From Trichodesmium erythraeum IMS101 (GTDB taxonomy: Bacteria > Cyanobacteriota > Cyanobacteriia > Cyanobacteriales > Microcoleaceae), in assembly GCF_000014265.1 (NCBI RefSeq), contig NC_008312.1, positions 4,620,001 through 4,652,000 of the forward strand: DNA of 32,000 nt, written 5' to 3'. Within the stretch, counting starts at the first letter, position 1, and every line of letters starts with the position of its first letter. Positions 1 through 32,000 of the stretch are shown piece after piece. Position numbers and translations under genes: made by a program. The notes under the pieces are model-generated. The model did not search any database, had not been told where the DNA came from, and saw only the letters and a program-made list of their open reading frames with translations.

Positions 1-351
1 GGGGGTTTGTTTCTGAAGTATTTTTACTTGGTGACATATTTATATTAAGTCCGGTGTACATAGAAGATTTATTAAAAGAGTAAAACACTTATGCTTTCTG
101 GCAGGAGGCAGAAGGGTTAAAAGGTCAGGAAGCTTTAGGCAAAAGAGTCAGAAGGCTTCGGAAAAACGAGCTTTTTATGAATCTAATTTGGTATTAGTAG
201 TTAGTAGGTGCTAGGTTTTATAGCTAAATTCAGGAGTCAGAAGTTAAATTCGCAGCACGGACTATATTTGATAATTTAGGAATCTAACAGTCATGACAAC
301 TGTTATAAGAAAATGGGAAAAACCTATCAACTACCGCAACTTTTGAATTAT

Positions 352-387
352 ACCATACGGATTAATTTCCAGTTTCTACCGTATGGT
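352..387 (-). repeat. Perfect 9-bp inverted repeat (ACCATACGG ... CCGTATGGT) with an 18-nt loop. Possible transcript-end hairpin about 180 nt downstream of the last MAA-cluster gene.
   Basis: Arms read directly at 352-360 and 379-387. There is no convincing U-tract after it on the minus strand, so terminator function is only a possibility. Confidence 0.3.
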
Positions 388-564
388 CTACACTATTAAC
401 CCAACAACAAGGCAGAAGGAATTTCACCTACAAAGATAGATGTTTTATGTTTCATGTATTGACTGAAAAGGTTTTTCTATCTACTTTAGAGAGTTTTTTC
501 CCAGCCAACAAGTCCCATCTACTCAAGCTGTCTCAAAAATTCATAAAATCCTTGGTATGCTTCT

Positions 565-1650
565 TTAATTCCACTTAAACAAAGAACCACAAGCTACGCG
601 AGTTCTTCCTGCTGCTGCACTCCACAACTCTAGAGCTACATCCTCCAGACTTTCTCCATCTGCTTGAAGCATCCGCGAAATCATAGCAATTTTCCCAAAA
701 GTCCAGAATAAGCCTGCTTCCAGGAAATATGGTTCATTGGTGTTAGTATGTACCCGGAAATCATACAAAGAATAATCGCGACACCCCAATGCAATATGAG
801 CACTTTTAGCTGCATTCGCTAGTTTCTCAAATAACTCTGGAGTAACATTCGCCGGACAAATTGGCTTGGCTATAGGTTTCTCAGGTTGCTTTTCAGGAGT
901 TCCGTCAGATTGAAGTACCAACTTATCATTTACAGTTCTGATAGGATGTTCCTCTGTGACTAAATATTCTATCATAGGTAAAACTTGCAACTCACCCTTG
1001 CGCTCTACCACAGCTACACGCAATTCCCTTCCAGGAATATAATCCTCAACCAACAATTTATCCTCTAATTCAAACCCCTTATCCAAGGCTGCTTCTATCT
1101 GAGATTCATCCCACACCAATGTTACGCCCAAAGAATTGTCTTCCGAAGTTGGTTTCACAACAAAAGGAGGCTTCATTGTTAAAGTTTCTCCCCGCCGTAG
1201 TTGCTGCGCTTTAGCTACTTGTACCCCAGATGCCGAAACAACATTCCGCGTCTGAGCTTTGTTAGTTGCTAGTGCCGTACAATAGGATGGTGACCCCACT
1301 AAAGGTAGATTAAGCATATCCTCAAAAAATGCTCGGAAACTGGTCATACCAAGAAAGCAGAACATGTGGGGAACTACAACATCAATTTGAGGTAGTTGCA
1401 GAATCATGTCCTGAAGTAACATCTTTTCTGATAATGAATCTAAAGAAGCTCCCAACTGCCAAAGACCATCAGGATGTACTACTGCATAATAACTGCTGAC
1501 TCCAACTGGTTGCACTACTTCTTTGGCATAGAGTATTGATAGGTTGTAGTAGAATTCGGAAACACGGGAACCTGCCAGGTGCAAGACTTGTAATCTATTC
1601 ATTGTGGCTAAGGATGAGTGTTGATTTTGATTAATTTCTTCTAATTTCAT
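565..1650 (-). CDS. mysD: MysD-type D-Ala-D-Ala-ligase-like ATP-grasp enzyme, distal paralog (A). Expected to condense a second amino acid onto mycosporine-glycine.
   Basis: 361-aa ORF. By-eye alignment to E. coli DdlB: KPPFVVKPTSEDNSLGV (~IVKPSREGSSVG), EDYIPGRELRVAVV (~EKWLSGPEFTVAIL), omega-loop-like ...NDKLV...ICPA (~EAKYL...FCPA), YFLEAG (~YLLEAN). It is colinear with mysA/B/C on the same strand. Confidence 0.8.
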   Translation of the reverse strand: MKLEEINQNQHSSLATMNRLQVLHLAGSRVSEFYYNLSILYAKEVVQPVGVSSYYAVVHPDGLWQLGASLDSLSEKMLLQDMILQLPQIDVVVPHMFCFLGMTSFRAFFEDMLNLPLVGSPSYCTALATNKAQTRNVVSASGVQVAKAQQLRRGETLTMKPPFVVKPTSEDNSLGVTLVWDESQIEAALDKGFELEDKLLVEDYIPGRELRVAVVERKGELQVLPMIEYLVTEEHPIRTVNDKLVLQSDGTPEKQPEKPIAKPICPANVTPELFEKLANAAKSAHIALGCRDYSLYDFRVHTNTNEPYFLEAGLFWTFGKIAMISRMLQADGESLEDVALELWSAAAGRTRVACGSLFKWN

Positions 1651-1710
1651 TACTAATTATTTTTATTTTATATTTTTTGACTAATTAAATACTAACAGTT
1701 ATCCGCTTTT

Positions 1711-2796
1711 TTAATTCCACTTAAATAAAGAACCACAAGCCACACGAGTTCTTCCTGCTGCTGCACTCCACAACTCTAGGGATACATCCTCCAAACTTTG
1801 CCCATCAGCTTGAAGCATCCGCGAAATCATACTAATTTTCCCAAAACCCCAGAATAAGCCTGCTTCCAGAAAATATGGCTCATTAGTTTCAGCATGTACC
1901 CGGAAATCATACAAAGAATAGTCGCGACAACCCAATGCAATATGAGCATTTTTAGCTGCGTTTACTAGTTTTTCAAATAACTCTGGAGTAACATTCGCCG
2001 GACAAATTGGTTGAGCTATAGGTTTCTCAGGTTGCTTTCCAGGAGTTCCATCAGATTGAAGTACATATTTATCATGTACAGTTCTAATAGGGTGTTCTTC
2101 TGTGACTAAATATTCTATCATCGGCAAGACAGACAACTTACTCTCTCGCTCAACTACAGCTACACGCAATTCCCTTCCAGGAATATAATCTTCAACCAAC
2201 AATTTATTGTCTAATTCAAACCCCTTATCCAAGGCTGCTTCTATCTGAGATTCATCCCACACCAATGTTAACCCCAAAGAATTATCTTCCGAAGTTGGTT
2301 TCACAACAAAAGGAGGTTTCATTGTTAAAGTTTCTCCCCGCCCTAGTTGCTGCGCTTTAGCTACTTGTACCCCAGATGCCAAAACAACATTCCGCGTCTG
2401 AGCTTTGTTAGTTGCTAGTGCCGTACAATAGGATGGTGACCCCACTAAAGGTAGATTAAGCATATCCTCAAAAAATGCTCGGAAACTGGTCATACCAAGA
2501 AAGCAGAACATGTGGGGAACTACAACATCAATTTGAGGCAGTTGCAGAATCATGTCCTGAAGTAACATCTTTTCTGATAATGAATCTAAAGAAGCTCCCA
2601 ACTGCCAAAGACCATCAGGATGTACTACTGCATAATAACTGCTGACTCCAACTGGTTGCACTACTTCTTTGGCATAGAGTATTGATAGGTTGTAGTAGAA
2701 TTCGGAAACACGGGAACCTGCCAGGTGCAAGACTTGTAATCTATTCATTGTGGCTAAGGATGAGTGTTGATTTTGATTGATTTTTTCTAACTTCAT
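1711..2796 (-). CDS. mysD: MysD-type D-Ala-D-Ala-ligase-like ATP-grasp enzyme, proximal paralog (B).
   Basis: 361-aa ORF differing from paralog A at 22 of 361 residues (hand count, about 94% identical). Same motifs as A, but HDKYV replaces NDKLV at residues 241-245. Confidence 0.8.
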   Translation of the reverse strand: MKLEKINQNQHSSLATMNRLQVLHLAGSRVSEFYYNLSILYAKEVVQPVGVSSYYAVVHPDGLWQLGASLDSLSEKMLLQDMILQLPQIDVVVPHMFCFLGMTSFRAFFEDMLNLPLVGSPSYCTALATNKAQTRNVVLASGVQVAKAQQLGRGETLTMKPPFVVKPTSEDNSLGLTLVWDESQIEAALDKGFELDNKLLVEDYIPGRELRVAVVERESKLSVLPMIEYLVTEEHPIRTVHDKYVLQSDGTPGKQPEKPIAQPICPANVTPELFEKLVNAAKNAHIALGCRDYSLYDFRVHAETNEPYFLEAGLFWGFGKISMISRMLQADGQSLEDVSLELWSAAAGRTRVACGSLFKWN

Positions 2797-2977
2797 AATT
2801 ATTGTTATTTTAGATTGTTCTATACTAACAGTATTTAGGAATTTTGATACTTCAATTATTAAGTAATTAACATAGGTCGAATAACTTTTTTGATAATTAT
2901 AAGCTATAAGTGTGTTAATTATTCTTATGTTTACTTCTTATGTAGGGATGTTGCATACAACTTACCTACCTACTCCC

Positions 2978-4078
2978 TTACTTCTTTTTCATATCGCGAA
3001 TATTACACATATTTCCGAAAGCGGTGAGAATTTTACGCGGTGGTTGAACATTGAGCCTACCGTGGACAACCTGTAGGTTATCTATTACTAAAATGTCTCC
3101 TTGTCTCCAGGGAAACACTGTAGCATTTTTCCATTCAGCTTCCCCTAATTCTTTTGCCTCTGCCTCTGTTATTTTCGTATTGTTTCCTTCTTCATTAACC
3201 AAGTACATTTTTGGTTGTGCATTGTCTATCCCTTCCAGATTTCTATACAATTTAGAAGGCAAAAAATTGTAGTATATTATTTCTTTGAATGGATAGCGCT
3301 GCGCAATGCTGCGATACCATTCTCTGGCAACAAAAGAATCAAAAGTGCTGAGACAAAAGCACAGTTTGCCCGTTCTTGGGTGATGGAACACGGGAATGTA
3401 AGAACATTCAAAATAAAGAGAACCATCAGCTTTCCACTCAAAATAAAATTCCCCGTCTTCAAGCATTTTTGTAATTTCCTCTCGCGAGAGTTCCTCGAAA
3501 ACTATTCCTAATAAATGATTAGGAACATTTCTCACAAATTTCTGAGGTGTATTAGCGAATTTATGCTGCAAATTAGGAGACAATTCGTTAAAGATTTTTT
3601 CTGTATTAATAATAGGAGTTTCGCCATATAAAGTGGGTTCAATTTGACAGAAAAAAGCCAGACACATGGGCCTAACTGGCACCATATTCAGTTCATTATG
3701 TGGAGGTATTATCAAATTCCCTGGTGCTTCGGAAGAGGTGAAAACTTTATCAGTTATTCGATTTCTTTGAGAGCTGCCAAAATGATACTTTGATGCCAAT
3801 TTAACATTCAATAGCTCTAGGATATTTTCAAATTGTGCCGCAGTTTCTATTTCAAATCCCCGGAATAATAGAGCGCCGTAGTTGTCTTGCTGTCTATGAA
3901 ACCAATCTCTATTTTCCCTGACTAATTCAGCGAGAACTGAGAAGGATTTTTTCTGGACTGGTTCTATGACTAAAGGTAGTTTTTTTTCACCGGTAGTAAA
4001 ACTTTTTTCCTCATCGCGTAAAAACCGCAATTTAATATTTGATGACAGATAATTTGGTAGTTTTTCAATTGTTAGCAT
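2978..4078 (-). CDS. Fe(II)/2-oxoglutarate-dependent dioxygenase, TauD/TfdA / clavaminate-synthase-like fold. Candidate MysH-type MAA tailoring enzyme.
   Basis: 366-aa ORF. Facial-triad candidates are H127-x-E129 (IIPPHNELN; codon H127 at 3698-3700) and H339 in VIDNLQVVHGRLN, followed by Arg (R341/R348), as in CAS/AsnO/TauD-type enzymes. It is embedded in the MAA cluster. Confidence 0.7.
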   Translation of the reverse strand: MLTIEKLPNYLSSNIKLRFLRDEEKSFTTGEKKLPLVIEPVQKKSFSVLAELVRENRDWFHRQQDNYGALLFRGFEIETAAQFENILELLNVKLASKYHFGSSQRNRITDKVFTSSEAPGNLIIPPHNELNMVPVRPMCLAFFCQIEPTLYGETPIINTEKIFNELSPNLQHKFANTPQKFVRNVPNHLLGIVFEELSREEITKMLEDGEFYFEWKADGSLYFECSYIPVFHHPRTGKLCFCLSTFDSFVAREWYRSIAQRYPFKEIIYYNFLPSKLYRNLEGIDNAQPKMYLVNEEGNNTKITEAEAKELGEAEWKNATVFPWRQGDILVIDNLQVVHGRLNVQPPRKILTAFGNMCNIRDMKKK

Positions 4079-4226
4079 AGCTGAAAAATTGTTACTATTA
4101 TTAGTTTTTGTTTGTATTTTTTTTGATTATTTTTCAACTTTCACACACTGATGTATTTAAACACGGAACTGTCGGCCAAAAAATACATTAAGAGAAAATT
4201 GTGGTAGATGCAATAATTAAACTTAA

Positions 4227-5204
4227 TTAATTAGAAGACTCAACTCCTGTATTAACAGATTTACTTGATATAGCCAAATACATTCCCCATAAAATTATTG
4301 AGAAGCTTACCGAACTCCAGAGATTAATATTTTCCGAGAAAATTATCCAACCTTCGATCATACTAAGAGCAGGAGCACATAATGCAACTAAGCTAGTAAA
4401 CCCAGCAGATAATTTTTTGAGAGAATAAGCCCACAGCCCTATACCTATCATTTGACTACAAAGAGCTTGAATAATGACTGCAAGCCAACCAGTTAATGAA
4501 CTTGGAAAAAGTTGATCCTCAGTAATTAGAACTACAGGTAAGAGCAATAAGGCACTCGTTGTTGAAGACCAAGTCATAATTGTAACTGGGTTGAATTGAG
4601 TGCGAAGTTTCTGAACTATAAGTGGGTGTATACCAAAAAATACTGCTGAGAGTAAAGCTGCTAAGTCTCCTAGTAATTGTTCACTAATTCTAAATGAGAA
4701 AATATCATTCACTTCTAACAAGGCAGAACCACATATCGCCACAAACATACCAAGTAGAAATTTATGGTCAAAGGTTTGACTTAAAGCTAACCATGCTCCT
4801 AACACAGTAAATATAGGCACTAAACTATGGAGCATAGTAGAGTGAGCAATGCTTGTCATGGTTAAAGACCAAGCCCAAAGTATCAGACCAATAGATAAAA
4901 GGATCCCATCTGCTATCAGTAGCATTCCTTTTTTAACTAGTTCTGGTTTATTTAATTCAATTTGAGTTTTATTTTTTTGTTTTCGGTAATTTAAAGTTAA
5001 TAATCCATTTAGTAACCAAAAGGGAATAGCTGCAATCCAAAAACGATTGAATATTGTAGCATTTGGACCAAGATTATACTCGCTTAAACGGATAAAAATT
5101 GGTGAAAAAGATATACAGATTAGACTGCCAATTAATGCAGCTAAACAGTCTATAGGTATTGATGAGAAATGGTTTAATGGTAATAATCTAGCTTGATTGT
5201 TCAT
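4227..5204 (-). CDS. EamA/DMT-superfamily (drug/metabolite transporter) membrane protein.
   Basis: 325-aa ORF that is hydrophobic throughout, with about 10 predicted helices in two similar halves. This is the typical EamA-type size and layout. Confidence 0.7.
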   Translation of the reverse strand: MNNQARLLPLNHFSSIPIDCLAALIGSLICISFSPIFIRLSEYNLGPNATIFNRFWIAAIPFWLLNGLLTLNYRKQKNKTQIELNKPELVKKGMLLIADGILLSIGLILWAWSLTMTSIAHSTMLHSLVPIFTVLGAWLALSQTFDHKFLLGMFVAICGSALLEVNDIFSFRISEQLLGDLAALLSAVFFGIHPLIVQKLRTQFNPVTIMTWSSTTSALLLLPVVLITEDQLFPSSLTGWLAVIIQALCSQMIGIGLWAYSLKKLSAGFTSLVALCAPALSMIEGWIIFSENINLWSSVSFSIILWGMYLAISSKSVNTGVESSN

Positions 5205-5246
5205 CTTTTTTCTAATTGCTGAAATTGAAAAAGTAGTAGTATGATT

Positions 5247-6683
5247 TTATTGTTTACTCAAATCTTTAGGCCAAATTTGCAAATTAGCAATTCCATAAAC
5301 AATAAAGCCTGCTGCCATACCAGGCAAGACTTCATAAATAGCGCTTGATAGGTTAAAGCCTTTATTCCATATAATCGCAACTACTATACCAGTAATCATC
5401 ATTGTTATTGCGACTGGAACCCTTACAGGTTTTTGCCACACTCGCAATACTAACAACGGACCTAAAGCGCAGGCTAAAACTGACCAAGAGAAAATGACCA
5501 AAGCAAATACACTATTGTTTGTTATGAGAGCGATCGCTAATACAAAAGCAGTAACAGCTAAGGTAGCAATTTTAGCTTTTCGATAAGAGTTAGATCCACT
5601 GGGAACTAAATCTTGACTTAGTGCAGCAGAACATGATAATATTTGAGAATCTGCTGTAGAAATAGCTGCAGAAAAAAGTCCTGCTAACATCAACCCTACT
5701 AAAACTGCTGGCAATAATTCTATAGATAGATTCGGTAATGCTAACTCTGGGTCACCAGATGTCATTAATTCAGGTAACAAAACTCTGGCAGTTAATCCTA
5801 TACCAAAAGCTGTAGCCGAATTCATTAGACCGCAGACTAATTTTATGTTACGAGCTAACGCTATATTATCTGCAGAGTCAATTGCCATTGCTCTTACTAA
5901 TACATGAGGTTGACCGACAACACCCAAGCCTGACACCAACCACCCCAAAAAGTAAGGAAAAAACCCCCAAGGTAAATTAGTAGGCATCCAATTTGTTAGA
6001 GTGGGGTCAATGGCATTAAGCTTGACCCAAAGTTCTGTCAACCCTCCACAAGCCAGTAAACTTACTATACACAAAATCAACAGAGATAATATCATTAAAA
6101 TTCCCTGCACAGAGTCAGTCCATATAGAAGCACGGATACCTCCTGAAAAACAGTAGACAACCACAATTACAGCCCCAGCAATAATACCCAGTTCATAGTT
6201 CCAACCAAATATAGCATTCAGTCCTTTGCTTGCTGCTACCAGTTGAGCTGCAGCATAAGTACCCAGAATTCCTATGGTAATTAGTGCTGAAATTATTGTA
6301 ATCGAGCGCCCTTGATTTTTTGGACTTAGATTTTCTTGACCTAAGAATGAGGAGATTGTATCTGAGTCTGTTTCCTGAGAAACTAACCTCAACCTTTTAA
6401 ATATTAACAACCAAGCAATATAGTCTCCTATTGTCCAAGCAAGGGGTATCCAAATAGCAGCAAATCCAACTTTATAGATAAAACCTATCGAACCAATAAA
6501 TAGAAACCCACTCTGACCTGTTGCCATTGCGGATAGTGCTGTCAACCAGGGATTAACATTTCTACTGGCAAGTAAGTAATCAGTTGTTGTATTTTGCTTT
6601 TGTGTTGCGGAGTAAATGCCTACTACTGTAAATGATAGCAAAAAGGCTATAAATGTTATCCCAATCCAAATTTGTTTTTCCAT
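5247..6683 (-). CDS. Sodium:solute symporter family (SSS, PutP/PanF-like) transporter.
   Basis: 478-aa polytopic ORF. The N-terminal signature DYLLASRNVNPWLTALSAMATGQSGFLFIGSIG resembles the SSS motif (YFLAGR...LS..AS..S.W...G.PG). Contains one HIP1 site. Confidence 0.8.
   Translation of the reverse strand: MEKQIWIGITFIAFLLSFTVVGIYSATQKQNTTTDYLLASRNVNPWLTALSAMATGQSGFLFIGSIGFIYKVGFAAIWIPLAWTIGDYIAWLLIFKRLRLVSQETDSDTISSFLGQENLSPKNQGRSITIISALITIGILGTYAAAQLVAASKGLNAIFGWNYELGIIAGAVIVVVYCFSGGIRASIWTDSVQGILMILSLLILCIVSLLACGGLTELWVKLNAIDPTLTNWMPTNLPWGFFPYFLGWLVSGLGVVGQPHVLVRAMAIDSADNIALARNIKLVCGLMNSATAFGIGLTARVLLPELMTSGDPELALPNLSIELLPAVLVGLMLAGLFSAAISTADSQILSCSAALSQDLVPSGSNSYRKAKIATLAVTAFVLAIALITNNSVFALVIFSWSVLACALGPLLVLRVWQKPVRVPVAITMMITGIVVAIIWNKGFNLSSAIYEVLPGMAAGFIVYGIANLQIWPKDLSKQ
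5530..5537. repeat. HIP1 octamer GCGATCGC.
   Basis: Exact match read in the sequence. Confidence 0.95.
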
Positions 6684-6699
6684 TTTTCACTATTAAATT

Positions 6700-7025
6700 G
6701 TAGTATTATTTTATTGTTTACTCAAACTTTTAGGCAAAACCGTAAAATTAGCAATTCCAAAAAAATAAAACCTGCGACGATGCCAGGTAAGACTTCATTA
6801 ATAGCAATTGATTAGGTTAAGTTCTTTATTCCAGATAATGGCAATAATTATACCTGCAATCATTATCAATCATTGTTATTGCTACTGGAACACTTATAGT
6901 TTTTTGCCACACTGGCAATACCAATAACCGACCCAAAGCACAGGCTAAAATTTACCAGGAGAAAATCACCAAAGCAAATATACTATTATTTATTATCAGA
7001 GCTATCCCTAACACAACAGCAAAAC
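6700..7025 (-). pseudogene. Decayed 3'-terminal fragment (roughly the last 100 codons) of a second SSS symporter copy.
   Basis: 6711-7020 aligns with 5247-5560 (offset 1464) at clearly non-random identity, including the stop-proximal TTATTGTTTACTCAAA. It carries indels (for example an extra TATCAAT in ATCATTATCAATCATTGTTATTGC) and in-frame stops. The HIP1 site of the intact copy has decayed to GCTATCCC. Confidence 0.8.
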
Positions 7026-7681
7026 ATAATATAATAATATATCTTATTTTATTCTGCTGTATCTAATGATTTCTCAAGTTGGAGGGAGGCGAGGTTCTAC
7101 TTCTTTAGAGCTGACAAACTATTTATTAGCTTTTCTGCTAAAAGTTACAAACTTGGGATTAAAATCATGTGGCAATATTTCATAAGTTTTCAGCCATCAA
7201 ATTTGAGGTAACTTTAAACGACCTACCCCCCTGACTCCCCTACCACTAAGTTGATAGATGTAGGTATGGAACCATTAAGGGTAAAACTATCATTTCTGCC
7301 TTTTTTTCTTGAGTTTAGGTTGACCATACACTTTGGTAAATTTTCGTTTCCAAGCAACTGAAACAATACCTCAAAGCATATCAAGGAGGTGTTAAGTGAA
7401 ACTGCTTAGTACGAATAGTTTTTTTTCGGTTTAACTATTGCTACTAAAAGTTTATGCAGATAAATTGCAGTCGGAAATTTGATGTTACCACCTTGATTAC
7501 CCATGTTATGATTTAATATATTTTGGGTTATGATATCCAGCTTACTTGCATGAATTGTTATAAACTTACAAGATTATAGCTAACAGCTTATGTAGCCTTG
7601 AGTTTTTAGCTGACTTGTAAACGCTGCTTGCAAATAAATAAGTATCTTGTCTAGAAAAGACAAATAGCTAAATAGTGACCT

Positions 7682-9046
7682 TTAATCCCCTCCCAACTCT
7701 ACCAGTTTTCCAATATTAAAGTCAATTCTTACCCAACCTTTAAATTTGCGTAAATTATTGAGTAGTAATAAGAAAATTTGCCAGTGGTGAACCATCAAAA
7801 ATGGTAAGGGGTCATTCACTTGAAAAATAGCATCTTTTCCTTGATTAATTCTTCTAATCCAAGCTTTCAATTGCTCTAATGACCTAACTCCTGTTAGCCT
7901 CCATAATTCATGGTAAGTCCAATAAGTAGGTTGACTATTTAGTCCCGGTAATATTGGGTTTTCATTATCATTTTGACTATCTTTTAAATAAGCATCTGCT
8001 ACCCCTGGATGGTCATGAAAAGTTGTAATTGCTGAATGAGTTCTGGGATTACATTCTATGGGAAAAACTCGACCATCCTCTGTCTGAATAAAATCAAATG
8101 AAATTTGACCAGTAATATTTAATTCTCTAACAAATTTTTCTACCCAATCGTAAATTTGTGGATTATCAACATGAGCATAATTGACTTGAAATTCTGATGA
8201 TTCGCAACAGCAATACAGTCTGATTTTCCCTTTTCTAACAGTGCTATGAGTACAATATTCTTTGCCTTTAACAAACTCTTGCATAATCCATGGTTTCTCT
8301 TCACTAATAGGCAAATTTCCAACAAATTGTTCCATTTCTGCCCTTGAATTCATGGGCAATTTTGTCAAGTCTAAACGACGTACTGAATCGTAAGGAATAC
8401 TTTTAAGAATATATCTACTCCCATCAGCAGCAAAGTCAAAATTGAGAATTTGTTTTGGGTCTGTAATTAAAAAAGATTTTGGTACAGATAAACCAAAACT
8501 TTTAGCTTTTTCCATAAATGTGAACTTGTTATCTAACATTTGAGTTACTTCTACGTCAAAGTGCAAAACTTCACAATATTCAGATAAAAGTGGTTTTGCT
8601 AAAGATTCATAGTAACTTCCTACTGGGCTAGATACTGGAATAAATACATCTATGTTTTCTTTTTTTACAATCTCTAATAATCCCTGACAATAACCATCCC
8701 AATCTTTATTTGGAGCAGGTATTGTATAGAAACCTGTAACGGCATTAGAAAATCTATTTCCTGATAACCAATATTTATTTGTTTCTAATATAAAAGCTTT
8801 ATGACCTGCTGCATGAAATGAACGGGCAAGTTGCAAGCATTTTGTCATTTTTGCGCCCGTGATTAAGATATTTTTGGGATTATCTGCCACTAATTTTTTG
8901 GTAAATGGTAGACTGATTAAATTCCAGAGTAGTAAAGGTATTACCCTTAATAAATTAAATGGTAAAAAAATCAATAATAATGCAATAGTTCCGATATTTT
9001 GGAACAATGCATAAGCACGTACTTGAATAAATAATATTAGTCCCAT
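7682..9046 (-). CDS. mysC: MysC ATP-grasp ligase (4-deoxygadusol + glycine -> mycosporine-glycine).
   Basis: 454-aa ORF closely matching the remembered Anabaena variabilis Ava_3856 sequence: ITGAKMTKCLQLARSFHAAGH, SIPYDSVRRLDLTKLP, KPWIMQEF, CTHSTVR, QISFDFIQ, IECNPRTHSAITTF, PLPFLMVHHWQI, IDFNIGKLVELGGD. The N-terminus is hydrophobic, as in homologs. Confidence 0.92.
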   Translation of the reverse strand: MGLILFIQVRAYALFQNIGTIALLLIFLPFNLLRVIPLLLWNLISLPFTKKLVADNPKNILITGAKMTKCLQLARSFHAAGHKAFILETNKYWLSGNRFSNAVTGFYTIPAPNKDWDGYCQGLLEIVKKENIDVFIPVSSPVGSYYESLAKPLLSEYCEVLHFDVEVTQMLDNKFTFMEKAKSFGLSVPKSFLITDPKQILNFDFAADGSRYILKSIPYDSVRRLDLTKLPMNSRAEMEQFVGNLPISEEKPWIMQEFVKGKEYCTHSTVRKGKIRLYCCCESSEFQVNYAHVDNPQIYDWVEKFVRELNITGQISFDFIQTEDGRVFPIECNPRTHSAITTFHDHPGVADAYLKDSQNDNENPILPGLNSQPTYWTYHELWRLTGVRSLEQLKAWIRRINQGKDAIFQVNDPLPFLMVHHWQIFLLLLNNLRKFKGWVRIDFNIGKLVELGGD

Positions 9047-9833
9047 CTTTAGTAGTTTTGTAGAGATAACAATATTTTATGAGTCTTCATTTATGCTTTG
9101 GTGAAAAGAAGGTGATCATTAGCCTGAAAGCTTTCCAAGTTCAACTCTAAACTTTGGAGAGTTTCAAGAGACTTTTTCTTTTCTATAGTATTTATTTATG
9201 AGACAAGTCGGGTATTCAAACCAATCTTAATTATAGAAATTCCCCGATAGGCGGGCGAAGTTTTCAAAATAATTGTTCAGTAAAAGTACTTTTTATGGGG
9301 TTATTTGAGCATAAGCAATAACTATTATCTTGTCATAAATAGCATTAATTTTGGCAACAAAGCCATTGAGACACACAATATAACAAATCAATTCCTCAGG
9401 AATAGTGTAGATTTCTAAGGGTTAACCATTGTTAATATTGACTACTGATAATTGAATATTAGCAGTTTTTAGTAGTTCTTCTTCAATAGTAATTAAAATT
9501 TCGTAGTATAACTGTGCTTTATTTCCTGTGAGTTGATGTAGTTTATTATTAAAAATAGTTGGAAATGAGAACAAGCCAGAAGCCGGAGAAAGTTAATTAC
9601 GCTCAATAAATTTCCCAGGCACAAGCTACAAATTTCCAGTATTATTTAATTTACTTCCCTCAGTCGCACTTAATGATAGTTCTGGTATATTCGGTAACAT
9701 TATAAATGCTACCAAATCTTGAGGAACTTATGCTTCTACGGATCAGGCAAAAGGTAAAAAGTTAAAATGAGCTGACAAAAGGTTGTAAACTTTTACTAAT
9801 TCCTCATGTCATAATATTTTCCTCAAATCATAA

Positions 9834-10664
9834 CTACTTTCGCCTAATAATAGTTAACCCATCTCGTAAAGGTAGTAAAACTTGTTCTACTCTAGGATCT
9901 TCTGCAACAAAGCGATTAAATTGAGCGATCGCTTCTCCATTAAGATTACGTTTTTCTTTCGGTAGATAGGGTTCCCCTTGAAGTAAAGTATTATCGACAC
10001 AAATAAATCCATTTGTTGCTAACAAACTTGTATCCAAAAGTATTTTGAAGTACTCTATATACTCTTTTTTATCAGCATCAATAAAGACTAAATCAAAAGT
10101 TTCTCCTGCATCTGCCAACTTCTTAATGGTTTCTAGAGCAGGTGCAACTTCCACCGAGATTTTGCTTCCATGTGGAGACCCATCAAAACAAGATTTAGCA
10201 AAGTTAGATACATATTCATCCACTTCACAAGCAACCATCCGCCCATTTTGTGGTAAAGCTTCCGCCATTGCCAATGCTGAATACCCAGTAAACATCCCTA
10301 TTTCCAGGATACTTTTAGCCCCAATCATATGAACAAACATTTTTAAGGTTTGTCCCTCAATATGCCCAGATAACATTTCCTGCTCTAATTGACGCACAGT
10401 CTCGCTATTGGAAAATCTTGAACTCCATGGTTCTTGACGAGTCTTTTCTGCTAATGCTGTCAAAGCAGGAGATTCTTGAGTGGTATTTTCTTCTAAATAG
10501 GGGTCAAGACCTGCCCCTAATTGATACGCTTGCTTAATAGCATTAGATAATTCTGGTGGTATTTCTGCAGTTTCTGCCATCTTGACAATTCTTTCAAGTT
10601 GCTCTACCAAAATACCTAATGGTGTAACTGGTCTGGCAGTTTCTGTTTTCACAACGGTTGTCAT
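9834..10664 (-). CDS. mysB: MysB SAM-dependent O-methyltransferase (catechol-OMT-like).
   Basis: 276-aa ORF. Near-identical blocks to remembered Ava_3857: ARPVTPLGIL, EQEMLSGHIEGQTLKMFVHM, LEIGMFTGYSALAMAEALP, FDLVFIDADKKEY, GFICVDNTLLQGE, NGEAIAQFN, DPRVEQVLLPLRDGLTIIRR. Confidence 0.93.
   Translation of the reverse strand: MTTVVKTETARPVTPLGILVEQLERIVKMAETAEIPPELSNAIKQAYQLGAGLDPYLEENTTQESPALTALAEKTRQEPWSSRFSNSETVRQLEQEMLSGHIEGQTLKMFVHMIGAKSILEIGMFTGYSALAMAEALPQNGRMVACEVDEYVSNFAKSCFDGSPHGSKISVEVAPALETIKKLADAGETFDLVFIDADKKEYIEYFKILLDTSLLATNGFICVDNTLLQGEPYLPKEKRNLNGEAIAQFNRFVAEDPRVEQVLLPLRDGLTIIRRK
9925..9932. repeat. HIP1 octamer GCGATCGC.
   Basis: Exact match read in the sequence. Confidence 0.95.
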
Positions 10665-11339
10665 ATTTTTATCCCTTACTACTTAATAACAGCAGAGCAG
10701 TAGAGCATCTAGACAAAAATTATAGGTAAAATCTAAGCCTCAAATCACTAAAATTTTCCCTGATAACAGATAGACTCGAAGTGGAAAAATGTTTCTCCCT
10801 TCTACTTATAGGAGAGGGTTCAGGGAAGGAACAGTATATTCTCCAACTTACCTACATTTTCAATCTAGACACACTAGTAAGGTGGGCTAATATTGAGTTA
10901 TCTGTACTCAACTAATCGAAAATTTTCTCATATTTGCCCACTTTAAACGTTTCTCCCAAAAAGGAGAAGAAAAAAAATCTATCGTCAGGACTGAGGCATA
11001 AGCTAATAGATATCTCAAGAAAAGATTTTTTAAGCTCTTACCCTGCCGTTCCCAAATCGGCATTTTTGGAGAGGTATAACATATCTAATAGGGATAAACA
11101 ACCGTTCACCCCTACAGATAGTGCATAATTTTATACGCCCGGAATTTTTCCTAATTATTTTCAGAAATCAGAAAATTGATATAAATGTCACTAATTATGA
11201 CATTTTAATATTTACTTTCAGCTTCAATTTTTACCTGTCAGCAGCACAACTATGACAATGATAAACATTTAAGCTAACCGCATTTCTCTATCTTGAGAAT
11301 TGCATATCATAAGGGGTTATTAGCAGACTCCCTATTTTT

Positions 11340-12689
11340 TTACTCCAAACCTAGGTCGCTTAAATACATTTCTTCACCTTTTCCTTGACTACCAAAAGAA
11401 GTAAAAGAAGCACAAAATTTCTTATGTTCCTCAACAGCAGATGTTAATAAATCTGGAGATATTTCCTTCGCAAAACTACAAGAACCAATACCTGTAGGTA
11501 GGGGTGCCCACAACCTACGACCGCGCTTACGAGTTATATTTTTCTGAGCTTGAAGCATTAACTCTGTATCTTCGATAATTTCATGGTAAACAGACAAACC
11601 CATAGAATGACACAAGTTAACTATTCGATCACGTTCATTTGTTGTTATCCAACCCATCTCTAACGCTAAAGTAGCTCCAAGAGACATACCAATAGTTACA
11701 GCATGACCGTGCATTAGTTTGACCACTGGCTCAAAACGGGGACTCCATGTATGACCGTAAGCATGAGGTCGGTCTTGATAGGTTTCAAACATATTTGTTC
11801 CTTCATGCTTCATATAAGAATACAAAGCACGATAAATCACCTCATCAGATATTTTTACCAGTTCCTCATCTGCATCAAAATTAGCAAAATGAGTTTCAAC
11901 TAAACGTCGACCATATTTTTCCAGCAATTCAAATAATGTTTGATCATCAGTAACTGCCATTTTAATAATTTCTGCCATTCCGTTGCGAATATGACCTTTT
12001 GCCAAAGTACGGAACAAAGTACGGTCTACTATAGTCATCACAGGGGGATGATATGCTCCAATACCATTTTTAAATAGCTTACTATTTGTGCAGGTACGAG
12101 GAGATGGTCCAGCATCAATAGCAGCAACAACTGATGTTCCAATCATTACATAAGGTGTCCGCCGATGTTGTAAACTACAGGCTAAACCAGCAACATCACT
12201 GAGTACACCACCTCCAATTATCAAAACAGGTTCGTTACGAGATACATCACAACCATCTTTGCCCAAGAATTGCAATATTTTATGGACCGTATCAGTATTT
12301 TTGTCTGACTCCCAAGCACGACAGACAAGAGTTTTCAGAGGAATATCATTCTGCTCAAAATAATTTGTCAATGATTTTCCATAAAGTTCATCTACCATGT
12401 GATCGACAACTGCTACGCATCGATTACGACTTTTATAGATATTAGCTAAAATAGGGTTAGATGGATCTAAAACTCCATTTACTAATTTGACTTCTGATTT
12501 GAGGGTAAATGTTGCAGAAATCTCGAATGAGCGACCATCATCCACTGCCTTTATTTCTCCACGACCATCATACCACTCTGAAGTACGATATTGTTCTGCA
12601 TGATCGCGCCGAATACTTGGATCAAATACGAAGTCTGGCTTGTTGACTTTTTCAATTACTGGTACAGAGGTTGATATTGCGTTGCTCAT
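11340..12689 (-). CDS. mysA: MysA, DHQS-like sedoheptulose-7-phosphate cyclase (desmethyl-4-deoxygadusol synthase type).
   Basis: 449-aa ORF. Dehydroquinate-synthase-like blocks: LIIGGGVLSDVAGLA, ...IDAG..., KNGIGAYHPP, NGMAEIIKMA, AYGHTWSP, HGHAV. It lies first in the colinear mysA-mysB-mysC order. Confidence 0.85.
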   Translation of the reverse strand: MSNAISTSVPVIEKVNKPDFVFDPSIRRDHAEQYRTSEWYDGRGEIKAVDDGRSFEISATFTLKSEVKLVNGVLDPSNPILANIYKSRNRCVAVVDHMVDELYGKSLTNYFEQNDIPLKTLVCRAWESDKNTDTVHKILQFLGKDGCDVSRNEPVLIIGGGVLSDVAGLACSLQHRRTPYVMIGTSVVAAIDAGPSPRTCTNSKLFKNGIGAYHPPVMTIVDRTLFRTLAKGHIRNGMAEIIKMAVTDDQTLFELLEKYGRRLVETHFANFDADEELVKISDEVIYRALYSYMKHEGTNMFETYQDRPHAYGHTWSPRFEPVVKLMHGHAVTIGMSLGATLALEMGWITTNERDRIVNLCHSMGLSVYHEIIEDTELMLQAQKNITRKRGRRLWAPLPTGIGSCSFAKEISPDLLTSAVEEHKKFCASFTSFGSQGKGEEMYLSDLGLE

Positions 12690-13769
12690 GATTTGTATTT
12701 AGGTAATTGTTTGCTTTAGAGGTATTGTCTGATGTTATTGCACAACAAACCAGTCTGCCTACACCTGAAGTCAGTGTAAGAGCTTAAATTAACACCTTAT
12801 TATTGAGATGAACATAACCCAAAGGATATACCATTTTTTTGAGTGGTTTCTAAGTATTGAATGATAGAGTAATTATTTTGGTAATTCTCTAAATGCAGTA
12901 ATACTTATAAGTAAACTTCTTTGACTGTAAAGATAAATTAACTACAAGAATCACTACCTATAAACGAATACCATTATTTTTATCTCTATTTTACGCCTAA
13001 GTATCGGCATATTAAAGTTTACCATCTCACCTTTTTGTTTGCTTTTATCAAAAAGCATTTTGATTTCTGGAATCTTGGTGGTATGAATCCTGCACAGACT
13101 TATGTTACCTCAATTTTATCCACAGTAAACTAGACAATCTTCCTAACATAGAAGATAGTATAATGTAATAACTTTTCCTTGAGAGTATTTGGTTCAGCTT
13201 CCTTATTATTGATAGCAAAACTAAACTAATACTTATTAGTCTTCCCTTATTCTTCTAGTTCTCCACAGTTCTATAGTACAAATTTTCTCTTCTTCCTTCT
13301 CCTCTAGCTTCCAATTTAGATTATAACGGTGATTCATGTTTTGACCTTGATTTAACAGTTGCCTAATAATTATGGGGTTTAGCATAGTTGTCAAATTCTT
13401 GATTCATGACTAATGGAACTTACCACGAGTTTTAATTGTACCAACATCAATTTATTGAATTATTACTTTAGTTAGCTTCTAGATATCTTAAAATCACTTA
13501 TGCTTGAGGGCATACTACATAAGCATTTTCACATTCTAATACCTAACACTAATAGAGGGGGTCAAAATTTGTCTATTGTTTATAGGAGATAAACTGTTGA
13601 TTAGACACAGGTTTATCAAGTACCCAATAGAAAAGTTCATCCTGAGCTTACCCGCTAGCAAAGTTTCATTATCTTAATATATTGGCATTGAGGTAAATCG
13701 TACCTGTTATGATTAATAAGACCATACTATTAGTGCTAACACTTTTTAACAATAAGCAACAAGACTAAC

Positions 13770-14230
13770 TTACTTTAGGGGATATCTAAGGAATAGGGTA
13801 GAAAGCTTTTCTACCAAGCTTTTTATAAAAATCCCACAATCACCATTCTAGTAACGATCAAGGCGAAAATCATCTTGATCAGCAATCACTTTTTTATAAC
13901 CTAAATTATTTGAGGCTTCTCGAGTCTAACTAACAGTTTTATTAGTATACACTTCTGAAACATCTAAGACAACCTTACTATACTTAGTAGCTTTATGCTT
14001 TAAAAAAAGTTCAAATCTATAATGTACCCAGCTCAACATTTGTCTAACTGACTTGCTTATGAGTTTACTATTAGATTTGATTCTAGTTCAAGAAAGTTCA
14101 AAAATTAACAGTAAAATTACATCAAAGTTATGAACCAATAACAAAGCTGTCCTTTGATGCAGCTCAGTCATAGGAGAATCCTAATCTTTAACCTCATTCG
14201 GTTAGCTGCTTTTTTAATCCTTTACTTTAT
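13770..14230 (-). mobile_element. tnpB: Decayed TnpB (IS200/IS605/IS607-type OrfB) C-terminal relic; pseudogene.
   Basis: The minus-strand translation reads ...RIKKAANRMRLKIR / (frameshift) DSPMTELHQRTALLLVHNFDVILLLIFELS*TRIKSNSKLISKSVRQMLSWVHYRFELFLKHKATKYSKVVLDVSEVYTNKTVS*TREASNNLGYKKVIADQDDFRLDRY*NGDCGIFIKSLVEKL. This matches the TnpB pattern (ELH....L...FD.I.LP.FE...M, ML....HY.F...L..KA..YG..V..V.E.YTSKTCS.CG...LDRD.NGA.GIF). It has at least 3 in-frame stops and 1 frameshift, and the Zn-ribbon cysteines are lost. Confidence 0.75.
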
Positions 14231-14942
14231 TAAGTAAAGTATTCTTATTGCTTCTGACTATGGGACCTGATTTGTATCATTGTCTTAACATTATATAACT
14301 TATTGTAAACAAATATTAGCAAATCAGCAATGGTTAGTCAATCGTCAAAACAGCTTTATAAATTTCTCCCATTGATTTCTAAAGTTTATCTTTAGTGTCG
14401 ATTTTTAGTTTAACCCTAATTCCGAATCATTTTACTTAACATCTAGTTTGTATTTGTTAATATTTCTTAATTATATATTAATTTAATAAATGATTAAAAT
14501 TAAAACAAGCTTAATATGATATAATATTTAGCCTATTGATTTTCAGAACTATCAGCTTAAGTCAAAATTATTAACTGTAAAGGATTTCAATTCTATTAAG
14601 TGGTCTTGCAAAATTAATTACACATTTATAGAAGGTGAACTCTTGGCCTTCTAAAAGCACAGATAATTAAAATAGGTAAATAATTTTGAAGAGGTACTTA
14701 ATGCCCTAATACTAAAGGTTAAAAAAGAATAGGGATTAAATAATACAGCAGATTCTACTTTAGTGAGGTACACCCATAAGAGCGAGATACTGGCATTGCA
14801 AAGATTTAATTGTTAATATTTGTACTTCATGTACTTGGAATATACTGTAAGTATGATTAAAAGACTTTATGAATCTATCCCACTAATAGTCAAATGATAA
14901 TACTATGATAAGCGTTACTCAGTTATGGTAAATTGAAAGAGG

Positions 14943-15767
14943 ATGCCAGGTAAATTTGAAGGACTAAGTGACATAGAATAGAAGTTATTTGAAGATATTT
15001 TTCCTATTTCACCACAAAAAAGAGGTAAACGTATGCCTCATACTCCCCGTACGATATGTACAATCATACTCTTCTCTACATATTAATAACAGGTTGTCAT
15101 TGTTGTGATGTAACAGCTCGAGAGATTTGGGCCTCCAAGAGTTCAGTACACAGATGGCTGAAGCGTTAGGAAGAAGATAGAACTCTCAAATACCTACAAG
15201 GACGAATTTTAGGAATTCCAGAAAACTAAGGACTAATCAATTGAAGCTACACAGCCGTGGACGGCTCTTTTTCCCCCGGTCAGGGTAGAGGAGAGGATGG
15301 AGCTTATGGCCATAAAAGGAAGGGGATTTTAATTCATACCTTGAGAGAAGGAAATGGATGACCAGTAGCTAACTGTACTACCCCCTCTAATGGCAATGAA
15401 AGAGAACAGCTAATTCCCTTAATTGATAGTACTAAGTGTGAAAACTTAAAAACGGGGCCCTCCACGTAAGCAATTCCAAGTTATTACCACTGATAAAGGA
15501 TATGATTGTCAACGACAAAGACAAGCAAGGTATCAAAGAGGGATTAGACCTCAACTGCCCAAACGACTTTGGAAAGACAAAAAGAAACCAGGACGAGGGA
15601 TCAAAATTTCTGTACCTCGTTTTCAACAAGAGGGTTGTTTTGCCTGGTATCAAGGTAAATATCGTCGCCTAGTTGTAAGATGGGGGCCTATTTATGCTTG
15701 TTTTGGTGCTTTTGTAGCGCTCGCCACTATACTTATGTAGATTAATCCCATTTTATTAGTGGCATAG
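14943..15767 (+). mobile_element. Decayed IS5-family (DUF4096 + DDE_Tnp_1-type) transposase relic; pseudogene.
   Basis: The plus-strand translation, reconstructed across several frames, reads MPGKFEGLSDIE*KLFEDIFP...KRGKRMPHTP...LLYILITGCHCCDV...WASKSSVHRWLKR*EEDRTL...AVDGSFFPGQG...AYGHKRKGILIHTL.EGNG.PVANCTTPSNGNEREQLIPLIDS...VITTDKGYDCQRQRQARYQRGIRPQLPKRLWKDKKKPGRGIKISVPRFQQEGCFAWYQGKYRRLVVRW...FVALATILM*INPILLVA*. DDE-type blocks are present, but there are many stops and frameshifts. No terminal inverted repeats were recognised. Confidence 0.8.
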
Positions 15768-16297
15768 GTTCATAGAAAATGTCCTTTTGACAAAAAAGAT
15801 AATTTCCGAACTAAAAAATTATATTGAAGTCATTCCTTCTGACTCCTGATTTCTCATTTTTAGGGGAGTAAGGAGGAGTCTTGATCAATAGTTTATAATT
15901 TGTAGCAAATATTGATCACGCTTTGTATAACACTTTTTCGTAGTGCAATTTTTAGTGCTTTTCAGATTTATAAACTACATCTTCACAACAAAAACATCTT
16001 AGGGACATTTAATTTAACCTCCCTACTATGGTCTACTAATTATGAAAACTACTGTAAGTCAACAAAGGCTGAAGTTGATCAGAATTTACCAAGGTTAACC
16101 TAGAAACTGCATTTTTTGTAGATACATGTTCTTAAAGATAACAATTGCTCCTAAAAGTCAGGTGCGCAAGTGTGTAAGTCCTATTGATATTTTTCTAGAG
16201 AATTGAAACTGATTATGGTATTATAAATATTTGTAAGTTATAGCTCTAATTTAATAATAGCCATTGTTATATATTGCCAATAGCTATTAATGAAAAT

Positions 16298-17155
16298 ATG
16301 GCGAATCAAGAATATCTAGCCTTACTGAATCGTGGTGTAGTGACATGGAATGAATGGAGATATAAAAATCTACATTTACAACCAGACTTTTCTAATGCTA
16401 ACTTGAGAGGCTTTAATCTAGAAGGTTTTAATTTAAAAGGATTGAATTTAACAGGAGCTAATCTGTCTTTAGCTCGGTTAATTAATGCTAATTGTAGAGA
16501 TACTATTTTTACTTCAGCTCAACTAATTAATGCCAATCTAACTGCTATTAATTTTCAGGGCGCAAATTTAAAAAATACTAATTTTATTTCTGCTAATCTA
16601 AGGCTTGCTAATTTAATCGAAGCTAATTTAGTAGATGCTAATTTAATTGGAACTGATTTACAAAATTCTAACTGTAGGTATGTTGATGGTACTTCAGCAG
16701 ATCTCAGTAGAAGTAACTTAGCCAAAGCAGATTTAATGGAAGCAAACTTCAGTTATGCTAATTTTAGTTATGCTAATCTTCATCAAGCTGAATTAATTGG
16801 AGGTTATTTTTATCAAGCTAATTTTCACCAAGCTAATCTTATTAAAGCTCATCTAACTGGGATTTATTTATTAAATTCTTCTTTGATAGAAGCTAACCTG
16901 TCTGGAGCAGATTTGAGATTTGCTAAACTCAAAAAAGTTAACTTTCAAGATGCAAATTTACAGGAAACTTATTGCCGAGGTACTAACCTAAGTGAAGCTA
17001 TTTTAATCAGAGCAGATTTAAGAGGAGCAAATTTCAGGGGAGCTAACCTAAATAAAGCTAATCTTACTGACGCTTTAATTGACAATATTAACCTAGTAGA
17101 CGCTAATCTTCAGGAAACAATTATGCCGAATGGCAAAATTAATTACAATTATTAA
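16298..17155 (+). CDS. Pentapeptide-repeat protein.
   Basis: The ORF consists almost entirely of A(D/N)LxX pentapeptides (ANLSLARLINANCRDTIFTSAQLINANLTAINFQGANLKNTNFISANLRLANLIEANLVDANLIGTDL...). The track ORF starts at TTG 16274. The ATG at 16298 (MANQEYLALLNRGV...) is preferred as the start, but this is uncertain. Confidence 0.85.
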   Translation: MANQEYLALLNRGVVTWNEWRYKNLHLQPDFSNANLRGFNLEGFNLKGLNLTGANLSLARLINANCRDTIFTSAQLINANLTAINFQGANLKNTNFISANLRLANLIEANLVDANLIGTDLQNSNCRYVDGTSADLSRSNLAKADLMEANFSYANFSYANLHQAELIGGYFYQANFHQANLIKAHLTGIYLLNSSLIEANLSGADLRFAKLKKVNFQDANLQETYCRGTNLSEAILIRADLRGANFRGANLNKANLTDALIDNINLVDANLQETIMPNGKINYNY

Positions 17156-17844
17156 CTTTATATTTATAAGTTTTTCCTCTTTATCTTTCACCAACTCATT
17201 CCTAGTTTTCTCTTAATTTTGATACTCTTTATGTCCATGCTTGGCTGCTAGGCTGAAAAGCTAAAAAAAGCGAAGAACTGGGATAATCGAGAATAAAGGA
17301 AAGTCAACATGCCCAAAAAGAATGGTAAAATTATAACCCTAGAAGTCCTAACTATAGTAGATAAAGAATGGTAATTTATTGTTAAATAAGCCTTATAAAT
17401 TTTCTATAAAGGAACCTGTTAACCCTAAAGCTCAGGATTTAGAGCACTCAGAGCTACTAAGAATAAATAAAAGTACGTTTTATTCAAACTTTTTGGCCAT
17501 AAAGGAAGTCAAAATAAAGAAGTAATGGAACTAGACGTTGAAAAATATTTCTACAGAATTAGCCACAGCTTGATGATGTCAAATATAATTTTCTCCCAAC
17601 AAATCAAAAAGGGGCTGTGGAAATTTTTAATTCTAGGTTGGTTTGCTTAATTTATAGAACAAGGAACACCCCATTAGGGTGTAGTATTACCACTAGCCAA
17701 CATAGCATTAAACAGTATGGAGGACATAGACCCTTCGGTAAACTGCCGATCTATTGGTGTTTTTCCTAAATCCAAAACACAACCCTGAGAAGATTTGAGA
17801 AAAAGTGCCACAATTCCTCTCATAAAGGGGAATGAACATATTAG

Positions 17845-19001
<1,157 letters not shown>

Positions 19002-20198
19002 GCAGTAGTGCTAAACAAGTAATGATTGATTATAGCGATGGATAAAATGCAAAATGATACCAATGTTATTTTCAAGCTAATTTGGAGATAGACTGAGTTT
19101 TTTTACACCCATACCTAGATACCATTTCTCAAATGATATTATTGAATAGTTCAATTTAATAAATCCCCCCCTATTTCTTTTCAGAGTGCTTTATGTCGTT
19201 TACTAATCTCTAATTGCATAAGTTAATATACTCATTGAGCTCCTAAAAAAGCTTTGAACCAAGAGACCAAAAAGAGGCCATACAAAAAATAATATTACTA
19301 ATTTTTGCGAATAAACATTAAGTAGAGCACAACGTTCTTACACTCCACAAATTAGTTCATGGGATTATGCTACCCATTCTTAAAACAATCACACATTAAC
19401 GATAAATTTAAGACCAATACTGCTACAAATTTATAGCTACTTCTTAATCCTACAGGCTTATAGTAACAAACAAAATTTCACAACCCTCTACTTCCATTGC
19501 TTATTAGCTTTGTTACCCATACTCTTAACATAATTCATCACATTGAATTGGGAGTTTCCTCTCTTTCTTTAGGCTGAACCTTATCGCTTTTAGGTATTTT
19601 TGCTTATGTCTGGTTAATATCCTGCTTGTAGCCATTGATCCGTAACTTGGACTACACGAGTAATGCCAGCCATCGAAATCCTGATCTTAAACAGTCGTTC
19701 AATCAGCGATGGGAATAGCTTGTTTAATCCAGTTCTAGGTAAAGTTTTTTAGCAATTGTCGTCCACATTCATGACACAAAAACTCATACTTATCTTAATA
19801 TATAATATGGCCATTTTTGACAGTTTAGTTTTTGAATATTCACACCTGGGAAAAGTAGCCATAGATAGAAAACAATAACTTTTACATCTCTATCATTACA
19901 TATTGAGCACTACTTCTTTTGCTTTGTTTTAGCCATAGCATTTCCCATGCTAGTGAGGTCCATATTTAAAGCTGAAAAGCTGTGAATTAAAGCTTTTAGT
20001 ATTCCTCATTTAAGTGGGAACCGCCATTTTCATTATTTAACAACTTTATTTGGGATTTTAATTTTAATTGTTGCCTGTAATGTTTAACCAATAAATAAGT
20101 TTTCAAGGGTTTTTATCTTTCCTCCTAATTCAGTAGGAGATACTAATAAATAATAACTGAAATGATATACAACTAATTAAGGACAATTTACGTTGTCA

Positions 20199-20471
20199 CT
20201 ATTTTTTGCCTTTACCCTTTTTAGATTTAGTAGATTTAGATTTATTAGATTTAGATCCACTACCCTCTTGTTTACTATATTTACGCATAAACCTTTCAAC
20301 CCTTCCTTCAGTATCAATAATTTTCTGAGTACCGGTAAAATAGGGATGATTTCCCGACCAAACATCAACATGAATTTCAGGTTGTGTAGAACCAACTGTC
20401 ATTACAACTTCACCATTGCAATAAACTTTAGCTTCTGGATACCATTCAGGATGAATATCAGCTTTAGGCAT
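20199..20471 (-). CDS. rpmE: 50S ribosomal protein L31, with no CxxC zinc motif and a Lys/Ser-rich C-terminal tail.
   Basis: MPKADIHPEWYPEAKVYCNGEVVMTVGSTQPEIHVDVWSGNHPYFTGTQKIIDTEGRVERFMRKY..., followed by the tail SKQEGSGSKSNKSKSTKSKKGKGKK. Confidence 0.93.
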   Translation of the reverse strand: MPKADIHPEWYPEAKVYCNGEVVMTVGSTQPEIHVDVWSGNHPYFTGTQKIIDTEGRVERFMRKYSKQEGSGSKSNKSKSTKSKKGKGKK

Positions 20472-20786
20472 TTTCTTGACTTTACTTAATTACAAATATT
20501 TTCTTTACTCTTAACTGTTTTAACATAATCATATTTAGTAGTTCTTTGAGATAATTTAATTCACCAATAAACTAGATTTTAATGATTAACAGTTAATTTT
20601 ATTGTATCAAATTATTTGCCAATTTTTACAGGATGAATAGTAAAAATTGGCAAATTAACTTTGTTGTCTCAAATGTATAGAAGTCGCCATTACTGAGGAG
20701 GACATTGTCCATCTGCTCAAATATAGTCCATGCTACGAATTTGATTTCTGACTTCTAAAGAACGAACTTCTGATTTCAGCTACATA

Positions 20787-21197
20787 TTATCGTTTGGAAT
20801 ATTGAGATGCTTTACGTGCTTTGCGTAAACCATACTTTTTCCGTTCCTTAGCACGAGGGTCGCGAGTCAAATATCCTTCTATCTTTAGAGGTTTACGATT
20901 TTCTGGGTCTAATTGGCACAAGGCTCTAGCTACACCTAATCTAATTGACTCAGCTTGTCCTGTTAACCCGCCTCCTGTTGCTTTAACTAGAATGTCATAT
21001 TCATTTTCAAAACCTAAAGTGTCTAGTGGAGCTTTTACAGATGATAAATAATTATGATTATATTGCAGGTATATTTCACCTTCTTTGCCATTAATAATCA
21101 ATTTACCTGTACCTGGAACTAAGCGTACTGATGCGACAGAAGATTTACGACGACCAGTACCCCAGTACATAGCACGGCCACTTTCTTTGTCTTGCAT
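20787..21197 (-). CDS. rpsI: 30S ribosomal protein S9.
   Basis: 136 aa. [10 protein letters not shown]...[19 protein letters not shown]...[25 protein letters not shown]. The start overlaps the rplM stop (TAATG). Confidence 0.96.
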
Positions 21198-21652
21198 TAT
21201 CTTTCTCCTCCTGGAATAGTTTGAATAGTTAATTTTTCAGGTTTTTGAGCTTCGTGAGGGTGATTAGAACCAGGATAAACTTTTAATTTGTTGTGAAGCT
21301 TTCTGCCTAAAGAATTTTTAGGCAGCATTCCAAAAACTGCCTCCTCAATAATTCTTTGAGGCAAACGAGCTTGTAATTTAGAAAAAACTTCTGTTTTCAT
21401 ACCACCTGGTCTTCCCGAATGGCGACGATAAAGTTTCTGACTACTTTTTTTACCAGTTACAGTTACTTTTTCAGCATTAACTACAATTACAAAGTCTCCT
21501 GTATCCATATGAGGAGTATAAGTCGGCTTATTTTTACCCCTAATAATCATGGCTATAGCAGTTGCCAATCTCCCTAGACGCTGACCTTCAGCATCAATAA
21601 CATACCATTTTTTGCCTTCAATATCCTGTGGTGGCAAGTAAGTTTTGTTCAT
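21197..21652 (-). CDS. rplM: 50S ribosomal protein L13.
   Basis: 151 aa. [45 protein letters not shown]...TGKK...[12 protein letters not shown]. Confidence 0.96.
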
Positions 21653-22258
21653 TATTTTCTGAGTTAGTTATTGTTTTGAATTATTTATATTTGTCTTAAT
21701 TTTAAAGACTGAAAAACAGTGCTGCAACTGATAATTTTCCTATTGACTAGTTATAAGAATTTATACAACATATTTCGAGCAAATAATGTACAGTGTAAAT
21801 GGTGAAAATTCTGTAGTAAATACATTTTGAGCGGGTGAGTGTAGCTTACCGGAAACTAAAAGGGCTGTATAAGTTTTGGTGAAAAGCTAGGCTGCTTTTG
21901 AAAAAAAAGCATATAGCAAACACTTAAAAAAGTTTACCTGACTTTTTACTCTCCCTTGTTTTATATCTCATTTAAAAACACCACATCAGTTTTTAGCATT
22001 TCCTTGCTGGAATGCTTATACCATGTCCGGTTATAGTTATAGTTAAACCTTATAGTAGTGCAAAAGCTCTATGGTAAATATTTCAAAAGCGAAAGCAATA
22101 CCACAAAGCATAATGCTTTTTTCTCACTAAATTATCCGGACATAATATTACAAAAGATGTATAATTTTTTATAATTATCTTTATCTTGAAATACCCTTCT
22201 GCCAAATAAAAAAATGATCGATCTGACTAAATTGTAGAGTACTGACTACTTATTTAAA

Positions 22259-23077
22259 TTAACCAAGGATAAATCTAGGCATATTGTCATACCAAACTTC
22301 TTGAGGAAAAGGAAATTCTGGATAACCAACCCGCAATAAACAAAGACCACTAGCTGGAGCTGAGTGCTTCACAATGTCCCTCCTTTGATTAACCCAAATA
22401 TCCGTAAAACTTTCCAGAGATAGCTCTTCAGTACCCACTTGAATAAGCAACCCTACCAATAATCGCATCATTCCATACAGAAACCCACTTGCTTGAACCT
22501 CTATATAGATAAATGGACCTTTCCTTTCACACATTACCTCTTGTACATCTACCCAAGAATGGGGACGACAGGATCCAGCTCTTTGAAAAGCAGCCAAATG
22601 ATGATGACCAATTAAAGGATTCAAAGCTGCTTGAATCAATTGTGGGTCTAAAGAAGCTTGATAATAATGCCAAACAAAAGGCATCACAAACAAATTTGGT
22701 TGTTTATCTGTATAAATAGTATAGCGATAACGTCGCCAAATTGCGGTAAACCGGGAGTGCCAAGCATAATCTATTCTAGCCGAACCTCTAATCAATATAT
22801 CATTAGCCAGTCGTGAGTTTAGAATAGTAGCCCATTTATGAGCAGGGATAGGACCTGAAACATCAAAGTGAGCAACTTGAGCTGCTGCATGAACTCCAGC
22901 ATCTGTTCTACCCGCCCCATGTAACGTCACAGGTTCGTTAATGAAAGAAGCAATAGTCTTCTCAATCTCTTCTTGGACAGTTCGTTGATTTGGCTGTCTT
23001 TGCCACCCATGAAAATGAGTACCTTGATATTGAATCACAAGGGCAACGCGCTGAACTAAAGTTTGGTTATTAGCCAT
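22259..23077 (-). CDS. truA: tRNA pseudouridine(38-40) synthase TruA.
   Basis: 272 aa. QYQGTHFHGWQRQPN, GAGRTDAGVHAAAQVAHF (catalytic Asp motif), YRYTIY. It lies between rplQ and rplM, as in cyanobacteria. Confidence 0.93.
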   Translation of the reverse strand: MANNQTLVQRVALVIQYQGTHFHGWQRQPNQRTVQEEIEKTIASFINEPVTLHGAGRTDAGVHAAAQVAHFDVSGPIPAHKWATILNSRLANDILIRGSARIDYAWHSRFTAIWRRYRYTIYTDKQPNLFVMPFVWHYYQASLDPQLIQAALNPLIGHHHLAAFQRAGSCRPHSWVDVQEVMCERKGPFIYIEVQASGFLYGMMRLLVGLLIQVGTEELSLESFTDIWVNQRRDIVKHSAPASGLCLLRVGYPEFPFPQEVWYDNMPRFILG

Positions 23078-23189
23078 GAGAATTGTTAGTCTCTAAAGCT
23101 TAAAAGTCAATATCTATTAACATTAAGCTCTTACTTTTAAATGGTCAAATTAACCTTTTCTATCTTCCCACTGCCTTTTAGCATCAACC

Positions 23190-23540
23190 TTAAATCAGTT
23201 CAATAATTGCCATTTCTGCATTATCTCCACGACGACGAATAGTTCTCAAAACACGGGTATAACCTCCATTGCGAGAACCATATCTTTCTTGTGCCTCGTT
23301 GAATAAAGAATGAACTAGTTTTTTGTCATAGAGATAACCTAAAGCCCGACGACGAGCTGCTAAGGAACCATCCTTTGCCAAAGTAATCATTCTTTCTACT
23401 TCTGACTGTACGGCTTTAGCACGAGGTTTTGTTGTTTTAATTTGACCATGACGAATTAACTGAGTTGCCAGAGATCGCAGCAGAGCGCGACGCTGGTCTG
23501 TTGGCTTACCTAACTTTGGAACACGACAACTATGACGCAT
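23190..23540 (-). CDS. rplQ: 50S ribosomal protein L17.
   Basis: 116 aa. [43 protein letters not shown]...[23 protein letters not shown]. Confidence 0.96.
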
Positions 23541-23690
23541 GACTACCTTAAATACTTAGAATATTTGAACTAATGTTTAGGAAATGTTTATAATTAGTTT
23601 CTAGTCTACTTTTACTAGCAGTTAAAAGAACTTAATTCTACAAATTTGAATGTAATAACATTTCCGGTTGTTAACCTTTTTTCCTCATTT

Positions 23691-24635
23691 CTAAGTAGCT
23701 TTAGCTACTTTTTCTTGAGGTAAAGTTATTCCCAAGCGCTTTTGTAAAGCTTCTATGACTTCTTCTGCAGACTTTTGACCAAAGTTTTTGATTTCTAACA
23801 AATCTTCTTGACTATAATCTAGCAGGTCTGCAACTGAGTTTATTTGAGCCCTTTTTAGACAATTATAAGCCCTAACTGATAACTGTAATTCCTCTATTGG
23901 GATCTGACTTGTTGGGTCTGTCGTTTCTCCTGATGGAATATCTGCCATATTGGTAATATCTTTGAGTGGTTCAAACAAACTCATTAAAATACCAGCGGCA
24001 TTACTCAAGGCATCTTGAGGCGTATAACTGCCATTAGTCCAAATATCCATAATTAGTCGGTCTTGTTCTAAAGAACTACCTATATGGGCATCTTCAATCG
24101 TATAGTTAACCTTACGAACTGGCATAAAAATAGCATCTATTTGCAGAAAATCAAGAGTCGCCACATCATCACGAGTACGATCTACTGCTTTATAACCAGT
24201 TCCTTTCTCAATTCTAAATTCCATCTCCAGAATGGAGCCTGGGGATAGAGTAGCAATATATTGACTGCGATCTATTACTTCAACCTCTGAAGGCACATCA
24301 AATCGATCAGCAGTTACTGTCGCTGGTCCTTCTACCCGCAGCCTGCCAATTTGTGGTTGCTCAGAATAGCTTTTGAGAACAACCTCTTTCATATTCAGTA
24401 GGATTTCTAGGACATCTTCTCTTACCCCCTTAATTGTGGCAAACTCATGATTAACACCAGCTATCCTTACTGATGTAATAGCTGTTCCTTCTAAGTTAGA
24501 TAGCAGAACCCGCCTTAGTGCATTTCCTACTGTTGTACCTTGACCACGAGCTAGTGGTTCTATAATAAATTTTCCGTACTGACTTCGATCTTTGTCAGTT
24601 TTAGACTCTACACACTCGTAATGAAATTGCGCCAC
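23691..24635 (-). CDS. rpoA: DNA-directed RNA polymerase alpha subunit.
   Basis: RpoA blocks: GQGTTVGNALRRVLLS, the VNYTIE region, and the C-terminal domain LQLSVRAYNCLKRAQINSVADLL. The track ORF begins at ATG 24656. The GTG at 24635 (VAQFHYECVES..., matching the usual cyanobacterial MAQF..ECVES N-terminus) has AAGGGAGG 7 nt upstream and is preferred as the start. Confidence 0.93.
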   Translation of the reverse strand: MAQFHYECVESKTDKDRSQYGKFIIEPLARGQGTTVGNALRRVLLSNLEGTAITSVRIAGVNHEFATIKGVREDVLEILLNMKEVVLKSYSEQPQIGRLRVEGPATVTADRFDVPSEVEVIDRSQYIATLSPGSILEMEFRIEKGTGYKAVDRTRDDVATLDFLQIDAIFMPVRKVNYTIEDAHIGSSLEQDRLIMDIWTNGSYTPQDALSNAAGILMSLFEPLKDITNMADIPSGETTDPTSQIPIEELQLSVRAYNCLKRAQINSVADLLDYSQEDLLEIKNFGQKSAEEVIEALQKRLGITLPQEKVAKAT

Positions 24636-24680
24636 GGAGTAACCTCCCTTTTCCATTGAACCCCAGAGTTAATAATTTGA

Positions 24681-25076
24681 TTAGACTCTACGCCGTTTTG
24701 GTGGACGGCAACCATTATGAGGAATTGGGGTAATATCTCGAATCAAAGTTATTTCTAGACCAGCCCCCTGTAAAGCTCTAATTGCAGTTTCTCTTCCTGC
24801 CCCTGGCCCACTTACCATCACTTGAACCTGACGCATTCCTTGATCGTTGGCTCGGCGTGCTGCACTTTCTGCTGCTGTCTGTGCTGCAAAGGGAGTTCCT
24901 TTTTTGGCCCCCTTGAAACCACTTGAACCTGCCGAAGCCCAAGAAATTACTTCACCATTTAGGTCAGCAATAGTTACAATCGTATTATTAAAGGTAGACT
25001 GGATGTAAGCTACCCCATTGGGCACATTCTTTTTTTGTTTTTTCGGGCCTGTTTTTTTTGTTGGTTGTCGTGCCAT
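24681..25076 (-). CDS. rpsK: 30S ribosomal protein S11.
   Basis: 131 aa. [44 protein letters not shown]...[36 protein letters not shown]. Confidence 0.97.
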
Positions 25077-25836
25077 ATTTCTTTCTATGAGTAGGATATA
25101 AGATTAATAATGCATTTTTCTAACAACAAGTATACTTACTTCTAATCTCAGAAGAAGTTTTTTGAGTATTCTAATAACTATACTTCTTAAATCCTTACTG
25201 AGTAGAAATAATTTTATTGGTTTTAGATTACATAATCTGTTAGCTATTACCTTGCTTGCCTAGCTATTAAATTTTTAAGACATTAAATCATCTATTATAG
25301 TTTTAATACTAGCAGCAGTCCAAAACAGATATACCTAACTTGTTGATTTGATGATTTTTGGATCAGATATAGATTTTTTCTCCCTTCAGTGTAGAAGTAT
25401 GAGTCTACAATTCCTACAAAAGTAAAAATAGCTAATCTTTAAGTTTTCTCCTTTGGAAATTTTCTTTCCTAAATTCTATAAAATATATCGGAAATATTTT
25501 TTTTCTCCTAAATATATAGCCATAACTAGACCAGAATAATTGACTTTTAAAATTTGCAATTTAATCCAATTAATATTTTTAATTAGACTTGTTTATATTA
25601 CCATAATTAATATCAATTATTCATAATCTCAGCTAGTTTACATGAATTGACAGTCAAATTATCTGTATTTAAGTTAGCTAAATACAATTTATAAATAAGC
25701 AAACGATCTCATAAAATAATGCTTATTATTCAAGTTTTAAGTCAATCTAACTCAGATTTTTTTAATTAGAACATTATTAGTGATACTAATCTTTCTTGCC
25801 TTAATAGCTGCTCAAAATATATTTACAAGCAGGCTT

Positions 25837-26220
25837 CTACTTCTTAGCGCTAGCTTTCTTCTTACCAGCTACAGTTCGGCGTACACCTCTGCGAGTTCTG
25901 GCATTAGTGCGAGTCCGTTGTCCTCTAACGGGTAAGCCCATTCTATGTCGGCGACCTCTATAAGTACCAATATCCATCAATCGCTTGATACTCATGGCTT
26001 CTAGCCTTCTGAGATCTCCTTCTACCTCATAATTATTTTGGACTTCAGAACGAATAGCTGCTACATCCGCATCACTTAAATCCTTCACACGGGTATCAGG
26101 ATTTACATCTGTTTCAGCTAAAATTTCTTGGGACCGAGATAGTCCTATTCCATATATGTATGTCAGACCAATTTCTATACGCTTATCGCGTGGGAGGTCT
26201 ACTCCAGCAATTCGTGCCAC
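25837..26220 (-). CDS. rpsM: 30S ribosomal protein S13 (GTG start).
   Basis: 127 aa. (M)[33 protein letters not shown]...[29 protein letters not shown] at 26218-26220 with AGGGAG upstream. Confidence 0.96.
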
Positions 26221-26308
26221 TTTACTTGTTCTCCCTAAGCTTTAAATAGAACTTACATAAGCTTGATGAGTATGCAACAGATACTCTAATTTACGTGTCT
26301 AAGTATGT

Positions 26309-26422
26309 TTAACCTTGACGTTGTTTGTGTTTGGGGTTAACACATATCACCATTACTCGTCCTCTACGACGAATGACACGACACTTTTCACAAATTTTTT
26401 TGACGGATGCTCTAACTTTCAT
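26309..26422 (-). CDS. rpmJ: 50S ribosomal protein L36.
   Basis: Not in the supplied ORF track because it is under 60 aa. The minus-strand ATG at 26422-26420 opens [37 protein letters not shown], with the TAA stop at 26311-26309. It lies between infA and rpsM, as in the canonical operon. Confidence 0.95.
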
Positions 26423-26532
26423 GCCCTTTTTGGCAACACCATAAATTTAATATTATATCATTTAGATATATTTTTAGCAACTAAGCTAAACCTTTAAGAA
26501 TATGACAAAATCTCTAGTAAGTTTTATAAATC

Positions 26533-26757
26533 CTACTTTTTCCGAAGTCGATAAGTAATTCGGCCTTTTGTCAAATCATAGGGTGTTAACTCTACCTTGA
26601 CTCGATCGCCTGGTAGAATTTTGATGTAATTGCGACGGATTTTACCGGAAATATGAGCTAATACATTAAACCCATTATCCAAATCTACCCTGAACATTGC
26701 ATTAGGTAGGGACTCCGTCACTGTTCCCTCCATTTCTATGAGATCTTGTTTAGACAA
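26533..26757 (-). CDS. infA: Translation initiation factor IF-1 (TTG start).
   Basis: 74 aa. (M)[70 protein letters not shown]. The start is TTG at 26755-26757, with an in-frame TAA two codons upstream and GAGG about 10 nt upstream. Confidence 0.95.
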
Positions 26758-26984
26758 TTTTTAATAACCTCAACCCTGCAAATAACCGATTTAGTTTAGG
26801 AACAGCCTATTATTTTATGCTAATTCTATTAACATATCTTATCAAAAATTTTTGATTTTTAGAGGTTAAGCAGGAGGAATAATATCTCTACAAATATTTA
26901 TCTGAAATAAGTAGCTTCAATAATTCTAGTTGGAGGTATAAAAAGTTTAATTTTTCCACCTTCAAAATTTTATTCCAAGTTACT

Positions 26985-27560
26985 TCAGGTAATTTTATCA
27001 ACCTCTTGTTTTATAGCATTAGTCACAGTTTCAATAGGATTATTTCCATCTATAATAATTAACTGTTCACGTGCTTGATAAAACTCAATCAAAGGTTGCG
27101 TTTGTTGATAATAAACTTGTAAACGATTTCTAATAGTTTCTTCCTGATCATCTTCACGTTTTCTTGATAACAAACGAGCTACTAAAACATCATCCGGTAC
27201 TTGTAAATTAATTACGTGAAAAGAACTACTACTCTTAGCTTCTTCTCCTTCACTCTCATATTTTTTGAAAAACTCTTCTGCCTGAGTTACAGTCCGGGGA
27301 AAGCCATCTAGAATCCAACCATTTTGAGCATTAGGGTTTTCCAGTCTTTCCTTAACCATATCAAGAATGAGTTGGTCAGGGACTAAATCTCCCTTATCCA
27401 TATAGTCTTTGGCTTTAATACCCAAAGGAGATCTTTCTGCTACGTTACTGCGCAGAATATCACCAGTAGAAATATGGGGAACTTTATAAAAATCTGCTAT
27501 GAGAGATGCTTGTGTTCCTTTCCCCGCTCCTGGTGGACCTAAAAATACCAGTTTTACCAC
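26985..27560 (-). CDS. adk: Adenylate kinase (short-lid type, GTG start).
   Basis: 191 aa. P-loop LGPPGAGKGTQ, then ISTGDILR and GWILDGFPRT. The GTG start overlaps the secY TAG stop by 1 nt (TAGTG). Confidence 0.95.
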   Translation of the reverse strand: MVKLVFLGPPGAGKGTQASLIADFYKVPHISTGDILRSNVAERSPLGIKAKDYMDKGDLVPDQLILDMVKERLENPNAQNGWILDGFPRTVTQAEEFFKKYESEGEEAKSSSSFHVINLQVPDDVLVARLLSRKREDDQEETIRNRLQVYYQQTQPLIEFYQAREQLIIIDGNNPIETVTNAIKQEVDKIT

Positions 27561-28900
27561 TATTGCTTAACCATTCCTTCGTATCTTTGAGAGATAACAT
27601 AAGTTTGAATTTGTTTGGCTGTATCTATTGCTACACCTACTAGAATTAATAGAGAAGTAGCTCCTAATCCTCTAAATGTAGGTACACGAGTAGCACTTTC
27701 TACTATAGTAGGAACTATAGCTACTAAACCCAGAAAAATAGCTCCTAGGAAAGTCAACCTATTCAAAACTTTCTCTATATAGTCACTGGTCGTTTTACCT
27801 GGACGAATACCTGGAATACTTGCCCCCATTTTCTTCAGATTTTGGGACATATCCACTGGGTTCATAATTAGAGAAGCGTAGAAGTAACTGAAGAAAAGGA
27901 TCAAAACGAAATAAAATAAAGCATATAGCCAGGGTGTAGGACCACTAGGACTTATAGCAGTAGCAATCTGAGATATAATAGGGCTATTCGCAAACTGAGC
28001 TAAGGATACAGGTAATATCAGAACTGCTGAGGCAAAAATAATTGGCATTACCCCTCCTTGGTTCAACCGTAAAGGTAGATAGCTTTTTGTTTCCCTATAT
28101 AATTTTCTACCCACTTGACGACGAGCTGAAAGTATAGGTATCCTGCGACTGCCCTCTTGTACAAATACAATACCTACTATCATTACGAGGAATACCAGCA
28201 GCAAAATAATTGCCCGACCAACTATTGCTCGGTCTCCTCCTTCAAAAAGTTTAATAGTGTCACCTAATGACTGAGGCAGTACAGCAACAATATTTACAAA
28301 AATAAGTAAGGATGCACCATTTCCAATACCTCTTTCTGTAATTAGTTCTGATATCCACATCACAAACATTGAACCTGCTGTAATTGCCAAAATAGTTTTA
28401 GCAATAAATAGAGATCCTGGATTAATTGATACAGTTACCAGTTCTCCATTAATATCTACAGATGAGCTATTAAGATATATAGCTAAACCAAAGCTTTGTA
28501 AAACCGACCAACCCAGTGCTACATAGCGAGTAATTTGAGAAATCTTTCGACGTCCTGCCTCACCCTCATTTTTTTGCAAGTTTTCTAAACTTGGTAGCGC
28601 TGCCGTCATCAATTGAATAATAATTGATGCGTTAATGTAAGGTATAATCCCTAATGCAAAAATACCTAATGCTGAAAAACCACCACCAGAAAAAAGGTCT
28701 AGGAAGCCTGTTAAAGCCTGGTCTCCAATTCTAGCTTGAAAAGCTTCTCTATTTATTCCTGGTACTGGTAGATAAACACCTAAACGCACTAATAGAAGTA
28801 AACCTATTGTTACTAGCAGTCGCCCTCGCAATCCTGCTGCTTGGGCCATCTGCAAGAATGTCTCTTGAGCAGTTGGTGCCTTATCTCTACTAATGTCCAT
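27560..28900 (-). CDS. secY: Preprotein translocase subunit SecY.
   Basis: 446-aa polytopic ORF. LGIIPYINASIIIQL, GRRKISQITRY and the GMVKQ C-terminus are typical. It lies between rplO and adk. Confidence 0.96.
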   Translation of the reverse strand: MDISRDKAPTAQETFLQMAQAAGLRGRLLVTIGLLLLVRLGVYLPVPGINREAFQARIGDQALTGFLDLFSGGGFSALGIFALGIIPYINASIIIQLMTAALPSLENLQKNEGEAGRRKISQITRYVALGWSVLQSFGLAIYLNSSSVDINGELVTVSINPGSLFIAKTILAITAGSMFVMWISELITERGIGNGASLLIFVNIVAVLPQSLGDTIKLFEGGDRAIVGRAIILLLVFLVMIVGIVFVQEGSRRIPILSARRQVGRKLYRETKSYLPLRLNQGGVMPIIFASAVLILPVSLAQFANSPIISQIATAISPSGPTPWLYALFYFVLILFFSYFYASLIMNPVDMSQNLKKMGASIPGIRPGKTTSDYIEKVLNRLTFLGAIFLGLVAIVPTIVESATRVPTFRGLGATSLLILVGVAIDTAKQIQTYVISQRYEGMVKQ

Positions 28901-29016
28901 ATCTATTTGAGATTTGATTTTTTATATTTTTGATTTTAGCAGAGTTGGGCATAATCCTCCGCTTCCAGATATATTGGTTGTTTTATTACTTTGTTGAATT
29001 TTTAGCTGAAGTTATC

Positions 29017-29502
29017 TTACTCCTTTGTTGAATCCTCATTAGAGACAGCTTGAGCAGGGCCAATTTCTTCACAACTACCACCTGCTGCTTCTATTTTGCT
29101 CCGAGCTGAAGCTGTAAAAGCTGCTGCATAAACCTTAAGTGGAATGTTTAAGTCTCCATCTCCTAAGATTTTAAGTGGACCATCATCCGTAGTAATAATT
29201 CCAACTTTAATCAGGGAAGCAAGAGTTACCTCAGTGTTAGCTGGTAATGATGATAACTTACTAACATTTATAATCGTGTATTTTTTCCGATTTACCATCG
29301 GAAAACCTTTTAATTTTGGCAAGCGACGATATAGGGGATTTTGGCCTCCTTCAAAACCTGGTCTAGTACTGCCACCAGAACGAGATTTTTGACCGCGCAT
29401 CCCTTTACCACAACTTGCACCTTGACCTGCTGAGATTCCCCGGCCAACTCTACGACCGCGCTGTTGGGAACCTTTTTTTGGAATTGCATCTTTTAATCGC
29501 AT
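29017..29502 (-). CDS. rplO: 50S ribosomal protein L15.
   Basis: 161 aa. [46 protein letters not shown]. It has a slightly long acidic C-terminus. Confidence 0.95.
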
Positions 29503-29757
29503 ATTTATTTGTCTTGTTACCTATTAATTTACCTGGATTTTATTTTTCTCCCAAAGCTGCGATAAACCAAAACTTTTGATCTCCAACTAACGTTGAGGTC
29601 ATAAAATTTAGGTTAAGTTGTAGGCATAAACCAGGTTAACCGCAGGAAATTTCGTGATTTTAAAAATAATACTGGGGTAATAAAGCCAGCTTTTTGTTTG
29701 AGTATGTAAATTGCTATAGGTGTTAATTCTCGAATTTACAACTAGTCTAATTAGACA

Positions 29758-30291
29758 CTAAACATATAAATTTTCTATGGGTACCTCTCGCTCTTGAGCT
29801 ACATCTGCTAATGTTCTCAAAGCATCTAAAGCGTTAACAGCAGCTCTCGCATTGTTTAATGGATTATTAGAACCTAACTGTTTTGCTAGTATATTTTGCA
29901 CACCTGCCAGTTCAAGAACAGTTCTTACAGCTCCTCCCGCAATAACTCCTGTACCTGGTGCCGCAGGTCGCATCATTACTTTAGCTCCACCACCAAAACC
30001 ATTTACAGGGTGAGGAATAGAGTTAGATTTAGTCAGTGGGACTTCTATGATATGTTTTTTACCATCAGCAACTCCTTTCCTTACAGCTCCTATAACATCT
30101 GCTGCCTTACCCACTCCTACACCCACTTGACCCCGCTCATTGCCTATTACGACAATAGCGCGAAAACTGAGGTTTTTACCACCTTTTACAACTTTGGTGA
30201 CTCGGCGAATTTGGACAACTCTTTCTTGCCATTCAATTTCTTTTTCTTTGGTACGGCTACTTTTTTTCCTACGTTGTTGCTGTTCTGCCAT
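29758..30291 (-). CDS. rpsE: 30S ribosomal protein S5.
   Basis: 177 aa. [63 protein letters not shown]. Confidence 0.97.
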
Positions 30292-30441
30292 AGTTCTTAC
30301 CTTTTGTCAACTTCATTATTTTTTTGTGTAATACCATTTCTCAATAGTAATGCTATATTTTATTTTTACCTTTATTACTCTCCATATTTCCAAATTAGGA
30401 TAAATAGCAAACTTTTTGATATTTGGTATAACTTTTGATAG

Positions 30442-30804
30442 CTAGAAGTCTAACCCAGCTTCACGAGCTGCCTCAGCTAAGGCTTTGACTCGACCATGAT
30501 AAAGGTTGCCACCACGGTCAAAAACTACTTTTTCTATTCCTTTTTCTAGCGATCGCTGAGCAATTAATTTACCTATTTGTATAGAAGCATCGCAGTTAGC
30601 ACCTGATTTAATGGTTGACTTTACTTCTGCTTCTAAAGTTGACGCTGCAACCAAGGTATGCTGTTTAGTATCATCAATCACTTGTGCATAGATATGCATA
30701 TTTGAGCGAAATACTGATAACCTTGGACGTTCTGACGTCCCAAATACCTTTTTTCGCACTCGGCGATGTCGCTTGATAATTGAGTCTTTACGAGTGTACT
30801 TCAT
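30442..30804 (-). CDS. rplR: 50S ribosomal protein L18.
   Basis: 120 aa. [31 protein letters not shown]...HTL.AAST...[26 protein letters not shown]. Contains one HIP1 site. Confidence 0.97.
30549..30556. repeat. HIP1 octamer GCGATCGC.
   Basis: Exact match read in the sequence. Confidence 0.95.
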
Positions 30805-30807
30805 TGT

Positions 30808-31347
30808 TTATTTTTTACCTGACTTACCCGCTTTAAGTTTAATTACTTCTCCAGCATAACGAACACCTTTTCCTTTATATACTTCTGGTGGACGAACGGC
30901 GCGGATTTTAGCGGCAGTATTTCCCACCAGTTCTTTATTAATACCATTAACAATTACGTTGGTATTATTTTCTACAGCTATATTTATACCTTCAGGAGCT
31001 GGCATTTCCACTGGTTTACTGTAACCCACATTTAATACCAAAGTCTTACCTTGAACTTGGGCACGATAACCTACCCCTTGAATCACCAGTCGTTTTTCAT
31101 ATCCCTTAGATACACCTTCGACCATATTCGCAACAAGAGTGCGACATAAACCATATCGCTGACGTGCCCTACGAGATTGTTCTTGTGGTTTAACAATAAT
31201 AGTATTTTCTTGTTCTTTCACTGCTATCTCAGGTGGCAAGACCCTAGACAGCTCACCTAATGGGCCTTTTACTGTTACTTTTTGACCCTCAATAGTAATA
31301 GTTACTTTTTTAGGTATTGGGATTGGAAGTTTACCAATTCGTGACAT
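30808..31347 (-). CDS. rplF: 50S ribosomal protein L6.
   Basis: 179 aa. MSRIGK.PI.IP..V...I.GQ.V.VKGP.GEL...GVGYRA.V.G..L.L.VGYS.PV...PPE.YKGKG.RY.GE. Confidence 0.97.
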
Positions 31348-31571
31348 AACTTTTTCTTATATTTAGGTTGGTAGCTGTTTTTTTGCTTGATCAATGGCTA
31401 TTTATTCATTTTGGTTATATAGAACTATGTATTTAGGGCAGGGAAATTATTAAGTCCCGTTTGAGGAACATTTTGGTATCTACAACTCAGTCATTTCAGT
31501 TGGTCAGTTATCAGTACCTAATTTTTTTTGTTACAGACTACTTTCAACTTTTGACCTGTGCTTATCGCTAT

Positions 31572-31973
31572 CTACCAAACATAGCAAAGAACTTCCCCTC
31601 CAATACCTCTTTTTCTAGCTTCTCGATCAGTCATAATTCCACTAGATGTAGAAATAATAGCTATTCCTATTCCACCTAAAACTCGTGGCAATTCTTTACG
31701 ATTTTTATAAACCCGGAGCCCTGGTTTACTAACTCGCTTCAAATATCTAATGATGGGTTGGCGATTTTTACCTTTGTATTTTAAAAAAATTACTAAGTAT
31801 TTTTTAATACCCTCCCCTTCCTGTTCAAACTCACCAATAAAACCTTCATCTTTCAGAACTTTGGCAATACTGCGAGTCATCTTTGTTGCTGGAACTTTTG
31901 TTGTTGTATGCTGCGCCATGCAGGAGTTGCGAATTCGCGTCAACATATCTGATATTGTGTCGTTAGCCGCCAT
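31572..31973 (-). CDS. rpsH: 30S ribosomal protein S8.
   Basis: 133 aa. [12 protein letters not shown]..., [35 protein letters not shown]...[10 protein letters not shown]. Confidence 0.97.
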
Positions 31974-32000
31974 TTTTTCCCCTTTTCTTTAACTACTTTA

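Follow-up and report, generated by a model that had tools for sequence, protein, structure and literature searches.

[quoted passage not shown] The Brasilonema strains carry a mysABC-methyltransferase-transporter-dioxygenase-mysE arrangement and produce nothing but palythine, in a UV-inducible manner; their dioxygenase was named mysH by the authors, though it belongs to the TauD family (PMC9918943). Nostoc sp. UHCC 0926 possesses mysF, mysI and mysE as three consecutive plasmid genes, distant from mysABC and not separated by a DMT gene, and the chemistry proposed for this module starts with the loss of a glycine arm, which leaves a palythine core, MysI being the proposed palythine-forming enzyme, and proceeds to N-methylation (Arsin et al. 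2023, PMC10510106). Clusters with a proline-specific MysE accompanied by mysI, mysF and mysD were noted by genome mining, in a paper that mentions neither transporters nor a product for them (Kim et al. 2025, PMC12232313). Another Fe(II)/2-oxoglutarate (2OG) oxygenase from a MAA cluster, MysH of Nostoc linckia NIES-25 (Chen et al. 2021), turns disubstituted MAAs into palythines, according to the summary in PMC10666671. Given the Brasilonema, UHCC 0926 and Pro-code mysE clusters, the statement in an earlier note on the locus studied here that described MAA clusters are compact is out of date. Trichodesmium itself accumulates several MAAs in large amounts and releases UV-absorbing material (PMC3083659).

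An expanded MAA cluster in Trichodesmium erythraeum

The analysed stretch of DNA (the window) comprises 32,000 nt of Trichodesmium erythraeum IMS101, and its positions 1-12689 hold the larger part of an expanded MAA cluster with the following features:

11340..12689, minus strand: mysA, 449 aa (PF01761/PF24621, 6e-20)
9834..10664, minus strand: mysB, O-methyltransferase, 276 aa (PF01596, 1.4e-51)
9281..9559, minus strand: panD-like pseudogene, found by tblastn inside the 787-bp mysB-mysC spacer
7682..9046, minus strand: mysC, 454 aa (Pfam ATP-grasp_3 and NCBIfam PRK06849)
6714..7116, minus strand: truncated SSS relic, found by direct repeats and tblastn inside the 998-bp mysC-SSS spacer
5247..6683, minus strand: SSS symporter, 478 aa (PF00474, 6e-58)
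4227..5204, minus strand: EamA/DMT transporter, 325 aa (two PF00892 domains, 3e-33)
2978..4078, minus strand: Fe(II)/2OG dioxygenase, MysI type, 366 aa (PF02668, 4e-20)
1711..2796, minus strand: mysD-B, D-Ala-D-Ala-ligase-like, Tyr244 isoform, 361 aa (PF07478, 1e-23)
565..1650, minus strand: mysD-A, D-Ala-D-Ala-ligase-like, Leu244 isoform, 361 aa (PF07478, 1e-19)
1..37, minus strand: start of a dehydrogenase-like gene, first 12 codons, by identity to assembly L082

The ORF listing agrees exactly with the eight colinear minus-strand genes reported earlier, from mysA to mysD-A, and a Pfam search returned the predicted families for all eight in the same order; the intact mysA, mysB and mysC and the two mysD genes bear out the assignment of the locus to MAA synthesis. 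The same gene order, including both ligase copies, is present in the independent assemblies L081 (ENA) and L082 (NCBI), and the duplication is therefore no assembly artefact.

These assemblies also demonstrate that the cluster has more genes than the eight first counted and extends leftwards out of the window past mysD-A. Window positions 37..1 read ATGTCACCAAGT... and are identical to L082 from 14042 on, where they begin the next gene, coding for a 322-aa NAD-binding beta-hydroxyacid-dehydrogenase-like protein. It is followed in L081 and L082 by genes for a 1331-aa MysE-type NRPS (C-A-PCP-TE), a 151-aa ORF (orf151) and a 345-aa MysF-like methyltransferase (PF08100/PF00891). The C domain of this NRPS is complete, and the NRPS code, DVQF[V/I]AQVVK, is close to a proline code.

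Compared with the described systems, the Trichodesmium cluster contains the four functions of N. punctiforme mysABCD in the same order, but it is not compact and adds a second mysD, transporters and an oxygenase. With Brasilonema it has in common the mysABC core and the DMT-dioxygenase pair (63% identity for dioxygenases P0029/P0030, 48-49% for DMT), as well as a MysF-like methyltransferase and a MysE-type NRPS within the cluster (loci L010 and L015), whereas Brasilonema lacks the SSS symporter, mysD and the panD-like gene, and carries an NRPS whose code is for glycine and whose C domain is truncated. Nostoc sp. UHCC 0926 likewise combines a dioxygenase of the same TauD/TfdA orthologue group (via its Stigonema best match) with a PF00891-type methyltransferase and a MysE NRPS (PMC10510106); unlike there, the module in Trichodesmium is fused to mysABC and accompanied by two mysD genes and two transporters. 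The proline-specific MysE clusters resemble it in gene company, and the NRPS code of Trichodesmium is close to theirs. Most parts of the cluster have thus been described already, and what is new is the two transporter families as putative MAA movers. An expanded MAA cluster with the pathway and transport roles proposed below is, in our judgement, the probable explanation of the locus as a whole.

Core genes and proposed pathway

The mysA product is a sugar-phosphate cyclase with a dehydroquinate-synthase fold that scores under the AroB equivalog cut-offs (NCBIfam); it is 67-87% identical to MysA of marine relatives and only 34-42% identical to MysA of the Nostocales loci. Identity across related loci is 64-89% for MysB (19 loci) and 59-91% for MysC, which scores 574 bits with PRK06849 (NCBIfam cut-off 406). 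The mysA step is the first towards 4-deoxygadusol, to which MysC in characterised clusters joins glycine. In Trichodesmium, MysA and MysB would produce 4-deoxygadusol and MysC would convert it with glycine to mycosporine-glycine. The two MysD isoforms (Tyr244 and Leu244) may then differ in the amino acid that they attach (Ser, Thr or Gly), giving shinorine, porphyra-334 or mycosporine-2-glycine. The dioxygenase would hydroxylate the alpha-carbon of the N-carboxymethyl (glycyl) arm of such a disubstituted MAA, and the hydroxylated arm would leave as glyoxylate, yielding a palythine-type imine or amine. The methyltransferase and the NRPS beyond the window may decorate the product further.

The predicted isoforms recur in related genomes. 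MysD-B carries K220, Y244 and S322, as do the paralogues encoded upstream of the dioxygenase in Okeania, P01_H01 and Dapis; MysD-A carries E220, Q222, L244 and A322, as do the dioxygenase-downstream paralogues of Okeania and P01_H01. Among the compared loci, MysD proteins of the Nostoc type share only 37-41% identity with the window ligases. The specificity residues 249 and 257 of Np.MysD do not map reliably onto these divergent proteins.

The dioxygenase and its genomic neighbours

Homologues of the dioxygenase with at least 59% identity occur in 34 cyanobacterial species, the next identity level being about 30%. The protein is 64% identical to P0017 of Stigonema ocellatum, the protein reported as best match of the named MysI (PMC10510106 Table S6), and an alignment of 25 family members has H127, E129, H339, R341 and R348 invariant. 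By these sequence comparisons we classify it as a TauD/TfdA-family MysI orthologue that keeps the Fe/2OG ligand residues. The earlier note had cited MysH as the oxygenase precedent. A MysH-type assignment was rejected: MysH is a PhyH-family enzyme (PF05721; PMC10510106), the window protein belongs to TauD/TfdA (PF02668), and it has no detectable similarity to the product of the PhyH gene in the MAA cluster of Nostoc HK-01. MysH would be a functional analogue of MysI in its proposed role, and the pair looks like convergent recruitment rather than homology.

Matches to the dioxygenase in PDB by sequence and fold were At3g21360, TauD, TfdA-like aryloxyalkanoate dioxygenases and ScoE, with 10-19% identity. 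In a structure model that is of low confidence (pLDDT 63), including the active-site segment, they appear as fold neighbours with a common Fe/2OG triad, whereas the substrate of MysI would be a MAA. TfdA hydroxylates the CH2 of X-CH2-COOH, so that the group leaves as glyoxylate, and ScoE oxidises an N-carboxymethyl group. Since both enzymes act on X-CH2-COOH, this chemistry fits the proposed MysI reaction, which would follow the logic of TfdA on aryl-O-CH2-COOH. By analogy, palythine formation by the dioxygenase is plausible, and an actinobacterial TauD-containing operon gave palythines, as cited in PMC11888242.

The 34 dioxygenase loci also contain the DMT gene (31 loci), the MysF-like methyltransferase (29) and the MysE-type NRPS (27). 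In 31 of the 34 species the DMT homologue lies on the same strand as the dioxygenase and at most 4 kb upstream of it, and in 24 the distance is at most 500 bp; its identity drops in parallel with that of the dioxygenase across loci. The EamA/DMT gene is thus a conserved upstream partner of the dioxygenase in Oscillatoriales and Nostocales. Its product has no close relative that is solved or characterised.

Transporters linked to MAA genes

The SSS symporter belongs to a second conserved linkage. Homologues in MAA clusters are 64-91% identical, those of the seven sampled genomes outside the dioxygenase set 64-77%. In six of these seven the gene comes directly after mysC, starting 8-320 bp downstream of it; in the seventh, Moorena, the homologue lies inside the MAA cluster downstream of mysC-DMT-NRPS-methyltransferase. 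All seven genomes and four close relatives have an SSS homologue in the MAA cluster. Named sources are mostly marine taxa, and in marine cyanobacteria the family separates mysC from the ligase or NRPS. Transporters and dioxygenase are strongly linked to MAA genes in relatives, as the reading of the earlier note required. The note's single inserted block of about 4 kb, however, resolves into two separately distributed and widely conserved modules, mysC-SSS and DMT-dioxygenase(-NRPS-methyltransferase).

From synteny and from the habits of the two families, we infer substrates and directions as follows. Export of finished MAAs is the most likely role of the DMT protein. For the Na+-coupled SSS protein it is uptake, either of leaked MAAs or mycosporine-glycine, or of amino-acid substrates; as an N-substituted glycine, mycosporine-glycine is chemically proline-like. 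Uptake by SSS and export by DMT would form a release-and-recapture loop in seawater; OpuE-type transporters recapture compatible solute. The literature searched contains no paper that assigns a MAA transport function to any gene, in agreement with the earlier note. Because the SSS and DMT families recur in MAA clusters across many cyanobacteria, they are the best candidates yet for moving MAAs or their precursors across the membrane.

Alternative explanations

Both transporters come from very large generalist families and the searchable literature holds no experimental link to MAAs, as would be expected if they were ordinary housekeeping permeases carried as passengers. This is highly improbable given that their position is kept across orders (SSS in the seven sampled genomes and their four close relatives, DMT in 31 of 34 species), that only 8-60 bp separate them from flanking mys genes in several genomes, and that all named proteins among the best 120 SSS and the best 120 DMT matches are cyanobacterial. 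A more serious possibility, though one we do not favour, is that the SSS symporter imports precursors rather than carrying MAAs, supplying MysC, MysD or the Pro-code NRPS with glycine, serine, threonine or proline. The protein, which passes the cut-off of TIGR00813 (193.7 vs 184; NCBIfam), has the Na+/proline symporters as its nearest named subfamily by TIGR02121 and source annotations; it has the fold family and the Na2-site Ser-Thr pair of PutP/OpuE-type symporters and conserves PutP residues Y140, W244, S340 and T341, its gene adjoins the glycine-adding mysC, and the cluster NRPS has a proline-like code. Yet it scores 262 bits with TIGR02121, far under the PutP equivalog cut-off of 515 (NCBIfam), is only 29-31% identical to PutP/OpuE-type symporters (29% to E. 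coli PutP), and has Gly in place of Asp55 and Val or Ala in place of Tyr248. It is found in a MAA cluster, whereas PutP is found with put genes. The SSS gene is also present in NRPS-free clusters (L089, L091, L092, L094 and L095) and therefore has no fixed link to proline. In the oligotrophic ocean, moreover, free amino acids are very scarce, which speaks against their import.

For the enzymes, the alternatives concern the ligase pair and the dioxygenase. The 94% protein identity of the MysD copies and their essentially identical first 135 codons (dS = 0.034) could reflect a recent tandem duplication, functionally redundant and serving dosage only. We regard this as rather unlikely, since dS reaches 0.25 in codons 136-361, the repeat is limited to the ORF, with the 60-bp spacer not part of the 1146-bp unit, the dN/dS of the pair is 0.21, and the dioxygenase of sister genera is flanked by two or three mysD paralogues that show the same Tyr/Leu244 difference. 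By their substitution pattern, the copies are paralogues of older date that gene conversion has partly homogenised, and purifying selection acts on both. The ligase noted earlier as present twice is retained as two isoforms, which may differ in substrate preference. Less probable still is a role of the dioxygenase as a hydroxylase of free or carrier-bound amino acids for the MysE-type NRPS. TauD-like enzymes act in this way in many NRPS clusters, a MysE-type NRPS accompanies the dioxygenase in most of its loci, the distant homologues P0101 and P0110 are fused to condensation domains, and MysI activity is a proposal without in vitro demonstration (PMC10510106, PMC10666671). However, Roseofilum (L005) and Scytonema tolypothrichoides (L017) combine the dioxygenase with mysD and lack an NRPS in the flanks compared, which reach 8-10 kb downstream of it, and Richelia (L007) has no NRPS within 6 kb downstream of it; the Brasilonema strains that carry the module make palythine only, and a glycine-code MysE (DILQLGLIWK) offers no side chain to hydroxylate. 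Palythine formation is the reading we prefer.

Decayed genes in the long spacers

The three long spacers have the lengths given earlier (675, 787 and 998 bp), and two of them are occupied by decayed genes. The panD-like relic (aspartate 1-decarboxylase family) was detected by tblastn with the intact L089 and L091 genes as queries (E = 2e-26 to 5e-27). Its lesions, which are common to L081-L084, are two in-frame stops, a deletion of 4 residues and a change of the Gly-Ser processing site to Ile-Leu; L001, L003, L005, L089 and L091 have an intact gene. The other relic is a truncated second SSS copy, recognised by direct repeats D2 and D3, whose match is the intact gene's 3' end; tblastn aligns residues of about 351-429 in one frame and of about 437-478 in another, indicating a frameshift. 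Two intact SSS copies stand in tandem in each of L001 and L002, and an SSS fragment is also present in Okeania L003. Scans of the locus for promoters and terminators gave signals at shuffle level. The long spacers had been taken to argue for several transcription units. This is a weak argument, because two of them hold gene relics and the ribosomal operon in the same window is itself interrupted by gaps of 606 and 760 bp, which makes such spacers typical of the genome.

Gene content and boundaries of the MAA cluster

Mycosporine-like amino acids, or MAAs, serve marine phytoplankton as their main small-molecule sunscreens and are targeted for the production of natural sunscreens, and we know of no account of how they pass the membrane, be it by export to sheaths and colony mucilage, leakage, re-uptake or transfer to grazers. 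The ORF listing of the Trichodesmium erythraeum window returned the same eight minus-strand genes that the earlier note had read from the DNA, at identical coordinates and with no competing long ORF among the window ORFs at the cluster, and every predicted protein family was matched in the Pfam search:

11340-12689, minus strand: mysA, PF01761 and PF24621
9834-10664, minus strand: mysB, PF01596
7682-9046, minus strand: mysC, ATP-grasp; PRK06849 in NCBIfam, 574 bits (cut-off 406)
5247-6683, minus strand: SSS symporter, PF00474
4227-5204, minus strand: DMT transporter, two EamA repeats (PF00892)
2978-4078, minus strand: dioxygenase, PF02668
1711-2796, minus strand: mysD-B, PF07478
565-1650, minus strand: mysD-A, PF07478

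The characteristic components of an MAA cluster are thus present, including adjacent ORFs for a DHQS-fold sugar-phosphate cyclase and an O-methyltransferase (a mysA-mysB pair that is also found in related loci whose fetched DNA covers that flank), an ATP-grasp ligase of the MysC type by its PRK06849 match, and two PF07478 ORFs, with a MysE-type NRPS just outside the window. Judged by the dioxygenase (95% identity), the Trichodesmium MAG MAG_R02 is nearest among species-representative genomes, and the exact protein also occurs on contigs of GCA_018457135.1, of GCA_000963755.3, which we take to be T. thiebautii, and of ENA and Logan assemblies. On contigs with the exact protein the cluster runs past mysD-A:

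528 bp downstream of mysD-A: NAD-binding dehydrogenase, 322 aa, PF03446 (window bases 37..1 are its codons 1-12)
next, outside the window: NRPS, 1331 aa, domains C-A-PCP-TE
next, outside the window: 151-aa ORF
next, outside the window: methyltransferase, 345 aa, PF08100/PF00891

On the right-hand side, mysA forms the boundary of the cluster, since upstream of it come 3.6 kb (12690-16273) that contain no ORF of at least 74 aa, then a pentapeptide-repeat gene, prfA and a ribosomal-protein/rpoA/secY/adk cluster. The pentapeptide-repeat protein (293 aa; 16274-17155, plus strand) is the sole plus-strand gene between the cluster and prfA. No coding relic turned up in a search of the 3.6-kb stretch, which resembles close relatives at the nucleotide level only and holds short dispersed repeats. 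One such repeat (15949-16062) matches the mysC-SSS spacer of Dapis (locus L004, 4788-4900), and a further short repeat elsewhere in the window (2849-2954) matches intergenic DNA of bin P01_H01 (L002, 15889-15993) and MAG_R02 (L001, 2497-2577); both are probably small mobile or repeat elements of the clade. A 32-bp sequence repeated twice in tandem (18937-19001) overlaps the prfA start, and the tRNA scan gave no gene.

The window MysA shares 67-87% identity with marine relatives but just 34-42% with MysA of the Nostocales loci, against 59-71% for MysB and MysC. Such a split agrees with an earlier mention of two distant MysA clades (PMC10510106). The MAAs reported from Trichodesmium spp. are shinorine, asterina-330, porphyra-334, mycosporine-glycine and palythene, along with unidentified ones (PMC3083659). 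We conclude that the window holds a genuine, largely intact and expanded MAA cluster, whose enzyme set combines described parts in a new way: mysABC, two mysD genes and MysI-, MysF- and MysE-type enzymes.

Two conserved transporter modules

The SSS, DMT and dioxygenase genes had been described in the earlier note as a single inserted block. Instead, two separate conserved modules emerged when all cluster proteins were mapped onto 34 species-level loci having a dioxygenase of at least 59% identity.

Occurrence of cluster genes among the 34 dioxygenase-bearing loci
DMT homolog on the same strand, at most 4 kb upstream of the dioxygenase: 31/34
DMT homolog at most 500 bp from the dioxygenase: 24/34
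MysF-like methyltransferase: 29/34
MysE-type NRPS: 27/34
at least one of mysA-D in the fetched flanks: 24/34
SSS gene: 4/34

The four loci with an SSS gene belong to marine Oscillatoriales relatives (MAG_R02, P01_H01, Okeania and Dapis). Among these, P01_H01, Okeania and Dapis have DMT-mysD-dioxygenase after the SSS gene(s) in the fetched order, with mysA-B-C upstream as well in Okeania and Dapis and an additional mysD past the dioxygenase in Okeania and P01_H01; the locus of MAG_R02 extends no further than the dioxygenase and lacks mysD in its DMT-dioxygenase interval.

Homologs of the SSS protein at 64-91% identity form a large set, mostly from marine cyanobacteria. We sampled seven genomic contexts of SSS homologs outside the dioxygenase set, as well as three for DMT, and all seven SSS genes lie within MAA clusters. 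In six of them, from a second Trichodesmium lineage, Geitlerinemataceae, Crocosphaera, Oscillatoriales RM2_1_1, Calothrix rhizosoleniae and Xenococcaceae, the SSS gene directly follows mysC, the usual order being mysA-mysB-(panD-like)-mysC-SSS-mysD with some gaps of just 8-60 bp. The seventh context, in Moorena, reads mysABC-DMT-NRPS-methyltransferase-DMT fragment-SSS.

Trichodesmium has at least two MAA architectures, the expanded one of the window and a simple one in GCA_051439685.1 (locus L089), where mysB-panD-like-mysC-SSS-orf151-mysD is followed by unrelated genes; the two provide a natural comparison for MAA chemotypes. The orf151 family (151-198 aa, no Pfam match) recurs in MAA clusters of Trichodesmium, Dapis and P01_H01, placed either after the NRPS gene or between the SSS gene and mysD, depending on the cluster:

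L082 (NCBI contig with the identical dioxygenase), 19430-19885
L002 (P01_H01), 8294-8698
L004 (Dapis), 15457-15897
L089 (Trichodesmium), 4234-4830
L090 (a further comparison locus), 1527-1895

Distant DMT homologs (43-47% identity) in Microcoleus anatoxicus (L097, 9001-11294) and a Coleofasciculaceae genome (L099, 9001-11138) directly precede or overlap a gene for a Ddl-like ATP-grasp ligase (391-394 aa) that is no ortholog of MysD, with no mysABC nearby, and constitute a second conserved pair of a DMT transporter and an ATP-grasp ligase.

Decayed genes in the long spacers

The spacers of 675, 787 and 998 bp have the sizes initially reported, yet they do not support the accompanying argument for several transcription units, as two of them hold gene relics:

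9281-9559, minus strand: panD-like pseudogene, in the 787-bp mysB-mysC spacer
6714-7116, minus strand: frameshifted relic of a second SSS copy (last ~128 codons), in the 998-bp mysC-SSS spacer

The panD-like pseudogene is interrupted by two stops, lacks 4 residues and has lost its Gly-Ser processing site, and these lesions are identical in four assemblies. Between mysB and mysC of several marine cyanobacterial MAA clusters there is a panD-like gene (aspartate 1-decarboxylase family, PF02261) with an intact Gly-Ser self-processing site; it is intact at this position in five relatives and split in Dapis:

L001 (MAG_R02), 4053-4394
L003 (Okeania), 3015-3356
L005 (Roseofilum), 3467-3808
L089 (Trichodesmium), 558-908
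L091 (a further comparison locus), 6076-6447

In a limited literature search, no top-ranked paper joined mycosporine with panD or aspartate decarboxylase, and the gene could encode an unrecognized MAA tailoring or precursor enzyme. Two intact SSS copies are retained in MAG_R02 and P01_H01. The 675-bp mysA-mysB spacer has no coding relic and resembles close relatives in nucleotide sequence only.

Gaps of 606 bp (rplM-truA, 21653-22258) and 760 bp (rpsM-rpsK, 25077-25836) also interrupt the otherwise canonical ribosomal protein/rpoA operon of the window. The intergenic gaps along SSS-DMT-dioxygenase-mysD-mysD are just 42-181 bp. Over positions 1-16300 a consensus scan gave 68 promoter-like sites, compared with 60 ± 8 in shuffled sequences, and 10 terminator-like sites, compared with 9.8 ± 2.5. 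Given the relics, the ribosomal-operon gaps and these shuffle-level counts, the long spacers reflect gene decay and a loose genome style and provide no evidence for several transcription units. Thus, what looks like a long "spacer" in a Trichodesmium cluster can prove to be a decayed accessory gene instead of regulatory architecture. It should be noted that the window as a whole has an unusually low coding density. As for known RNAs, such as a riboswitch, within the spacers, an Rfam search of the whole window at E ≤ 1 returned a single sub-threshold match, to the eukaryotic snoRNA SNORA69 within the SSS relic (6806-6892, minus strand; 33.8 bits, gathering threshold 47, E = 0.022), which is taken as chance.

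A TauD-type dioxygenase of the MysI group

The oxygenases named in MAA clusters include MysH, which belongs to the phytanoyl-CoA dioxygenase family, and the TauD/TfdA dioxygenases that Arsin et al. named MysI (PMC10510106). The window protein matches PF02668 (3.6e-20) and has no PhyH match in Pfam, so its identification as MysH was rejected. The PhyH gene product of the plasmid-borne MAA cluster in Nostoc HK-01 matches PF05721 at 7e-33 and has no similarity to the window dioxygenase (E = 4.5). These assignments put right the repeated mislabeling of TauD-type dioxygenases as MysH.

We found 57 homologs at 51-97% identity, every named one cyanobacterial; the next matches reach at most 34%, and this drop sets the MysI group apart from other TauD proteins. 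The best match reported for the named MysI of Nostoc sp. UHCC 0926 is Stigonema ocellatum MBR8837277, 86% identical (PMC10510106 Table S6), which in our set (P0017, locus L006) is 64% identical to the window protein. Through this indirect link the window dioxygenase is assigned, from sequence, as an ortholog of UHCC 0926 MysI. A MysF methyltransferase and a MysE NRPS lie 3-7 kb downstream of it, outside the window, on two contigs with the identical protein (L081 from ENA, L082 from NCBI). The Fe(II)/2OG ligand residues H127, E129, H339, R341 and R348 are invariant across 25 orthologs, so the enzyme looks catalytically competent.

Its AlphaFold model (pLDDT 63) is of low confidence, good for family-level fold matches only, and at that level the PDB sequence and fold neighbors are At3g21360, TauD, TfdA-like aryloxyalkanoate dioxygenases and ScoE/SfaA. 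TfdA and ScoE oxidize X-CH2-COOH groups. Such chemistry fits the published proposal that MysI hydroxylates the glycyl arm of an MAA, whose departure gives the palythine core (PMC10510106). By analogy, we propose that the window dioxygenase would likewise turn a glycine-bearing MAA into a palythine-type product. The support is correlative and comes from Brasilonema, where a mysABC-methyltransferase-transporter-dioxygenase-mysE cluster accompanies palythine as the sole MAA made (PMC9918943); the Brasilonema dioxygenase is 63% identical to that of the window.

Candidate functions of the transporters

The SSS protein belongs to its superfamily by TIGR00813 (193.7, cut-off 184) and PF00474 (197 bits) but falls far below the cut-offs of the PutP Na+/proline symporter models (TIGR02121, 262 vs 515; PRK15419, 173 vs 955), and its identification as PutP was rejected. 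It is 29-31% identical to E. coli PutP; among what we take to be Na+ and proline site residues, the Ser340/Thr341 pair, Y140 and W244 are retained, and Gly takes the place of Asp55 and Val or Ala that of Tyr248. Members of the SSS family work as Na+-driven importers, and this one may recapture leaked MAAs or mycosporine-glycine, which as an N-substituted glycine is chemically near an imino acid. Alternatively, it may import amino-acid substrates of the pathway; a proline-specific supply is disfavored by the presence of SSS genes in clusters that lack an NRPS.

The DMT protein is of the EamA type (PF00892 in two stretches, 2.6e-33) and scores below the cut-offs of all named NCBIfam equivalogs, including YddG and 2A78; a PDB sequence search returned no match. 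EamA proteins commonly export amino acids and their derivatives, and the tight DMT-dioxygenase pairing suggests that this one would export tailored MAA products. Trichodesmium reportedly has large amounts of several MAAs and releases UV-absorbing material (PMC3083659).

Our literature search found no paper tying a symporter or an EamA protein to MAA clusters, the sole transporter mention being one word in the Brasilonema paper (PMC9918943). The conserved place of the two transporter families, and of the panD-like gene of the relatives, in MAA clusters appears not to have been described before. We tentatively put forward a combined scheme, which as a whole we consider rather unlikely, in which the marine post-mysC SSS protein would be a dedicated Na+-coupled salvage system for MAAs or mycosporine-glycine, the dioxygenase-linked DMT protein an MAA exporter and the panD-like protein an unrecognized MAA tailoring enzyme. 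If true, the SSS and DMT proteins would be the first transporters for MAAs known from any organism and would explain both the release and the retention of UV-absorbing material by Trichodesmium colonies. The locus and the synteny survey yield two concrete, clonable candidate transporter families, along with a natural pair of ligase isoforms and a TauD-type candidate tailoring enzyme, and these transporters, ligases and dioxygenase are open to assay in E. coli or yeast strains that already make MAAs.

The NRPS and the two MysD ligases

Over residues 182-1331, the NRPS outside the window shares 50% identity with Nostocales MysE. By specificity codes extracted by hand from motifs, Nostocales MysE has a glycine code (DILQLGLIWK), whereas the Trichodesmium and Dapis enzymes, whose C domain is complete, have DVQF[V/I]AQVVK, 1-2 positions from a proline code. 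This agrees with uncharacterized clusters reported by Kim et al. (PMC12232313), in which a "proline-specific MysE" is accompanied by mysI, mysF and mysD. A 2026 preprint describes an NRPS-type cluster in all T. thiebautii genomes, with an antiSMASH match to hexose-palythine-serine/hexose-shinorine, and this cluster is very likely the present locus.

The mysD-A and mysD-B proteins are 94% identical, and the similar block is limited to the ORFs (559-1650 and 1705-2796), the 60-bp spacer being unrepeated. Synonymous divergence is strongly heterogeneous (dS 0.034 over codons 1-135 and 0.25 over codons 136-361; dN/dS 0.21). A simple recent tandem duplication was rejected, because the repeat stops at the ORF ends and dS varies in this way. 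Okeania and P01_H01 have one mysD upstream of the dioxygenase and one or two downstream; at sites that differ between the window copies, mysD-B shares K220, Y244 and S322 with the upstream paralogs, and mysD-A shares E220, Q222, L244 and A322 with the downstream ones. The pair is best read, from these comparisons, as two old paralogs whose 5' halves were homogenized by gene conversion and which have both been selectively kept.

The Np.MysD specificity rule (residues 249 and 257; our numbering was calibrated on F249 and S257 of Nostoc HK-01 MysD) was set aside for prediction, since in the marine clade the loop has 2 extra residues and diverges too far for a reliable alignment to K254 and K/Q262 of the window ligases. 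As the MysD omega loop controls Ser/Thr preference (bioRxiv 10.1101/2024.09.14.613006), different amino-acid preferences of the two copies are plausible by analogy.

Finally, an ENA metagenome contig encodes a 302-aa protein (P0063) in which dioxygenase residues 1-88 are fused in frame to residues ~149-361 of mysD-A, corresponding to window positions ~3815-4078 joined to ~565-1206. This implies either that some environmental Trichodesmium population has lost most of the dioxygenase, the whole of mysD-B and the 5' part of mysD-A by deletion, or that the contig is an assembly chimera.

Follow-up and report, generated by a model that had tools for sequence, protein, structure and literature searches.

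[quoted passage not shown] In their synthesis, the second amino acid is attached to mycosporine-glycine by MysD, an ATP-grasp enzyme resembling D-Ala-D-Ala ligases. Trichodesmium, whose vast blooms at the sea surface are exposed to intense UV, contains very high levels of MAAs, including compounds of unassigned structure, and to our knowledge its MAA genes have not been characterized so far. Duplicated bacterial genes are known to undergo gene conversion, as in the case of tufA/tufB in Salmonella or of the psbA copies in cyanobacteria.

Paralogous MysD ligases of distinct specificity have been described in Nostoc sp. UHCC 0302, where MysD1 and MysD2 are 84% identical, prefer Thr and Ser, respectively, and give rise to parallel MAA variants; their genes lie at distant loci, which was attributed to horizontal transfer, and 27 cyanobacterial genomes harbor several mysD copies near MAA clusters (PMC11378024). 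The product of MysD is changed by swapping its omega loop or residues Np 249/257, the specificity determinants within the loop being Np L249/Nl F247 and Np A257/Nl S255 (PMC11983340), and papers citing Kim et al. 2023 credit that study with omega-loop determinants of MysD. In the D-Ala-D-X ligases, a comparable switch resides at Tyr216, as illustrated by the Y216F variant of E. coli DdlB and by the Phe residue of the depsipeptide-forming Ddl of lactic acid bacteria (PMC3378904).

A tandem mysD pair in the MAA cluster of T. erythraeum IMS101

The window analyzed here (the whole stretch of 32,000 nucleotides, positions 4,620,001 to 4,652,000 of NC_008312.1) contains two tandem mysD paralogs within the MAA cluster of T. 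erythraeum IMS101 (Table 1). Both encode a Ddl-type ATP-grasp domain (PF07478) and lie in a cluster with mysA, mysB, and mysC as identified by Pfam searches of the neighboring ORFs, the cluster order being mysA-B-C-H-D-D. This gene order is kept in L001 and L002 and, save for mysA, which would lie beyond the contig end, in L030. The copy A protein exactly matches ABG52128.1/WP_011612484 of T. erythraeum IMS101, and the copy B protein corresponds to ABG52129.1/WP_011612485, with which P0124 is identical; from the order of the accessions, the two genes would be Tery_2970 (copy A) and Tery_2971 (copy B). The 3' part of the spacer that separates them is similar to the region upstream of copy B, the common sequence being ACTGTTAGTAT, and the duplicated unit thus took in a leader of ~45 nt. 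A promoter and terminator scan gave no terminator-like site between the copies and a number of sites not above chance expectation, and Rfam gave no match within the window.

The AlphaFold2 model of copy B (pLDDT 89.8) adopts the Ddl fold, with a TM-score of 0.76 to Thermus Ddl (6u1k), and its best Foldseek matches are Thermus Ddl, DdlA, and VanA (TM-score 0.72-0.76); no solved MysD structure occurs among the PDB matches returned by sequence, profile, and Foldseek searches. Residues K243, D297, and E311 are invariant in the 105 family sequences, and D297 and E311 align with D257 and E270 of E. coli DdlB. The Ddl catalytic residues (Lys215, Asp257, and Glu270 equivalents) are hence kept, the assignment of the Lys hinging on the loop alignment chosen.

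Table 1. Features of the mysD pair and of its surroundings (positions in the window; "partner" is the corresponding stretch of the other copy)
Feature	Position	Strand	Description
mysD copy A (downstream copy, Leu244 type)	565..1650	-	ORF of 1086 nt, 361 aa + stop; Pfam Dala_Dala_lig_C, E = 1e-19
mysD copy B (upstream copy, Tyr244 type)	1711..2796	-	ORF of 1086 nt, 361 aa + stop; Pfam Dala_Dala_lig_C, E = 1.3e-23
Spacer between the mysD copies	1651..1710	-	60 nt
Homogenized tract, copy A	1236..1632	-	Gene nt 19-415, codons 7-138; partner 2382-2778
Homogenized tract, copy B	2382..2778	-	Partner 1236-1632
Strain-variable conversion zone, copy A	1010..1235	-	Gene nt 416-641; partner 2156-2381; 9 mismatches in IMS101
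Strain-variable conversion zone, copy B	2156..2381	-	IMS101 copy B private alleles L139, G152, L176
Paralog-specific 3' part, copy A	565..1009	-	Gene nt 642-1086; 50 mismatches; partner 1711-2155
Paralog-specific 3' part, copy B	1711..2155	-	Partner 565..1009
Omega-loop region, copy A	853..960	-	Codons 231-266: N241, K243, L244 (919-921), E253, K254, K262 (865-867)
Omega-loop region, copy B	1999..2106	-	H241, K243, Y244 (2065-2067), G253, K254, Q262 (2011-2013)
Codons 317-322, copy A	685..702	-	T317 ... A322; partner 1831-1848 with G317 ... S322
MysH-like TauD/TfdA-family dioxygenase (Tery_2972)	2978..4078	-	Directly upstream of copy B; Pfam TauD, E = 3.6e-20
EamA transporter	4227-5204	-	Pfam; part of mys cluster (4227..12689)
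SSF transporter	5247-6683	-	Pfam; part of mys cluster
mysC (ATP-grasp)	7682-9046	-	Pfam
mysB (O-methyltransferase)	9834-10664	-	Pfam
mysA (DHQS-like)	11340-12689	-	Pfam

Mosaic divergence and gene conversion between the copies

The initial annotation had described a mosaic of near-identity and divergence, and a recount reproduces its figures. The two copies, with a start-to-start period of 1146 bp, differ at 63 nucleotides (94.2% identity) and 22 of the 361 residues. E5K is the sole amino acid change in residues 1-138, and the homogenized tract of 397 nt holds a single mismatch, which is synonymous (Leu86 codon, CTA/CTG at 1393/2539). For positions 565-1235, where about 60 mismatches, about 91% identity, and 21 amino acid changes had been claimed, we count 59 mismatches over 671 nt (91.2%) and the same 21 changes; the codons of Leu244 (TTG) and Tyr244 (TAT), the KGELQ/ESKLS change at 218-222, and the E253G and K262Q replacements are all found where they had been placed. 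Divergence rises along the gene in tiers of 0.25% (nt 19-415), 4% (nt 416-641), and 11% (nt 642-1083). A uniform spread is ruled out, since the longest run with at most one mismatch (397 nt) is matched by none of 200,000 uniform permutations (largest 275), nor is the longest run with at most one difference among same-residue codons (151 codons; 0 of 200,000). The maximum chi-square breakpoint falls at gene nt 641, with 13 mismatches before and 50 after it (0 of 5000 permutations), directly ahead of a dense patch of 12 mismatches in nt 642-675. The 3' part beyond it codes for the beta-turn 218-222, for the omega loop, and for the stretch that corresponds to DdlB Ser281.

Comparison across Trichodesmium sheds light on the origin of this mosaic. 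Between copies A and B, dS is 0.011 in codons 7-138, 0.08 in codons 139-213, 0.61 in codons 214-262, and 0.27 in codons 263-361; synonymous sites are thus homogenized too in the first of these segments, for which orthologues from another Trichodesmium species give a dS of 0.11-0.145. In the divergent part, dN/dS is 0.16-0.19, about 0.2, and the orthologue comparison gives the same value. Segment distances group the copies by genome in the 5' part and by paralog across species in the 3' part. Quartet sites of IMS101 and MAG_R02 behave alike: 12 support grouping by genome, 11 of which fall at nt 63-479, 33 support grouping by paralog and are confined to nt 642-1071, and one supports the third topology. 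The "genome"/"paralog" counts are 11/0 in the 5' part versus 1/33 in the 3' part. Neighbor-joining trees give the two segments opposite topologies, each with 100% bootstrap: IMS101 A and B form a clade for codons 7-160 (100%), whereas codons 214-361 separate the A-orthologues (100%) from the B-orthologues (100%), with all Trichodesmium sequences together at 99%. These trees clearly indicate that both copies group inside Trichodesmium and that the mysD duplication is older than the split of T. erythraeum from other Trichodesmium lineages.

Furthermore, conversion tracts are discrete and polymorphic among strains. Between nt 258 and 606, the converted stretches differ among the four T. erythraeum strains and run either way: L001_up has A alleles at nt 258-526, L035_dn has B alleles at nt 454-606, and both copies of L002 show the B alleles of nt 513 and 525. 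In the strain-variable zone (gene nt 416-641), L001, L002, and L035 display differing mixes of A and B alleles, and the alleles G152 and L176 of IMS101 copy B are also found in the wild (L035 and P0133). The copy B genes of IMS101 and L001 differ at only 7 codons, at all of which L001 has the copy A allele, and codons 47, 171, and 175 distinguish L001 from L002 in parallel in both copies. On the other hand, the 50 differences at nt 642-1071 are kept in 4/4 strains. Gene conversion or homogenization of the 5' tract, as put forward in the initial annotation, is strongly supported by the low dS relative to the orthologues, the quartet switch, and the bidirectional strain tracts. The strain and species patterns clearly indicate that, since the duplication, the ~640 nt at the 5' end were homogenized time and again by non-reciprocal homologous recombination in both directions, with tract ends varying by strain, and that the 3' roughly 440 nt have escaped conversion in T. 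erythraeum, where two orthologous lineages are evolving.

Two other origins of the mosaic were weighed. According to the first, the 5' identity stems not from recombination but from strong constraint, whether purifying or at the level of codons, or from an assembly artefact. This would agree with the stronger conservation of the N-terminal half among the family's proteins, yet this reading is refuted by the synonymous divergence of the orthologues in the same segment (dS 0.11-0.145 versus 0.011 between the paralogs) and by the quartet site patterns. The IMS101 genome is finished, the independent L001 assembly has the same copy A nucleotide for nucleotide, the metagenome assemblies L002-L004 have the same copy A protein, and the tandem architecture is common to IMS101, L001, L002, and L035, so that an artefact is excluded; we give this reading practically no credence. 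A young duplication followed by the import of a foreign 3' half into copy B, through recombination with the mysD of another organism, would account for the sharp boundary, for the dS peak in codons 214-262, and for the drop of Trichodesmium monophyly to 20% bootstrap when these codons are taken alone. Such an import is nevertheless very improbable, because several Trichodesmium species possess the tandem pair with its B-type 3' half and group in the well-supported clade of codons 214-361, no sampled sequence is nearer to the copy B loop than the Leu-type genes of Trichodesmium and Okeania, and the bidirectional strain tracts testify to a conversion still under way.

Candidate specificity residues and the case for functional divergence

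The copies differ at four positions of the omega loop (N241H, L244Y, E253G, and K262Q), the part of MysD that determines the product. The initial annotation had equated residue 244 with DdlB Tyr216, and this holds only as a probable assignment, since three automated alignments disagree and only one of them gives it: in the pairwise phmmer comparison with Thermus Ddl, K243-Y244 falls on the K-Y motif, whereas the low-confidence hhalign match to E. coli DdlB is displaced by 3 residues in the loop and MAFFT places the Ddl K-Y on K254-Q255. The family-profile hmmsearch alignment with E. coli DdlB ends before the omega loop, and the family-profile matches to PDB DdlA give yet another loop alignment. 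K243 is the only invariant Lys of the loop (105/105 sequences) and a short helix spans 240-243 in the AlphaFold2 model, directly before residue 244, with strands at 252-254 and 262-264; the invariance and the helix both favor the equivalence with Tyr216. Against it, the Tyr216-Glu15-Ser150 hydrogen-bond triad through which Tyr216 acts in Ddl is not conserved, the Glu15 position (residue 32) being variable and Ser150 being replaced by the invariant Asn172.

In the family, column 244 is L72/Y30/F2/C1 and requires about 21 parsimony steps. The Tyr-type copy of Okeania occupies another cluster position, uses another Tyr codon, and joins copy B with only 0-10% bootstrap, which argues that the Leu/Tyr pair arose twice. 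Trichodesmium is devoid of an Okeania-type Tyr copy. The possibility that the copy B loop is a relic of, or was converted from, the Okeania Tyr-type paralog was examined and rejected, its distance to that paralog being 0.19-0.23 versus 0.14-0.18 to the Leu types.

Residues were also mapped onto the published determinants through an ungapped alignment with the MysD of the Nostoc sp. HK-01 plasmid. The counterpart of Np L249 is K254, shared by the two copies, and that of Np A257 is K262/Q262, where they differ, Q262 being specific to T. erythraeum; residue 244 is neither of the published MysD positions. Outside the loop, residue 322 (A322S) aligns with DdlB Ser281 in both hhalign and phmmer against Thermus Ddl, and the two paralogs show the A/S difference without exception in the lineages whose copies are still distinct, the family column being S85/G19/A1. 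It is one of six residues (283, 302, 303, 317, 322, and 333) whose differences are kept in all such lineages. The initial annotation made no mention of A322S or of these six residues. Our literature search yielded no usable description of Ser281/Leu282 in DdlB, and no paper on the locus tags or assay of either MysD protein.

Functional divergence of the two MysD copies is plausible from these comparisons. The converted half would comprise the N-terminal and central (ATP-lid) domains, which may be shared by both copies, and the unconverted half would hold the residues that line the second-substrate site in Ddl enzymes and in the Nostoc MysDs; given this location, the two enzymes most likely differ in amino acid preference or kinetics. 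A wider range of MAAs would result from such a difference, and these could be further converted by the MysH-like dioxygenase encoded next to the pair. The conversion boundary is probably held by selection against hybrids together with the local divergence of nt 642-675. Trichodesmium is reported to be highly polyploid, and high ploidy would favor frequent conversion. In favor of a difference in preference, both Ser-derived and Thr-derived MAAs are present in Trichodesmium (PMC3083659); against it, a single promiscuous MysD can already yield several MAAs.

The two copies could instead be redundant duplicates with a dosage effect, conversion stopping near nt 640 for the mechanical reason that the 3' part is too diverged for heteroduplex extension, and the 22 differences, L244Y included, being effectively neutral. 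The equal dN/dS of paralogs and orthologues and the very dense mismatch patch at the boundary are in line with this, as are the other lineages: conversion extends to about nt 834 in the L030/L031 lineage, leaving both copies with Leu244, and the two copies of L036 encode identical proteins, again both Leu244, so that at least some Trichodesmium can do without the loop difference, with both copies still intact; in one strain, L037, a deletion destroys the upstream copy. Neutrality is harder to reconcile with a Leu/Tyr pair that arose twice independently in the clade, with a column 244 that toggles some 21 times between essentially two residues, with six replacements fixed wherever two distinct copies exist, one of them at the Ser281 equivalent, with the retention of all 50 differences of the 3' part in the four T. 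erythraeum strains despite active conversion next door, and with the changes of MysD specificity caused by omega-loop alterations (PMC11983340). Redundancy is thus possible, though we find it doubtful. The claim of the initial annotation that the C-terminal half is kept distinct stands as regards this retention; its fit with functional divergence is tempered by a dN/dS devoid of any positive-selection signal and by the Leu244 pairs of other lineages. A more elaborate scenario, in which Leu244/Tyr244 isozymes were rebuilt by a new tandem duplication, conversion acts as domain shuffling that keeps the scaffold half for ATP and mycosporine-glycine identical, and selection holds apart a module made of 244, 317/322, 283, 302, 303, and 333, with 244 as a recurrent two-state specificity toggle across this MysD clade, seems unlikely; if true, a smaller range of MAAs would be expected in natural populations of loop-converted lineages. 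We retain, with good confidence as a whole, gene conversion combined with a probable difference in amino acid preference.

Relation to known systems

If the amino acid choice of the copies does differ, the 22 substitutions, 6 of which are conserved across species, would be a minimal natural set for engineering MysD specificity, the Ser281 equivalent would be a new candidate determinant beside the known omega-loop residues, and the wild lineages with an erased loop difference would constitute a natural experiment. If the copies are redundant, the locus would still serve as a textbook example of a conversion mosaic, though of little interest beyond that. The mysD pair offers in any event a clean, strain-resolved instance of partial concerted evolution within a biosynthetic gene cluster.

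As in Nostoc sp. UHCC 0302, the genome encodes two MysD ligases, but the Trichodesmium copies are arranged head-to-tail 60 nt apart and are 94% identical and partly converted. With the omega-loop determinants, they share the location of 4 of the 22 differences (241, 244, 253, and 262), residue 262 corresponding to the second determinant, whereas the first is invariant between the copies. The Trichodesmium loop, DK[LY]VLQSDGTPxKQPEKPIAxP, is unlike the Nostoc one, DKLKQTDDGxLxxxAKxNxKxW, and the whole proteins are about 40% identical, so that the published L/F and A/S rules may not apply to the pair. The resemblance to the Tyr216 switch would lie in a single aromatic/aliphatic difference right after the catalytic omega-loop Lys, K243 being invariant like Lys215, with an equivalence drawn from conflicting alignments; MysD departs from Ddl by the altered triad and by its first substrate, mycosporine-glycine instead of D-Ala. 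Finally, as for tuf and psbA, the copies within a genome are closer than orthologues, with homogenized synonymous sites and discrete tracts, but mysD conversion covers only part of the gene, with a boundary that lies at the start of the substrate-side half and varies by strain and species. The Trichodesmium pair illustrates partial concerted evolution clearly, though not without precedent. Specificity-divergent MysD paralogs are already known in Nostoc.

Layout of the mysD pair and its cluster

The two tandem mysD genes are separated by 60 nt (period 1146), and both encoded proteins match the D-Ala-D-Ala ligase C-terminal domain. The AlphaFold2 model of copy B (pLDDT 89.8) has Thermus Ddl, DdlA and VanA as its top structural matches; no solved MysD structure was found among the structural/PDB matches. 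Upstream of the pair lie a TauD-family dioxygenase gene, two transporter genes, an ATP-grasp gene, an O-methyltransferase gene and a dehydroquinate-synthase-like gene and, judged from its sequence, the locus is a mysA-B-C ... mysH-like-mysD-mysD cluster. Past the 5' end of the window, as seen in L001, a second T. erythraeum assembly (strain GBRTRLIN201), the cluster continues with a dehydrogenase, a C-A-T-TE NRPS and an O-methyltransferase; the NAD-binding dehydrogenase gene, on the minus strand, is expected to start near window position 37. With a MysE-like NRPS encoded beside mysD, Trichodesmium has both a MysD and an NRPS route for addition of the second amino acid, as is also reported for Dapis (PMC13643306).

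Coordinates of the features in the window and in related assemblies
Feature	Sequence	Position	Strand	Remarks
mysD copy A, ABG52128.1	window	565-1650	-	1086 nt; exact protein match to IMS101
mysD copy B, ABG52129.1	window	1711-2796	-	1086 nt; exact protein match to IMS101
TauD-family dioxygenase, MysH-like, Tery_2972	window		-	upstream of both mysD copies
Second sodium:solute symporter (SSF) gene, fragments	window	6714-7086	-	just upstream of intact SSF gene 5247-6683
PanD-like aspartate 1-decarboxylase remnant	window	9281-9559	-	degraded; between mysB and mysC
Short tandem repeats	window	16607-16647; 18937-19001; 20220-20256
Cluster continuation downstream of copy A	L001	11614-19404		NAD-binding dehydrogenase 322 aa; C-A-T-TE NRPS 1331 aa, MysE-like; O-methyltransferase
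Okeania-type cluster	L008	6162-11083
Okeania-type cluster	L010	3040-9964
Tandem mysD pair	L036 (ENA ERZ780648 NODE_2)	3001-5232		one protein sequence
mysH/mysD fusion	L037 (ENA ERZ780647 NODE_71)	2161-2940		in-frame deletion; upstream (B-type) mysD

The alignable part of the PanD-like remnant spans 97 aa (62% identity), and an intact gene (127 aa) occupies the equivalent place in Trichodesmium contig L030 (1635-2018) and in the Okeania locus L008 (1376-1741). A PanD-like decarboxylase conserved in the MAA cluster might act in amino-acid substrate supply or modification. Two intact tandem SSF genes occur in the related loci L032 and L010, while in L008 the second copy matches in fragments only; since the second gene is intact in relatives and fragmentary here, IMS101 has lost one SSF copy. 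Neither an ORF of at least 120 aa nor an Rfam match was found in window positions 12690-16273 and 18955-20786, and such long ORF-free stretches are consistent with the low coding density typical of Trichodesmium.

Gene conversion between the mysD copies

Compared codon by codon, copies A and B differ at 63 nucleotides and 22 amino acids, which bears out the uneven divergence described in the initial annotation. The tract at gene nt 19-415 (window 1236-1632 in A, 2382-2778 in B) has a lone mismatch, synonymous and located in the Leu86 codon; nt 416-1086 account for 59 of the mismatches and 21 of the replacements. A 397-nt run with at most one mismatch was reached in 0 of 200,000 uniform permutations, with the same outcome when permutation was restricted to codons specifying the same residue in both copies, and the maximum chi-square breakpoint falls at gene nt 641 (13 mismatches before, 50 after). 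This clustering is not due to chance.

Tandem mysD pairs are present in several Trichodesmium assemblies, and IMS101 was compared with Trichodesmium sp. MAG_R02 (L005). Over codons 196-361 the sequences pair by paralog (distances of 0.026 for A-A, 0.040 for B-B and 0.106 for A-B) and over codons 7-138 by genome, with 0.003 between the IMS101 copies and about 0.04 for every IMS101-MAG_R02 pair. Quartet sites follow the same partition: 11 of the 12 grouping by genome lie at nt 63-479, all 33 grouping by paralog lie at nt 642-1071, and one site shows the third pattern. Bootstrap support reaches 100% for the IMS101 copies together over codons 7-160, and 100% for the A-orthologues as well as for the B-orthologues over codons 214-361. 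Synonymous divergence between the copies rises from 0.011 in codons 7-138 to 0.08 in 139-213 and 0.61 in 214-262, and is 0.27 in 263-361. Constraint cannot explain the 5' identity, because orthologues diverge synonymously by 0.11-0.145 over the same codons 7-138 for which the two copies show 0.011.

Within T. erythraeum, conversion is still under way. Copy A of L001 is nucleotide-identical to that of the window, and its copy B differs from copy B of the window at seven codons (86-176), all seven with the copy-A allele; differences between L001 and L002 at codons 47, 171 and 175 are parallel in both copies, and L035 has copy-B alleles in copy A at nt 454-606. All 50 differences at nt 642-1071 are kept in the four strains, among which IMS101 is the least homogenised. 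Distances, quartet sites, bootstrap values, synonymous divergence and strain tracts together establish, at the sequence level, the gene conversion proposed from the 5' identity.

The conversion boundary, as judged from other contigs, is not absolute across Trichodesmium lineages. On the Tara Oceans Trichodesmium contigs L030 and L031 the copies are identical to about nt 834, with KGELQ and Leu244 in both. At the protein level, homogenisation has run to completion in L036, whose two copies encode one and the same sequence; this MysD mixes A-type T317 and A322 with B-type Q333. In the L037 fusion, the N-terminal part of the MysH-like dioxygenase (about 159 codons) runs into the C-terminal part of B-type mysD (about 100 codons), so that an intact mysH would be missing and one mysD only would remain; the fusion could also be an assembly artefact. 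The omega-loop difference thus persists in T. erythraeum, MAG_R02 and St5_bin2_1 (P0125) but has disappeared elsewhere.

Residue 244 and the second-substrate site

The codons named initially, L244 (TTG, 919-921) and Y244 (TAT, 2065-2067), are correct, as are KGELQ/ESKLS at 218-222, E253G and K262Q. Residue 244 had also been equated by eye with DdlB Tyr216, part of a triad that includes Glu15 and Ser150; the Y216F substitution confers depsipeptide activity on DdlB (PMC3378904). Here the methods disagree: phmmer, pairwise against Thermus Ddl, places K243-Y244 on the K-Y motif, whereas hhalign, run with E. coli DdlB, gives a low-confidence alignment offset by three residues, and MAFFT sets the Ddl K-Y on K254-Q255. 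We favour the phmmer alignment because K243 is the sole invariant loop lysine (conserved in 105 family members), residue 244 directly follows a short helix (240-243) in the model, and the Nostoc MysDs read Y-A-D-K-L against Y-E-A-K-Y in Ddl; the equivalence with Tyr216 is thus the favoured reading of sequence and model. The triad itself is not conserved in MysD, as position 32 is variable and Ser150 is replaced by the invariant Asn172.

Omega-loop swaps switch the MysD product between shinorine and porphyra-334, as do swaps of L249/A257 in the N. punctiforme enzyme (F247/S255 in N. linckia) (PMC11983340). In a gap-free loop alignment with the Nostoc sp. HK-01 plasmid MysD (L034, with F249 and S257), position 249 corresponds to K254, identical in both copies, position 257 to K262 in A and Q262 in B, and residue 244 to Leu239, a Leu in every Nostoc enzyme examined. 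Since the loops have little else in common and the proteins share only 40% identity, residue rules established for the published enzymes are not transferable.

Both hhalign and phmmer align residue 322 (Ala in A, Ser in B; family column S85/G19/A1) with DdlB Ser281, the residue that binds the second D-Ala carboxylate in DdlB-phosphinate structures. Separately, Gly313, nearly invariant in this MysD clade (E311-A312-G313; column 313 of the family alignment), is the aligned counterpart of E. coli DdlB Asn272, a Mg-binding residue, which suggests that metal coordination is altered relative to Ddl.

Origin and possible functional divergence of the two copies

Okeania and relatives also possess Tyr244-type and Leu244-type mysD genes, ordered EamA-mysD(Tyr)-mysH-mysD(Leu) in L008 and L010; Trichodesmium has EamA-mysH-B(Tyr)-A(Leu), without a mysD upstream of mysH. 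A third, much more divergent mysD lies at 8894-9964 of L010. Both Trichodesmium copies cluster together (99% bootstrap), beside the Okeania and Dapis Leu-type genes, versus 0% for a grouping with the Okeania Tyr type, and the Tyr codon and its neighbour read TAT-GTA in Trichodesmium versus TAC-GAT in Okeania. From tree placement and codons, the Leu/Tyr pair arose twice. Across the 105 family members, column 244 is L72/Y30/F2/C1 and, mapped on a tree that omits the loop, takes about 21 steps by parsimony; this pattern and the two origins count in favour of residue 244 mattering.

Functional divergence of copies A and B is a reasonable but tentative reading of these analyses. All residues that might contact the second substrate lie in the unconverted half, and replacements are conserved between species despite active conversion next to them: those separating the paralogs in every lineage with two distinct copies (n = 6) are at 283, 302, 303, 317, 322 and 333, joined by 218-222 and 244 if the loop-converted lineage L030 is left out, while N241H, E253G and K262Q are confined to T. 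erythraeum. The double origin of the Leu/Tyr pair points the same way, as does the presence in Trichodesmium of both Ser-derived (shinorine, asterina-330) and Thr-derived (porphyra-334, palythene) MAAs (PMC3083659). Against divergence, dN/dS is about 0.2 everywhere, the loop difference or a whole copy is gone in some lineages, and the mismatches packed into nt 642-675 might be enough to stop conversion.

We found no published account of this Trichodesmium pair, or of conversion inside a mys cluster, in the literature. It is well known that tandem paralogs can undergo partial gene conversion, and publications already describe both multiple mysD copies and MysD paralogs of divergent specificity; among these paralogs, Nostoc MysD1 (Thr-preferring) and MysD2 (Ser-preferring) share 84% identity (PMC11378024), a precedent in favour of functional divergence of copies A and B.

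Follow-up and report, generated by a model that had tools for sequence, protein, structure and literature searches.

Which kind of oxygenase is encoded inside the MAA cluster of Trichodesmium, and what does it do to the MAAs made there? Trichodesmium, a major nitrogen fixer of the ocean, lives in surface water and contains UV-absorbing MAAs in large amounts, which also tint dissolved organic matter and the signals recorded by satellites (PMC3083659). In the literature, no description of the dioxygenase of this cluster was found. An earlier note, made from the DNA letters, had read the gene as a TauD-like dioxygenase within an MAA cluster that might be of MysH type and act by hydroxylating the glycyl C-alpha of MAAs; as an alternative, it might supply a hydroxylated amino acid to one MysD paralogue. 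The note also took the HxE motif of the protein as a pointer to clavaminate synthase (CAS), AsnO and VioC. Of this reading the oxygenase, the cluster and the type of chemistry stand up, whereas the MysH type, the HxE pointer and the MysD-supplier alternative do not.

The gene and its cluster

The window, which is the whole 32,000-nucleotide stretch of DNA that was analysed, contains the expected 366-aa ORF on the minus strand, starting with ATG (Table 1); the plus-strand translation of the same coordinates shows stops throughout. The gene lies inside the MAA cluster, in the minus-strand order mysA, mysB, mysC, SSF symporter, EamA transporter (adjoining), 366-aa ORF and two mysD genes. The two mysD copies are 94-95% identical at the DNA level, and the mysC-like protein shares 64% identity with its positional counterpart (mysC) in the cluster of Nostoc sp. 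HK-01. The mysC-like gene product performs the step that puts glycine onto 4-deoxygadusol. Among the 34 related loci described below, the SSF symporter gene is restricted to the marine filamentous relatives L001-L004. No PhyH-type gene is present in the window. An antisense ORF of 98 aa with a TTG start (3215-3511, plus strand) was also noticed, wholly within the conserved dioxygenase gene.

Genes of the MysF and MysE types are absent from the window itself, but a scaffold that is 99.93% identical to window positions 1-14078 runs on beyond the left edge, where it carries a dehydrogenase gene, a C-A-T-TE NRPS gene and a PF00891 methyltransferase gene. The two mysD genes and the dehydrogenase gene precede the NRPS gene, and the MysF-type methyltransferase gene lies about 10 kb past the left edge. 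On the strength of this scaffold, Trichodesmium has the complete MysF/MysI/MysE trio. The whole MAA pathway is unusually large and comprises 11 genes: mysA-B-C, the genes of two transporters, mysI, both mysD copies, a beta-hydroxyacid-dehydrogenase/imine-reductase-like gene, the NRPS gene with a Pro-like code, and mysF. Scans of positions 400-13500 gave 53 promoter sites (46.4 ± 6.7 in shuffled sequence) and 6 terminator sites (7.9 ± 3.0 in shuffled sequence), with no excess of either; the scans are therefore uninformative on operon structure.

Table 1. Features of the MAA cluster and predicted active-site codons of the dioxygenase gene (window coordinates).
Feature	Coordinates	Strand	Evidence or remark
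mysD-like gene, copy 2, tandem duplicate	565..1650	-	Pfam Dala_Dala_lig_C, E 1e-19
mysD-like gene	1711..2796	-	Pfam Dala_Dala_lig_C, E 1.3e-23
mysI-type gene, predicted Fe(II)/2-oxoglutarate dioxygenase, TauD/TfdA family	2978..4078	-	ORF, Pfam PF02668, MysI identity, AlphaFold2 model
R348 codon, likely 2-oxoglutarate C5-carboxylate binder	3035..3037	-	invariant; 9 residues after distal His
H339 codon, predicted distal metal ligand	3062..3064	-	invariant; aligns with SqoD His308
T154 codon in invariant YGETP motif, likely 2-oxoglutarate contact	3617..3619	-	invariant
H127-N128-E129 codons, predicted proximal pair of metal ligands in the facial triad	3692..3700	-	invariant; aligns with SqoD His115/Glu117
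R105 codon, predicted lid loop	3764..3766	-	aligns with SqoD Arg92
EamA/DMT transporter gene, directly upstream of the dioxygenase gene	4227..5204	-	Pfam EamA, E 2.6e-33
Sodium:solute symporter gene, PutP-like	5247..6683	-	Pfam SSF, E 5.8e-58; NCBIfam PutP model below cut-off
mysC-like ATP-grasp gene	7682..9046	-	Pfam ATP-grasp_3; NCBIfam PRK06849, E 1.4e-172
mysB-like O-methyltransferase gene	9834..10664	-	Pfam Methyltransf_3, E 1.4e-51
mysA-like sugar-phosphate cyclase gene, dehydroquinate synthase fold	11340..12689	-	Pfam DHQ_synthase and DHQS_C

Family, active site and placement next to MysI

The 366-aa protein matches the Pfam family PF02668 (TauD/TfdA) over residues 44-349, well beyond chance (E 3.6e-20; score 73.4 bits, cut-off 27). 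No match to PF05721 (PhyH) was found at E up to 0.01, and none to any NCBIfam model, including those of TauD. H127-N-E129 is the sole HxD/E motif of the protein, and the distal motif DNLQVVH339GR is present as the earlier note had it. In an alignment of 78 homologues, which goes down to 25% identity, H127, E129, T154, H339 and R348 are invariant; R105 is invariant within the MysI clade and retained by no fewer than 90% of the 78 homologues. H127, E129 and H339 align one-to-one, with a constant numbering offset of +1, with the metal triad of the sulfoquinovose dioxygenase SqoD, seen in its crystal structure as His115/Glu117/His308 (PMC12951627). The SqoD residue that aligns with R105, Arg92, coordinates 2-oxoglutarate. 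The roles of the other two residues are presumably those of their TauD counterparts, R266 for R348, judging from its position past the distal His, and T126 for T154, which shows an identical 27-residue spacing after the first His.

The AlphaFold2 model obtained with the 78-sequence alignment is confident (pLDDT 93.5, pTM 0.92). An earlier model, from 21 close sequences, had a pLDDT of 67.8 and was poor near the active site; both models gave like fold neighbours. The protein thus has the features of an intact Fe(II)/2-oxoglutarate oxygenase of the TauD/TfdA superfamily, whose catalytic competence is predicted from the invariant triad, the 2-oxoglutarate residues and the model.

Within this superfamily, the named counterpart is MysI, a TauD/TfdA dioxygenase of Nostoc sp. 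UHCC 0926 that received its name in 2023 (Arsin et al. 2023, PMC10510106). The 366-aa ORF is 62% identical to MysI (PQG02_36120) over 371 columns, almost the entire length (E 2e-178), and 64% identical to MBR8837277.1, given as the best match of MysI in the paper that named it (PMC10510106). The MysI reference locus is L081:8004-9167, on plasmid pn1 of Nostoc sp. UHCC 0926. MysI-type proteins form a monophyletic clade on a long stem, with identities of at least 51% within the clade and at most 34% outside. Judging from these sequence relationships, the ORF is almost certainly the Trichodesmium orthologue of MysI. Since the family and its proposed role were published previously, the Trichodesmium member is an addition and the general point is modest.

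The MysH assignment was examined separately. MysH of Nostoc linckia NIES-25 is a PhyH-family enzyme that converts disubstituted MAAs into palythines (Chen et al. 2021, as reported in PMC10666671 and PMC11378024). The proxy for MysH was the PhyH gene at the matching cluster position (mysABC-X-D) on plasmid1 of Nostoc sp. HK-01, whose product matches PF05721 at 6.8e-33 and shares 76% identity with a protein of Nostoc linckia z18. BLASTP revealed no similarity between the ORF and this protein (best E 4.5), and the comparison of the two families by hhalign gave a probability of 0.8%, covering only a generic motif near the distal His. Together with the missing PhyH match, these values rule out a MysH-type identity as measured against the HK-01 proxy. 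The two proteins belong to different families and are not orthologous. MysI and MysH represent a convergent recruitment, as argued earlier by Arsin et al. (PMC10510106). A mysH label has been given in print to the Brasilonema orthologue (PMC9918943), and the placement next to MysI corrects the same tempting mislabel of the Trichodesmium gene.

The HxE motif proved to be a poor guide. AsnO, VioC and clavaminate synthase have an HxE...H metal triad. A profile search of the PDB with the MysI family, however, returned among solved structures only SqoD (E 6.7e-27) and At3g21360 (E 3.4e-28) as significant matches; AsnO, VioC and clavaminate synthase were not retrieved at E up to 10, and the clavaminate-synthase relative CarC reached only E 0.64. 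Neither AsnO, VioC nor clavaminate synthase was among the best 50 Foldseek matches of the model. The best of these was At3g21360 (PDB 1Y0Z; TM 0.70/0.79), a protein whose PDB entry title gives no function, and the others include ScoE (E 3.6e-13), SfaA, Rv0097, TauD, RdpA, AAD, PvcB, IsnB and AtsK. Matches of the ScoE/SfaA/TauD/RdpA/AtsK type have E values from 1e-11 to 1e-13, TM about 0.5 and 10-15% identity. HxE is not diagnostic of the CAS/AsnO/VioC group, because SqoD has HxE...H with Glu117 as a metal ligand, At3g21360 aligns an HxE at the same position, and AsnO and VioC remained unretrieved.

Genomic context, proposed reaction and alternatives

MAA genes adjoin the dioxygenase gene in all 34 loci of relatives with 59-95% identity, all of them cyanobacterial and spanning Oscillatoriales and Nostocales. 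In contrast, mys genes were found near none of the 46 loci of relatives with 23-32% identity, nor near those of three nearer sister lineages. The neighbours in the 34 loci are mysC (22), a PF00891 methyltransferase gene (29), a C-A-T-TE NRPS gene (27) and an EamA homologue (31), the last nearly always directly upstream. The ligase partner varies: in Roseofilum (L005) and Scytonema tolypothrichoides (L017) MysD is the sole ligase nearby, in most Nostocales the NRPS stands alone, and in Trichodesmium both occur. NRPS-only loci carry a Gly-type specificity code, but the NRPS of Trichodesmium and Dapis has a Pro-like code. Therefore, the scheme as first drawn, with MysE supplying the very glycine that MysI takes off, cannot hold generally. 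All genomic contexts have just one substrate feature in common: mycosporine-glycine, made by MysABC, with its derivatives.

For MysI, removal of glycine to give palythine has been proposed (PMC10510106, PMC10666671), and the products of Nostoc sp. UHCC 0926 include N-methylamino MAAs (PMC10510106). Among the papers found, none describes an enzyme assay, a knockout or heterologous expression for a MysI, and the role was deduced from product structures. We consider it probable (roughly 0.6) that the Trichodesmium enzyme likewise removes glycine from an MAA, giving palythine-type products. In the proposed mechanism, Fe(II) would be held by H127, E129 and H339, and 2-oxoglutarate by R348, T154 and R105, as suggested by their invariance and by the alignment with SqoD and TauD. 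Activation of O2, as established for the superfamily, would yield succinate, CO2 and Fe(IV)=O. The ferryl species may then take a hydrogen from the carbon of the glycine N-CH2-COO- unit, which MysC installs on every MAA, and hydroxylate it; collapse of the carbinolamine would release glyoxylate and leave an amino or imino group. In this way shinorine and porphyra-334 would give palythine-serine and palythine-threonine, and mycosporine-2-glycine would give palythine. The freed nitrogen could subsequently be methylated by the MysF-type methyltransferase, and transport of the product may fall to the EamA protein encoded alongside.

For the glycine-removal step, the wider family offers direct chemical precedents. 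ScoE, SfaA and Rv0097 attack and oxidise the CH2 of an N-carboxymethyl unit derived from glycine, and TfdA-type enzymes hydroxylate O-CH2-COOH with release of glyoxylate. SqoD hydroxylates the carbon next to the sulfonate, after which the bond breaks (PMC12951627). Moreover, the cluster of Brasilonema octagenarum UFV-OR1 (GCA_012912125.1) contains mysA-B-C, a methyltransferase gene, EamA, the TauD-type P0024 and an NRPS gene; P0024 is 63% identical to the ORF and is the only dioxygenase within that MAA cluster. This strain was reported to make only palythine, as judged with four MAA standards, in amounts that rise after UV exposure (PMC9918943). The chemotype fits glycine-removing chemistry. 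The glycyl C-alpha hydroxylation with hemiaminal collapse that the earlier note had put forward would thus agree both with this strain and with the literature proposal for MysI.

It is unlikely that the protein is instead an amino-acid hydroxylase acting in the SyrP/AsnO style on a free or NRPS carrier-tethered substrate, whose product a MysD paralogue or MysE would attach to mycosporine-glycine. Association with NRPS genes speaks for it: 27 of the 34 close orthologues are directly upstream of the C-A-T-TE NRPS gene, and more distant relatives, at 25-30% identity, are often beside an NRPS gene or fused to one. Examples are P0101 and P0110, which carry a Condensation domain, the plasmid matches H2-H6, located inside NRPS genes, and the TauD-like genes of L057, L058, L060, L068 and L074, each with an NRPS gene alongside. 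The two near-identical mysD copies in the window could also differ in substrate. However, no amino-acid ligase is a constant partner across the close orthologues, which tells in particular against the supply of a hydroxy-amino acid to one MysD paralogue. The NRPS of Nostocales is of Gly type, and glycine has no beta-carbon, while alpha-hydroxyglycine is unstable. The missing AsnO, VioC and CAS matches point the same way, and Brasilonema, which has the cassette, is reported to make palythine and not a hydroxy-amino-acid MAA (PMC9918943).

A slightly less likely possibility is another oxidation of the MAA, either a ScoE/PvcB/IsnB-like decarboxylation or desaturation, leading to a palythene/usujirene-type enamine or to formaldehyde and CO2, or a stable hydroxylation of ring or side chain. 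After At3g21360, the best folds include ScoE, SfaA, PvcB, IsnB and Rv0097. The ScoE group, though, shows TM about 0.5 and 13-14% identity, and TauD, RdpA and AtsK score equally; therefore, the fold ranking cannot discriminate between the chemistries. Palythene has been reported in Trichodesmium, where two abundant MAAs are unidentified (PMC3083659). In Stigonema ocellatum (L006), and likewise in Aetokthonos hydrillicola (L014), a MysH-type (PhyH) gene and a MysI-type gene lie together in one locus, which would be odd if both enzymes did exactly the same reaction and hints at non-identical roles. On the other hand, a freed amine is the simpler way to account for the methyltransferase linkage and for the N-methylamino products of strain UHCC 0926, and Brasilonema is reported to make palythine (PMC9918943).

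Sulfonate or taurine catabolism by a TauD/SqoD-like enzyme next to MAA genes by chance, although Pfam and source annotations read TauD/TfdA or "taurine dioxygenase" and the closest characterised sequence relative is SqoD, is hardly credible and was rejected on genomic context (the linkage in 34/34 close against 0/46 distant loci). The lack of any NCBIfam match, TauD's included, and the replacement of the SqoD sulfonate contacts Gln120/Met118 by M132/L130 also speak against it, Met118 giving only its backbone amide.

It is conceivable, but we regard it as improbable, that the 11-gene pathway of Trichodesmium, Okeania and Dapis yields undescribed MAAs, such as the two unidentified ones of Trichodesmium or the aplysiapalythines of sea hares, and that MysI catalyses a reaction not simply that of MysH, for example by acting on the other nitrogen or by ScoE/IsnB-like decarboxylation. 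Such a difference would account for the two genomes in which genes of the MysH and MysI types occur together. With glycine removal as the preferred reading, the placement next to MysI predicts palythine-type, possibly N-methylated, products in Trichodesmium, and the MysI family would be a second, evolutionarily independent palythine enzyme, usable in sunscreen bioengineering.

Comparison with known systems

The Trichodesmium protein resembles MysI of Nostoc sp. UHCC 0926 in its TauD/TfdA Pfam family, its clade and its conserved catalytic residues, and each cluster also encodes MysF, a methyltransferase of PF00891, and MysE, a C-A-T-TE NRPS. The arrangement differs. MysI of strain UHCC 0926 belongs to a separate plasmid cassette, whereas the Trichodesmium gene lies within the core mysABC cluster, where both mysD copies and the dehydrogenase gene stand between it and the NRPS gene, with the methyltransferase gene about 10 kb off; in addition, the Trichodesmium NRPS code is Pro-like and not Gly-like as in the cassette. 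A variable surface loop is also 13 residues shorter in this protein than in other MysI-type members.

Like MysH, the ORF would be an Fe(II)/2-oxoglutarate oxygenase encoded in an MAA cluster, and the net reaction proposed for it is the one demonstrated for MysH. Unlike the MysH-type proteins, which have about 267 aa and an invariant H-N-D motif, it has 366 aa and H-N-E. SqoD (PDB 9YUT-9YUX) and At3g21360 share the aligned HxE...H triad, with Arg92 of SqoD corresponding to R105, but identity is about 20-30%, an additional helical insert around residues 245-320 marks the MysI clade, and neither of the two is linked to MAA genes.

ScoE, SfaA, Rv0097, TfdA/RdpA/AAD, TauD and AtsK have the TauD fold in common with the ORF and act on other substrates. 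All of them use an HxD triad. ScoE, moreover, continues to the isonitrile, in contrast to the amine release proposed here. With AsnO, VioC and clavaminate synthase the protein has in common the HxE...H triad and the double-stranded beta-helix fold.

The dioxygenase gene and its cluster

The interval proposed for a dioxygenase gene in the earlier note was confirmed exactly, on the minus strand; on translation, the plus-strand reading of 2978-4078 is interrupted by many stops. The 366-aa product (the window protein) matches the Pfam TauD/TfdA family PF02668 (E 3.6e-20, residues 44-349) and contains, at the positions claimed, H127-N-E129, which is its sole HxD/E motif, and DNLQVVH339GR. Its reported location inside a mycosporine-like amino acid (MAA) cluster also holds, with mysA-, mysB-, mysC- and mysD-like genes surrounding it, all on the minus strand. 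The window has a G+C content of 35.6%, and a 90%-identity protein cluster with 97%-identical sequences bears Trichodesmium names.

Coordinates of the features in the window and in related loci
Feature	Sequence	Coordinates	Strand	Remark
[quoted passage not shown]
TauD/TfdA-type dioxygenase, mysI-type	window	2978-4078	-	MAA cluster
EamA transporter	window	4227-5204	-	MAA cluster
PutP-like sodium symporter	window	5247-6683	-	MAA cluster
sodium:solute symporter remnant	window	6714-7086	-	within gap 6684-7681
mysC-like ATP-grasp	window	7682-9046	-	MAA cluster
mysB-like O-methyltransferase	window	9834-10664	-	MAA cluster
mysA-like, dehydroquinate-synthase fold	window	11340-12689	-	MAA cluster
pentapeptide-repeat protein	window	16274-17155	+	
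peptide chain release factor-like, ribosomal protein, rpoA-like, truA-like, adenylate kinase-like, secY-like	window	within 17845-31973	-	reading of translations
beta-hydroxyacid-dehydrogenase family, 322 aa	L083, Trichodesmium	14042-15010	-	between second mysD and NRPS; begins ~37 bases inside window's left end
NRPS beside mysI	L083, Trichodesmium	15118-19113		beyond window's left edge; code DVQF(V/I)AQVVK
NRPS beside mysI	L004, Dapis	11237-15307		code DVQF(V/I)AQVVK
PhyH	L006, Stigonema ocellatum	205-990	-	
TauD	L006, Stigonema ocellatum	8100-9314	+	
PhyH	L014, Aetokthonos hydrillicola	5476-6261	-	
TauD	L014, Aetokthonos hydrillicola	8718-9866	+	
TauD, PF02668	L092, Brasilonema octagenarum UFV-OR1	10001-11164		P0024

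The mysD-like pair is a tandem duplication with a DNA identity of 94-95%, and the differences are concentrated mid-protein; in relatives, mysD is present in one to three copies, variably placed around mysI. The 998-bp gap upstream of the intact symporter gene contains a remnant of a second one, matching the C-terminal ~120 residues with 43-78% identity. Since two intact SSF genes stand side by side in a related Trichodesmium MAG (locus L001, tandem arrangement), one copy has decayed in the window genome. A gene for a pentapeptide-repeat protein is located ~3.6 kb upstream of mysA, and a similar one (42% identity) is found near mysA or mysI in 10 related loci; such repeats abound in cyanobacteria and may by themselves account for the resemblance. 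Judging by the translations, positions 17845 to 31973, the remainder of the window, hold ordinary housekeeping genes.

The genes for the methyltransferase MysF and the NRPS MysE are absent from the window only because it stops too early. A scaffold 99.93% identical to positions 1-14078 carries four further genes after the second mysD, in the order beta-hydroxyacid-dehydrogenase-family gene, 1331-aa C-A-T-TE NRPS, small ORF and PF00891 methyltransferase. The NCBIfam tartronate-semialdehyde reductase and HIBADH models match the dehydrogenase below their cut-offs, and outside Trichodesmium contigs this type of gene was found only in the close relative L002. The family also includes glyoxylate reductases and imine reductases, and either activity could have a place in a pathway that releases glyoxylate and contains imines. 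The specificity code of the NRPS by mysI is DIL(M/Q)LGLIWK, which we take to be Gly-like, in all 27 Nostocales-type loci (Nostoc sp. UHCC 0926 included), and DVQF(V/I)AQVVK, presumably Pro-like, in Trichodesmium and Dapis. Clusters that combine a Pro-type mysE with mysI, mysF and mysD are also noted in PMC12232313.

Relationship to MysI and MysH

A database search retrieved ~55 protein clusters at 51-97% identity to the window protein, exclusively from cyanobacteria (Trichodesmium, Okeania, Dapis, Roseofilum, Stigonema, Brasilonema, Nostoc, Scytonema, Calothrix, Aetokthonos and Dolichospermum), below which identity falls abruptly to 34% or less. In a neighbour-joining tree this set forms a single clade with a long stem, and the window protein groups with marine filamentous forms. 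A second MAA dioxygenase, this one from the TauD/TfdA family, has been given the name MysI in Nostoc sp. UHCC 0926. Product structures alone led to the proposal that it hydroxylates a glycine and so removes it; MysI and MysH fall in separate clades, which the authors read as convergent recruitment (PMC10510106, PMC10666671). The best hit of MysI in Table S6 of PMC10510106, MBR8837277.1 from Stigonema ocellatum, is our database match P0017, which shares 64% identity with the window protein. MysI itself was located on plasmid NZ_CP117772.1, and its pairwise comparison with the window protein gave 62% identity (E 2e-178) over nearly the full length. The window ORF is almost certainly a MysI orthologue; with it, the known MysI family gains a new member from Trichodesmium. 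No assay of any MysI was found in the searchable literature.

The label "MysH-type", suggested in the earlier note, had to be abandoned. According to PMC10510106 and PMC11378024, MysH, which has been shown to turn shinorine-type MAAs into palythines, belongs to the phytanoyl-CoA dioxygenase (PhyH) family. In place of NIES-25 MysH, a 267-aa PhyH protein of Nostoc sp. HK-01 plasmid1 was used as stand-in; it matches PF05721 (E 6.8e-33), its gene sits between mysC and mysD, and a Nostoc linckia z18 protein (76% identity) belongs to the same family. The window protein showed no similarity to it (best BLASTP E 4.5), and family-to-family hhalign of MysI-type against MysH-type proteins gave a probability of 0.8%, with a match that extended no further than the generic motif surrounding the distal histidine. 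Judged from sequence, there is no homology between the window ORF and MysH beyond, at most, a common fold.

In Stigonema ocellatum and Aetokthonos hydrillicola, MysH-type PhyH and MysI-type TauD genes share one MAA locus, which argues against simple redundancy and fits an action of the two dioxygenases on different nitrogens, as suggested in PMC10510106, or another MysI reaction. The Aetokthonos locus resembles two fused modules with one EamA each, mysB-C-EamA-mysD-mysH and mysF-EamA-mysI-mysE. The Brasilonema octagenarum UFV-OR1 dioxygenase gene, called "mysH" in PMC9918943, is mysI by family; this naming error could spread to annotations.

Genomic linkage across relatives

The linkage scan included one genome per species and covered 34 loci whose relatives are 59-95% identical, together with 46 at 23-32% identity. 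MAA genes lay beside the dioxygenase gene in 34/34 close loci, and mys genes were found in 0/46 distant loci and in none of three nearer sister lineages, which strongly implies an obligate linkage. In the close set we counted EamA (31/34, nearly always directly upstream of the MysI-type gene), a PF00891 MysF-type methyltransferase (29/34), a C-A-T-TE MysE-type NRPS (27/34), mysC (22/34), mysA and mysB (19/34 each) and mysD (8/34). The context contains MysD only in Roseofilum and Scytonema tolypothrichoides, NRPS and methyltransferase only in most Nostocales (e.g. UHCC 0926), and both in Trichodesmium, Dapis and Aetokthonos; common to all are the MysABC product and the EamA transporter. If MysI removes glycine in every context, it can only be the glycine that MysC installs. 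The conserved EamA-mysI pair suggests that MAA modification and transport are coupled. No transporter is mentioned in the MysI paper (PMC10510106), and the Brasilonema MAA cluster listing includes "a transporter" (PMC9918943).

Proposed reaction and nearest characterised relatives

The window protein probably removes glycine from MAAs (probability about 0.6), a function guessed in the earlier note and in agreement with the published proposal for the MysI family. In a Gly-bearing MAA, the ferryl species would abstract hydrogen from the CH2 of the glycyl residue and then hydroxylate that carbon; the carbinolamine would collapse to glyoxylate and an amino/imino MAA (palythine, palythine-serine or palythine-threonine), which MysF could then N-methylate and EamA may transport. 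Independent support comes from Brasilonema octagenarum UFV-OR1, where palythine was the only MAA reported and rose after UV (PMC9918943), and whose cluster (GCA_012912125.1) has, in this order, mysA, mysB, mysC, a PF00891 methyltransferase, EamA, a TauD-type protein that shares 63% identity with the window protein, and an NRPS. Among Trichodesmium MAAs, palythine is not listed and two abundant ones were reported as unidentified (PMC3083659).

The AlphaFold2 model, built from a 78-sequence alignment, is confident (pLDDT 93.5, pTM 0.92). Throughout this alignment H127, E129, T154, H339 and R348 are invariant and R105 and R341 almost invariant, strongly implying a competent Fe(II)/2-oxoglutarate (2OG) centre. 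Among solved structures, sequence similarity is significant only for At3g21360 from Arabidopsis (profile E 3.4e-28) and 9YUT (6.7e-27), the sulfoquinovose dioxygenase SqoD, whose metal triad His115/Glu117/His308 aligns with H127/E129/H339 and whose 2OG-coordinating Arg92 aligns with R105. At3g21360 is also the top Foldseek match (TM 0.70/0.79), followed by ScoE, TauD, SfaA, RdpA, PvcB, AAD-1/2, AtsK, IsnB and Rv0097 (E 1e-11 to 1e-13).

It is unlikely that the enzyme hydroxylates a free or carrier-tethered amino acid. Distant relatives do associate with NRPSs, but there is no constant ligase partner, the NRPS code is Gly-type and the Brasilonema chemotype also speaks against it. The affiliation with clavaminate synthase, AsnO and VioC that had been drawn from HxE was not borne out: the profile search retrieved none of these enzymes up to E 10 (CarC came up at E 0.64), and they are missing from the 50 best fold matches as well, so that HxE is a trait of the At3g21360/SqoD/MysI branch and not a pointer to amino-acid beta-hydroxylases. 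Slightly less probable still is a different MAA oxidation, either ScoE/IsnB-like decarboxylative chemistry or a stable hydroxylation; the fold data do not separate this reading from glycine removal. A sulfonate-catabolic dioxygenase, highly improbable, was ruled out by the MAA genomic context.

Glycine removal can be compared with the chemistry of known enzymes. SqoD hydroxylates the sulfonate-bearing carbon, and the C-S bond then breaks. For TfdA/RdpA-type enzymes the hydroxylated group is O-CH(R)-COOH, with release of glyoxylate or pyruvate, AtsK and TauD perform the same chemistry next to an O-sulfate or sulfonate, and ScoE, SfaA and Rv0097 attack the CH2 of a glycine-derived N-carboxymethyl group. 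The MysI family and its proposed role are already published; what goes modestly beyond the searchable literature is the mysI cassette embedded in an 11-gene Trichodesmium cluster, the conserved EamA-mysI gene pair, and the observation that the nearest characterised relatives of MysI either carry out cleavage beside a heteroatom or act on an N-carboxymethyl group.
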